Assembly (NCBI GenBank): GCA_030390025.1
Contig: CM059431.1
Coordinates: 143,532,001-143,596,000, forward strand
Direction: 5' to 3'
Length of the DNA stretch: 64,000 nucleotides
Source: Squalus acanthias
Taxonomy: Eukaryota
Shown here: positions 1 to 64,000 of the stretch, piece by piece
Layout: the number at the start of each line of letters is the position of its first letter
How positions within the stretch are numbered: position 1 is the stretch's first letter
Made by a program: the position numbers and the translations under genes
The notes under the pieces: model-generated
The model's input: only the letters and a program-made list of their open reading frames with translations
The model's database searches: none
Told to the model about the DNA's origin: nothing

Positions 1-104
1 GACTTTGCATAAGGATTCTGCAAGCTGATTGGTTAAGGAAGCATACTGTCGCTTCTCCTGTTCCCTCCGTAGAGGGCGCTGGGCGGTTTGGCTCTAATTT
101 ACAC

Positions 105-1850
105 TGTCGATGAAGGAACGGCGATATATGTTCAAGTCAGGATCGTATGTTACTTCAACTGGAACTTGGAGGTGGTGGTGTTTCCATGCGGATGCTGCTC
201 TGGTCCTTCTTGGTGGCAGAGTCCGCGAGTTTAAGAGGTGCTGTCAAAGAAGCCTTGGCGATCTGCTGCAGTTCTTTCTGTAAAAAGCACACACTGCAGC
301 GATGGTGCACCGTTGGTGGAGGGGTTGGATGTTTAAGGTGGTGTGTGGGCTGCCGATGAAGCGTATTTCTCTGTCCTGGATTGCGTGGAGCTTCTTGAGT
401 GTTGTTGCAGCTGCACCGATCCAGGCAAGTGGGGAGTTTTCCATCACACGCCGCAGTTGTAACTTATAGGTGCAGTAGAGGTTCCTGGGTGGCCAGGATT
501 TGAGCCGCTCTCCACAGAATAACCAACCTCTGACCTTCTCTAGTAGCCACGAGTTTTTTGTGGCTAGTCAATGGTAGGGATTTGACGATGTCAATTCCAG
601 TGAATGATAAAGGGACATGGTTGAACTCTCTTTATGGAGATGGGCATGGCCTGGCACTTGTGTGGCGCGAATGTTAGTTGCCAATTATCCGCCCAAGCCT
701 AGATTTTGTCCAGGTCATGCTGCATGCATCTGACGAATTGAAAATGGAGCTGAACCCTGTGCAATCATCAGAGAGCATCCCCACTCCGAGATTTTTGATG
801 GAGGGAAGGTAATTGACGAAGCAGCTGTATGGTTAGTCCGAGGACACTGCCCCGAGGAACTCCTGCAGTGATGTCCTGTTGCTGAGAGGATTCGCCTCCA
901 ACAACCACACTCCATGGTGCCACACACGTCGAACACTGCCTTGATGTCAAGCACAGTCACTCTCACCTCACAGCTGGAATTCCTTGTTTGGATTCGATTG
1001 GTCCTGGTGGAACTCAACTTGAGCCTCGGTGTGCAGCTTATTTGTGATTAAGTGCTGCTTGATAGCAGTGTTAATGATTGAGTGTAGGCTGATAGGGCGG
1101 TAATTGGTCGGGTTGGATTTGTCATGCTCTGTGTGAACAGGTCACACCTGGACAATTCTGTACATTGCCGGGCAGATTGCAATGCTGTGGATGTACAGGA
1201 AAAACTTGACTAGAGGTGTGGTTAGTTCCAGAGCACAGATCTTCAACACTAAAGCCAGAATGTTGACGGGACCTCTAGCATTTGCTGTGCCCAGTGCATT
1301 CACTTGTTTCTTGATATCGAATTGCGGGGCAACTAGGCAGTAAAACTCACATGTAATTTGCATTCTGGACCTTTTGTCACCTTTAGTGCTTCCTCCAAGT
1401 TGTGTTCAAAATGGAGGAGCACTGATTCATCGGCTCAGGGAGGGTTGTAGGTGGTAATCAGCAGGAGGTTTCCTTGCCCATATTTGACTTCAAGGCATGA
1501 GATTTAATTGGCTCTGGAGTAAATGTTAATGATTCCCAGGGCACTTGCATCTGAGGGTATATCACTGTGCCCCACCACTGGTGGGTCTGTCCTGCTGGTG
1601 GGACAGGAAATACCGATGAATGCTGATGTAGGTGCCTGAGACGTTGGCTAATAACTATGATTTTATAAGTATCACTGCGTCACACAGTTGCTTGACTAAT
1701 GTGGTCCGCTTCTCCCCACTTTGGCACCAGTCCCCAGATGTTAGTGAGGATGGCTTTGTCGGGTTGACTGGGCTTGGTGTTCCTTCTTCGTGTCCGAATC
1801 CAATGCTGAAGCCGAGCGGTCCGTCCGGTTTTATTCTACCTTATTCTTTC
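105..1850 (-). mobile_element. Decayed non-LTR retrotransposon (CR1/L2-group LINE, RT region)
   Basis: Fragmented RT motifs on the - strand (VTVLDIKAVFD, AGVPRGSVLG, MENSPLAWIGAAATTLKKL). The same family recurs at 41706-42770. Confidence 0.8.
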
Positions 1851-2845
1851 TAGGCCATTTCAGAGGCCATCACATTGGTGAAGGACTGGAGTCACGTTTC
1901 GACCATTGGGTTTTATGATAATCTTTACGAATATCAGCTTTTTATTTCGAAATATTTCAAATTAGAATTTGAATTCAAATTCATGAAACAACCACGATGG
2001 GATTTGAACCGTTGTCTCCGGATTACTCGTTCAGTAATATAACCAACACGCTATTGTTCTCGACGCCTCCTCGTCTTTATATCCATTGTCTGATTGCACC
2101 TCTGTGAAGTGTCTTTCGTCGTTTTCTTTTCTGCATTAAAGGTGTTATATAAATATAAGCTTTGATGATGAAATTCCTGACTACACCAACCCCATTGCTG
2201 GATATTTGTTCCCGGTTGCCGAGGTTTCATACCGGCAGCGGGTGTGCAAAATAAGCGGTGTCAGACATTTCAATTACCGAGGGAAAAAGTGATGATTTTT
2301 TAGCATTATCTTTATTGTTCGATTCTCCCGCCATATACATCAACAGTGATTGTTTCGATTAGTCAATGATAATTTCTCAGGCAGTTTTTTAACTTTTTCT
2401 CTCACTTCAGCTTCGTTCCTACCCTGCAACTGGAGTTCTGACTCGCTGATGTTTTATTTCTCAATAAATCACAAAGTGTGGCAGCAGGAAAAAATGTGAC
2501 AAACGAGTTTATCATATCATTACTGAATTGTTTATTCAGTAATTTGATGTCATGTTGGACACTGAAGGACAGAGACAACTAATCACGTTACAAGTGCTGC
2601 AGATTCTCAGTGCTTTCTCGCTTTCCGAGAACTTTAATTCATCACATTTCTCTGCCATTAATGACTGAATCAAGATGCTTACACAATATTCAGCCCCTGT
2701 TCAGAATGGATCAGTATCCGGTCCAGTGACTGCTTTCTGTTCTCAACAACTGGGAGAGCCCATCACTGTGCAGATCCTTTTATTCTCATTCTCAGTGTTT
2801 ATCTTTCACTTCGCTCCTCAATATATTCATTTTTATTCTTTACAG

Positions 2846-3017
2846 AAAGTCACTGATCTCGTGGAGAAGGGTAACCGGGCTGACAGTTCCAAACTTCTCC
2901 TAAATCTGGTGATGGAGAAAGGCTCCAGGGCCCGAAGGGTGATGTGGGAATACTTCGTGAAAATGCGCCATGGGGTGCCAAAGCTGAACAAAATACTGAA
3001 AGAAATACAGGAACTTG
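2846..3017 (+). CDS. NLR gene exon, death-fold/CARD-like segment
   Basis: Acceptor ttctttacag| at 2845 and donor |gtgcgg at 3018. Encodes KVTDLVEKGNRADSSKLLLNLVMEKGSRARRVMWEYFVKMRHGVPKLNKILKEIQELG. Confidence 0.75.
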
Positions 3018-3114
3018 GTGCGGTAAAATCACACTGAATTCAAATTCAGATTCAAAAACGATTTTACTATAATATTTGAGATCAGAATTTATGAAAGCTA
3101 ATTGATTTAAACAG

Positions 3115-3180
3115 GTTCTGATCCATTTGATTACTTGAACATCGCACGAGGTGTATCCGTAATACCCAGTCACTTGAAAG
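3115..3180 (+). CDS. NLR gene 66-nt linker exon
   Basis: aaacag|GTTCTGAT...TTGAAAG|gtaagt. Phase 1-1, reads GSDPFDYLNIARGVSVIPSHLK and keeps frame into the NACHT exon. Confidence 0.75.
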
Positions 3181-3439
3181 GTAAGTGATGAAATGGAGAT
3201 TTCAATACATTTATTTCACTATAGAATCCAAATGTTTGACAGGAACCGATTGATTAAAGATTGTCAGAATCTGGGAATGAGAGGTTCAAAGGCTAGGGAA
3301 ATAGGATTGAACATTGTTTGGATAAGTGATTAAACCACAACAGTTCTGCATAGATTCAATTTACAATTAACGCCGATTTTTGAATTATTGGTAAATTTGC
3401 AAATCTTGTCTGCCCCAGTGATTGCATCACACATCGCAT

Positions 3440-4180
3440 ACACGTGGCAGGATCCTGATAGACTGTGAAACCCTATACACACCCGGCAGGATCCTGATAT
3501 ACTGTGAAACCACATACACACCTGGCAGGATCCTGATACACTGTGAAATCCCATACACACCTGGCAGGATCCTGATACACTGTGTAACCCCATACACACC
3601 TGGCAGGATCCTGATACACTGTGTAACCCCATACACACCTGGCAGGATCCTGATACACTGTGAAACCCCATACACACCTTGCAGGTTCCTGTTACACTGT
3701 TAAACCCCATACACACCCGGCAGGATCCTGATATACTGTGAAACCCCATACACACCTGGCAGGATACTGATACACTGTGAAATCCCATAAAAACCTGGCT
3801 GGATCCTGATACACTGTGAAACCCCAGACACAACTGGCAGGATCCCGATACACCATGAAACCCCATTCAAGACTGGCAGGATCCTGCTGCACTGTGAAAC
3901 CTCATAAACACCTGGCAGGGTCTTGATACACTGTGAAACCCCCTACACATCAGGCAGGATCTTGATACACTGTGAAACCCCCTACACATCAGGCAGGATC
4001 TTCATACACTGTGAAACCCCATACACACCTGGCGGGATCCCAATACACTACGAAACCCCATACACACCTGGCAGGATCCCGATACACTGTCAAACCCTAT
4101 ACACACCTGGCAAGTTCCTAATATACCCTGAAACCCCAAACACATCTGGCAGGATACCAATTTACTGTGAATCCCCAGGA
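3440..4180. repeat. Intronic minisatellite, 39-bp unit
   Basis: Tandem CACACCTGGCAGGATCCTGATACACTGTGAAACCCCATA, about 19 copies. Confidence 0.95.
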
Positions 4181-5691
4181 ACATGAGGAAAAGGCCATGT
4201 TATGGCTGATATAAAATTGATTGGACCGATTCCCTCTGGCAGTAAAACAGACAAACTAAGAACACAGAAGCTTGTTGTACTGAAAGAAGCGTCATTTCAT
4301 TTAGGGGAATTTTGAATCCCAATTTACTGATTATCAGAAAGATATTTATAATTTTCAAAACTATTTTGTAGGAAACTCGTATCCAAATGAAACGTTGGAG
4401 TTTAGTAATTCTAACTGTTGAAATGAACTCTCAATCTTTTCTTCCCTAACGTAATACTGAGTGGAGTCGGCGGTACTTCAGTTTCTGATTCTGATCGGTT
4501 ATCTGATGAGATTGTTATTTAAAAATAATATAAGTGTAAAATTACTGAAAGCTGATCGCATTTTCTGAAACACAACAGCAGGATGTTTAGGGGAAGAAAA
4601 GGACACTTTTGTCCAAACAAGTCTGTACCTGTTAGAGATGAACCCACCTGCCCTCCTCTCAGTGTATCCACAGAAACACAACCAATTGTCTCTTTCCACT
4701 ATTACACTGCCCCTTAGTGTCCTCCCTGGTAACTGGTCTCCCGCTCTATTACCCTTTGGTGAAAATGATTACACTGATTTCCCTTCTTAGTCCTGGCTTC
4801 CTAGTGTCAGTTTTCTCTTAAATAATTGTGTTAATTGTGAATCTCATACCGGCATTAATTATGTGACTTCCGTCAGAAATTCTGATCAGTAATTCAGTCT
4901 CCAAAGTCTCTTATTCCAAACTGTACAAATCTAACACCGCACCCTTTCCTCTGCCTTAATTGTGCCATAATCATCTTATTTCTCTCTGCACCTTCAGCAT
5001 TGCAATAACATTCTTCCTGTGGATATGTGATTAGAAGCACACACAATACCTGCCGAGGATTTCGCACACTAACTGTGGAACTTCTGCCCATTCTCAACGT
5101 GTGCCTCTCCCAGCGCACACTACCCCAGATAATCTGCTCAAGGGTTGATATGCTAACAGTGCAAGTTCTGTCCATTCACAGTCTGTCCCTCTCACAGTAC
5201 CCACACTAACCCAGATAACATGCCCAATACCTGATACAGTAACAGTGGACCTTCTGCACCTTGTCCCTCTCGGTGAGCAATCAATCCCGTTATCCACTGC
5301 GGCAGAAGGGAAGCACCACTGACAGTTTCAGAGATTGATCCACTAGAACTTCTACTGTCGTATAATCAGAATCATGTGTGCATTTATAATGAGATGTCTA
5401 TAGCACAGGGCAGGCCGGATAGTATTAAACATCAGAGGGAAAATATCACCTTCATAGAAATCTCCATGTTCAGTGAATATTAGAATCAAGTCAGGATTTG
5501 AAACTTTTCTCGGCCATTGTTCACTTTCAAATGAGGTATCCATTAACTGATATTTAATTTCTATGCACACCTCTATTGAAGTAGTGAATTAAATCTTGCA
5601 ATATTTTACTGAACATTAAATAGTATTGAGAAGTTGTTTTTTGTCAATACCACTAACATTGATAACCTCTTGCTGCCTGTTAAAATTGAAG

Positions 5692-7465
5692 ATGTTCAAA
5701 AGAGACACAAGGAAACACTCCGGTTACAAACTGAGACAATGAGAGTGAACACTATCCTAATAAAGGAGAAGGTTAAGGTTTTCCAGCTGGTTGATCGATA
5801 CGCTGAAATAACGGTCATTTCTACTGTTCGAGATCGGACACTTGGAGAACATGAATTGCTGGCAAGAGGCCGAGATCATGAAGAGTGGATGCAGAAACAT
5901 CTCCGGGGAGAACTGGAGAAAATACGACCTGATCACTTTTTCCAAAGCAGTTTTTCCTGGACAGGCAAATTGCTCCAGAAAATTAAGGGAGTCTTCTGGC
6001 AGTCCAATTCTGGGAGTTCAGGAGCAGTGAGCGGAGTCCCGGGGATTGGAAAAACAACAATGGTACAAAAGATTGTTTATGACTGGGCAACTGGGAAAAT
6101 ATACCCACATTTTCAATTTGTTTTCAGCTTTAAATTCCGGGATTTGAACGCCATTAACTGTAGAATAAACCTGAGGAATCTGATACTGGATCTGTATCCT
6201 TACTTTGGGAATGTGCTGGGAGAGCTCTGGAAGAACCCAGAGGGATTGCTGTTTATATTCGATGGTTTGGATGAATTCAAGGAAAAGATCGATTTTGCTG
6301 ACAGTCGGAGAAATACAGAACCTCAGAACATGTGCACAGATCCGGAATGCTGGTGTGAAGTGTCTGACATTGTGTACAGTTTAATACAGCACAAGCTGCT
6401 CCCAGGATGTTCAGTGCTAGTGACCAGTCGCCCCACTGCATTACATTTATTGGAAAAGGCTGAGATCAGTGTCTGGGCTGAAATCCTGGGATTTGTTGGT
6501 GAAGAACGGGAAGAATATTTCAACAAGTTTTTTGAAGAAAAGACGGTGGCAGCAGCTGTTTTGAAACACGTGGAGGAGAACGAGATCCTGTACACCATGT
6601 GCTACAACCCTTCCTACTGCTGGATCCTCGGTCTGTCACTGGGTCCCTTCTTTACACAAAGAGACAGGAATCAGCAGCGAGTTCCCAAGACCATCACCCA
6701 ACTATATTCCTACTATACCTACAACATTCTGAAAAACCATGGCCGAGAGATTGAAAGCCCCCGTGATGTGTTACTGAAGCTTGGTGAGATGGCCTTCACA
6801 GGAGTCTCTGAAAAGAAGATTTTGTTCAGAAATGGAGATTTGATTAAGTATAATCTGCAACCTTCCCAGTTCCTGTCTGGGTTCATGATGGAACCTTTGG
6901 AGAGAGATGATTCTGCCCAGAGCATGATGTACACATTCCCGCACCTCACCATCCAAGAGTTTGTAGCCGCACTCACACAATTTCTGACTCCCGATCCCGG
7001 GGACATTCGGAAACTCCTCAGTGAAGCCCACAGCAAGGAAGATGGGCGATTTCAGATATTTCTCCGTTTTGTTGCTGGTCTCTCCTCCCCACAGGCAGCT
7101 CGGCCCCTGGAGGTGTTTCTGGGTCCATTTCTTCATCAAACCACCTGCCGAGTGATTGACTGGGTGAAGGAGAAGGTTGAAGAACAGATTGGGAACACAG
7201 AGAGTGAAACTCGTAAAAGGGACATTCTGGACACATTCCACTACCTGTTTGAGTCTCAGAATAACGCACTGGCTCGGGCCACAGTGGGATCTGTGGAAAC
7301 ACTTACATTTAGTGGATTGCGACTGACACCGATTGACTGTGCGGTCCTGTCTCATGTCATTGAACTCTGTGATACAATAAAAAACCTCGATCTCGGAGGC
7401 TGCTCCATTCAATGTGAAGGACTCCAGCGGCTGGGATCCGTACTGCACAAATGCCGGGTATTGAG
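5692..7465 (+). CDS. NLR gene NACHT exon (NLRP3/NLRC3-like NACHT-LRR protein)
   Basis: Open frame with Walker A GVPGIGKT, Walker B LLFIFDGLDE, sensor-1 VLVTSRP, winged-helix FPHLTIQEF and a first LRR. Acceptor gaag| at 5691, donor |gtaact at 7466. Confidence 0.95.
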
Positions 7466-8089
7466 GTAACTGTCTATTTGTCTCTAACTGTTGGGCGAAT
7501 TGTAGAACAGTCACAGATTGTGTTGTTGCTCCGTAATGAAGGGAAACAAACAGTTCCGTTAAACCAGAGAGAAGCAGATTCTATACTTATATGACCAAAT
7601 ATAAGAGGATAGATTAGTAATTCCCTAAGGACTGGAGAATCTAAAATGTATCCTTGTGAACAAGTAGGGATTGTACAGCCTTTATCGGATCAGCAAATAC
7701 AGGTCACTGAGAGTCTGACAATTTAATTACAATATATCTTATTTAATAAGGCGGGGCAACGGGATATAAGCAGAAAATATAATCCGGCAGTAAAGGTAAA
7801 ATGAATTAAAAATATTTCCTCCTCCACCATTGCAACTAGAAACAGTACAGAAACCCGAGTTTAAATCACTAACTGTTCGATATTTGCTCCAATACCGTGC
7901 AGGCTGTGTCTTGTCGAGGAGGAGGTTTCCTGGATTGGGAATATTGGGGAATAGGGAATTCTTTCAACTTTAAATATTTACAATTATACACAGTCCTGAA
8001 CATTGAGTAAAGATTGATATTCAAGATCTTAATTCTGCCGTTAAAAAAGTTCGACTCTAACGTGTTGTGGGGTATTAGACCCGGAGTAC

Positions 8090-9530
8090 AGACACACACC
8101 GGCCAGCGGTGGGGCCTCGCACACAGCGGGCAGCTCCTGGGTAAACCGGGGACAGTGAACCCGGGAATTCCCCATAATCCGCCCCCTGTATGTGAGGCCC
8201 TGCTCGGTGAGAGAACTTCAGAAAATTTCCCAAAAGCTGTCGGGCCAGTTACACCTGAAATAAATGTAGTCCCAGTTTAATAGAAATATATTGAGATACT
8301 CCCCTCCCCTATAAACTAGGAGCACAGGGACATTTAAAAATTGTAACGGGACAGAATAAACTATCCTTGTTACGTTAAAAACCTGGGGTGGGGGATTTTG
8401 CAGCAGCAGTCAGCGCCGTTTCACAATATAACTCAACCGGAGATATTATACAGATTAATATAATGCACAGAGTATAAAGTACAGGGAATCACCACCTTCT
8501 CATTTAATTTCGTCCACATTGCTGCCTGGGACGACAGGGATGGCCTCAACAAGGCCAGATTTACTTCACTTGACGCTTTACACCCTGGCTGCCACATGAT
8601 GCGCCAGTTTGGCACCACCCCACACCAACAACATAAAGCATCACTACAATGCCCAAACCATTCCTTTCATACTCATCAGCATTGCGGGGTTACCGTTATT
8701 TCTCACCATTCACTGCAACTCTCTAAGCCACTTTCAACTGCGCACACAGATCTGTCCAAGAACGGAATGTATTGAAAATAAAGATGTCAATGTTTAGCAG
8801 CGCATTAACAGAAACTTCACATGAACATTGGCTAAAACACACAATTGCCTTCCCTCGTGTGTTATTAGTTGGTATGATTGGACTAGGATGAGGATGAGTG
8901 AGATGGGGATGTGATATGTAGATAGACAGGGTTGGGTGGAGGTACAAGGTAAGTTGGTGTGAGTAAGAATGTGCAGGAGTAGTGTAGGGAAGGCAGAGTG
9001 ATGAGGATGTGATGTGTGGCACAGCAGGATGAGGTTGAGTGTGGCTTTGCAGGAACGTTTTGTGATCTACTGAGATAATTGAAAGGTTTGTGCCACTGCA
9101 GCCTGGTCCTCCTGACGACATTCCTGCTTGTGTCCTCCTATGCAATGTGCAACCAGGCTGCATTGGTCTCCTGGGGAGGTCTCTTCCGTCCATTGGAAGT
9201 GAAGGGAACCTCCCTGCGTGCTGGGTGCAGCCGTGCACCTTTGTGCAGTGCTTGTCAGTATTTGCAGCACCTCAGTGCTGTAGAACACTGACAGCACAAA
9301 TGATAAGCTAAATTTGTTCATGGCCCCTTTAAGGAAAGCGGCTTCCGGCGCGTCATCAAGTGACGGCACCAGACCGGCTTCCTCTAATTGGCCGGAAAAC
9401 GCGCTGGACGTGTTTTCCAAGCCAATCAGGGGAAAGTCCTTCGACAGATCGGGACCAGGAGCCGCCACCTTCCCCGGCCCAACCGGGCCCGCCAAGGTGG
9501 GATGTCGCGGGGGGAAACCGGGTTATTAAT
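8090..9530 (-). mobile_element. Harbinger-type DNA transposon remnant with Myb/SANT ORF fragment in NLR intron
   Basis: The - strand at ~9055-9222 reads ARREVPFTSNGRKRPPQETNAAWLHIA*EDTSRNVVRRTRLQWHKPFNYLSRS, matching the Myb/SANT pattern AWxxIA...RTxxQxxKxFNxL. Element ends uncertain. Confidence 0.6.
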
Positions 9531-9632
9531 TTGCTGAAGTACTTTCAGTGATTGCTGCAATATCCGAGAGATAAAAATATATCAGATCCCGGGTTTAATT
9601 CAGTTTGTTTCTCACTCTCTGTTTGTATTCAG

Positions 9633-9719
9633 ACTGAGGAGCAATAAACTGGGAGATTCAGGAGTGAAACTGTTGTCTGCGGCTCTGAGGAACCCTAACT
9701 GTAAAATACAGGAAATGCA
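9633..9719 (+). CDS. NLR gene LRR exon (87 nt)
   Basis: tattcag|ACTGAGG...ATGCA|gtaagt. Reads LRSNKLGDSGVKLLSAALRNPNCKIQEM, an RI-like LRR, phase 2-2. Confidence 0.9.
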
Positions 9720-9900
9720 GTAAGTACCAGACTATGAGAGATTGTGTTTATAATAACTGGATGTCTGACACTGCATGTTATTATTGGCATCAATAATAAT
9801 GTTATTAATAAACACTGTACATTATTATTAGTATCAGTAATAGTGATATTAGTCATCTTGGGATTTATACAGTTTCCTGTTATTTCTCTCTGATACGCAG

Positions 9901-10068
9901 GCTATGGGATGTCGGTCTCACAGATTCTTGTACCGAGGATCTCGCCTCCGATCTCAGTACAAACCGGTCATTGACGGATCTGAACCTGGGATCAAACTTC
10001 TTCACAGACCGATCTGTCCTAACTCTTCACCGCCTCATACTGACCTGCAGGAGTCTGAAGTGGATCCG
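9901..10068 (+). CDS. NLR gene LRR exon (168 nt)
   Basis: acgcag|GCTATGG...ATCCG|gtgagt. Reads LWDVGLTDSCTEDLASDLSTNRSLTDLNLGSNFFTDRSVLTLHRLILTCRSLKWI. Confidence 0.9.
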
Positions 10069-10219
10069 GTGAGTGTTTGTGTAAACGCTTAATGTAATAA
10101 ATAAAATATTAAAGGGATTTAGTCACTTTTACGGATAATATTTTTTGTAATTATCGTTGAAATATTAAACCCAGTCTCCCTGTCTGTTTATTTCCTGTTT
10201 AATCTTTAATCTATTTCAG

Positions 10220-10307
10220 GCTGTTGGGAAATCAGTTCAGTTCAGAAGGAAAGGGGGACCTGCAGTCGCTGTGGGAATCAAGACCCAGACTGAGAGTATT
10301 TGTGTGA
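10220..10307 (+). CDS. NLR gene terminal exon
   Basis: tatttcag|GCTGTTG. Reads LLGNQFSSEGKGDLQSLWESRPRLRVFV then TGA at 10305-10307. Confidence 0.85.
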
Positions 10308-10654
10308 ACATTTCAATTAATGACCATTATTGGTCTCATTATATGGCCATTTTGTCCGATTTTCTGACCCTACCTTTTAAGCGAACGCGCTCCGGGTTTT
10401 AATCCTATCGGCCCCTTTAAGGGTTACCAGCTCGAGCTGAGCGAGCGTCATCTCCCATTGTGAAGTCAGTGGCCCAGCCACTGGTCACGAGACTCAGCCA
10501 CCCGGCCCCACAGCGCTGCTTCTGCAGGATATCCGGGACTGAATGTTGCCCAATGGGGCACTGGTGAAATGCACATACAGGAAGGGCCCAGGGTGCGGCT
10601 CAGTCTGGGCTGCATTGGGACACTGAAAATTGCACTCAGTATTCCTGGGTGTCC

Positions 10655-12003
10655 CTCCCAGTGAGGAGTCGGACTGTGTAACCAGTGTCCCTGTGTACAG
10701 TGTGTGTCTAAACAAGTGAGGAGTCGGACTCTGTAACAAGTGTCCATGTGTGCAGTGTGTGACTCTGCGAGTGAGGAGTCGGAATCTGTAACAAGTGTCC
10801 CTGCATACAGTGTGTGGCTCTCCCAGTGTGGAGTCGGACAATGTAACAAGTGTTCCTGTGTACAGTGTGTGTCTCTCCCACTGAGGAGTCAGACTATTTA
10901 ACAAGTGTCCATGTGTACAGAGTGTGTCTCTCCCACTGAGGAGTTAGATGCTCTAACAAGTGTCCCTGTGTACAGTGTGAGACTCTACCAGTGAGGAGTC
11001 AGAATCTGTAACAAGTGTCCCTGTGTACATTTTCTGTCTCTCCCAGTGAGGAGTCACACTCTGTAACAAGTGTACCTGTGTACAGTTTGTGTGTCTCCCA
11101 GTGAGGTGTAAGACTCTGTAACAAGTGTCCCTGTGTACAGTGTGTGTCTCTCCCAGTGAGGAGTCGGACTCTGTAACAAGCGTCCCTGTGTACAGTGTCT
11201 GTCTCTGCCAGTGAGGAGTCGAACTCTGTAACAAGTGTTCCTGTGTACAGTTTGTGTCTCTCCCAGTGTGGTGTAAGACACTGTAACTGGTGTCCCTGTG
11301 AGCAGTGTGTGGCTCTTCCAGTAAGGAGTCAGATTCTGCAACAAGTGTCCCTGTGTACAGTGTGTGTCTCTCCCAGTGAGGAGTCAGACGCTGTAACAAG
11401 CGTCCCTGTGTAGAGTGTGTGTCTCTGCGAGTGAAGAGTTAGACTCTATAAGAAGTGGCCCTGTGTACAGTGTGTGTCTCTCCCAGTGAGGAGTCGGACT
11501 CTGTAACAAGTGTCCCTGTGTACAGTGTCTCTCCCAGTGAGGAGTCAGACTCTGTAACAAGTGTCACTGTGTACAGTGTGTGTCTCTCCCAGTGAGGAGT
11601 CAGACTCTGTAACAAGTGACCCTGTGTACAGTGTGTGTCTCTCCCAGTGAGGAGTCAGACTCTGTAACAAGTGTCCCTGTGTACAGTGTGTGTCTCTCCC
11701 AGTGAGGTGTCGGACTCTGTAACAAGTGTCCCTGTGTACAGTGTGTGTCTCTCCCAGTGAGGAGTCGGACTCTGTAACAAGTGTCCCTGTGTACAGTGTG
11801 TGTCTCTCCCAGTGAGGTGTCGGACTCTGTAACAAGTGTCCCTGTGTACAGTGTGTGTCTCTCCCAGTGAGGAGTCGGACTCTGTAACAAGTGTCCTTGT
11901 GTACAGTGTGTGTCTCTCCCAGTGAGGAGTCGACTCTGTAACAAGTGTCACTGTGTACAGTGTGTTTCTCTCCCAGTGACGAGTCGGACTCTGTAACAAG
12001 TGC
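10655..12003. repeat. Minisatellite, 55-bp unit
   Basis: Tandem CCCAGTGAGGAGTCGGACTCTGTAACAAGTGTCCCTGTGTACAGTGTGTGTCTCT, about 24 copies. Confidence 0.95.
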
Positions 12004-12316
12004 CCCTACAACCCTCCGAGATCTCTCCACTCCTCTGACCTGTTGCATATTCACGATTTTCATTGCTCCACATTGGCGCCATGACTTCAGCTGCCAAGGC
12101 CCTAAACGCTGGAAATCCCTCTCTAAACCTCTTTGCAGCTCTGCCTCTCTCTCCTCCTCCTTTAAACGCTTCTTAAAACCTACTTCTTTCAGCGAGATTT
12201 TGGTCATCTGTCCTAAAATCTCTTTATGTGGCTCAGTGTAAAGCTTTGTCTGATAATTGTCTTGTGACGTTTCATTACATTAAAGTCGCTATATAAATGC
12301 AAGTTATTGTTGTTGT
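12004..12316 (+). mobile_element. L2-type LINE 3' end
   Basis: Ends in an L2-like tail GCTATATAAATGCAAGTTATTGTTGTTG. Confidence 0.6.
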
Positions 12317-13294
12317 CCCTGTGTTGTGTTAATAAAATTCCACCGCTTACTTCAGCTCGTGCATGGTCTCCTCGTTATTTTCATAAAAAACTGACTTCAT
12401 TGTTTAAATATATTAAATAAATGTTCCTCAATAGTACATCCCACCTTCTCCAAACGACACTGTAGACGCGACCTGTCGGTCTATTGAAGCGGGTGGTCTT
12501 ACTCGGGAGGCTGGATATACAATTTACACAAGATGGTGAGACTGAGTGTCAGGCAAAAGAGCGCAGCTGGGACTCTAAAAATGGCGCCCCACAGGCAACG
12601 GAAAATGGCCGCCATAAACCTGTCGTAAAATGGTCAACATCACCCTACAACAAAATGGCCCCCATCAATCTGCAAAAAATCATAGAATTATACAGCCCAT
12701 TCGGCCCATCCTGCCTGTGCCCGCTCTTTGAAAGTGCGATCCAATTAGTCCCTCTTTCTCCCTGCAGCCATGCAAACTGTGTCTTTACAAGTATACAAGT
12801 ACAATCTGCCTCCACCACCCTTTCAGACAGTGCATTCCAGATCAGAACAACTCGTTGCAGAAAATATCCTCCCCTTCTCTGCTCTGTTTCTTTGCCAATT
12901 ATTTTAAACCTGTGTCCTTTGGTTACCCTGCCTCCTGCCCCGGAAATAGTTTCTCCCTATTTAATCTGTCACAACCACTCAAATGGCCTCCATGTCCCCT
13001 CAAAGTTGTCGCATGGCTCGGAAACACAAGCATTATTTTGAAATGTCCATCCACGTGGTCACGTTTCGACTTTAATTTCCTCTCAGCTCCTGTTCATCAG
13101 GCACCGAGTTAACATGTTTTTGTAACATTGCAGGCCGGGCTACTTTTAACCCCAGGCTTTAAGCTCTTCAAAACACAAGGGTCACAATCGAACAGGAACT
13201 TGTCAGGCCGAGGCAACAAATCCAGAGCCCAGAGAGGAAATTGAACCCCAGGTAATAAACAGACAGAAATCATATGCATCCCATTGGGTACAAC

Positions 13295-14240
13295 CTCTGG
13301 AGGAGGCCCCGGTCAGTCACATCTGGAGGAGGTCTCGCACAGTCCCCTCTGGAGGAGGTCTCGGTCTTTCCCCTCTGGAGAAGGTCTCGGTCAATCCCCG
13401 CTGGAGGAGGCCATGGTCAGTACCCTCTGGAGGAGGTCTCAGTCAGTCTCCTCTGGAGACGGTCTTGGTCAATCCCCTCTGGAGGAGGCCTCGGTCAGTC
13501 CCCTCTGGAGGAGGTCTCAGTCGGTCTCCTCTGGAGGAGGTCTCGGTCAGTCCCCTCTGGAGGAGGCCTCGGGCAGTCCCCACTGGAGGAGGTCTCAGTC
13601 GGTCTCCTCTGGAGGAGGTCTCGGTCAGTCCCCTCTGGAGGAGGTCTCGCTCAGTCCCCACTGAAGGAGGTCTCGGTCAGTCCACTCTGGAGGAGGTCTC
13701 GGTTAGTCTCCTCTGGAGGAGGTCTCGGTCAGTCTCCTCTGGAGGAGGTCTCGGTCAGTCTCCTCTGGAGGAGGTCTCGGTTAGTCTCCTCTGGAGGAGG
13801 TCTCGGTCAGTCCCCTCTGGAGGAGGTCTCGCTCAGTCCCCTCTGGAGGAGGTCTCGGTCAGTCCCCTCTGGAGGAGGTCTCGGTTAGTCTCCTCTGGAG
13901 GAGGTCTCGGTCAGTCCCCTCTGGAGGAGGTCTCGCTCAGTCCCCTCTGGAGGAGGTCTCGGTCAGTCCCCTCTGGAGGAGGTCTCGGTCAGTACCCACT
14001 GGATGAGGTCTCGGTCAGTCTCCTCTGGAGTTGGTCTCGGTCAGTACCCTCTGGAAGAATCTCGGTCGGTCCCCTCTGGAGGAGGCCGCTGTCTGTCCCC
14101 TCTGGAGGAGGTCTCCGTCATTCACCTCTGGAGGAGGTCTCCGTCATTCACCTCTGGAGGAGGTTTCGGTCATTCCCCTCTGGAGGAGGTCTGGGTCAGT
14201 CCCCTCTGGCGGAATCTCGGTCGGTCCCCTCTGGAGGAAG
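13295..14240. repeat. Minisatellite, 26-bp unit
   Basis: Tandem CTCTGGAGGAGGTCTCGGTCAGTCCC, about 36 copies. Confidence 0.95.
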
Positions 14241-14559
14241 CTCTTGTCCAACATTCCTCTTCGCCAAATTTTCTTTCCCTAAATCCTCTCGTTGCAGTTT
14301 TCAAAGATAATACTCAGAAGCCTGCGGAAATAACTGGATGAAACAAATTAGAATTAGCAAAGACACAGCAAGGGACCAGGCTCCCTCTCTCTCACTCAAT
14401 TTTCTGGACAATCTCTCAGCAACACCGTGTACCAACCACTCCCAGTTATAAACCAAAGGAACTGAAGAGTAAAAGATTGAGAGTCAAGAAATGCGTTGAC
14501 GACACACAGGAGAAACACGACTCATCGTTTTTTTCCTCCAGAGAGGGGGGCGGTTTGTA

Positions 14560-15224
14560 TTGGGACCCACCCAACCTTGTGGCCCCCATCCTGGGACACA
14601 GCTATCCAAATACCACACCACCCAGAAACCCACCCACCCAGCGACCAACCAATCGAGACACCAACCACCCTGGGACCCACTAACAAAAATATATCCCACC
14701 CAGTAACCCACCCACCCAGCGACCCACCAATCGAGACACCAACCCCCCTGGGACCCACCAACACAAATACTATCCCACCCAGGGACCCACTTACCCAGGT
14801 TCCTACCAATCGAGACACCATCCACCCTGGGACCAACCATCACAAATACTATCCCACCCAGTACCCCACCCACCCAGTGACCAATCAATCGAGACACCAA
14901 ACACCATGGGACCCACCAACACAAATACTATCCCACCCACCCAGGGACCAACCAATCGAGAGACCACACAGCCTGGCACCAACCAACAGAAATACTATTC
15001 CACACAGGGACCCACTTACCCAGGGTCCAAGCAATCGAGACACAACCCACCCAGAGACCCAAGGACCCACGAAACGAGACACACCCAACACTGGAAGCCA
15101 CCAACCTAGACACCATCCCAACCCACAGACCCACCCATCCAACACTTCCACACACAGAGACCACCCCACATATAGACTAACCACCCGAGACACACCCCAA
15201 AGTGGGAACTACCCACCAAGCCAC
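14560..15224. repeat. Degenerate C/A-rich tandem repeat, left part; resumes at 22029-22285 after the provirus
   Basis: Recurring GGGACCCACC and CCAATCGAGACACC motifs on both sides of the LTR element. Confidence 0.8.
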
Positions 15225-16244
15225 TGCAGGATCGCAAATTAGACCTGTGTAACTAAACCTATATCCCCTAGTCTTTAAATATATATTAACCAAGGCTGTA
15301 GGGCAGTAATATTAGAAATCATGTTTAAAGGATAGTTAATTCACTTATACAGAGATATCAATACGTACATATAGCTTTTAGATAGTTGCAAAGCATGATG
15401 GACTATTTGGTTCATTATATTAACCCTTTTAAATAATACTGAAAGAAGTGTTGCTCCCTGCAGCGAGATTGTCGGAGTCATAGCTTATTTTCTATGCATT
15501 TTAGAAGGCCATTATCAGTGCTACAGACGCAGTGTTTATACGTAGGTGGCCTTTGGAAGAGATAAGGGAAACTGAACTGTACAGGGAGTTGACCATTTCT
15601 CTCTTGGTCTCAAATACCTTATCTCCCTTTGGAGCGACCTTGTTTATCATAATAAGCTTTTCTCGAGAATTAATTATGTATTGATAAGGAACAACAACAT
15701 GGGAACAGGAAGTTAGGAGTGGTATGACCTTGTTTACGAGACAACATGGATCCTGGTAAATTCCGCCACTAGAGACTAGAAGATCCCAGGTATGACAGTT
15801 GAGTGATTGATCATTAACCAATAACGGAGTAATGGTATTGATGATGTTTGTAGGTGCATTCCCACTTCTGTAACCTGTGGGTGTTGCCCATTGAAATGCT
15901 TATATGAAGTTTTTCCTTTAAGAGTTGGTTTCGAGTCTGAGGAGATCAAACTCTCTCCCTTTTTACACAAAGCCTTCTGCCTAGTTTCTAATAAACTTTT
16001 ACTTTGTCTTCAGTTCCGTCTCCGTCTGATTTTGCTCCAAAATTCGATGTAACAGTAAGGCCCGTTGGTGAGTAATTGGGAAGCCGGGAGCAGGGGTGAC
16101 CTCTTAGGACTTTAATTAGTCCCGGTGGTCTCGAATTGGGCCCCTGTGTAAAACCCGGAGCAGGGGTGACCTCTTAGGACTTTAATTAGTCCCGGTGGAC
16201 TCGAATTGGGCCCCTGTGAAAAAGTCCTAAATTCTGATCTAACA
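15225..16244 (+). repeat. 5' LTR (1020 bp)
   Basis: TGCAGGATC...GATCTAACA, AATAAA at 15990-15995. About 55 substitutions and 2 indels versus the 3' LTR by hand count. Confidence 0.95.
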
Positions 16245-16246
16245 GT

Positions 16247-16264
16247 TGGTGTCAGAAGTGGGAT
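16247..16264 (+). promoter_or_regulatory. Primer binding site, tRNA-Leu
   Basis: TGGTGTCAGAAGTGGGAT, 2 nt after the LTR end. It is the reverse complement of the 3' 18 nt (ATCCCACTTCTGACACCA) of vertebrate tRNA-Leu(CAG/CAA). Confidence 0.92.
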
Positions 16265-16814
16265 ACTGGACTGGAATGTTGGGTGCGGTGGTTGAGGGTC
16301 ACTCCTTAAGAGAATTGTTGGAGTTGGGCTTTTCCTGGACTCCCTGTTGCATATCCCTCTTGGCGAGTCGCGCTCGCAAAATAAGCACCAGCCAGGCGCA
16401 GTATTAAATTATCCACGTAGTTAAATTACTCCTCACGGAGACTCACGGGTTGACGGAATTGACTAGACCTAACTGTGTGTATACCGATTTAAAGTATAAG
16501 TGTTTGTCATTGTTCTGATTGAGTGTGTGTCATTGTTGAGAGTCACGGGTGATCGACACGAACAAGAGTGGTTGGTTGTCTATCTCAAACACCTAGCCTG
16601 AGCCTGAATTAAGAGGACGTAGTCCCACGTGATGGCCAGGATCAAGTTGGTGTAGGGAACTTCGAACACACCACAGGATCGTGATCCCGTGACGAGTAAG
16701 AGTAAAATAAAAGATAGAGCATAAGGTGATACGTTTGTGCCGATTAAAGTATAAGATTAGACTAAAGTAAGTTAAAGTATAAGATAAAGCATAAGAATAT
16801 ATGTGATTATAAGT

Positions 16815-17511
16815 ATGAGTGACGTCGGGAAACCCCTTTCACCAGAAGTTCCGGCTATGGCCACCATTGTCACTGTTGTTAAGCGGGTCCAAGAGGTTGA
16901 TCTGAAATACCAGAGTGAGATGATTAAAAATGAGTGGAAAGAAATAAGTCCAGTAGCTGATCAAATAAAGTGGTGGGCGGAACTAAAGGATACGAAGCAA
17001 GCCAACTACGGGACGGTTTTGTGTGCCAGTTGGTTGAGCCAGATGGGACCCATAATTGTGGACTAAATGGGAAAACCGTCCCCACTACAGGACTTTTTGA
17101 GACCTGTTCAGGAGGCAAAGGTCCGAGTCCGAAGTCTCTTGCATCTGGGGCCGGTAGGGACTGAGGATCTAGAGGATTTAAGGAATTGGGGGGGAATTTT
17201 TGGTGCATTAGAAGTCCAACAAAATTAAGACAAAACCAGTAGCGACGGCCCAGGAGAACCGTCTCTGTTATCGGTGTAGCTCACCTGACCACTTTTCCAA
17301 AGATTGCCCGGTGACGGGTAAACCATGTACCAACTGCGGTCGCTTCGGACACACTCGGGCTGCTTGTTTCAAAAAGGGTGGGGGAAGGGAGGAACAGGGA
17401 CCCCGAAAACTTGGATCACAGGGACCACAAGGGGAGGGGGGGCTGTCTGACCGAGAGTTGGAAGGACTACGGGCCCTCCTCCTCCCGTCACCAGCTCCTC
17501 CACACGATTAG
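16815..17511 (+). pseudogene. gag: Short retroviral gag remnant with two CCHC zinc knuckles
   Basis: CYRCSSPDHFSKDC (from 17266) and CTNCGRFGHTRAAC both fit CX2CX4HX4C. Internal stops (17064, 17209) and a frameshift near the G-run at ~17190. Ends TAG 17509-17511. Confidence 0.8.
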
Positions 17512-18180
17512 GATACCTCGGTCTCCTCCGTCGGAGGACCGGGGGCCACCCGACCGTGTCTAAATGTGCTGTTAGGAGGCCGGCAGTATTGTGCTTTTAT
17601 AGACACGGTAGCCTCGGTGTCGATAACCGACTCGAAATTCCCTACAATAGATCAAACCATCCAAGTAAGCGGGGTCAGTGGAGAAAGTGTGATCCTCCAT
17701 CAGAGTGTTCCGTTTGCACTGCAATTATCCCCAGAAAGCCGAACCTGGTGGGTCACTCTTTGGATAGGTCCCAACAGTGAGGGCCTCATTTTAGGTATGG
17801 ATGTCTTGCACCAGATAGAGGCAAACCTGCTCTTAAGTGACCACCTATTGGAAATAGTAGGACCAGATGGTGGGAGATTTCCCTTCCTGGAAAATCAGGC
17901 CAATAAATTTCGGGTTAAATATCTACAGGAGGCACAGGATGATAAAAGAATGGAGGGAGTTTGGAAAATACCACCTAGTGTGGGACAGTGCGTGATGGTT
18001 CAGCGATCGGTTCGAGGTACGTTTGAGCCACGGTGGGATGAACCTTTCCAGATCCTCCTTAGTACAGGAACCTCCGTTTGTCTGCAAGAAAAAATAGATC
18101 TAAGGTGGAGACACTGGAGCCAGACTAAGCCGGTGATGGCGCCCGGGGAAGGAATTTCCACCGACCCTCACGACCCCTAG
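17512..18180 (+). pseudogene. pol: Retroviral aspartic protease fused to integrase C-terminal domain (internally deleted pol)
   Basis: In frame with gag. AFIDTVASVS (D-T-G changed to D-T-V at 17602-17610) and ILGMDVL, then FEPRWDEPFQILLSTGTSVCL..WRHWSQTKP, similar to the MLV-type IN C-terminus. Confidence 0.85.
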
Positions 18181-18278
18181 GGCTGAGGAGTAGAAAAAAA
18201 ACCCTGCAGACTGGATTCTGTCATTTTCAGTGTACTGTCACTTTCAAAGCCTGTGCTTTCCTTCTCAAGGTCACAGGC

Positions 18279-18282
<4 letters not shown>

Positions 18283-18311
<29 letters not shown>
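18283..18311. repeat. (CT)n microsatellite inside provirus
   Basis: About 14 CT units between the pol remnant and env. Confidence 0.95.
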
Positions 18312-18315
<4 letters not shown>

Positions 18316-18619
18316 GAAGAGTGTTGTTGCTACATAAAAAAAAATCTGATTGAAGTGAATGCAATGTATGTGCCTGTCAGCTGAGGCAATGAATTATCAA
18401 ATGATTATTAATAATGCGAGTAACTTTATTTTCCTCCAAGTGTTTGATTAGGACCAAGTCCGGAAAATTACATAGAGTCTTCGAGTTGTTATTTGCCTTG
18501 TGTTTTTCTTACAGACGTTCCACCCGGCCTCATTACCGTTACCACTTCTAGGGATACCGACCCTCCAACAACGCAAAGTATTCTCCCATTTGACTTGAAG
18601 TGGTATTATATTAAACACT

Positions 18620-20663
18620 ATGGGATGGCTCTTATTAAGAATAATAGGGCTGCTGGTGGTCAAACAGACCACAGCCGCCACAGAACTGGAGTGGTGTGGG
18701 AATGATTTCGGCACCCATACATGTTACATGGATGACCGCCGAATAGGAGTATGTGTAGATTACGAGACCGAGGAAAAAATGGCTCAATGCTGTCAGAATA
18801 ACCAGCGCATTTGGCACCCCTCATGTACGCCCATTTGAGTCAAGTGCCAACAATATGGTAAAGGTATGGTACCGAATGGCCCTCCACCCCCTATAATTCA
18901 CTGTTATTGGGGTCAAGATCCACCCCAAGCCATTAACCCGACACCGGCCTACAGGCCACTGATTTGCCCATTTATGAAGGAAGGACCCGTTAGTGGATTG
19001 GTGTTCACCCAAACCGGAAACATATTGTATGACAACATACGACACGATTGAGTTCCAGTAGTCTTGAACCTGACCGACACCGCCCTACCCGTATGGTGCT
19101 CGTCACAAACCCAGCAATTGTATCAGCATCTCATAACACAAGTATTGAGACAAGGCGCGATCCGCAGCGGAGGTGGATACAATAAAAGGAACAGGCGGGT
19201 ATGGCGACGGAAAAGGGATTTACTAAATGATGCAGCGACGGTTTTTAATACAGGCGCGTCAGTGGTTAATACCATCGATCTGGCTGCATTAGACCAGAAG
19301 GTTCGACATTTGAGCTCACGGCTCAAAGCCATTTTACAAGAACAGAATAAGAATGAGGGTCAAGAATTAAGGGAGGATCAGATATTAACCTTCTACCTCC
19401 AGGACATAGCCACTGTACTAGAAGCACACGCGTAGACAATAAATAAGATTGTCAAAGAAGAACACAATTTCTCACAGCAGGCAGCGGCGAACGATGCCTG
19501 CAGCACCTATGGTAACTGGAGAGTTGAGCAGACCGAAGAGAATTTAGACCAAATACAGGGAGGGGAGGTACCCTTGTGGATTACCAACCAGCAATTAAAA
19601 GGGACTCTAACCCACGAGCATGCTGGGAAGGGTACACCCAAACGCCTTCTGGATAGCCTTAACATAACGACCTGTCAATTTAGGACCATGATACGGGTAT
19701 ACCCCACCCAAGTAGAATGTAAGCAAAAGGGGTGCGGGCTCCTGGGCTTAGTGCTGGTAATTCCGCTACTGACCCCGGAGACTCAAGCACGCGAGGTATA
19801 CCAAGTACAAAATATTGGTGTAATAAAAGATGGCATGCTCATATCTCACCATAATATGTTACCTTACACAGTGATGATAAATGGAAATCTAGTGGGTACA
19901 AGACTAGAAGGATGTACTACCCGACATGCCATCATCATGTGCCCGCATGCAATCAACCACAGCCCACAGAGCCGGTGCGGTTTTAATACCACAGACCTGG
20001 AGATTAACTGCACCATGGAAGCATTGGATTCCACCGCCAAACCCACCCAGGTGGCATACGCCGGTAGGGATGAATATCGTGTTACGACCAACTTGAATAC
20101 GTTATATTACGGCAATCTAACATGTGATATTCCCCGCCCAGAGTTCTGCTTCACCCCAGAAATTATCGTACGAATTGGACATGAGGAACTGGTGGGCATA
20201 CATCAGTATGATACCACTTCTCTCCAAGTATCCGAGGACATTAAGAATGACTTGCGAAACTACATCAACACTTTGGGTACCCGATACCCCACTGCCCGAA
20301 CATTTAAAGCAGTTACGGGGAAGGATTCAACATTCCTAACGGGTGTATTATACCCTGCAACAACGTAGCAAGAATCTGAAGAAAGATATGGACGCGATCA
20401 AGGTGACCACATGGTGGGATGACATTTGAGACTGAGGACTAAATTTACAGATCCATCCGTGGATCAGGCTAATTTCACACATATTGGTCGTGGTGCAGTT
20501 AATACTGGTTATCGGTCTGTTATGTATGGCATGTAAGAAATGTAAGAGGATTCGGGCAAAACGAAAGGCAAAACAAATGATTAAAGCTGTTAGTGCATGC
20601 ACTGCCCCTCCCACGCGTAGCTGGGACGACTTTGGACGTTTGTTAGAAAAATCAAGTGTATGA
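18620..20663 (+). pseudogene. env: Envelope/class I fusion glycoprotein, ~680 codons, interrupted
   Basis: Four track ORFs share one frame, split by single stops (18836, 19049, 19433). Signal-like N-terminus, RRKR at 19205-19216, fusion-peptide/heptad segment and Cys-rich ectodomain. Frameshift near 20275, then TTWWDDI*D*G, TM LISHILVVVQLILVIGLLCMAC and a basic tail. Confidence 0.88.
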
Positions 20664-20985
20664 ATACTGAAGAAATGGTATAATGAATCGGGGATTGCAT
20701 AACTATTAACTTTACTCATCTGATGCATACCTGGTGCCCAGACGGGTGGCCACCCCGACAGGAGTCACACCAGACCATATACAACAGATGGGCGGCCTAC
20801 CTGGATTAACCAAAGGCCTAAAAAGGGGGGAGGGAATTCAGGAAAACTTCATCATTCATGCAATTTGAGCTGGGGAAAACCTATAAGTGGTTCTGCAATA
20901 TATATATCCATCAGTTTATCATATTAACGTAGTTGTAGAGAGAGCACATTTCTCAACCCCGCTTCAAGTATCCTTTCCGGGGGTT

Positions 20986-20997
20986 GAAAGGGGGGAC
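20986..20997 (+). promoter_or_regulatory. Polypurine tract
   Basis: GAAAGGGGGGAC directly upstream of the 3' LTR. Confidence 0.85.
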
Positions 20998-22028
20998 AGT
21001 AGGATCGCAAATTAGGCCTGTGAAACTAAACCTATATCCCCTAGTCTTTAAATATATATTAACCAAGGCTGTAGGGCAGTAATATTAGAAATCATGTTTA
21101 AAGGATAGTTAGTTCACTTACAGAGAGATATCAATACGTACATATAGCTTTTAGATAGTTGCAAAGCATGGTGGACTATTTGCTTCATTATATTAACCGT
21201 TTTAAATAATGCTGAAAGAAGTGTTGCTCCCTGCAGCCAGATTGTCGGAGTCATAGTTTATTTTCTATGCATTTTAGAAGGCCATTATCAGTGCTACAGA
21301 AGCAGTGTTTATACGTAGGTGGCCTTTGGAAGAGATAAGGGAAACTGAACTGTACAGGGAGTAGACCATTTCTCTCTTCGTCTCAAACACATCATCTCCC
21401 TTTGGAGCGGACCTTGTTTATCATAATAAGCTTTTCTCGAGAATTAATGACGTATTGGTAAGGAACAACAGCATGGGAACAGGAAGATACTAGTGGTATG
21501 ACCTTGTTTACGAGACAACATGGAGCCTGGTAAATTACGCCCCTAGAGACTAGAAGACCCCATGTATGAAAGTTGAGTGATTGATCATTAACCAATAACG
21601 GAGTAATGGTATTGATGATGTTTGTAGGTGCATGCCCACTTTTGTAAACTGTGGGTGTTGCCCATTGAAAGGTATATCAATGCTTGTATGTAGTTTTTCC
21701 TTTGAGAGTTGGGTTCGATTCTGAGGAGATCAACCTCTCTCCCTTTGTGCACAAAGCCTTCTGGCTAGTTTCTAATAAACTTTTACTTTGTCTTCAGTTC
21801 CGTCTCCGTCTGGTTTTTCTCCAAAATTCGATGTAACAGTGAGGCCCGTTGGTGAGTAATTGGGATGCCGGGAGCAGGGGTGACCTCTTAGGACTTTAAT
21901 TAGTCCCGGTGGACTCGAATTGGGCAACTGTTTAAAACCCGGAGCAAGGGTGACCTCTTAGGACTTTAATTAGTCCCGGTGGACTCGAATTGGGCCCCTG
22001 TGAAATAGTCCCAAATTCTGATCTAACA
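20998..22028 (+). repeat. 3' LTR (1031 bp)
   Basis: AGTAGGATC...GATCTAACA, a direct repeat of 15225-16244. Confidence 0.95.
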
Positions 22029-22654
22029 ACACCATCCCACCGAGAGACCCACCCACCCAGCGACCCACCAACCGAGCCACACCCCATATTGGACAGACCC
22101 ATCCTACGCCAACCCAGCAAGAGACCACCCCACACTGGGACAGACCCACCTCGAAACCATACCACCCAGAGTCCACCCCACCTAAAGACCCACAAACCGA
22201 GACACACCCCACACTGGGTCCCAGACCCCGTCCCACCCAATGGCCCACCAAACGAGACACACCACACAGTGGGACCCACCCACGCAGGTGAACAGGTTGT
22301 AGACTGAAGGCTGGGACTCCTCCCCTGAGCCTTTGACATGTTGGTTTTTCGCTCTTGCACGCTCTGTGTTTCAGCCCATTCTCATGTTAATCCGGATAAT
22401 GTTGTCCAGGACCGGACTGCTTTGTCCAGGTACATTCCATAAACATGTTTGTTGATTTGAAAACTTAATATTTGTTGAGAATTTGGCTGCAGTTTTATAT
22501 AGTCCTAAACACTGAACCCTCTCGCAGGCCCTCTTCAGGGCTGGACCAAGAAGAGCACCCGCTGAAACAGATCACTTCTACTCAGAGCTCACACCACACC
22601 CCACAGACAGGGCTTGAAGAAGCCAGTGTGACGCAGGACGGACTCCTTCCGCAT

Positions 22655-23060
22655 CCGCTACACTCCCTCCCTCCCCTGCTGCAAACCCACCTGTGTGTAT
22701 TCATTGTCTGGGGAAATCCCCTCCCTCCCTCACCTGCTCCAAACTCCCAGTGTGTATTCCATGTCTGCGGTATACCCTCCTCTCCGTCACCTGCTCCAAA
22801 CTCCCCTGTGTGTATTCCTTGTCTGCGGTCATACCCTCTCCCTCCCTTCTCAACTCCCCTGTGTGTATTCCTTGTCTGCGGTCATGCCCTCCCTCCCTCA
22901 CGTGCTCCAACCCCTCCATGTCTACTCCTCGTCTGGGGACTTGACCTCCCTCCCTCACCTGCTCCAAACTCCCTGTGTGTATTCCTTGTCTGCTGTCATA
23001 CCCTCCCTCCCCTTCTCCAAACTCCCCTGTGTGTTTTTCTGGTCTGGGGATATCCCCTCT
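22655..23060. repeat. Degenerate pyrimidine-rich minisatellite, ~58-bp unit
   Basis: Recurring CTCCCTCACCTGCTCCAAACTCCCCTGTGTGTATTCCTTGTCTG. Confidence 0.85.
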
Positions 23061-23107
23061 TCCTAGAAAGTGTTGAACTTTCCCTGTAAACTGGGATTAA
23101 GCTGTTG

Positions 23108-26100
23108 AATCATAGAATCATCGAATCATAGAAAGGCTACAGTACAGTTGGAGGCCATTCGGCTCATCCATCCCGTTCTGGCTCTATGCACGAGCATTTC
23201 AGCTAGTTCCACTCCCTCGAATTTACCCCCTGGCCCTGCAGTTTTTTCCTCCATGTACTTGTCCAATTCCCTTTTGAAAGCCACGATTGAATCTGCCTCG
23301 ACCATCATTTCAGGCAGTGCATTCCAGATCCTAAGCACTCACTGCGTAAAAAACTTTTTTCGCATGTGGCCTTTGGTTCTTCTGCCAATCAACTTAAATG
23401 TGTGTCCTCTGGTTCTCGACCCTTCCACCAATGAGAATACTAATTTTCTATCTACTTTGTCTAGACACCTCATGATTATGTACACCTCTATCAAATCTCC
23501 TCTCAACCTTCTCTGCTCTAAGGAGAACAACCCCAGCTTCTCCATTCTATCCATGTAGATGAAGTCCCTCATCCCTGGATCCATTCTTGTAAATCTTTTC
23601 TGCACCCTCTCTAAGGCCTTCAAATCCTTCCTAAATTGGGATGCCCAGAATTGGACACAATGCTGCAGTCGAGCTCGGACCAGTGTTTTATAAAGGTTCA
23701 TCAAAAGGTTAGTATGCAGGTGCAGCAAGTGATTAAGAAGGCAAATGGAATGTTGGCTTTCATTGCTAGGGGGATAGAATATAAAAATAGGGAGGTATTG
23801 CTTCAGTTGTACAAGGTATTGGTGAGACCGCAACAGGAATACTGCATACAGTTTTGGTGTCCTTACTTAAGGAAAGACATCCTTGCTCTCGAGGCAGTGC
23901 AAAAAAGGTTCACTCGGTCAATCCCGGGGATGAGGGGGTGGTCATATGAGGAGTGATTGGGTAGATTGGGACTCTACTCATTGGAGTTCAGAAGAATGAG
24001 AGGCGATCTTATTGAAACATATAAGATTGTGAAGGGGTTGGATCGGGTGGATGCGGGGAGGATGTTCCCGATGACGGGTGAGACTAGAACTAGGGGACAT
24101 AGTCTTAGAATAATGGGCTGCTCTTTCAAAACTGAGATGAGGAGGAACTACTTCACTCAGAGGGTGGTAGGTCCATGGAATATGCTGCCACAAAAAGCTG
24201 TAGAAGCTACATCATTAAATAAATTTAAAACAGAAATAGACAGTTTCCTAGAAGTAAAGGGCATTAAGGGTTACGGGGAGCAGGCAGGAATTTGGACATG
24301 AGTCTAGGTTCGGATCCGGTCATGGCCCTGTGGGTAGTGGAGCGGGCCCAGGGACCGTGTAGCCTGATTCTGCTCCTATTTCGTGTGTGCAATTCTGTTA
24401 GATGCAGGAGATGGTTCTGTGATAGATAGTAGATTGGCGGTTAGGATCAGATCAGCCATGATCTTATTGAATGGCGGAGCAGGCTCGAGGGGCCGATTGG
24501 TCTACTCCTGCTCCTATTTCTTATGTTCTTATGTTCTTGCATTTTTACGCTATGCCTCTATTTTGAAGCCCAGGATCACGTATGCTTTTTAATCGTTTTC
24601 TCAACCTGCCCTGCCACCTTCAACGATTTGTGCACATATACCCCCAGGATGTTGCAGACCCTTAGAATTGTACCCTTTAATTTATATTGCCTCTCCTCGT
24701 TCTTCCTACCAAAATATATCACTTCACACATTTCTGCATAAAATTTCCATCTGCTCCGCGTCCGCCCACTCCACCAGCTTGTCTGCTCTCCTCTTCAAGT
24801 CTATTACTCTCCTCCCCACTGTTCACTATACTTCCAGGTTTTGTGTCACCTGCAAATTTGGAAAATATGCCCTGTATACCCAAATCCAAGCCATTAACAT
24901 ATATCAATAAATGCAGTGGTCGTAGAACAGACCCCTGGGGATCACCACTGTGTACCTTCCTCCAGTCCGAAAAACAACCGTTCACCTCTACTCACTGTTT
25001 CTTGTCAATTAGCCCATATCTGCTGCCACTGTCCCTTTTATTCCCTGGGCTTCAACTTTGCTAGCAAGACGATTGTGTTGCATCGTATCAAAATCCTTTT
25101 GGAAGTCCAGATTCACCACATCAACCGCATTGCCCTCATCAACCCTCTCTGTTACCTCATGAAAAAACTAATCAACTTTAGTTAAACAGGATTTGCCTTT
25201 AACAAATCCGTGCTGGCTTTCCTTAATTAATCCACATTTGTCCCGTTGAGTTTGTCCCGGATTATCGTTTCTTAAATCTTCCCCACTACCGAGGTTAAAT
25301 TGACTGGCCTGTAGTTCATGGGTTTATCCTTACACCCTTTCTTGAACAAGTTTGTAGCATTTGAATTCTCCAGTCCTCTGGCACCACCCCCGTATCTATG
25401 GAGGATTGTAAGATTATGGTCAGTATCTCCGCAATTTCCACCATTAATTCCCTCAGCATCCAAGGATGCATCCCATCCGGTCATGGAGACGTACCTACTT
25501 TAATTACAGCCAGCCTTTCTAGCACATCTACTTTATCATTGTTTTTATCCCATCCAGTATCTCCACTAGCTTCTCTTTCGCTACGACTTTGACAGCATTT
25601 TCCTCCTTGGTAAACACAGATGCAAAGTACTAATTTAGTACGTCAGCCAAGCCCTCTGCCTCCATGCATAGATCTTATTTTTGTTCTCTTATCGGCTCCA
25701 CCGCTCCACTTACTGCCCGTTTATTATTTATATGCCTATACAAGCCTTTTTGATCCCCTTTAATGTTAGCTGCCAGTCTTTCTCACGCTCTCACTTTGCC
25801 CCGCTTATTTCCTTTTTCATGTTCCCTCTGAACTTTCTATTTTCAGTCTGATTATCACTTATATTCTCAACCAACATCTGACATACGGGCTCTTTTTCTG
25901 CTTCATCTTACTGTCTATCTCTTTCATCGTACATGGAGCTCTGATTTCAGTTACCCTACCTCTCCCCCTCGTGGAATGTACCTCGAATATACCCGAACAT
26001 TCTCCTCTTTAAAGGCAGCCCATCGTTCAATTACAGTTTTGCCTGCCAATCTTTGATTCCAATTTACCCGGGCCAGATCCATTCCCACCCCACTTAAATT

Positions 26101-26637
26101 GGTCTTCCACCAATTAAGTATTTTCACTCTAGATTGCTACCTGTCCTTTTCTGTAGCTAATTTAAACCTTATGATACTATGATCACTGTTCCCTAAATAC
26201 GCCCCTAATGACAATTGCTCCACTTGACCCATCTCATTACCCAGAACCAGATCCAGCAATGCCTACTTCCTCGTTGAGCCAGAAGCGTACTGATGAAGAA
26301 AGGACACACTTCAGAAATTCTTCGCCCACTGTGCCCTTTACACTATTACGATCCCAGTCTATATTAGGATAAACTAAGTCTCCATTATCACTATTCTGTA
26401 GTTCTTGCACCTCTCTGTAATTTCCATGCAAATTGCTCCTCTGTATCCTTCCCACTAGTTGATGCGCTATAGAATACACCTAGTAGTGTAATGGCACCCC
26501 TACTGTTTATTAACACTAACTAAAGAGATTCTGTCCTTGACCCCTCCAGGGCATCCTCTCTGCAGCACTTTAATATTCTCCTTAATCAATACCACCACCA
26601 CACTTCATTTCTTTCCTTCCCTGTCTTTCCTGGACAC
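23108..26637 (-). mobile_element. Older CR1 LINE (endonuclease-RT remnants), interrupted at 23701-24539
   Basis: CR1 ORF2 motifs (NYRPVNLTSVVGK, GDPQGSVL, KFAGDTK, EQRRLRGDLIEVY) and a CR1 tail at ~23108. Confidence 0.9.
23701..24539 (+). mobile_element. Young 5'-truncated CR1 LINE nested in opposite orientation
   Basis: RT C-terminus (KKANGMLAFIARGIEYK...EFRRMRGDLIETYK) and a (TTCTTATG)n tail. Near-identical to 57533-58360. Confidence 0.92.
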
Positions 26638-27834
26638 CAATGTTTAACTTGTTCATGCCTTTGTTCTCTATTTTACATGTTGATATTGATGATGTGATTG
26701 ATTACACATAGCCTTCTCACGATTGGAGCTGGGTTCAGATGCATCGCTGCCTGATAGAATTACAATCCTTGCCTAGAGAAGATCAGCTCCATCCAGTTTA
26801 ATGTGAATGTGCCTCTTACATAGAATAGTCAGATCTCACCATCAATTCCCACAGAAGCTGGATGCTAGCCAGATTAGAAGAGTTTGGGATCCACGGGGAA
26901 ATGAAACCATGTGACGTTTGGCTTTTGGAGAACCTCAGGATGAGGCGGGAAGTTAGAAAGTGACGGGTAGCGGGGGCACTTCATCAGAATTAATAAATGA
27001 AGCCCATTCAGATTTAAGGTACTGAGGCTATTTTTAGAGTAAGGTTTTAAATTAGGTTCTTGAACTTTGAAGTGTGGTGTCATTGGTTTATTGATCCCAC
27101 AGTACGTGCAATTGTACTTACACATAAAATTAAAAGGCACAAATTACAGCCATACCTGATGATGGTTTTGATGATGGAGTCAAAAGTTTACGGTTCTGAG
27201 CTCAGTATCTTCGGCTTTTAAAAATTTCAAATACTCATTACAAACAGCTCATTTTATACATTGCCCTCACTCCCGCTACTTCGTATGAGAAGAATTAATT
27301 TACTTATCCTTTATCAATAACGGTAGATGGATGAATACAAATATGTTGAAGGGATGTTCAGACCGAGCAGGTAAAGTGATTGGAACTAATTGTTAGGGTG
27401 GAGGTTAAACGCCGCCTAGGACTGGTTGGGTCGAATCATTTTTTCTTTCCTGCCGTAGCACTCCATTGTGTTGACCAGCTGAGATTTTCAGTAAATATCT
27501 GTGAACAAAGATGTCTAATGTCACATTGACGAGTCAAGTTCCTACTGTCTCCATCATTAGACACTGGTCAGGAGACAGGGCCCCGTTCTATTGGTCCAGG
27601 AGACACTGGGGGGCGGAGTCTGATGGGGAGACATGCGCCTGCAACATTCACACCAAAATTACAGAATTACAGATAACCGCCATTGTAACACATTGTTTCT
27701 ACACTAAATGAAACATTATCTGTTATTTAAACTGAGTTTCATTCCAGTACCTGCGGTGTGAGGCAGTTAACACTAACGCCCACGTGTTCTACTCCACTGC
27801 TGAAGCTCAGTCATGACCGTTCTTTCAGAGTATT

Positions 27835-28500
27835 GCATAGTATTTACAGCAGAGAATCAGGCCATTCGTCTCAACAGGTCCATGCTGGTGAAAATGCTCC
27901 ACACGAGCCTCCTCCCACCTCCTTCCTCTAACTCCTTCAACATATCATTCTATCCCTTTCTGCCATATGTGCCTATCCAGCTTCCCCTTAAATACATCTA
28001 TGTTATTCACCTCAACAATTCCATGTGGTAGCGAGTTTCACATTCTCACCACTCTCCGGGTAAATAAGTTTCTCCTGAACTCCCTATTGGATTCATTATT
28101 GACTATCTTATTTTTATGCTCCCTAGTTCTGGTCTCCCCCGCAAGTGGACACATCTTCCCTACGTCTACGAATGAAACCCTTTCATAATCTTAAAGACCT
28201 CTATCAGGTCACCCTTCACCCTTTTCCTTTCTAGGGAAAAGAGCCCCCACCTGTCCAATCTTTCCTGACAGTTATAAACTCTCAGTTCTCGTATCATCCC
28301 AGTAAATCTTTATTTACAACTCCTCTATTGTCTTTATGTCCTTGTTTATAATATGGAGACCAGAAATGTGCACAGTTCTCCAAGTGTGGTCTGATCAAGG
28401 TTCGATACAAGTTTAACATATCGTAACTGCTTTGCAACTCTATTCCTCTAGAAATAAGCACTAGTGCTTGGTTTGCTTTTTCTGGCCTTATTAACCTGCC
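27835..28500 (-). mobile_element. CR1 LINE 3' fragment
   Basis: Degenerate RT C-terminus and 3' UTR. Confidence 0.7.
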
Positions 28501-28531
28501 TCATTAACATCTTGTTATTGTTGATAATGGA

Positions 28532-28821
28532 GTTATTGACTGAGCTCAGCAAACAATCTCTGATCAATTACACTACAACAACAACTTGAGTTATTGACTG
28601 AGCTCAGCAAACAATCTCTGATCAATTACACTACAACAACAACTTGCGTTATTGACTGAGCTCAGCAAACAATCTCTGATCAATTACACTACAACAACAA
28701 CTTGAGTTATTGACTGAGCTCAGCAAACAATCTCTGATCAATTACACTACAACAACAACTTGAGTTATTGACTGAGCTTAGCAAACAATCTCTGATCAAT
28801 TACACTACAATAACAACTTGC
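28532..28821. repeat. Tandem repeat, 58 bp x5
   Basis: GTTATTGACTGAGCTCAGCAAACAATCTCTGATCAATTACACTACAACAACAACTTGA, near-perfect copies. Confidence 0.97.
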
Positions 28822-29070
28822 ATTTATAGGAAGTTTCTTGGAATATTGAGCGGGAAGGGCGCTGCTTTAGCGGGAATCGATTGTGTTCACCCGGGGAAAA
28901 CAGCAGACATCAAACACCCGGCACAAAGTAGAGGGAATGTTTTCTGATACCTGTTCATTTTCACAACAACAATTGGCTTTCGCCCCAACAGAAAGACGGG
29001 CATTCCAAAATGGAACACGGGCTGTAATTGAACTTTAGCAAGGACAGGAAGCCTTGGCTTAATGTTACAT

Positions 29071-29971
29071 TTATTTAGCCAATATCAGAATCAATGTCCA
29101 AGGAGATTTCTCCACATTCCTCAGCTCTTCTCTGAATTTAGTTTGTGTAGCTGCATAAATACACTTGTTTGTGCAGGAACTCAAATACATGAGCAGATAT
29201 CCGGTTTCTGTGGCGATGTCGGCAGGAGATGTATAATCGCCTCGGCAATGCGCACTGTTTATCAGTCTGATAGTTAAAAAACTTACGACAGCTGTCAGCC
29301 TCAATACTATAAAACTGCCCGATACAGTGAACAGTAAAGTGATGGATTTCCCTCTATTCTCCATCTCTGGATCGCTCTGATTCTCACTGCTGTGACCCCT
29401 TTTGCCCCAGCGGGCAATACTGGCCTCAAAAATACGTCTGTCTGTCAAACAATTAAACAGTAATATCAAAGCAAGAGGAATCCACATCGTTGAAATATCT
29501 TGTAACCGGCAGAACCCGACACCTGCAGGTGATGAAAAATAGTCCAGTCCGGAGTAACAACCCCAATGAATATTGTTAATGTTTCGTTCAGGTTTATAGA
29601 CAATCAAATCTGGAATGCTTTGTAAATAGATCAGGACAGAAACCGTTTTTATGGCCACAGCCGCAGTTCTAACTCTCCAATAACTTGTTTTAAATTTCTG
29701 ACAACACATGGCTAGAAATCGGTCAAAGGTGAAAAAGATTGTAAACCACACCGACATATCCAGGCTGGTAGAATGGATGTAAATAATTTTCTTACAAACG
29801 GCAGTGTAGGACAGGAAGGAATGTGGAAAGTGATTATGCAAATGTGATACACTATTACATTGAGGATCATGACCAGTAGATCTGCTGTTGCCATGGCCAC
29901 CATGGAGACAGAGATACACTTGGAAAGGCCGCAGTTTCCTCTGGAGAGAATCACCATTGTCAGTAGGTTCG
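29071..29971 (-). pseudogene. GPR139-like class A GPCR, copy A, frameshifted
   Basis: ANLLTMVILSRGNCGLSKCIS..MATADLL lies in one frame and FTFDRFLAMCC...TNKCIYAATQTKFREEL in another (shift near 29845). Acceptor reads cagag| versus tacag| in copy B. Confidence 0.88.
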
Positions 29972-31571
29972 CTCTGAGAAAGAGAGACAAGAGGTCAGTA
30001 ACGGGGACACTCAGATAAATCTCACAGCTTATTGTGGGGAAATGTTGAGATGTGTTCCTATTATTTTTTATATCGGTGAGCGTTGTCGACATTTTGTTCA
30101 AAATAAACGCATCATTCTACACTCACTATAGAGGGACGGAGAATGACCATCCTTCCAGCATACTTCAGTCAGGCGTTGTCCAGGCGGCGCGGGGAGGTGG
30201 GTCGCTCGGATTCAGTCTCGGGAATGGACACGGAGAGCGATCCCCACCACCACAGACACCCAGGCACTGATATAGGAGGCTATTAAATTTGTGAGATAAT
30301 GTAAAACCGGCGACATTGGATCAGCCGTCCGTCATACATCTCTCCGATTGTCATTTCAATCACTATCGCCCCTGACACTAGACTGAGTCTGCATTCCCAC
30401 TCTAGCTGTGCGGTCCAGGTCAAACCGAAGTACCTCGCAGGGACGGTACAGTTACAGATAAAAGCCGCTTGAAGCGAAACCTTGGATGGTTCTGTAACTT
30501 GTTCATATTCGAGAGACAATAAAGAAGCGGATTCCCTTACATACATCCAAACACACATTCCATTGCAGTGTGGGGCGCTGAAACCATCCCACCATGAGGC
30601 TGGGACCATGTGATGCACCGAGCCAATTTGATGAGTTACTACAGCGGCCCCAGGGAGCAAGCGATGGAATTTTACATTTAATTTCATCGGTTTATTTGAC
30701 GAGGGGGATCTCGGGAGCGGCATCCGATGTCAGCTGTATTCAATAGAATTTACAAACAATTACTGGAAAGATATGAATTCACAGTTAATATTCAGCTGTG
30801 ACACAAAACATTATAACCACAAACCGCGACCGCTGCTGCAGACCAGGCGATCACAGGATGGTGAAAATAACAACCATCGCAAAGAAATGTTGGGACACCT
30901 GATCAGTGAACTCCCGGTAAACTAGGGGAGTGAGTAGGAGCTGGAAATCCAAATAGAGAAATACTACTGATTAAAAAGGATTAGATTCCTGAACTTACTG
31001 TTCATAGAGTTAAACCCATGGGGCTGAGGGCTCAGGAGTAAAACTGTGAGAAAGGCCTTGATGGTTGTGACTGCTCCCGTGAGACGACGCACTGGATCCC
31101 AGCAGAGGATCGGGCTGTAGCTCCCACAGACCATGGAGGGAGTGCAAGGTACTGAAGGATTCTTTCCCGGCTCTTTAAAGAGAGGAAACATTCCGGACAG
31201 ACCATTCCGGACACAAAGCGATAGTCCCAGAAATCCCCGACCCATGGGCACAGCTCTTGGAATCTGTCCACAGCTGAATGGTAGCTTGAGGTCCAGTGTC
31301 GATTGATGGAAATTCAGCCCCAGCATCAAAGGGTCTCAGATCCTCTTCGCCGAATTCACTGATTACCGGCCTCTCTGAGCAAAGCCGAGCCGCTCCCGCC
31401 ATGGCCAGTGATTGCGAGAGGGGAATTTTGGCTTTTACAACCCGGAGCAAAGGGCTTTCACCCACTGGTGGACTTTCTGAGTTCACTTGGTTCCAGTCAT
31501 TCTGCAATAATCTGAATCAACCCAGCATCTCCCGGGGTGTCATTTTCAAACTCTAACACTGTGCTGGGACG

Positions 31572-32220
31572 GCATTGTAGTGTCGGCCAAAGGCAGCACA
31601 TGGGCCTCAGTAACAGACTCAGAGAGACTCCCAGTACAACATGGTTTCATTCCCCACACCAGCCCCATTGTAGTGTCGGTCAAAGGCAGTACATGGGCCT
31701 CAGCAACAGACTCCGAGACACTCCCAGTACAACATGGTTTCATTCCCCACACCAGCCCCATTGTAGTATCGGCCAAAGGCAGCACATGGGCCTCAGCAAC
31801 AGACTCAGAGAGACTCCCAGTACAACATGGTTTCATTCCCCACACCAGCCCCATTGTAGTATCGGCCAAAGGCAGCACATGGGCCTCAGCAACAGACTCA
31901 GAGAGACTCCCAGTACAACATGGTTTCACTCCCCACACCAGCCCCATTGTAGTATCGGCCAAAGGCAGCACATGGACCTCAGCAACAGACTCAGAGAGAC
32001 TCCCAGTACAACATGGTTTCATTACCTATACCAGCCCCATTCTAGTGTCGGCCAAAGGCAGCACATGGACCTCAGCAACAGACTCAGAGAGCCTCCCAGT
32101 ACAAAATGGTTTCAGTCCCCACACCAGCCCCATTGTAGTATCGGCCAGAGACAGCACATGGGCCTCAGCAACAGACTCAGAGAGCCTCCCAGTACAACAG
32201 GGATTTAATCCCCACACCCG
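31572..32220. repeat. Minisatellite, 93-bp unit, ~7 copies
   Basis: CATTGTAGTATCGGCCAAAGGCAGCACATGGGCCTCAGCAACAGACTCAGAGAGACTCCCAGTACAACATGGTTTCATTCCCCACACCAGCCC. Confidence 0.95.
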
Positions 32221-32624
32221 TGCCAATGTGGTCTCTCTAAGGGGGATTTCCTGCCACTTTTGCGGGGTCAGGAGTGTTTTTTGTGGTGCGGGCCGATAAT
32301 ATAAAGAACTGACGCTGATTTTATGAACTAACTGGGACTAGAGAAAGGTCTCTGGTTTCACAGAACAGACCTGGTGTGACCAACACTCACATTGGACAAG
32401 ACGGCATAAACCAGGAAGCTTCATCAATGATTGGAAAGGCTGCGAATCCCATCAGTACAGTGATTTCTGTCCTGTTTTCATACCATGCTGTACGTGAGAT
32501 GGTGAGGTTCATTGGGTAGTTTAAGAGGAACTGTGCGCTGCTTTGATCTCATGCTGTATCTGAGTTCACTGTGCTTGATGAACGATAATACAGTGAGATT
32601 TACAATGTATCCAACTCCTGCCTA

Positions 32625-33200
32625 CCTGCCCTGTGAGTGTTTGATGGAACAGTGTCGAGGGAGCTTTCTGTATGCGACCCGTGCTGTACCTTACCTTGGA
32701 GTCTTTGATGGGATAGTATGGAGGGAGCTTTACCCTGTATGTAACCCATGCTATTCCTGACGTGGGAATCTTTGATGGGATAGTGTGGAGGGAGCTTTAC
32801 TCTGTATGTAACCCATGCTATTCCTGACGTGGGAATCTTTGATGGGATAGTGTGGAGGGAGCTTTACTCTATATCTACCCCGTGCTGGACCTGTCGTGGA
32901 AGTCTTTGATGGGAAAATGTGCTGGGAGCTTTACTCTGTATGTAACCCATGCTATTCCTGACCTTGGAGACTTTGATGGGATAGTTTGGAGGGAGCTTCA
33001 CTCTATATCTACACCGTGCTGGACCTATTGTGGGAGTCTTTGATGGGATAGTGTCGAGGAGATTTACTCTGTATGTGACCCGTGCTGGACCTGTCGCGGG
33101 AGTATTTTTTAGCAGTTTAAATATGCTTTACACTATATGTAACCCATGCTGTACCTGACCTGGGAGTGTTTGATGGGATGGTGTAGAGGTAGTTTTAATC
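32625..33200. repeat. Minisatellite, ~67-bp unit
   Basis: GGGAGCTTTACTCTGTATGTAACCCATGCT...TTTGATGGGATAGTGTGGA repeated. Confidence 0.9.
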
Positions 33201-33876
33201 TGCATGTATATGTTGCCTTTCAGCAGCAGCAGCAGCAGTAACCCTGTCACGTGCCAGTTGCTTAAAGGCTAGAGATTGTACATAGGGGCATTTCACTTGG
33301 CCTGAGATGGCTCCAGTCACGGGGAGGGGGAAAGCGCAGGAGACAGTACGGTGCCACCTTTAACAAAATTCACCTCTTCGATCCTCAGGCACAGATGCGA
33401 GGGGATATCTGTCAATTTTTTAATGTTTGTTGTTACTTAAATGCTGGCGTTGTGTCATTTCGTGAAATTTATATTTGTGCTCATAGTGTATTTAACCATT
33501 TCGTTTTATATGTAAAGCCTCCAGTAACTTTATTTATTTTTTCAACTTTGTTTTATTAACATTCAATTGAACATTACAACTGATTAAAAAATTAGAAAAT
33601 AGCTAGATTTCATCTTGAATGTAAAGTTTTTATTGCACTAAGAAACCCAAAAAGTCACATTGAAAGGTTTACATTATTTATCAACCAATTTGTCTTTGCA
33701 AATGTTTACAAAGTAGAAAATAGCTAGCTAACAATTTGTATTTAAAGACGAGGAACATCAAAACAGTATAACAAAGTCTTTAATGGTGCAATAAACGTTC
33801 AATGTTTCACTTTAAATTGTGTCTGTTCTTTTCTGTGCCTTGCTGGGGGAGGGGGAGGTAGGAGGCGACACTATCA

Positions 33877-35035
33877 TCACCTCGTGAAGGTGTTGGCTAC
33901 TAGCAGTTCCCTGGCAGCTTTGGTTTCGGCAGCACCTGGCTCCTCCACATCAGGCCTGGCCACAAAGATATTGGCATCCTCCATGTCCTCCATTTTAGCA
34001 GGGAGCTCCTCTGCAGGGTTAAGGGTCAGTCCTTCCCGCAGGGCAAAGTTATGCAAAGCACAAAAGGCCACCACAATCCTTGCCGCTTTCAGAGGAGAAT
34101 ACTGCTAACTCCCCGCCGCCCCCCCACACCGGTCCTGTCCAGGCACCGGAAGCGTGATTTCAGAACCCCGATTGTCCTCTCCACCATTTGCCGTGTGGAC
34201 ACGTGTGTCCCATTGTGCCTCCCCTGAGCCTTATTATTGGTCCTGCGGTATGCTGTCATCAACCATGGTTTTATCGGGTAGCTCTTGTCACCCAATATCC
34301 ATGCGGATCCTCGAGGCAATGTACTGTGGGCGCTATATAAGTCCGAGTGACGGAGGACGAAGGAGTCATGAGCACTTCCCCGGTGAACTGCATTCATTTT
34401 TAGGATCCTGAGTTGCGCATCACAGACGATTATTACATTTAATGAATGAAACCCCTTCCTGTTGATGTATGTCAGAGGTGCATCAATTGGTGCTTTAATT
34501 CAACATGGGTTCCACCGACGGCCCCAATCACTGTGGGGAAGCCAGGAATCCTATAAAATATAGGGGCCTCTCCTTTTGCTGCCGAGTGGACAAGTCGAAG
34601 TCTATGATCTCTGAAGCCCTGCGGAATATGGCATCAGTGACCTGGTGAATGCAGGCCCTCGAGCACTCTGGGAGATGTTTGAAATGTCACAGGTGTCTGA
34701 CTGAATTGACCCGCATGCAAAGAAGTTCAGTGCTGTGGTTACCTTCATGGACACTGACAAGGCAGTGCGGGTCTTCGAGCGTGTTTGAAGGCTGTCATTC
34801 AACATGTCACATAGTCGGTCAAATGTCTCTTTACAAAAGTGCAGCCTCATCACACACAAATCCTCCCACAGCATCTGAAAAGACAGCCTCTCCCTGTACC
34901 CTCTCTGGGTGGGTAGTAGTTTCTCCTGATCAGGTGGCGGTCATGGTTCCTCAGTCTTCCTTGTTGTTCCCTGGCGTTTTCGATTGTATGGGCCAGAATC
35001 ACACAAAAGATCGGGGCAAACTCCTCAGGAGGCAT
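33877..35035 (-). mobile_element. PIF/Harbinger transposase (HARBI1-like DDE nuclease) pseudogene
   Basis: Fragments ALSVSMKVTTALNFFACGS, IGAVGGTH (normally GAIDGTH), GSAHDSFVL, WILGDKSYP, VERTIGVLKSRFRCLD and FCALHNF, with several frameshifts. Confidence 0.9.
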
Positions 35036-36124
35036 GTTTCTCCCTCACAGGCTTCCTCTTTAAATAGATGCAGTAACTGTAGGGAAGAAATGGAAAGAGT
35101 TGTAAACGTCATATTAATAAAGTGAGTGGTTAGAAATTCACGTCGGGCGGTGATGCGAAACGGGCGGTATCGGATCGGCCGCCCGTCAGACCCGCCTGAT
35201 CAATATCACCGCCTGAGAACAATGTCTAACACTTTTAAAACATTTTACAAAGTCAGACATTAATTTGTAAACAGCATAAAAAAGTTAACATTTAAAACAT
35301 TCATATATTTTGGCACAATTTTAAACATGAGTAAATGTGAACAAAATCATGTTAAAACAGTCATTTTCAAGTTTAAAAAATAAATCTATTTGATTGGAAT
35401 GCTCACCTTGTCCACAGCGAAAGTTTCCTCTTCTAATCACCGACACTCCTCAGAACTAGATCCAAAACCAATGAAATATTTAACAAATTAAATTTATTAT
35501 AAACTTAAACCAGGCTTTGTACCAAGAACCTTGTTAACTTTAAAAGCTAAAACAGTCCGGTTTCCAGCCCCCTGACTCCACGTCTTCTTCCTGCTTCTTC
35601 TTTAGATAGAATGCTGGCTGTCCGCCTGCTTTTTTTCTGTCGTTGCAGTTTTGTCAGTAACTGCTGGTCAGTAGTTGGACAAATAGCGCAAATCTGCGCG
35701 AGATCGCAATTTCCAATTTTAGCGCATGCGCTTCGCATGCCTAAACCCGGAACTTGCGTGGCCCCTACGGACTCGTGCGCACGTCGTACGCACCCGTACG
35801 TCCGCAAAATACGGCCCCGTGTAAACCACTGAAACTGTTGAATTGTCGCTGGCCTCAGCACCAGAAGTTCCATTACCCTTTCCATGTTAACAATCCTATG
35901 ACAAACATAAAAAGGGCACAGGAATATCTGGCACCTGAATATGTGCGAGACACTGCTCTTTATCCACTAGGTAATGTGAACCATGACGAGCTGTTTCACC
36001 TTCTCCAGAACTGTAAAACCAGAGGACATGGCCTGAGATTGGTGGGGGTAAATTCAATACTAATTTCTGGAACCGTTATTTCAATGAGCGACGGTCTATC
36101 TATGGAACAGACTTGCTGCTAATC

Positions 36125-36680
36125 TTTAGAATTAAAACTAGAGGACAGGGGAATTCAGCGGAACACGTGAAGCATAAATAGAAATAGAATAAAGGGGAAT
36201 TCAGGGGAACAATGTAAATGTTTAATTAGAAATGTAGAACAGGAACATTAAGTGGAACCAACGAACTGTTAATTAGAAATATAATAAAATAATATTGGGG
36301 AACACAGTAATGGCTTATTTAGAAATAGAGGACAGTGGAATACGGCAACTGATATTAGAAATAGGGACCAGCGGAACACAATAACCCTTCATTCAGAAGT
36401 AGGGGACAGGGAAAGACAGCAACTGTTCAATTAGAAATAGAGGACAAGGACATTCAGGGGAATAAACTAACTGTCTAATTAGAAATAGAATAAAAGGAGA
36501 CATGGGGTAACACATTAAATAACTGTTTATTTAAAAGCAGTGGACTGGGGAGACAGTAACTGTTTATTTAGAATTAGAGGAGACGGGAATGTCAGGGAAA
36601 CACAGTAATTGTTTAATTAGAAATAGAGAAGCACAAGGGAATACAACAACTGGTTAATTAGAAACAGGGGACGGGGAATC
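36125..36680. repeat. Degenerate purine-rich tandem repeat
   Basis: Recurring AACTGTTTAATTAGAAATAGAGGACAGGG motif at ~40-50 bp spacing. Confidence 0.75.
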
Positions 36681-37852
36681 ACAACCACATCAGATTGAAT
36701 GTGGCACGGTAATGTAATGGTTAATTATTCACGCCTTTGCTTTCCATTTTACCTGCGGAGTTTGGATGATGTGTTTGACTGCAGGCCGCCTTCTCAGGAT
36801 TGTAGCTGGGTGCAGAACATCGCTGACTGATGGAACTAAAACCTCTGCCGGCTGCCTGACTCGGGCCTTAAAGACTACTGGTTGTCCACATCCAGGTAAA
36901 TGAGAATGTGCCTCTTACACAAAACCGCCCGCCACTAATCTCCAATTTCCCCAGAAGCTGGATGCCAGCCGGATTGGCAGAGCCCGGGCTCCACGGGGCC
37001 CTGCAACCAAGAGGATTTTGTTTTTGGAGAACGTCTGGGTCAAGGGGAACGTTAAAGAGTGACGGGTAAAGCGGAGTCTTAATCACAGTTAATAAATGGA
37101 GCCCATTCACAATTAAAGTACAAAGGTTATTGTCAGCATAAGCTTTTCAATAATGGTCTGGAACATTGGAGTGAGGTGTCATAGGTTTATTAAGCACATA
37201 ATACATACAATAGTCCTTACACAGACAAACTTGTGGAGACCCAAACATGTCACAGTCCTGAGCGCAGTATCTTAGGCCTTTACCATATCGAATAAATTTA
37301 TATACATTTTTCTCACTCCCTGTACTTGACAATCCTCGCAATTCTGCAGTATATAATGATATCCAATTTAAAATAAAACTCCACACAAATATATTTTAAT
37401 TGATTTATCTGATCGATAATTTCACTCTTGGTCCATATAATTGCAACTGCACCAAGTGAAACCTTTAACAGTAAGCCTGTCTGTTTCTGTATCTCTTGTA
37501 CTAATTGAAAATGATGATGGATGCCCGGATGTTTTCCTTTGCAGAACCAACTGTCTTCCCAAACTGTTTCCAAATGATGAAAGGTCGCTGAAATTGCTGA
37601 ATCTGTTTGCAATGACATAAGTTTAATTAAATCGCTTATTACGTCATCATGAAACTGAGCATTGCTGCAGGGTCAGCCCTGTCCCAATAGCCCAGTGGTA
37701 CTTTAAACAGACCAGTACTTCCCTGTTTAACAGGACGAGGCTAAAGGTTAACATTGCTACAATGGAAAGACAAACCAACACAGTATCACATTAGCAGACT
37801 TTAAGGTATTCTGATTAGCGGGAAATGATTATATTCACCCGGGGTAACAGAA

Positions 37853-38316
37853 AGAAAAGGAAAGATTTCTATTTATATAGCTCCTTTCACGACCACCGCA
37901 CGCCCCAAAGCGCCTTACAGCCAATGAAGTGCTTTTTGAGGTGTAACCGCTGTTCTAATGTAGGAAGCACAGCAGCCAATTTGCGCACAGCAAGCTCCCA
38001 CAAATAGTAATGTAATAATTACCAGATAATTTCTGTTTAATGATGTTAATTGAGGGATAAATATTGGCTGCGACACCCAGGATTACTCCCTGCTCCTCTT
38101 CGAAATAGTGCAAGGGATCTTTTACGTCCACCTGAGAGGGCAGACGGAGCCACAGTTTAGCGTCTAATTAGAAAGAGGGCACCTCCGACAGTGCAGCACT
38201 CCCTCAGCCCTGCACTGGAGTGTCAGCATAGATTATGGTAGATTATTGAGTCTCTGGAGCGGGACTTGAAGTCTCAACTTTCTCACGAGGTTGCTACCAG
38301 CTGAGCCACGGCTGAC
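37853..38316 (-). mobile_element. DeuSINE (SacSINE1-like) tRNA-derived SINE
   Basis: The - strand shows a tRNA-like head, a Deu-domain-like core (CTCTCAGGTGGACGTAAAAGATCCC...TTTGTGGGAGCTTGCTGTGCGCAAATTGGCTGC) and an L2-type tail. Confidence 0.85.
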
Positions 38317-38481
38317 CCAGGGAAAGCAGCAGACACAAAACAGACGGCACAAAAAGGAAGAAAGGTTTTCTGATACCTGTTCATTTTCACAGCAACAATC
38401 GGCTTTCGTCCTAACGGTAAGACGGCCATTCTAAAATGGAACACGGGCTGTCATTTTACTCTGGTTAAAGGAAGCTTTAGT

Positions 38482-39389
38482 TTAATTTTTCATTTTTTTA
38501 ATCAACATCAGAATAAATGTCCAAGGAGATTTCACCACCTTCTTCAGCTCTTCCCTGAATTTCGTTTGTGTAGCTGCATAAATACACGTGTTTGTACAGG
38601 AACACAAATACATGAGTAGATATCCGGTTTCAGTGGCGATGAATGCTGGAGATGTATAATCGGGTCGGTGATTCACGGCCAGGGAGTTAAATACAAAACT
38701 CACAGCGGATGTCAGCCACAACAATACAAAACTGCCCGATACAGTGAACAGTAAAATGATGGATTTCCTTCTGTTCTCCATCTCTGGATCGCTCTGATTC
38801 TCACCGCTGTGACCTCGGAGTCCCCTGCGGGCTCTACTGGCCACTAAAATACGCCTGACTGCCAAACAATTAAAAAGTAATATTAAAAGAAAAGGAAGAT
38901 ATGGGTTTAAAATGTTTTGTAAGCGGAAGTAAGCTACACCTGCAGGCGATGAATAAAATGCCGCACTGGGGCGGAAACCCCAGGGAACATTGTTGATTAT
39001 TTGTTTGTGTTCAAAGGCAAACCAATAGGGGATGTTCTCTAAATAAACCAGGACAGAGACCGTTGTTATAACCGCGGCCGCAGTTCTCACTGTGCAATAC
39101 TTTGTTTTAAACTTCTGACAACATATAGCTACAAATCGGTCAAATGTGAAGGAGACGGTAAACCACACCGACATATCCAGGTTGGTACAACACATGTACA
39201 TCATGAGCTTACAAACGGCAGTGTAGGACAGGAATGAATATGGGAAGTGTTTACTCAAAATGTGATATAGGATTACATTGATGATCATGACCAATAGATC
39301 TGCTGTTGCCATGGCCACCATGTAGACAGAGATACATTTGGAAAGGCCGCATTTTCCTCTGGAGAGAATCACCATTGTCAATAGGTTCG
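38482..39389 (-). CDS. GPR139-like class A GPCR, copy B, main coding exon (first exon not located)
   Basis: Open ~302 codons after acceptor cttacag|. MATADLL (TM2), FTFDRF (DRY-like), ENRRKSIILLFTVSGSF (TM6), TNTCIY (NPxxY-like). Confidence 0.9.
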
Positions 39390-39850
39390 CTGTAAGAAAG
39401 AGGGACAAGAGTAAGTAATGGGGACACTCGGATAAATCTTACAGCGTATTGTGGGGAGATGAACCGATGTGTTCCTACTTAGGGTTATGCACCCCGATTC
39501 TTTTCATAATATAGGCGAGCGTTGACAATATATTTTTCAAACGAAAGTAATCATTATACTCTCAATATCTAGGGAGTGAGAATGCGCCGATCTTCCAGCA
39601 CACTTCAGTCAGACTGTGTCAAGCCGGTGGGTGGGGGTTGGTGCTGGGAAGGTCACTCGTATTCAGTATCGGCAATGGTATCGGATAGCGACCCCCAACA
39701 GCACCGACAGACAGACACTGATGGCTCAACGGAGGGGAATTTTTACATTGTGCTACAGTGTGAAAAGGGGGATCTCGGATCAGCCGTTCATTATCCATCT
39801 CTTCCGAATGAATCGCCATCGCTATCGCCACTGACACTATATTCATGCAT

Positions 39851-39945
39851 GAAAACAGAAAATGCTGGAAATACTCAGCAGGATAAGAATCATCTTTGCA
39901 GATGGAAACAAAGTTAACGTTTCATGTTGAAACCTTCGTTTAAAA
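39851..39945. mobile_element. Penelope-like terminal fragment
   Basis: AAAACAGAAAATGCTGGAAATACTCAGCAGG...GTTAACGTTTC, the same motif as 60223-60320. Confidence 0.6.
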
Positions 39946-40734
39946 TCCATTGAGGCTCCATTCAGTATATCGCCGATCCTTCATCGTCGCTGGGTCAAAA
40001 TCCTGGAATTATCATCACTCTGGGAATACCTTCACCACACGGGCTGCAGAGGTTCAAGAAGGCGACTACCACCGCCTTCTCAAGGGCAAATAGAGATGGG
40101 CAATAAATTCTGGCCTTACCACCGTCGCCCACATCCCATAAACGAATTTTAAAAAATCACACTTCAACGCTGCGGTTCTGGTCAAGCCGCAATACCTCGC
40201 AGGAATGGTGCAGTTACAGATTAAAGTCCACTACAGGGCAACCTTGGATGGTTCTGTAACTTGTTCATATACCGAGACAATAAAGAAGCGGATTGCCTTA
40301 CATACACACAAACACACATGTCATTGCAGTGTGGAGCGCTGAAACCATCCCGCCATGAGGCTGGGACCATGTGATCCACCGAGCCAATTTGATGAGTTGC
40401 TACAGCGGCCCCAGGGAGCAATCGATGGAATTTTACATTTAATATCATCGGTTTAATTGGCGAGGGGGATCTCGGGAGCGGCATCAGATGTCAGCTGTAT
40501 TCAATATAATTTACAAACAATTACTGGAAAGATATGAATTAAAATAATACATTCAGCTGAGACACAAAAATTCGATGTAGGTCGAAACTCTGCGCTTTTT
40601 CTAATTCTAATCGCCCCGAGGAAAATGCTCGGTAACAGAGAGGGAGCTGGTGGAGCCGCGAAGGGTCTTTGCAGCCGAGGGGAGGGGAGGAGCTCCCTGA
40701 GCGTCAATTATTGCTCAACATATCATTCACAGTC

Positions 40735-41700
40735 CTCTAACATAATTGTGGTGATCCTAATCTAACATTACTGGCGGTGGGTCTACTCTAATATTACTGG
40801 TGGTGACTCTACTCTAACATAACTGGTGTTATCCCTACTTTAACATAATTGTGGTGATACTACTCTAACATTATTGGTGGTGACGCTGCACTAAGATTAC
40901 TGGCGGTGGCCCTACCCTAACATTACTAGTGGTGACCCTACTCTATCATTACTGGTGTTGACGCTACTCTCATATTACTGGCGGAGGCCCTACACTAACA
41001 TTGCTAGTGGTGACCCTACTCTAACATTACAGGTGGTGACGCTACTCTAACATTACTGGCAGAGGCCCTACTCTAATATTGCTAGTGGTGACCTTACTCT
41101 AACATTACTGGTGGTGACTCTACTCAAACATTACTGGTGGTAACCATACGCTAACACTGCTGGTGGTCACCCGACTCAAACATTACTGGCGGTGAACCTA
41201 CTCTAACATAACTGGTGGTGACCGTACTCTAACATTACTGGTGTTGACACAAATCTAACATTGCTGGTGGTGACCCTACTCTAACATTACTGGTGTTGAC
41301 CATACTCTAACATAACTGACGGTGGCCTTACACAAACATTACTGGTGGTGTCACAACTGTAACATTACTGGTGGTGACTCTGCTCTAATATTACTGTTAG
41401 TGACTCTAATCTAACATAAATGCTGGTGACCCTAATCTAACATCTCTGGTGGTGACTTTAATCTACCATTACTGGTGGTGACTCTACAATAACATTACTG
41501 GCGGTGACCCAAGTCACCCATTGCAGATGGTGGGCCTACTCTAACATTACTGGTGTTATACCTATTGTAAAATTTCTGCTGATCCCCCTACTCTAACATT
41601 AATGGTAATGGCCGTGCACTGATATGCGTTTAGAGGACTCAATTCTAGCATTACTGCTCATTATCCTACTAGTGGTGACTATACTTTAGCGATACTGGCA
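40735..41700. repeat. Minisatellite, 26-bp unit; resumes at 43760-43965
   Basis: CTACTCTAACATTACTGGTGGTGACC tandem array, interrupted by two LINEs. Confidence 0.92.
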
Positions 41701-41705
41701 GTATT

Positions 41706-42770
41706 TGTTTGTTTATGGGATTTATTGCTTATCCCTAATTGCCCTTGAGAAGCTGGTGGTGAGCTGCCTTTTGAACGTTTGCAGTCCGTGTGGTGTAGGT
41801 ACTCCTACAGTGCTGTTAGGTAGGGAGATCCAGGGATTTGACCCAGCGACGATGAAGGATCGGCGATATACTTCTAAGAAAGGATGGTGTGTGACTTGGA
41901 GCGGAACTTGCAGGTGGTGGTGTTCCCATGCGCCTGCATCCCTTGTCCTTCTAGTTGGAAGAGGTTTCGTGTTTGGGAGTTGCTGCCGATGAAGCCTTGG
42001 CGAGTTGCTGCATTGCATCTTGTAGATGGTACACACTGCAGCTAGGGTTCGCCGGTGGTGGATGGAGTGAATGTTTAAGGTGGTAGGTGGGGTGCCAATC
42101 AAGCGGGCTGCTTTGTCCTGGATGGTGTCGAGCTTCTTGAGTGTTTTTGGAGCTGCATTCATCCAGGCACGTGGAGAGTATTCCATCAAACACCTTACTT
42201 GTGCCTTGTAGATGGTAGAAATGCTTTGGGGAGTCAGGAGGTGAGACACTCACCACAGAATGCCCAGCCTCTGACCTGCTCTTGTTGCCACAGTATTTAT
42301 GTGGCTGGTCGAGTTAAGTTTCTGTTCAATGGTTTTCCCCAGATTGTTGATGGTGAGGAATTCGGCGATTGTAATACCGTTGAATGTCTAGGGGAGTGGG
42401 TAGACTCTCGCTTTTTGGAGGTAGTCATTGCCTGGCACTTCTGTGGCGCGAATGTTATCTGCCACTTATCAGACCAAGCCTGAACATCGTCCAGGTCTTG
42501 TTGCATGCGGGCATGGGCTGCTTTATTATCTGAGGATTTGTGAATGGCACTGAACACTGTTCAGTCATCAGCGAACATCCTCATTTCTGACCTTTTGTTG
42601 GAAGGAAGGTCATTGATGAAGCAGCTGAAGATGATTGGGCCTAGGACACTGCCCTGAGGAACTCCTGCACCGATGTCCTGTGCTGTAATGATTGGCCTTC
42701 AAACATCACAATCATCTTCCTTTGTGGTAGGTATGACTCCAGCCAGCGGAGAGTTTCCAGCCTTTACCCA
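41706..42770 (-). mobile_element. CR1/L2-group LINE 3' part, same family as 105-1850
   Basis: MQQDLDDVQAWSDKWQITFAPQKC and IYKAQVRCLMEYSPRAWMNAAPKTLKKLDTIQDKAARLI. Confidence 0.85.
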
Positions 42771-42794
42771 TTTATTCTAATGTCATTAATCACT

Positions 42795-43755
42795 TGTATG
42801 AAGGGACCGAGTGTTATGTAGCCAAGTTTGCGGATGATACAAAGATGGCTGGGAAATCATGCTGTGCAGAGGACTCAAAAAAGCTGCAAAGGGATATGGA
42901 CAGGCTAAGTGAGTGGGCATACATTCGGCAGATGGAGTATAATGTGGGAAAATGCGGCGTTATCCCCTTTGGCAGGAAAAATAAAAACGGCCAATTATTA
43001 TTAAATGGAGAGAGGTTACAAAATGCTACAGTTCAGAGGGACCTGGGGGGCCTTGTGCATGAAACACAAAAAGTTAGCATGCAGGTACAGCAAGTAATCA
43101 AAAAGGCAAATGCAATGTCGGCCTTTATTTCAAGGGGGTTGGAGTATTAAAGCAGGGACGTCTTGCTACAACTGTACAGGGTATTGGTGAGATCACACAC
43201 CTTGAGTACTGCGTACAGTTTTGGTCTCCTTATTTCAGGAAGGATATACTTGCATTGGAGGCAGTACAGAGACAATTCCCTAGGTTAATTCCAGAGATGT
43301 GGGGGTTGACTTATGAGGAAAGGTTGAGCAGGCTGGGCCTATACCCATTGGCGTTATGAAGAATGAGAGCTAATCTTATTGAAACATATAAGATACTGAG
43401 GGGTCTCGACAAGGTAGACGCAGAGAGGATGCTTCTCCTCGTGGGGAAATCTAGAACTCGGGGGCATAGTTTCAAAATAAAGTGTCGTCCTTTTAGAACT
43501 GAGATGAAGAGAAATTTATTCTGTCAGAGGGTCGTAAATCTGTAAATTCTCTGCCCCAGAGAGCTGTGGATGCTGGGTTATTATATACATTTAAGGTGGA
43601 GATAGACAGATTTTTGCAAGATAAGGGAGTGAAGGGTTATGGTGAGCGGGCAGGGAAGTGGCTTTGAGTCCAAGATCAGCCATGATGTTATTGAATGCAC
43701 GAGCAGGCTCGAGGGGCCAAGTGGCCTTTCCTGCTCCTATTTCTTATGTTCTTAT
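42795..43755 (+). mobile_element. CR1 LINE 3' part
   Basis: AKFADDTK, RDLGGLVHETQKVSMQV and a (TTCTTATG) tail. Confidence 0.9.
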
Positions 43756-43966
43756 AATGTCATTGTAGGTGACCTTAATCTAACATTACTTACGATGACC
43801 GAACTATATAACATAACCGATGGCGGTTCTACACTAACATTACTGGTGGTCAGTCAACTCTAACATTTTTGGCGGTAACCGTATTCTAACATTATTATTG
43901 ATGACTATATACTAATATTAGCGGTAATAACGCCAATTTAACATTTCTGATGCTAACCCTACTCTA

Positions 43967-46720
43967 CATAAGAACATAAGAATTAGGACCAGATATCATA
44001 CAGTCATAGAGCACACGGCACAGAACGAGGGCATTCGGCATATTGAGTCCGTGCCGGCTCTCTGAAGAGCAATCCAGTCAGTCCCATTCCCCCGCTCTAT
44101 CCCCGTGGCCCTGCAAGTTTATTTCCCTCAAGTGCCTATCCAGTCTCCCCTTGAAAACATCGCGTGTCTCCACTTCCACCACTTCCGTCGGCAGCGAATT
44201 CCAGGTCATCACCACTCGCTGTATAAAAGAGTTTGTCCTCACATCCCCCCGTATCTCTTGCCCAAAAACATAAATCTGTGTCCCCTAGTCCTTGTACCAT
44301 CAATTAATGGGAACAGCCTTTCCAATTCTAGCCTATCCAAACCCATCATAATCTTGTAACGCCCAGGTCCCACTGTCCCTGCACACGCTTTAAAATTGAG
44401 CCATTAAGTGTAAATTGCCTCTCCCTGTTCCTTCTGCCAAAATACATCACCTCACACTTCTCTTTTTTAGAATCCATCTGCACTTGTCTGCCAATTCTGC
44501 TGGCAGTTCTATGTTCTGTTGCAGTCGATTGGTAGCATCCTCACTGTTTGTCACACGCCCAAGTTTGGTGTCATCGGCAAATTTTCAAAATCTGCTCTGT
44601 ATCCCAATATCCAGGTCATTTATATATATCAAAAACGCAGTGGCCCCAGCACTGACACTTGGAAAATGTCACTGAATACCATCCTCCAGTGCGAAAAACA
44701 GCCATTTACCTCAAATCGCTGTTTTCTGTCCTTCAACCAATTCCTTAGCCAGGCTGCCACTGACCCACCTATTCCATGAGCCTCAATTTTGTTAATCAGC
44801 CTTCTATGTGTTACTTTTTCAAACGCCAAGGATAATCCATGTAGACAACATCCATTGCATTCCCTTCATCAATCCTCTCTGTTACTTCCCAGGAAATGTA
44901 ATTAGATTAGTCAAAACTATCTGCCTTTTACAAATCCGCGTTGGTTCTCCTAAGTAAGCTTAAACCACTCCAAGTGCCAGTTATTTTTTTCCTTGCATAT
45001 TGTTTCTAAAATTTAAGCAACATTGATGTTAAACTGAACGGCCTATAGTTATTAGGATTGTCCTTACGCCCATTATTGAACAATGGTGTCACATTTGCCA
45101 CTTTTCAATCCTCAGGCACCTCCCACGCAGCTAGGGAACATTGGAAAATTATGGCAAGCCCTTCTGCTATCTCGCCCCACAATTCCCTTAGCAACCTGGG
45201 ATGCAAGACATCTGGACCAGGCGACTTATCCAATCTCAGCATACCCAGCCTTTCTAGTACATCCTGTCTCTCAATTTTCACCCCTTCCATTGCTTCTAAC
45301 ATTTCCACATTTACCGATATTTTGTCAGCATCCATCACCTTAGTAAACACCGAAGCAAAGTATTCATTGCGTATTCTTATCTTGCCCTGTGGCCCTGAGC
45401 AAATACCACCTTCTTTATCCCTAATAGGCCGCAGCCCGCCTCTTACCACCCGCTTACTGTTTACATACCAGTAGAAGAATTTTGGGTTCCTTTTATGTTA
45501 ACCGCTATTCTACTCTCATATTCTCTCTTTGCCAATCTGCTTTTGATCTTCACTTCCGCTCTCAACTTATTGTATTTGGGCTGGTTCTCCCTTGAAGAAT
45601 TCACCTGACATGCATAATACATCCTCGTTTTTTGCTTCATCATCTTCTCTATCTTCCTCGGCATCCAAGGAGCCCTTATTTTGGTTCCCTTTCCCTTCCC
45701 TCTTGTTGGAATCTAACTAGCCTTTACTTGGAACATCTCCTCCTTAATGATCACCCATTGTTCCATTACAGTTTTTCATGTCATTCTTTGCTTCCATTTT
45801 GCCCTGGTTGGATCCTTTCACATCGCATTGAAGTTAGCCCTATTCCAGTTTAGATGTTCCACTCTAGATTGTTCGTTGCTCCTCTCCATTTCTAATCTAA
45901 ATTTTATGATGCCATGATCACACGTATCCAAGTGTTTTCCCACATACACTTGGTCGACCTGGCCCACCATATTCCCCAGCGCCAGATCCAGCAATGCCGC
46001 CTTCCTAGTTGGGCCAAGAACATATTGGCAAGGAAATTCTCCTGAACACATTTCATAAATTCCTCCTCCTCCTCTCCCATTACCCTAGCATTATCCCAAT
46101 CGACATTTGGAAAATTAAAGTCCCCCAATATCACCACTTTATAGCTCTTGCATATCTCTGCGATTTAACTGCAGATTTGGTCCGCTACCTCGCTCTCACT
46201 ATTTGGACGCATGATCATACCCTTTTTGCTCCTCAACTCTAACCAAATTGTTTATGTCCTTGTACCCTCAAGAACATCCTCCCTCTCCAAAGCTACAATG
46301 TCTTCCTTAAACAGCACTGTCACACCACCTTCCTTATTTTCCTTCCCTATCGTTTCTGAACACCTTGTATCCTTGAATATTCAGTGCACAGTTCTCACCG
46401 TTTGTAAGCCACGTTTTCGTTATTGCCACGACATCAAATTGCCACACGACTAATTGTTCTTGTAGCTCACCAACCTTATTCAGCACACTTTGTACGTTTA
46501 CATACATGCATTCTAACTCAATGATTGAATTTTTCGCAGTCTTTCTTAGTCTACTCCTATCTAATATGGTACTACTACCAACTCGAGTACTAGCTTCTCT
46601 AGTACTATCCAACACACTCACTCTTTTATGCACCTTATTCCTCTTTTCTACTCCTATATGCTTCTGCCCATCCCCCTGCCAAGCTAGTTTGAACCCTCCC
46701 CAACAGCTCTTGACAAATTC
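43967..46720 (-). mobile_element. CR1 LINE, endonuclease to 3' end with internal deletions
   Basis: VVAITKTWL, ILGDFNFP, DKSPGPDVLHPRLLREL and AFEKVTHRRL. Confidence 0.85.
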
Positions 46721-46724
46721 TCCA

Positions 46725-48820
46725 CTCCAGACAATAGGGTACCTCGAGCCTGCTCCATCATTCAATAATTACATGGATGATTTTCTACCTGAACTCCACC
46801 TTTTCGCCCGATCCCCATATCCCTTACATAAGATAACATAAGACATAGGAACAGGATTAGGTCGTTTGAGCCCTCGAGCCTGCTCCGCCATTCAATAAGA
46901 TCACGGCTGATCTGATCTTGGCCTCAACTCCACTACCCTGCCCACTCCCCATAACCCTTGACTCTCTTACCTTTCAAAAAACTGTTTTTCTCTACCTTAA
47001 ATATATTCAATGACCCAGCCTCCACAGATCTCTGGGGAAGATAATTCCAAAGATTCACGATCTCTGAGAGAAGAAATTCCTCCTCATTTCCAATTTAAAA
47101 GGGTGCCCGCTTATTCTGAAATTATGCCCCTCGTTCTAAATTCCCCCACGAGGGAAAACATCCTCTCTGCATCTACCCTGTCAAGCCCCTTCAGAATCTT
47201 ATATGTTTCAATAAGTTCCCCTCTCATTCTTCTAAACTCCAATGAGTATAGGCGCAACCTGCTCAACCTTTCCTCATAAGAAAGCCCCTTCATCACCTGG
47301 ATCAACCTCGTGAACTTTCTCTGAACTGCCTCCAATGCAAGTATATCCTTCCTTAAATAAGGAGAGCAAAACTGTACGCAGTACTCCAGGTCTGGTCTCA
47401 CCAACGCCCTGTAAAGTTGTAACAGGCCTTCCCTGCTTATATACTCCTTTGCCTTTCCAATAAAGGCCAACATTCCATTTGCCTTCCTAATTACTTGCTG
47501 TACTTGCATGCTAACATTTTGTGATTCATGTACAGGGACCCCCAGATCCCTCTGTACCTCAGTATTTTTAATCTTTCCCCATTTAAATAATAATTCGTTT
47601 TGTTATTTTTCCTACCACAGTGGATAACCTAGCATTTTCCCACATTAAACTCAATTTGCCTGATTTTTGCCCACTTACATAGACTACCTATATTGCTTTC
47701 GAGATTCGTTGCGTTCTCCGCACAATTTGCTTTCCCACCTATCTTTGTATCATCAGAAATTTGGCTGCATTACACTCAGTCCCTTCATCCAATCATTAAT
47801 ATAGTTTGTAAATATTTGAGGCCCCAGCACTGATCCCTGCGGCATCCACTAGTTACAGTTTGCCAACGTGAAAATGATCCATTTATCCCGACTCTCTGTT
47901 TTCTGTCAGTTAGCCAATCCTCTATCCAAGCGAATATATTACACCCAACCCCGTGAGCTCTTATCTCGTGTAGTAACCTTTTATGTGGCACCTTATCGAA
48001 TGCCTTCTGGAAATCCAAATACACGACATCTACTGGTTTCCCTTTATCCACCCTGCTCGTTACATCCTCATAGAGTTCCAGCAAATTTGTTAAACATGAT
48101 TTCCCTTTCATAAAAAAATGCTAACTCTGCTTGACTATATTATGATTTTCTAAATGTCCTGCTATCACTTCCTTAATGATGGACTCCAACATTTTCCCAA
48201 TGACAGATGTTAGGCTAACTGGTCGTTAGTTGCCTGCTTTCTGTCTCCCTCCTTTCTTAAATAGGGGTGTTACATTGACGGTTGTCCAGTCCACTGGGAC
48301 GTCTACAAATCCAGGGAATTTTGGTAGATTACAACCGATGCATCCACTATCTCTGCCACCTCCTTTAAGACTCTAGGATGCAGTCCATCGGGTCCAGGGG
48401 ACTCCCCTTGCCCACCTTTAGTCCCATTAGCTTCCCTAGTACTTTCACTCTAATGATAGTGATTATTTAAGTTCTCCCACCACCCCAATAGCCCCTTGAT
48501 TATCCATTATTGGGATGCTTTTACGTTCTTATACCATGAAGACCGATACAAAATATTTGTTCAAAGTCTCTGCCATTTCCCTGTTTCCCATTATTAATTC
48601 CCCAGACTCATTCTCTAGGAGACCAACGTTTAATTTAGAAACACTCTTCCTTTATATATACCTGTAGAAACTCTTACTCTCTGTTTTTATATTTCTTGCT
48701 AGCTATCATCTCTCTCTATCATGTTTTCAGTCGGCCTTTGCTGCTTTTTAAAAGTTTGCCAATTGCCTTACACTATTCTTCGCAGCATTGTATGCTTTTG
48801 TTTTCAATTTAATTGCATCC
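46725..48820 (-). mobile_element. CR1 LINE RT region
   Basis: KGKSCLTNLLE, VYLDFQKAFDKVPH and EFRRMRGELIETYK. Confidence 0.9.
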
Positions 48821-50778
48821 CTTGATTCCGCCAGAGTCTAAAAAATTATTTAGCTCAGCCTTGAATTTATCCAACGAAAGTGCCAGAGATAAATTTGTCG
48901 CTGCTACGTAATCATAGAGTCCTCGAATGATACAGCACAGAAGGAGCCCATTTGGCCGGCTATACCAGCGGAACTCACTGCGGGAATTGACACCTGGCCT
49001 TTCTGTCACCTCACACTGCATCTTCATTCATATCAGAACATGGACAATCCCCACAGATCACAGCAGGTGCAGAGTAAAATTACCACGATATTAATTAGTA
49101 GTTTGAGGAGATGTAAGCAGTTCAATTCCGACACCAAAATATCGTTTGCAACTACAAATCTGTTTCTTGTGTTCGACCAAGTCCAGATACACACATGTTT
49201 TCTTTGCTTTTCGACATAACTAGAACCTCACTCTAAAGTCTGTCTCTCTAGTTCCCCAGTGCCACGGAGAGAAGCGCCTGGAGCCCTCGTTTATTTAATG
49301 TAACAGACACAAACACAGGTATTCATTCAAAATCAACCTGCAGGAGGACACACACAGATAAACACAGCCAGCTATACAGAGAATATCAGGAAACACCGGG
49401 ATATAAACAAGAGATATTGACAAGGACAAAGGCCATCAGAACATTGCCTGAACCCTGTGGTCAGTAAATGGTTTGATGGTTGTCTTCCTTATACACCTTG
49501 GAATTCTGGAGGACTCGGTCCGTGGTTTGTAAAACAAGTTGAACCAGTGGGGCGGATCCAATAGCCACCTCGCTGTAATAAGCGACAAGGACAGAAAGTT
49601 TAACCAGACCCGGCGAGTTCAGTCGGAAGAGCATCAGCCTCTTAATTGCAGAGTCGTTGGTTGCAGCTCCCCGTTGGGTGAATATTTTTTCAACCTTTCG
49701 TGTTGAGTTCACGGCGACCCCCAGCTCTGAAGTCCTGCAGCAGTGTCACTTCGCTGAAAATGTGAATAATATAATTGCTGGTTTAAGAGTGAAAACTGGC
49801 CTCCACTTCACTGTAAGTGTCAGAGACAACATTGTAGGTGCCGCGTTATCATAGAATTATAGAATGATACAGCAGAGAATGAGACCATTCGGCCCATAGT
49901 GCCTGTGCCGGCTCTTTGGCAGAGCTATCCCATTAATCCCACTCCCCTGCTCTTTCCCCACAGCCCTGTATTTTTCCCTTCAATAATGTACAATAAATGG
50001 CAAAACGTTTAAAAGGAACAGGAAGTGTTAGGGATTCAGATACAGAAACATTTCTGACGGGCCTCAGATTCTTTCAGAGGTTTCAACCTTCCCTGCATCA
50101 TTGCCCTTAGCGAAGCAAGTGTGACGTTCGAGTCAAAATTCTGTCCGAACAAAACTGGCTGCAGTCACAGATTAGAATGGCCACATCCTGGGGACCGAGA
50201 GCAGCCGGTCCAGGTCCAAGAAGAACGAGAGGGAACTTTTTTTTATACAGCTAGTACTTCTGATCTGGAATGCACTGTCTGACAGAGCGGTGGAAGCAGA
50301 TTCAGCAGCAACTTTCAAAGGAGAACTGGATAAATACTTGAAGGGAAACATTTACAGGGCTATGAGGACATAGCAGGGGACTGAGATTAATGGGATAGCT
50401 CTACCAAAGAGCCGGCACAGGCATGATGGGCCCAATGACTTCGTTCTATTCTGTATAATTAAATAATTCGATGACTCTATTCAAAGGAACCCGGCGAGAA
50501 TGATCTGGTCAGGAGATTGGGGGAGGAAAATTGGAGAGCGCCTTCAGAACATTAATTACTTAACAATCAATTTCCTGTGTGACTGGTGTGGTTTCGATCA
50601 GTGAAATGTCTGTAAATGGCAACGGAGTAGAAGGATTGAGAGTTTTTAGTGTGGGACAGAAGTGATGTTGTTTTGGTCACTGAGCCTTCCAGCAGCATTT
50701 ACAGGGGACCAGAATTGGTGGAACTTTCTCTGGGCCTTCTCTGTGGAAATTCAGGCCTATTGAAAGGTTTCTCCTTGA

Positions 50779-50861
50779 GCACAGGTGGCCGAGCGGACTA
50801 TGGTGCTGCGTTCAGGTCACTGTCTCCTCTGGGAGTGTGGGTATGAATCCCACTCCAGACA
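50779..50861 (+). pseudogene. tRNA-Leu(CAG) pseudogene
   Basis: TGGCCGAGCGGACTATGGTGCTGCGTTCAGGTCACTGTCTCCTCTGGGAGTGTGGGTATGAATCCCACTCCAGACA aligns to vertebrate tRNA-Leu-CAG. B box mutated (GGTATGAATCC), acceptor stem broken, TTTT ~9 nt downstream. Confidence 0.8.
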
Positions 50862-50934
50862 TGCCGGTCTTTTCACTCCTCTGTGCAATTGCATTTTATG
50901 GAATTAGCTGGAACTGCTTCTTCGACACTGTGTT

Positions 50935-52160
50935 CCTATTTTTGAGGAGGTAACAAGGAGGGTGATGAGCGTAGTGCGTTTGATGTAGTGTATATGGACT
51001 TTAGCAAGGCTTTTGATAAGGTTCCACATGGCAGACTGGTCACGAAGTTAAGAGCCCATGGGATCCAGGGCAAAGTGTCAAGTTGGATTAAAAACTGGCT
51101 CGGAGACAGAAAGCAGAGGGTAACGGTTGATGGCAGTTTCCAGTGGTGTTCCGCAGGGCTCAGTACTTGGTCCCTTGCTTTTTGTGGTATATATCAATGA
51201 TCTAAAGTTGAATATAGGGGGTAGGATTACGAAGTTTGCAGATGATACTAAAATCGGCTGTGTGGTTGATACTGAAGCAGGAAGCTGTAGACTGCAGGAA
51301 GATATCAATAAATTGGACAGGTGGGCAGAACAGTGGCAAATGGAATCCAATCCGGAGAAGTGCGAGGTAATGCATTTGTGGAGGGCTAACAAGGAAAGGG
51401 AGCATACATTAAATTGTAGGACACTGAGTAGTGTAGAGGAACAAAGGGACCTTTGAGTGCAAGTCAACAGATCCCTGAAGGTAGTAGGCCAGGTAGATAA
51501 GGTGGTTAAGAAGGCATACGAAATGCGTGCCTTTATTAGCCATGGCATAGAATCCAAGAGCAGGGGATTTATGCTTCAACTGTATAAAACACTAGTTAGG
51601 CCTCAGCTAAAGTACTGCGTGAAGTTCTGTTCACCACATTACAGGAACGGTGTGATTGCACTAGAGAGGGTACAGAGGAGATTTACAAGGATTTTGCCGG
51701 GAGTAGAGAATCTTAGCTATGAGGAAAGACTAGATAGGGTGGGTCTGCTTTCCTTGGAACAGTGGAGGTTGAGGGGAGACCTTATTGAGGTGTATTTAAA
51801 TTATGAGGGCCATAGATAAAGTGGATAGAAAGGACCTATTTCCCTTAGCAGAGGGTTCAAAAACCAGGGGGCACAGATTTAAAGTAATTGATGGAAGGTT
51901 TAGAGGGGTTTGAGGAGAAATTTCTTCACCCAGATGGTTGTAGGGGTCTGGAACTCACTGCCTGAAAGGGTGCTAGAGGCAGGAAACCTAATCACATTTA
52001 AAAAGTACTTGGATGTGCACGTGGGACGCTATAACCTGCAGGGCTATGGACCAAGAGCTGGGAAGTAGGATTAGGCTGGATAGCTCTTTGTTGGCCGGCG
52101 CGGACACGATGGGCCGAAATGGCCTCCTTCCGTGCTGTAACTTTCTATGATTCTATGATT
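50935..52160 (+). mobile_element. CR1 LINE RT region and 3' end
   Basis: YMDFSKAFDKVPH, SGVPQGSVLGPLLF, KFADDTK and a (TTCTATGA)n tail. Confidence 0.92.
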
Positions 52161-52241
52161 CTATCAGAAAACTAACCCTGACATGGTTTTCCCGAGAGCA
52201 GAGAAGGTTTAGGGGAGACCTAAAAGGGATATTCAAAATTA

Positions 52242-53070
52242 TAAGAACATAAGAACATAAGAAATAGGAGCAGGAGTAGGCCAATCGGCCCTTCGAGCCT
52301 GCTCCGCCATTCAATAAGATCATGGCTGATCTGATCCTCACCTCAAATCTAAAGAACACAAGAAGTAGGAGCAGGACCCGGCCACTCAGCCCCTGGGCCC
52401 GCTACGCCACCCACAGGGCCTCAACCGATCCGAACTCAGCCTCATGTCCAATTTCCTGCCCGCTCCCCGTAACCCCTAAATTCCTTTACTTCTAGGAAAC
52501 TGTCTATTTCTGTTTTAAATTTATTTAATGATGTAGCTTCCACAGCTTCCTGGGGCAGCAAATTCTACAGACCTACTACCCTCTGAGTGAAGAAGTTTCT
52601 CCTCATCTCAATTTTGAAAGAGCAGCCCCTTATTCTAAGATTATGCCCCCTAGTTCTAGTTTCACCCATCCTTGGGAACATCCTTACCGCATCCACCCGA
52701 TCAAGCCCCTTCACAATCTTATATGTTTCAATAAGATCGCCTCTCATTCTTCTGAACTCCAATGAGTAGAGTCCCAATCTACTCAACCTCTCCTCGTATG
52801 TCCACCCCCTCATCCCGGGGATTAACCGAGTGAACCTTCTTTGTACTGCCTCGAGAGCAAGTATGTCTTTTCTTAAGTATGGACACCAAAACTGTATGCA
52901 GTATTCCAGATGCGGTCTCACCAATACCTTATATAACTGCAGCAATACCTCCCTGTTTTTATAATCTATCCCCCTAGCAATAAAAGCCAACATTCCGTTG
53001 GCCTTCTTGATCACCTGCTGCACCTGCATACTAACTTTTTGATTTTCTTGCACTAGGACCCCCAGATCCT
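52242..53070 (-). mobile_element. Young CR1 LINE nested in an older + strand CR1 (52165-53450)
   Basis: Open RT C-terminus and a (TTCTTATG)n tail. The host CR1 resumes at ~53071. Confidence 0.9.
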
Positions 53071-53854
53071 TATTATGAGGCCTTTTGATAGAGCAAGTAG
53101 GGAGAAAATGTTTTCTCTGCGGAGTGGATCGAAAACCAGAGGTCATAGGTTATAAATAATTGGCAAAAGAACTCGAGGCGGCATTAGGAGAGTTCTTTTC
53201 ACACAGAGGGTTGTTAAGATCTGTAACACATTTTCTGAAAGGATGGTGGAATCAGATTCCATAGAAACATTCAAACGGCAATTGTACATGTATTTGAAGA
53301 GAACTAATTAGCAGGGTTATGGGCTAAATGCTGGGGTTGTGGGACTGAATTCGACAGTTCTTTCAAAGAGCCGGCACAGGCAGGACGGGCCGAATGGCCT
53401 CATTCTGTGCAGTCAGATTGTGTGATCCTAAGATTCAATGATTCTATGACTCCGGCCACTTGTTCATCCCCCTTTCTCTTCACACTACGATTAGTCTGCC
53501 ATAACCTGTGCCTCACTGCCGGGAGTTTCCTTCCCAAATCCTCTCATCTCCTGCTTTAAGATCCTCTTATAACCGTTAGCTTTGAGGAGTCTTTTGATCA
53601 CACATCTTAATGGATCCTTCTTTGGATTTGCCTTCCATTATTTTGATCACACCTCTATGAAGCGCATTGGGAGATCTCTAACAAGTGGGGAGGGGCCCAG
53701 GGTTTATCAAGCTGTGTGGAACACTTTACTGAACAAGTGTGTTTGTGTCTGTTTGTTACATTAATGAGGGCATCTGGCGCTACTCTCCCTGACACTGGGG
53801 AACAGGTTCTGTTTCTGTAATTATCAATACTCTGATCAACGCTAGACAGAGCTT

Positions 53855-53926
53855 TGAAACCGACGTGATTTGAACTCGCAGCCTTCTGATCGGGAATCAG
53901 ACGCGCTGTCATTGCGCCACGAGTTC
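53855..53926 (-). tRNA. tRNA-Trp-derived gene or pseudogene with anticodon CCC
   Basis: 72 nt GAACTCGTGGCGCAATGACAGCGCGTCTGATTCCCGATCAGAAGGCTGCGAGTTCAAATCACGTCGGTTTCA. Body matches vertebrate tRNA-Trp, anticodon stem TCTGA/TCAGA intact, mismatches in acceptor and T stems. Confidence 0.8.
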
Positions 53927-54286
53927 AACGTTTGCCACAGCGCAGGAATGGTTATATATATCAATGTTTCCCAAACACCGTTTAATTGTTACCCAGAATC
54001 AGCACATGACAGGAAAATAAACTAGGAAACTGCTCAAAATACACAACAGGTCATGCAACTTATTAGAACTGCAAACAAGGCCGTGTGAAACTATAAACCT
54101 TGGGTGTGTATATAGAATCATAGAAACTCACAGGACAGGAGGAGGACATTCGGCCCGTCGTGCCTGTGCTGGTTTAGAAAGACCAGCCGTGCTCAGTCCT
54201 ACTGCCCCGCTTTTTGTCCCTAACCCTGTAAGATCCTCAGGAGAATGCGCCAGTTTCAACGATTGATGCAGCCATTGGTTCAGTGC

Positions 54287-57200
54287 TAAGAACATAAGAA
54301 ATAAAAGCAGGAGTAGGCCATGCGGCCCCTCGAGCCTGCTCCGCCATTCAATAAGATCATGGCTGATCATCGACCTGAACTCCACTTTCCCGCCGATCTC
54401 CATAACCCTTGATTCCCCTGGAGTCCAAAAACTATCTATCTCAGCCTTGAATATACTCAAAGACTCAGCATGCACAACCCTCTGGGGCAGAGAATTCCAA
54501 AGATTCACAACCTTCTGAGTAAAGAAATCCCTCCTCATCTCTGTCTGAAATGGCCTACCCCATATGCTGAGATTATGCCGCCTAGTTCTAGGCACTCCAG
54601 CCAGTGGGACCAATCTCACAACATCTACGCTGTCAATCCCTTTCTGAATTTTATATGTTTCAATGAGATCACCTCTCATTTTTCTAAACTCCAGTGATTA
54701 TAGGCCCATTCGACACATTCTCTCATAATAGGACAGCCCTCTCATCCCAGGAATCAATCTAGTGAACCTTTGTTGCACCGCCTACAAGGCAATTATATCC
54801 TTCCTTAGATAAGGAGAGCAAAACTGTGCACAGTACTCCAGTTGTGGTCTCACCAAGGCCCTGTACAATTGTAGTAAGACTTCCTTACTCTTATACTCCA
54901 ACTCCCTTGCAATAAAGGCAAACATCCCATTTGCCTCCCTTATTGCATGTTGTACCTGCATGCCAGCTTTCTGTGTTTCTTGCACGAGGACACCCACATC
55001 TCTCTGAAAATAAACATTTAATAGTTTCTCACCATTTAAAAAATAATTTGTTTTTCTATTCTTCCTACGAAAGTGGATAACCTCACATTTCCACAAAGTA
55101 TTCTCCATCTGCCACCATACTGCCCACTCTTACTCAATTTATATTCCTTTATAGACTCTTTGTTTTCTCCTCACAGTTTACTGTCCCACCTAGCACTTTA
55201 TTGTCAGCAAACTTGGATACGTTACAGTCGGTCCCTTCATCGAGGTCATTAATGTAGACTGTAAATAGCAGAGGCCCCAACACTGATCATCGCGGCACCC
55301 CACTATTTACAGCCTGCCAACCTGAAAAGACCCGTTTATCAAACTCTCTGTTTTCTGTCCGTTAACCAATCCTCTATCCATGCTATTATATTACCCCCAA
55401 CCTCATGAGCCCTTATGCTGTGTAATAATTTTTTATATGGCACCTTATCGAATGCCTTTTGGAAATCCAAATATACCACACTCACTGGTTCCCCTTTATC
55501 TACCCTACTAGTTACATCCTCAATTAACTCTACTAAACTTGTCAAACACAATTTCTCTTTCATAAAACCATGTTGACTCTGCCTAATCATGTTATGATTT
55601 TCTAAGCATTTTCCAAACGATTGATGTCAGGCTTTCTGGCCTGTAGATCCCTGTTTTTTGTCTCCCTCCTTTCTTGAATAGCAGTGTTACATTTGCTACC
55701 TTCCAATCCGTTGGGACCACTCTAGAATCTATGGAATTTTGGAAGATCTAAACCAATGCATCCACTATTTCTGCAGCGATCTCTTTTAGAACCCTAGGAT
55801 GTCGGCCGTCAGGTCCAGGGGATTTGTCGGCTTTTAGTCCCATTAATTTCTCTCGTACTTTCCCTCTACTTATATTAATTACGTTAAGTTCCTCACCCTC
55901 ATTTGACCCTTGGATTGCTACTATTTTTGGTATGCATTTTGTGTCTTCTACTGTGAAGACAGATACAATGTTTTTAACATTTCTGCCATCTCCTTATTCC
56001 CCATAATATTTCTACTGCTTCAGCCTCTAAGGGACCAATGTTTACTTTTTGCTGCTCTCTTACTATTTACATACTTGTAGAAGTTTTACAATCTGTTTTT
56101 ATATTTCTTGCTAGTTTTCTCTCATATACCATTTTTTCCCTTTTTATCCATTTTTTTTGTCAACCTTTGCTGGTTTCTGAAACTAACCAATCCTCAGGCT
56201 TCCTATTATTCTTCGCAACATTATAAGCTTCTTTATTCAATCTAATGCTATCCTTATCTTCTTCAATTATCCACGGATGGATCACTTTTCCCGTGGAGTT
56301 TTTGTTTCTCAATGGAATGTATTTTTGTTGAGAATTATTAAATATTTCTTAAATGCTAGCCACTGCTTATCTACCAACGTAACTTTTAATCTATTTTTCC
56401 AATGTACCTTAGCCAACTCTATCCTCATACCTATGTAAGACTTTAAATTCGGACTTTGGTAACTCACTCTCAAACTTAATTGCCCAAAATTTGCGGTCGG
56501 AGGCTTCCCGCTGACAGATGCCTCCAACCTGTAAAAAATCTACAAATTTATCTGGTGGTCTGGGAGGTATGGTGAACTGCGCTCCTGGGCCTCTTTGAGT
56601 ACCCGCGGGTAGAGACCCACGTATCCGAGGGGCGATTGCGAATCGCATGCGTCCCTGGGATCACGCCGGCAAGCCCAACCAATAACAGAGGGAATCCCCA
56701 TTCATACTTATGGGAGTTCTGTACGGACGGAGTCCCCATAAGTGTGAATGTGGATCTGTTAAAAAATACACGAACACTTGAAATAAATTTTAAAATATTC
56801 ATATTTTAAATGAATTAAAATGCCACTCAGTTCAATACTTTTAACAAAAATTTAATTAAACAAATATATATGTTTTAACGGGCTAAAAATAAATGTCTTT
56901 ATTAGACAGGGTGTTTAATGTATAAATAATTGATAAAATTTTATTTTTCTATATTTAAAGCTCTTATCCTTGTAAAAGCAGGCCTTACCCCTGTATTTAC
57001 CAGGCACAAGAATTTCACAGGCATTCACCGGGCGGAAGTTGGGCAAATAGCACAACTCTCCACCTGTGGAGGCCTTTTTCTGTGGATGCAGTTAATCTGT
57101 TAAGCAGATCACAATTTCCGGGTTTTAGTGCATGCGCATCACATACCTAAACCTGGGAAGTGCGCGGCCCCTTTGGGTGCGTACACACCTCACAGTTACC

Positions 57201-57370
57201 CGTACGGGTCGCAAAATATGGCCCTTTGTGAAATTCTATCATATTATGATCACTCTGCCCCAGAGCATCATTTACTATGAGAATGCTAATTAACCCTTTC
57301 TCATTACACAATACAAGATCCAAAATAGCCTGTTCCCTGGTTGGTCCCATAACGTATTGTTCTAGGACAT
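54287..57370 (-). mobile_element. CR1 LINE interrupted by a MITE at 56481-57224
   Basis: PTREQAILDLVLCNE, QSQHGFMKEKLCLT, YLDFQKAFDKVP and a 3' tail at ~54287. Confidence 0.88.
56481..57224. mobile_element. Non-autonomous DNA transposon (MITE, probably Harbinger-related)
   Basis: Imperfect terminal inverted repeats GCCCAAAATTTGCG / CGCAAAATATGGCCC around an AT-rich core. Splits a CR1. A related end lies at ~35700-35818 beside the Harbinger nuclease. Confidence 0.65.
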
Positions 57371-57532
57371 TTTTGGAGATTTTTGGATATTAAGTGAATC
57401 AAGGGATATGTGGATAGTGCAGGAAAGTGGAGTTGAGGTAGAAGATCACTAATGATCTTTTTGAATGGCTGAGCAGGCTCGAATGGCCAAATGGCCGACT
57501 CCTGCTCCTATTTCTTATGAAATTGTCCCGAA

Positions 57533-58800
57533 TAAGAACATAAGAAATAGGAGCAGGAGTAGGCCAATCGGCCCCTCGAGCATGCTCCGCCATTCAATAA
57601 GATCATGGCTGATCTGATCCTAACCGCCAATCTACTATCTATCACAGAACCATCTCCTGCATCTAACAGAATTGCACACACGAAATAGGAGCAGAATCAG
57701 GCTACACAGTCCCTGGGCCCGCTCCACTACCCACAGGGCCATGACCGATCCGAACCTAGACTCATGTCCAAATTCCTGCCCGCTCCCCGTAACCCTTAAT
57801 GCCCTTTACTTCTAGGAAACTGTCTATTTCTGTTTTAAATTTAATTAATGTTGTAGCTTCTACAGCTTTTTGTGGCAGCATATTCCATGGACCTACCACC
57901 CTCTGAGTGAAGTAGGTCCTCCTCATCTCAGTTTTGAAAGAGCAGCCCCTTATTCTAAGACTATGTCCCCTAGTTCTCGTCTCACCCGTCATCGGGAACA
58001 TCCTCCCCGCATCCACCCGATCCAACCCCTTCACAATCTTATATGTTTCAATAAGATCGCCTCTCATTCTTCTGAACTCCAATGAGTAGAGTCCCAATCT
58101 ACACAACCTCTCCTCATATGACCACCCCCTCATCCCCGGGATTAACCGAGTGAACCTTTTTTGCACTGCCTCGAGAGCAAGGATGTCTTTCCTTAAGTAA
58201 GGACACCAAAACTGTATGCAGTATTCCAGGTGCGGTCTCACCAATACCTTGTACAACTGAAGCAATACCTCCCTATTTTTATATTCTATCCCCCTAGCAA
58301 TGAAAGCCAACATTCCATTTGCCTTCTTAATCACTTGCTGCACCTGCATACTAACCTTTTGAGTTTCGTGCACCAGGACCCCCAGATCCCTTTGCACTTC
58401 AGTACTCTCCAGTTTCTTGCCATTAAGATAATAAATTGCTCTAGGATTTTTCCTGCCAAAGTGCATCACCTCACACTTTCCAGTGTTGTATTCCATCTGC
58501 CAAATCTCTGCCCACTTACTTAGCCTGTCTATGTCCCCTTGCAGGTTTTTTATGTCCTCCTCACTCACTACTTTCCCTCCCATCTTTGTATCATCTGCAA
58601 ATTTTGATATGTTACACTTGGTCCCTTCCTCCAAATCGTTAATATAGATTGTGAAGAGTTGGGGACCCAGCACTGACCCCTGTGGAACACCACTAGTTAC
58701 TGATTGCCAGTCTGAGAATGAACCATTTATCCCAACTCTTTGCTTTCTGTTAGATAGCCAATCCTCTATCCATGCCAGAATATTACCCCCAATCCCGTGA
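57533..58800 (-). mobile_element. Young CR1 LINE, 5'-truncated, uninterrupted RT C-terminal ORF
   Basis: Open ~345 codons with SGVPQGSVLGPQLF and KFADDTK, plus a (TTCTTATG) tail. Confidence 0.95.
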
Positions 58801-58879
58801 TTCCATGAACTCGTCCTCCAGAGTACCTTTGCCAATTTGATTTGTCCAGTCTACATGAAGAAGAATGCTCCAGTGTGAA

Positions 58880-59330
58880 CTACAACAAAAACTGTAGTGT
58901 AATCAAACTTCCCTAGGCACTACACAGGAGCGTTATCAAACAACATTTAACACCGAGAAACAGAAGGTGGGTTTAGGATCGGCGACCAAAATCTTGCTAA
59001 AAGCGGTCGGTTTTAAGCAGCATCTTGAAGGAGGAGAGAGCAGTCCAGAGGTGGAGCGGCTGATGGAGAAAATTCCAAATCATAGGTTCCAGGCAATTGA
59101 AGGCTTGGGAATCGGCAAGTGGCCGGATTTGCAGGAGAGTAGAGATCTCGGAGGGTTGTTGCGCTGGAGGAGGTTACTGAGATATGAAGGGGAGAAACAT
59201 GGAGGGATTTGAAAACAAGGATGAAAATTTTAAATCGAGGCATTGCCGTAACGGAAGCCAATGTAGATCAGCGAGCATCGGGGCGATGGGTGAATGGGTA
59301 TTTGTGCGAGTTAGGATACGGTCTGCTAAG
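58880..59330 (-). mobile_element. L2-type LINE 3' fragment
   Basis: RFKIFILVFKSLH motif and an L2-like 3' region similar to 12004-12316. Confidence 0.65.
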
Positions 59331-59335
59331 TTTCA

Positions 59336-59866
59336 TTAGTAAGTTCCTGTTCCATGATTCACTCTTTGTCGGACATATTCCTCCATGCATTGCAAAGCTG
59401 TGTTGTCTAGCACTGGATTAAACTTATTGGCGAACAGAGGTTTCTGTTGGATGATCCAGTGGAGATCTCCAGACCCATTCACACAGAGCTGATGGCTGTA
59501 CCTTCCTGCACAAGGCGTATATAAGGCTCCTTTCGCAATATCAACAGCATTAACAGACCACTTCCCTGCTCGAGTAAGGACTGGTGCGTCACCCCTGTGG
59601 TGCCTGGGAGTGTATGGAATGGAGCCGGGTACCTCGGGCATTCTCTGCAGGGTGGCCCAGATGTGTTCATCGGGGCTGTAGGTATCCTCCGACCACTTGA
59701 AGAATGCCTGGATATCCGGGTTCACAAACAAAATACTCGCAAATTCCCTGGTGACCAGAACGTATGCGCTCCCCACAAACACGGGACTGCGTCTGGGTGA
59801 GGGGCTCTTCGTTCGATCCGTTCTGACCATAATCTTGCGGACATCATAATGAAATTTCCATCGTCT
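59336..59866 (-). pseudogene. Core-2/I-branching beta-1,6-GlcNAc-transferase (GCNT, GT14)-like last exon
   Basis: Acceptor actttcag|AGACGATGG. Motifs FVGSAYVLVTREF, WSEDTYSPDEHIWATLQR, GSGDLHW and LFANKF. Confidence 0.88.
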
Positions 59867-60286
59867 CTGAAAGTCAACACCAACAGCAATCGTTTCTCAT
59901 TTTCTAACTTAATTCGCATTTACCTGCCACACCAGGACTAGCATCAGTAACGTTAAACGTGCATTTTCTAAATGAAGTTAAACTTTAACTACTTTGTTTT
60001 GCTTGTATAAATTTTGCGTGGAAAATGTTGATAACTAGTGCAGATCAAAAGAGTGAAAAATTTCAAAAGATTGGCTCAGATTGGTTATTTAGAATCGCTC
60101 CGGTCACCCGCAAGCATCGCATTTAGACATGTGATATAAAACAAGCCAATCAACATCACACCTGAAAGGAATGTATGTCAGGGCTTTGAAATCAATGTAG
60201 GAAACAACAAATGTTCATCTGCAATAAAAACAGAAAATGCTGGAAATACTCAGCAGGTCAGGCAGCATCTGTGGAGAGAGAAACAG

Positions 60287-60323
60287 AGTTAACGTTTCAG
60301 GTCGATGATCCTTCGTCAGAACT
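60287..60323 (-). ncRNA. Minimal hammerhead ribozyme motif
   Basis: The - strand reads AGUU CUGACGA AGGAUCAUCGACCU GAAAC GUU AACU. Confidence 0.7.
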
Positions 60324-60741
60324 GGAAAAAGCTGAAGATGGAACAGGTTTTTAAGCAAGTGTAGGGGCAGGGAAAGGTGGGAGAGGAGGAAAGAAAAAAA
60401 GGGAAGGTCAACGTAAGCTCGAGGAACAGCGCTTCATCTTTCGATGAGGCACTTTACAGACTCCTGGACTCAACATCGAGCCCCGCTCCTTTTTCTCTCT
60501 CTCCCACATGGCAGCTGTCTTTCATTCTGCCAGTGCCATTTACACTTCATCTAGAGCCATCTTTTGTATCTTAACTTGTCCCATTACCATCTCCTTTTGC
60601 CTTGCACCATCATCCCTTTTGTCTCTTAATCTCTCCTGCCTTCCATCCTATCACAGATCTTCCCTTTTGTTCTTTGGTTCACTCCCCCCTTTCCCTGCCT
60701 CTGGAATTGCTTAAAAACCTGTTCCATCTCCAGCTTTTTCC

Positions 60742-60778
60742 AGTTCTGACGAAGGGTCATCGACCTGAAACACTAACC
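60742..60778 (+). ncRNA. Minimal hammerhead ribozyme motif, degenerate stem III
   Basis: AGUU CUGACGA AGGGUCAUCGACCU GAAAC ACU AACC. Confidence 0.6.
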
Positions 60779-61374
60779 CTGTTTCTCTCTCCACAGATGC
60801 TACCGGACCTGCTGAGTATTTGCAGAATTTTCTGCTTTTATTTCAGATTCCAGCATCTGCATTATTTTGCTTTTGTATAAATGTTCATCTGCCACGTCTT
60901 CAGTTGCCCGGGAAGAGAGCCCAATACAGTATGATGTCATCCTTCTATTCTCGTACCCATACCAAGTTATTTCAAACATACGATTTCGGGCTTGAGGAAA
61001 ACTAACTGCAGATTCAGGTCAGCACTTGACTGTCCAATGCAGTGAAGCGAGAGATGTGAGACCCCCTGAGGGGACAGGTTCACAACCCTTGTGCTTCACC
61101 GCATGTGTAGTGTGTCCACTGTCTGATGATGAGAATGTGTCATTCCTTCAAATATCTATTCAGTTACTTATTACTACATTTAACTGAAACCGCTGCCTCC
61201 CGGGCGGTGAAGCCCACGTGGTCACCACCATCTGTGTTTAAGAAAGCAAATGTATTGAGGAGAATGCTACTGATCTACAAACATAGGCGACATTGATCAG
61301 GGAGCGATAACTATACTAGTGCGAGTGAACTGGATGGAGTGAATGATTGAGCGAGTGTGAGGGAGGGTGGAGGG

Positions 61375-61640
61375 AGAGATGGATGAATGGATGGGCGGAT
61401 GGATGAATGGATGGAAGGATGGATGGATGGATGGAAGGATGGTTGGACAGATGGATTGATGGATGGAAGGATGGATGGATGGATGGATGGATGGATGGAT
61501 GGAAGGATGGATGGATGGATGGATGGAAGGATGGATGGATGGATGGATGGATGGATGGATGCATGAATGATTGGGCGGAAGGTTGGATGAATAGATGGAT
61601 GGATGGATGGATGGATGAAAAACCAGGATGAATGGATGGA
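61375..61640. repeat. (GGAT)n microsatellite in GCNT intron
   Basis: Long imperfect GGAT/GGAA run. Confidence 0.97.
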
Positions 61641-61667
61641 CACACGGGATGGATCTGGATCATTTAC

Positions 61668-61972
61668 CTGTTTGTATCGCGGTGGAGGGTCCGACACTAT
61701 AACATTTGAGCTGTTCATGGCCATGAGACTGTTCACTATCTCCCGGTTGGTTTTTATTGGATAGTCTTTTCCACAAACATTGATGAAGTATCTCCACGGG
61801 ACAGAGCTCCGCAGCAGCTCTTCCATACAGTTCAGTTCAGCCTGAACTCTGGACCATGAGGCGTACGTCACCGTCTCCTATTTTCCGACGATGAAGACAT
61901 TAGTGAAACAGAAAGCGATTGCCTGGACCGCCGAGTGAAACGGCTTTCGAGACTTCCTGTCCACGTGGACAC
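61668..61972 (-). pseudogene. GCNT-like exon with in-frame stop, truncated by a CR1 insertion
   Basis: [64 protein letters not shown]|gtaaat, with TAG at 61878-61880. Confidence 0.88.
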
Positions 61973-64000
61973 AGAGTAGAAATAGGAGGATATTTCCAAT
62001 GAATGCGTGGCTAGAGGAATGGTGCAAGGGGGAGGGATTCAAATTCCTTGGACATTGGAACCGGTTCTGGGGGAGGTGGTACCAGTACAAACGGGACGGT
62101 CTGCACCTGGGCAGGGCCGGGACCGATGTCCTAGGGGGAGTGTTTGCTAGTGCTGTTGGGGAGGGTTTAAACTAATGTGGCAGGGGGTTGGGAACCTGAG
62201 CAGGGAGACAGAGGATAGGGAAACAAGGATACAAACTAAAGACAGGAAGGAGAAAAACAAAAGTAGAAGGCAAAGAATTCAACGGTTTAAATCAAACATG
62301 GTCACAGTAAATAATAATTCATATAGGTCTGAGAGCGTTAAAAAAACAAGCCTGAAGGCTTTGTGTCTTAATGCAAGGAGCATTCGGAACAAGGTGGATG
62401 AATTAGCCGTGCAAATAGAGGTAAATGAATACGATTTGATTGGGATTACAGAAGCATGGCTCCAGGGTGGCCAGCCTGGTAACTCAACATCCAGGGTAAT
62501 TCAATATTTAGGAAAGATAGGCAAAAAAGAAAGGGAGGTGGGGTAGCATTGCTGGTTAAAGAGGGGATTAACACAATTGAAAGGAAGGATATTAGCTCTG
62601 ATGATGCGGAATCTGTATGTGTAGAACTGAGAAGTAACAAGGGGCAGAAAACGTTAGTGGGAGTGGTATATAGACCTCCAAACAGTAATACGGAGATTGG
62701 GGACGGCATTAAAAGGGAAATTAGAGACGCATGCAGTAAGGGCACAGCAGTCATCATGGGTGACTTTAATTTACATATAGATTGGGCTAACCAAATTAGT
62801 AAAAATACTGTGGAGGAGGAATTCCTAGAATGTTTACGAGATGGTTTTCTGGAACAATATGTCGAGGAACCAACCAGAGATCAGGCCATCTTAGACTGGG
62901 TATTATGTAACGAGAAAGGATTAATTAGCAATCTTGTTGTACGAGGCCCCTTGGGTCAGAGTGATCATAATATGATAGAATTCTTCATTAGGATGGAGAG
63001 TGAAGTAGTTGAATCAGAGACTAGGGTCCTAAATTTAAATAAAGGAAACTATGATGGTATGAGGCGTGAATTGGGTAGGATTCATTGGGGAATGTCACTC
63101 AAGGGGTTGACGGTGTATAGGCAATGGCAAACATTGAAAGACTGCATGGATGAACTACAGAATTTGTTCATCCCAGTGTGGCATAAGAATAAAACAAAAA
63201 GGGTGACTCAACCGTGGCTAACAAGGGAAATTAGGGATAGCATAAGAACCAAGGAGAGGGCATATAAATTGGCCAGAAAAAGCGGTAGCCCTGAGGATTG
63301 GGAGCCGTTTAGGATTGAACAAAGGAGGACAAGGGGATTAATGAAGAAGGGGAAAATAGAATATGAAAGTAAGCTTGCTGGGAACATAAAAACTGACTGT
63401 AAGAGCATTTATAGATATGTGAAGAGAAAAAGATTAGTGAAATCAAGTGTAGGTCCCTTGCAGTCAGAAGCGGGGGAAGTTATAATGGGGAACAAAGAAA
63501 TGGCAGCCCAATTAAATGCATATTTTGGGTCGTCTTCACAAAGGAGGACACAAATAACCTCCCAGAGATGTTGGAGAACATACGGTCTGATGAAAGGGAG
63601 GAACTGAAAGAAATCAGTATTTGCAGGGAAAGGGTGTTAGGGAAATTGACGGTATTGAAGGCCGATTAATCCCCAGGGCCTGATAATCTACATCCTAGGG
63701 TACTTAAGGAAGTAGCCCTAGAAATAGTAGATGCATTGCTGATCATCTTCCAACATTCGATGGAATCTGGAACAGTACCCATGGATTGGAGGGTAGCTAA
63801 TGTTACCCCACTATTCAAAAAGGGTGGTAGAGAGAAAGCGGGGAATTACAGACCGGTAAGCCTGACATCGGTAGTGGGGAAAATGCTAGAGTCCATTATA
63901 AAGGATGTAATAGCTGAGCACTTGAGAAACAGTGACAGGATCGGACAAAGTCAACATGGATTTACAAAAGGTAAATCGTGCTTGACTAATCTACTGGAAT
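61973..64000 (+). mobile_element. CR1 LINE: ORF1 C-terminus (SGNH esterase-like) and ORF2 (APE endonuclease, start of RT), runs off the window
   Basis: ORF1 ..MNAWLEEWC..RDGLHL..GEGLN* ends at 62175. ORF2 has LNARSIRNK, IGITEAWL, VYRPP, MGDFN and SDHN, with frameshifts near 62475 and 63530. Confidence 0.93.

What the first reader, a model, noticed from the sequence alone, without database searches (positions are those of the whole stretch)
15225..22028. RT-less, env-carrying non-autonomous retrovirus: protease joined in frame to the integrase C-terminal domain
Seen: all cis signals are present (LTRs, PBS, PPT, poly(A) signal). The pol region is only 222 codons and passes with no stop or frameshift from protease (FIDTVAS, ILGMDVL) into VGQCVMV..EPRWDEPFQILLSTGTSV..WRHWSQTKP, with the junction at ~17880-17940. 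Known: this resembles the MLV-type IN C-terminus (EPRWKGPY.VLLTTPTA..W.H). RT, RNase H and the IN core are absent. Gag is also only ~230 codons, too short for a full MA-CA-NC. Inference: compact gag and pol next to a full-length env suggest a streamlined satellite-like element that was mobilised in trans and may have supplied Env to a helper.
Basis: partly seen in the sequence, partly recalled or inferred. Interest (0 to 1): 0.78.

Follow-up and report, generated by a model that had tools for sequence, protein, structure and literature searches.

The report
Twice-deleted shark provirus keeping env
This is a decayed retrovirus copy, likely from a shark-type genome, that lacks its capsid and most of its polymerase but still carries an envelope gene; it is likely one of several differently deleted relatives copied by intact helper viruses, a known kind of freeloading element.

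Summary
LTRs (94.8% alike), a tRNA-Leu primer site, a purine tract and a stop-free 222-codon frame that joins protease to the integrase tail are all there. Contigs from public runs place the join at a graph fork at 17891/17892.

The interpretation needs trimming.
- Gag is not compact. A shark relative carries a capsid where this copy jumps, out of frame, from its N-terminal domain to the zinc knuckles, so this is a second deletion.
- The fusion protein is unlikely to be made or to work: gag stops upstream and the protease motif is degenerate in this copy.
- Sister copies in other organisms carry different joins, and none of the 5 checked is in frame.
- Env here is broken, and env deletions also occur in the family.

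This copy's exact join was seen in one contig of one organism, at a depth hinting at a few copies. Replication in this exact form is therefore likely but not shown.

Best reading: one dead member of a swarm of internally deleted, helper-dependent derivatives kept by cis signals. Env supply to a helper is untested. New member of a known kind; interest 0.3.

The parts
15221..15224 (+). left copy of a likely 4-base target-site duplication (right copy 22029-22032, one mismatch), inside a 79-base tandem repeat
15225..16244 (+). 5' LTR (TG...CA), with AATAAA at 15990 and a 70-base tandem duplication at 16087-16223
16247..16264 (+). primer-binding site complementary to tRNA-Leu
   Evidence: 18 of 18 bases match a tRNA-Leu(CAA) antisense probe, PMC7997516
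16815..17228 (+). 5' part of gag (N-terminal, likely matrix-like domain); internal stop at 17064, frame ends at 17226-17228
   Evidence: 65% identical to residues 1-123 of Heptranchias perlo gene model P0029
17226..17255 (+). gag deletion join: capsid absent, N-terminal domain meets nucleocapsid out of frame (exact base not fixed)
   Evidence: P0029 continues for 197 residues absent from the window; its residues 165-320 score 0.91 with Gag p24/p30 clusters
17212..17511 (+). nucleocapsid with two CCHC knuckles, ending in TAG
   Evidence: zf-CCHC E 1.3e-9, two stretches
17509..17544 (+). gag TAG in frame with pol, followed by a predicted stem-loop (likely read-through signal)
   Evidence: frame; fold, no shuffle control; read-through role inferred from gamma/epsilon retroviruses (recalled)
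17512..17891 (+). protease; active-site motif degenerate in this copy
   Evidence: RVP E 7.8e-7; 41% to P0002 up to 17850; most sister contigs differ from this copy at that codon
17891..17892 (+). pol deletion join (RT, tether, RNase H and integrase zinc-finger and core missing)
   Evidence: contig fork at 17892 in run X2; joints from other copies arrive at the same base in X6, X7, X8
17892..18180 (+). end of the integrase core-to-CTD linker, plus the C-terminal domain
18181..18619 (+). 440-base spacer with candidate env splice acceptors (AG ending at 18230 and 18514) and (CT)15
   Evidence: pyrimidine-tract scan; function inferred
18620..20663 (+). env: hydrophobic N-terminus, RRKR site at 19205-19216, long cysteine-rich post-cleavage part, transmembrane stretch near 20469-20525; broken by stops at 18836, 19049, 19433 and a frameshift near 20265-20290
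   Evidence: 61-67% identical to the env-derived part of H. perlo gene model P0022
20986..20995 (+). polypurine tract
20998..22028 (+). 3' LTR

Best explanation
This is a decayed provirus that lacks capsid, RT, RNase H and the integrase core, likely through two internal deletions from a full-length cartilaginous-fish retrovirus, and it likely spread as a helper-dependent element carried only by its cis signals. Steps: (1) shown: both gaps exist relative to relatives; (2) inferred: the gaps arose as template jumps during reverse transcription of RNA packaged by an intact relative; (3) inferred: LTRs, primer site, leader with the gag start, and purine tract let such RNAs be packaged, copied and integrated by a helper's Gag and Pol; (4) shown in part: the family holds several different deletion forms in several organisms; (5) inferred: the protease-integrase-tail fusion is a by-product (an in-frame join is a 1-in-3 chance) and would not be translated, because gag terminates upstream; (6) shown: two of the env stop codons, the env frameshift region and the protease motif differ from most sister contigs, so this copy likely decayed after insertion.
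For: Relatives carry what is missing: protease runs into RT, tether and RNase H in P0002; the integrase tail follows a core in P0014 and P0030; a capsid follows the gag N-terminus in P0029. All 4 runs (organisms A-D) have contigs in 30 of 30 bins of the internal region, with many contigs per site. A second protease-to-integrase join (17732 to 17892, 70 other letters between) is in X7 and X8; X6 shows 17712 to 17892, probably the same form; X9 has a loose end at 17732. Other joins: 16919-17325 and 16964-17303 (X8, X9), and 16987-18118 (X8 depth 27, X9 depth 23, against 2-4 for their faintest listed contigs). None of these 5 joins is in frame (for 3 of them the letters between are unknown, so this assumes none). 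This copy's join is in X2 record 6 (192 bases, 1 difference, depth 43.8), which ends 30 bases past 17892 where the shared contig of depth 129.6 starts. Its one difference appears to be 17787, where all 4 X2 contigs covering that base differ from the window, so it likely represents other copies; the faintest long X2 contigs have depth 8-9.
Against: Record 6 has 30 letters on the right of the join, one short of the tool's bridging rule. It was found in 1 of the 4 runs, and the tool warns that contig depth is no copy number. One or two differences in about 190 bases also fit an allele, an orthologue or a segmental duplicate. Presence of a join in several organisms can be one old inherited insertion. 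No flanks of other carriers and no RT-bearing copy with this LTR could be seen, since no genome is held. The gag join has lower support (X2 record 1, depth 19.2) and little or no cover in X7, X8 and X9, so it may be younger or private.
Confidence: 0.6

Rival explanations
1. A full-length provirus inserted here and lost both segments afterwards by ordinary genomic deletion; any further carriers are segmental duplicates or orthologues.
For: LTR divergence of 0.054 gives ample time (12-123 million years with the two rates used in PMC4422223). Only one contig in one organism carries the pol join, and one carries the gag join. The out-of-frame gag join fits decay.
Against: The pol-join contig has about 2.3 times the depth of the gag-join contig and about 5 times that of the faintest long contigs, and it lacks a letter private to the window. 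Other RT-less joins recur in several organisms.
Confidence: 0.25
2. A selected, streamlined satellite: the in-frame protease-CTD product helps its own RNA in cis (as reported for the IAP 1-delta-1 fusion), and/or the lineage keeps Env to complement an env-less helper.
For: The join is in frame and keeps the whole protease and the whole CTD. A bat gene model (P0004, 215 aa) has the same two-domain layout (28% over 213 aa). The 3' ends of the listed gag-pol deletions (17303-18118) all lie upstream of the candidate env acceptors. Env cover is not lower than gag-pol cover in the 4 runs. The env breaks checked are private to this copy.
Against: Gag stops before the read-through codon, and the X2 contig over the gag join has no gap against the window, so it shares the frame break. 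None of 5 sister joins is in frame. Env deletions exist too (18754-19169, 18975-19560, 19721-20431, 20270-20400). P0004 is an unverified gene model that may be spliced. In X7, the only possible RNA run laid, no contig covers this copy's join.
Confidence: 0.12
3. The join is an assembly artefact of the window.
For: The window is rich in repeats.
Against: A contig from a public run matches across 17730-17921 with 1 difference, and another across the gag join with 2. The window has no N.
Confidence: 0.03

Closest known systems
Mouse IAP 1-delta-1 elements (PMC6466679, passages)
   Same: Internal gag-pol deletion, non-autonomous, copied with Gag and Pol supplied in trans.
   Different: IAP 1-delta-1 keeps one in-frame Gag-Pol fusion that acts in cis, and most IAPs lack env. 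Here there are two deletions, the gag join is out of frame, and env is kept.
Bovine ERVK[2-1-LTR] D-type elements and similar pairs named there: MusD/ETn, KoRV/recKoRV (PMC10924933, passages)
   Same: About 6.8-kb defective elements that keep LTRs plus portions of gag and env, have no intact ORFs, and are mobilised in trans.
   Different: There the centre is swapped for a foreign segment; here it appears simply deleted. Mobilisation is demonstrated in cattle and only inferred here.
pol-deleted alpharetroviral ERVs of Lagopus and Tympanuchus (PMC10820513, passages); chicken EAV-HP as env donor of ALV-J (PMC11835228 and PMC4607243, passages)
   Same: ERVs lacking pol while env sequences remain; an endogenous env passing to another virus is documented.
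   Different: Other virus group and host. The EAV-HP case is recombination, not protein supply. That most EAV-HP copies lack pol is recalled, not seen in those passages.
Lokiretroviruses (PMC7947760, main text parts 1-3 of 4) and zebrafish Bhikhari (bioRxiv 10.1101/2024.03.25.586437, passages)
   Same: Env layout with signal peptide, RxKR site and long ectodomain; non-autonomous, pol-less members exist.
   Different: No PF00523 match for this Env. The paper's supplement lists 0 of 3 chondrichthyan genomes as carriers. Bhikhari keeps gag only.
Snakehead-retrovirus-related ERVs (clade Huo; CmiERV lineage I of elephant shark) (PMC6001957 passages; PMC4422223 part 1 of 2)
   Same: Reported in cartilaginous fish. 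The nearest RT-bearing relative found (P0002) has tether plus RNase H and is closer to MLV-type RT (E 1e-72) than to foamy (1e-50) or Ty3 (5e-33) RT.
   Different: Placement needs an RT tree, which this copy cannot give.

Membership tests
Endogenous retrovirus (proviral anatomy) | Two LTRs, primer site, purine tract | tested here: met
Endogenous retrovirus (proviral anatomy) | gag-pro-pol-env order with an env downstream of integrase | tested here: met
   pol and gag only as remnants
Endogenous retrovirus (proviral anatomy) | Retroviral RT with dual RNase H | tested here: inconclusive
   absent from this copy; present in the nearest protease relative P0002, 41% identical
Non-autonomous ERV subfamily (IAP 1-delta-1 kind) | Enzymes for replication missing, cis signals kept | tested here: met
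Non-autonomous ERV subfamily (IAP 1-delta-1 kind) | Same deletion join in several independent insertions | tested here: inconclusive
   one contig in 1 of 4 runs; depth hints at a few copies; no flanks seen
Non-autonomous ERV subfamily (IAP 1-delta-1 kind) | Autonomous partner with the same LTR and primer site | not testable with these tools
   no genome held; capsid-bearing relative known only as gene model P0029
Non-autonomous ERV subfamily (IAP 1-delta-1 kind) | One open Gag-Pol fusion frame | tested here: not met
   gag join is out of frame here and in the X2 contig
Lokiretrovirus | RT groups with the loki clade | not testable with these tools
   no RT in the element; no reference set on hand
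Lokiretrovirus | Env similar to paramyxo/pneumovirus F (PF00523) | tested here: inconclusive
   no Pfam match at E 0.01, no PDB match, model pLDDT 32, atlas lead only at 0.85 to viral fusion glycoproteins; the layout fits
Gammaretrovirus (MLV type) | Gamma-type Env with CX6CC and immunosuppressive motif (motifs recalled) | tested here: not met
   neither motif in the 582 codons read; long post-cleavage ectodomain
SnRV-related clade Huo | Pol phylogeny with snakehead retrovirus | not testable with these tools
   no RT here; scans for related loci found none

The most novel reading that the evidence does not exclude
A long-lived shark retrovirus lineage split its labour: capsid-less, RT-less elements kept an expressed fusion-type Env under selection and supplied it to enzyme-bearing partners, with an in-frame protease-integrase-tail product aiding their own copying. 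This would reverse the usual drift of ERVs towards env loss, and the bat gene model P0004 would be a convergent case.
Probability: 0.1. Interest if true: 0.72.

Novelty: new member of a known kind. Interest (0 to 1): 0.3.

Why it matters
As read here, it adds a cartilaginous-fish example of deletion derivatives freeloading on an intact retrovirus, with several independent joins shared across organisms, which can date and order the family's decay. It would matter much more if env proved to be under selection in the RT-less lineages, since that would point to two-way complementation between defective proviruses. One genome-wide dN/dS analysis could test this.

Tried and rejected

Protein searches. 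The word-index search with the pol frame found 0 of 180 candidates at near length. The HMMER search gave 20 hits, of which 1 (P0004) covers both domains in one stretch; P0013, P0015 and P0016 are unrelated and were dropped. Related-locus scans found nothing in 4 viral and 2 metagenome scans.

Structure. Single-sequence models of Env (pLDDT 32) and of P0029 (pLDDT 37) were too poor for a fold search and were not used. Pfam and PDB searches did not identify P0029's capsid; only the atlas did. A language-model search of this copy's own gag remnant is missing.

RNA. Rfam found nothing in the element. No RNA holder is on record. X7 is only guessed to be RNA and has no cover at 17750-17873, which is no evidence either way.

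Ambiguous contigs. X2 record 7 and X9 record 30 cross 17892 by only 6 and 10 letters. They may be diverged carriers or breakpoint microhomology and were not counted. What the 70 letters in the sister join encode was not tested by any search. Tables were cut (927 and 143 pieces, 178 and 11 loose ends not shown).

Readings rejected. A Ty3/gypsy element, because relatives have tether plus RNase H and MLV-like RT. A gammaretrovirus, because of the Env type. 'Compact gag', because the capsid is missing.

Literature. Nine searches listed no paper whose title or abstract start describes this family or a protease-CTD fusion ERV; the library lacks most subscription papers. The loki supplement was cut when stored, so the absence of this primer site from it means little. 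PMC5210030 and PMC8672886 (passages) and bioRxiv 10.1101/2023.10.26.564294 (passages) added only background.
Full report
What is there. The element spans 15225-22028 and sits inside a 79-base tandem repeat that continues on both sides. Its LTRs agree at 964 of 1017 aligned positions (K2P 0.054). With the mammalian and the assumed shark rate used in PMC4422223 (part 1 of 2 read) this gives roughly 12 to 123 million years. The primer site matches tRNA-Leu over 18 of 18 bases (PMC7997516, one passage). A purine tract, AATAAA and an imperfect 4-base target-site pair are present. The closest named relatives of gag and env are Heptranchias perlo gene models at 61-70% identity, so the host is likely a cartilaginous fish.

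The pol frame. 17512-18180 is open for 222 codons behind the gag TAG. The first half is a retroviral protease (RVP, E 7.8e-7). The second half is an integrase tail: MLVIN_C at E 5.7e-5, under the family cut-off; PDB 2m9u at E 0.003; and 41% identity over 94 residues to a fish ERV integrase, 64 bits against at most 21.6 in shuffles. Protease homology runs to 17850 and integrase homology starts near 17875. In relatives at least 589 residues of RT to RNase H (P0002) and about 260 of integrase (P0030) lie between these points.

Where the join is and who shares it. In run X2 (organism A) a contig identical to the window but for one letter covers 17730-17921 at depth 43.8. It ends 30 bases past 17892, where a shared contig of depth 129.6 begins, and another contig reaches 17892 with unlike letters before it. 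This is the geometry of a fork in a 31-mer graph (inference), and fixes the join at 17891/17892. The 30 letters on the right are one short of the tool's bridging rule. The single difference appears to be 17787, where all 4 X2 contigs covering that base differ from the window. The faintest long X2 contigs have depth 8-9. Both points hint that a few other copies carry this join, but depth is no copy number, and an allele, orthologue or segmental duplicate is not excluded. X7, X8 and X9 showed no bridging contig among the rows listed. X7 and X8 instead carry another protease-to-integrase join, 17732 to 17892 with 70 other letters between; X6 shows 17712 to 17892 and X9 a loose end at 17732. The tool reports those letters as replaced, not cut out, so neither form derives from the other by a simple deletion. 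Both likely come from a longer parent.

Gag is deleted, not compact. The window matches H. perlo P0029 over residues 1-123 and then leaves it. The relative's next part scores 0.91 with Gag p24/p30 clusters, and 10 of its 10 best family hits agree; Pfam and PDB sequence searches did not see it. The window passes from the N-terminal domain to the zinc knuckles with a change of frame near 17226. One X2 contig (186 bases, 2 differences, no gap, depth 19.2) spans this join; X7, X8 and X9 have little or no cover there. Other gag deletions are 16919-17325, 16964-17303 and 16987-18118 in X8 and X9, with loose ends at 17303 in X2 and X7 and at 17325 in X7. None of the 5 gag and pol joins checked is in frame. 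Two of them may be one form, and three have unknown letters between, so this is modest evidence: chance alone would give it about 13-20% of the time.

Is the fusion meaningful? Probably not. At this copy's break rate (6 breaks in about 910 gag and env codons) a 222-codon frame stays open with probability about 0.23, and a join is in frame one time in three. Gag ends before the read-through codon, so the frame would not be reached by the usual route (inference). The protease active-site motif is degenerate here, while most sister contigs differ from this copy at that codon. On the other side, the join spares both domains whole, and 1 of 20 HMMER hits, a bat gene model (P0004), has the same layout. 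It may be a spliced prediction.

Env. It has a hydrophobic N-terminus, an RRKR site at codons 196-199, a long cysteine-rich ectodomain and a transmembrane stretch, without gamma-type motifs. It has 3 stops and 1 frameshift. Sister contigs in all 4 runs differ from this copy at the stops at 19049 and 19433 and in the frameshift region; the stop at 18836 is not among the rows shown. The decay is therefore largely private to this copy. A paramyxovirus-F-type fold is plausible from the layout but was not shown. Env cover is not lower than gag-pol cover, and one X6 contig links the integrase tail to the env start (18106-18796). Four env deletions are also listed, so deletions do not strictly spare env. 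Nothing here tests supply of Env to a helper.

Mechanism. Most likely (0.6): RNAs of an intact parent were packaged, lost internal stretches by template jumps during reverse transcription, and went on being copied by helpers because LTRs, primer site, leader and purine tract were intact. This copy is one such derivative that later decayed. Rivals: deletion after insertion at this one locus (0.25), a selected satellite with a working fusion or an Env-donor role (0.12), an artefact (0.03).

Comparison. It works like IAP 1-delta-1, bovine ERVK D-type, ETn and recKoRV (PMC6466679 and PMC10924933, passages), but fails the in-frame Gag-Pol fusion feature of IAP 1-delta-1. ERVs lacking pol while env sequences remain are in print for grouse (PMC10820513, passages). 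Clade membership (SnRV-related or loki) cannot be tested without RT; the loki supplement lists 0 of 3 chondrichthyan genomes. Unchecked notes from this scan describe other pol-less, env-bearing proviruses in the same genome, which makes the layout look common there; they are leads, not support. Nine literature searches listed no description of this family, within a library that lacks most subscription papers.

Verdict. Observation confirmed, interpretation partly supported, new member of a known kind, interest 0.3.

Noticed in passing
window 16087-16223 and about 21868-22005: Both LTRs carry a 70-base tandem duplication just before their 3' end, so it predates this insertion.
   Followed up: no
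window 16987-18118 (runs X8, X9): A further reduced form lacking most of gag and nearly all of pol has the highest joint depth in organisms C and D (27 and 23) and may be the more successful derivative there.
   Followed up: partly
window 19194-19955 (runs X6, X8, X9): Long contigs about 80% alike show a second, diverged env lineage in organisms B, C and D.
   Followed up: no
protein P0022 (XP_067837673, Heptranchias perlo): A gene model fuses about 247 residues of this family's env, including the transmembrane part, to a C2H2 zinc-finger array; exonisation or a prediction error.
   Followed up: no
proteins P0004 and P0010 (bat gene models): Gammaretroviral protease or partial Gag joined directly to the integrase tail; either splicing to an acceptor in integrase or true deletions.
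   Followed up: partly
window 5613-7469 +: 618-codon NACHT/NLR exon (NACHT E 1e-35), about 8 kb upstream of the provirus.
   Followed up: no
window 29071-29994 - and 38482-39438 -: Two single-exon rhodopsin-family GPCR frames.
   Followed up: no
window 57762-58850 -, 62483-63607 +, 53854-53927 -: An RT fragment and an endonuclease fragment, likely of LINEs, with several related copies at 23700, 43200, 47100, 52400 and 54500, and a tRNA-Gly-like sequence.
   Followed up: no
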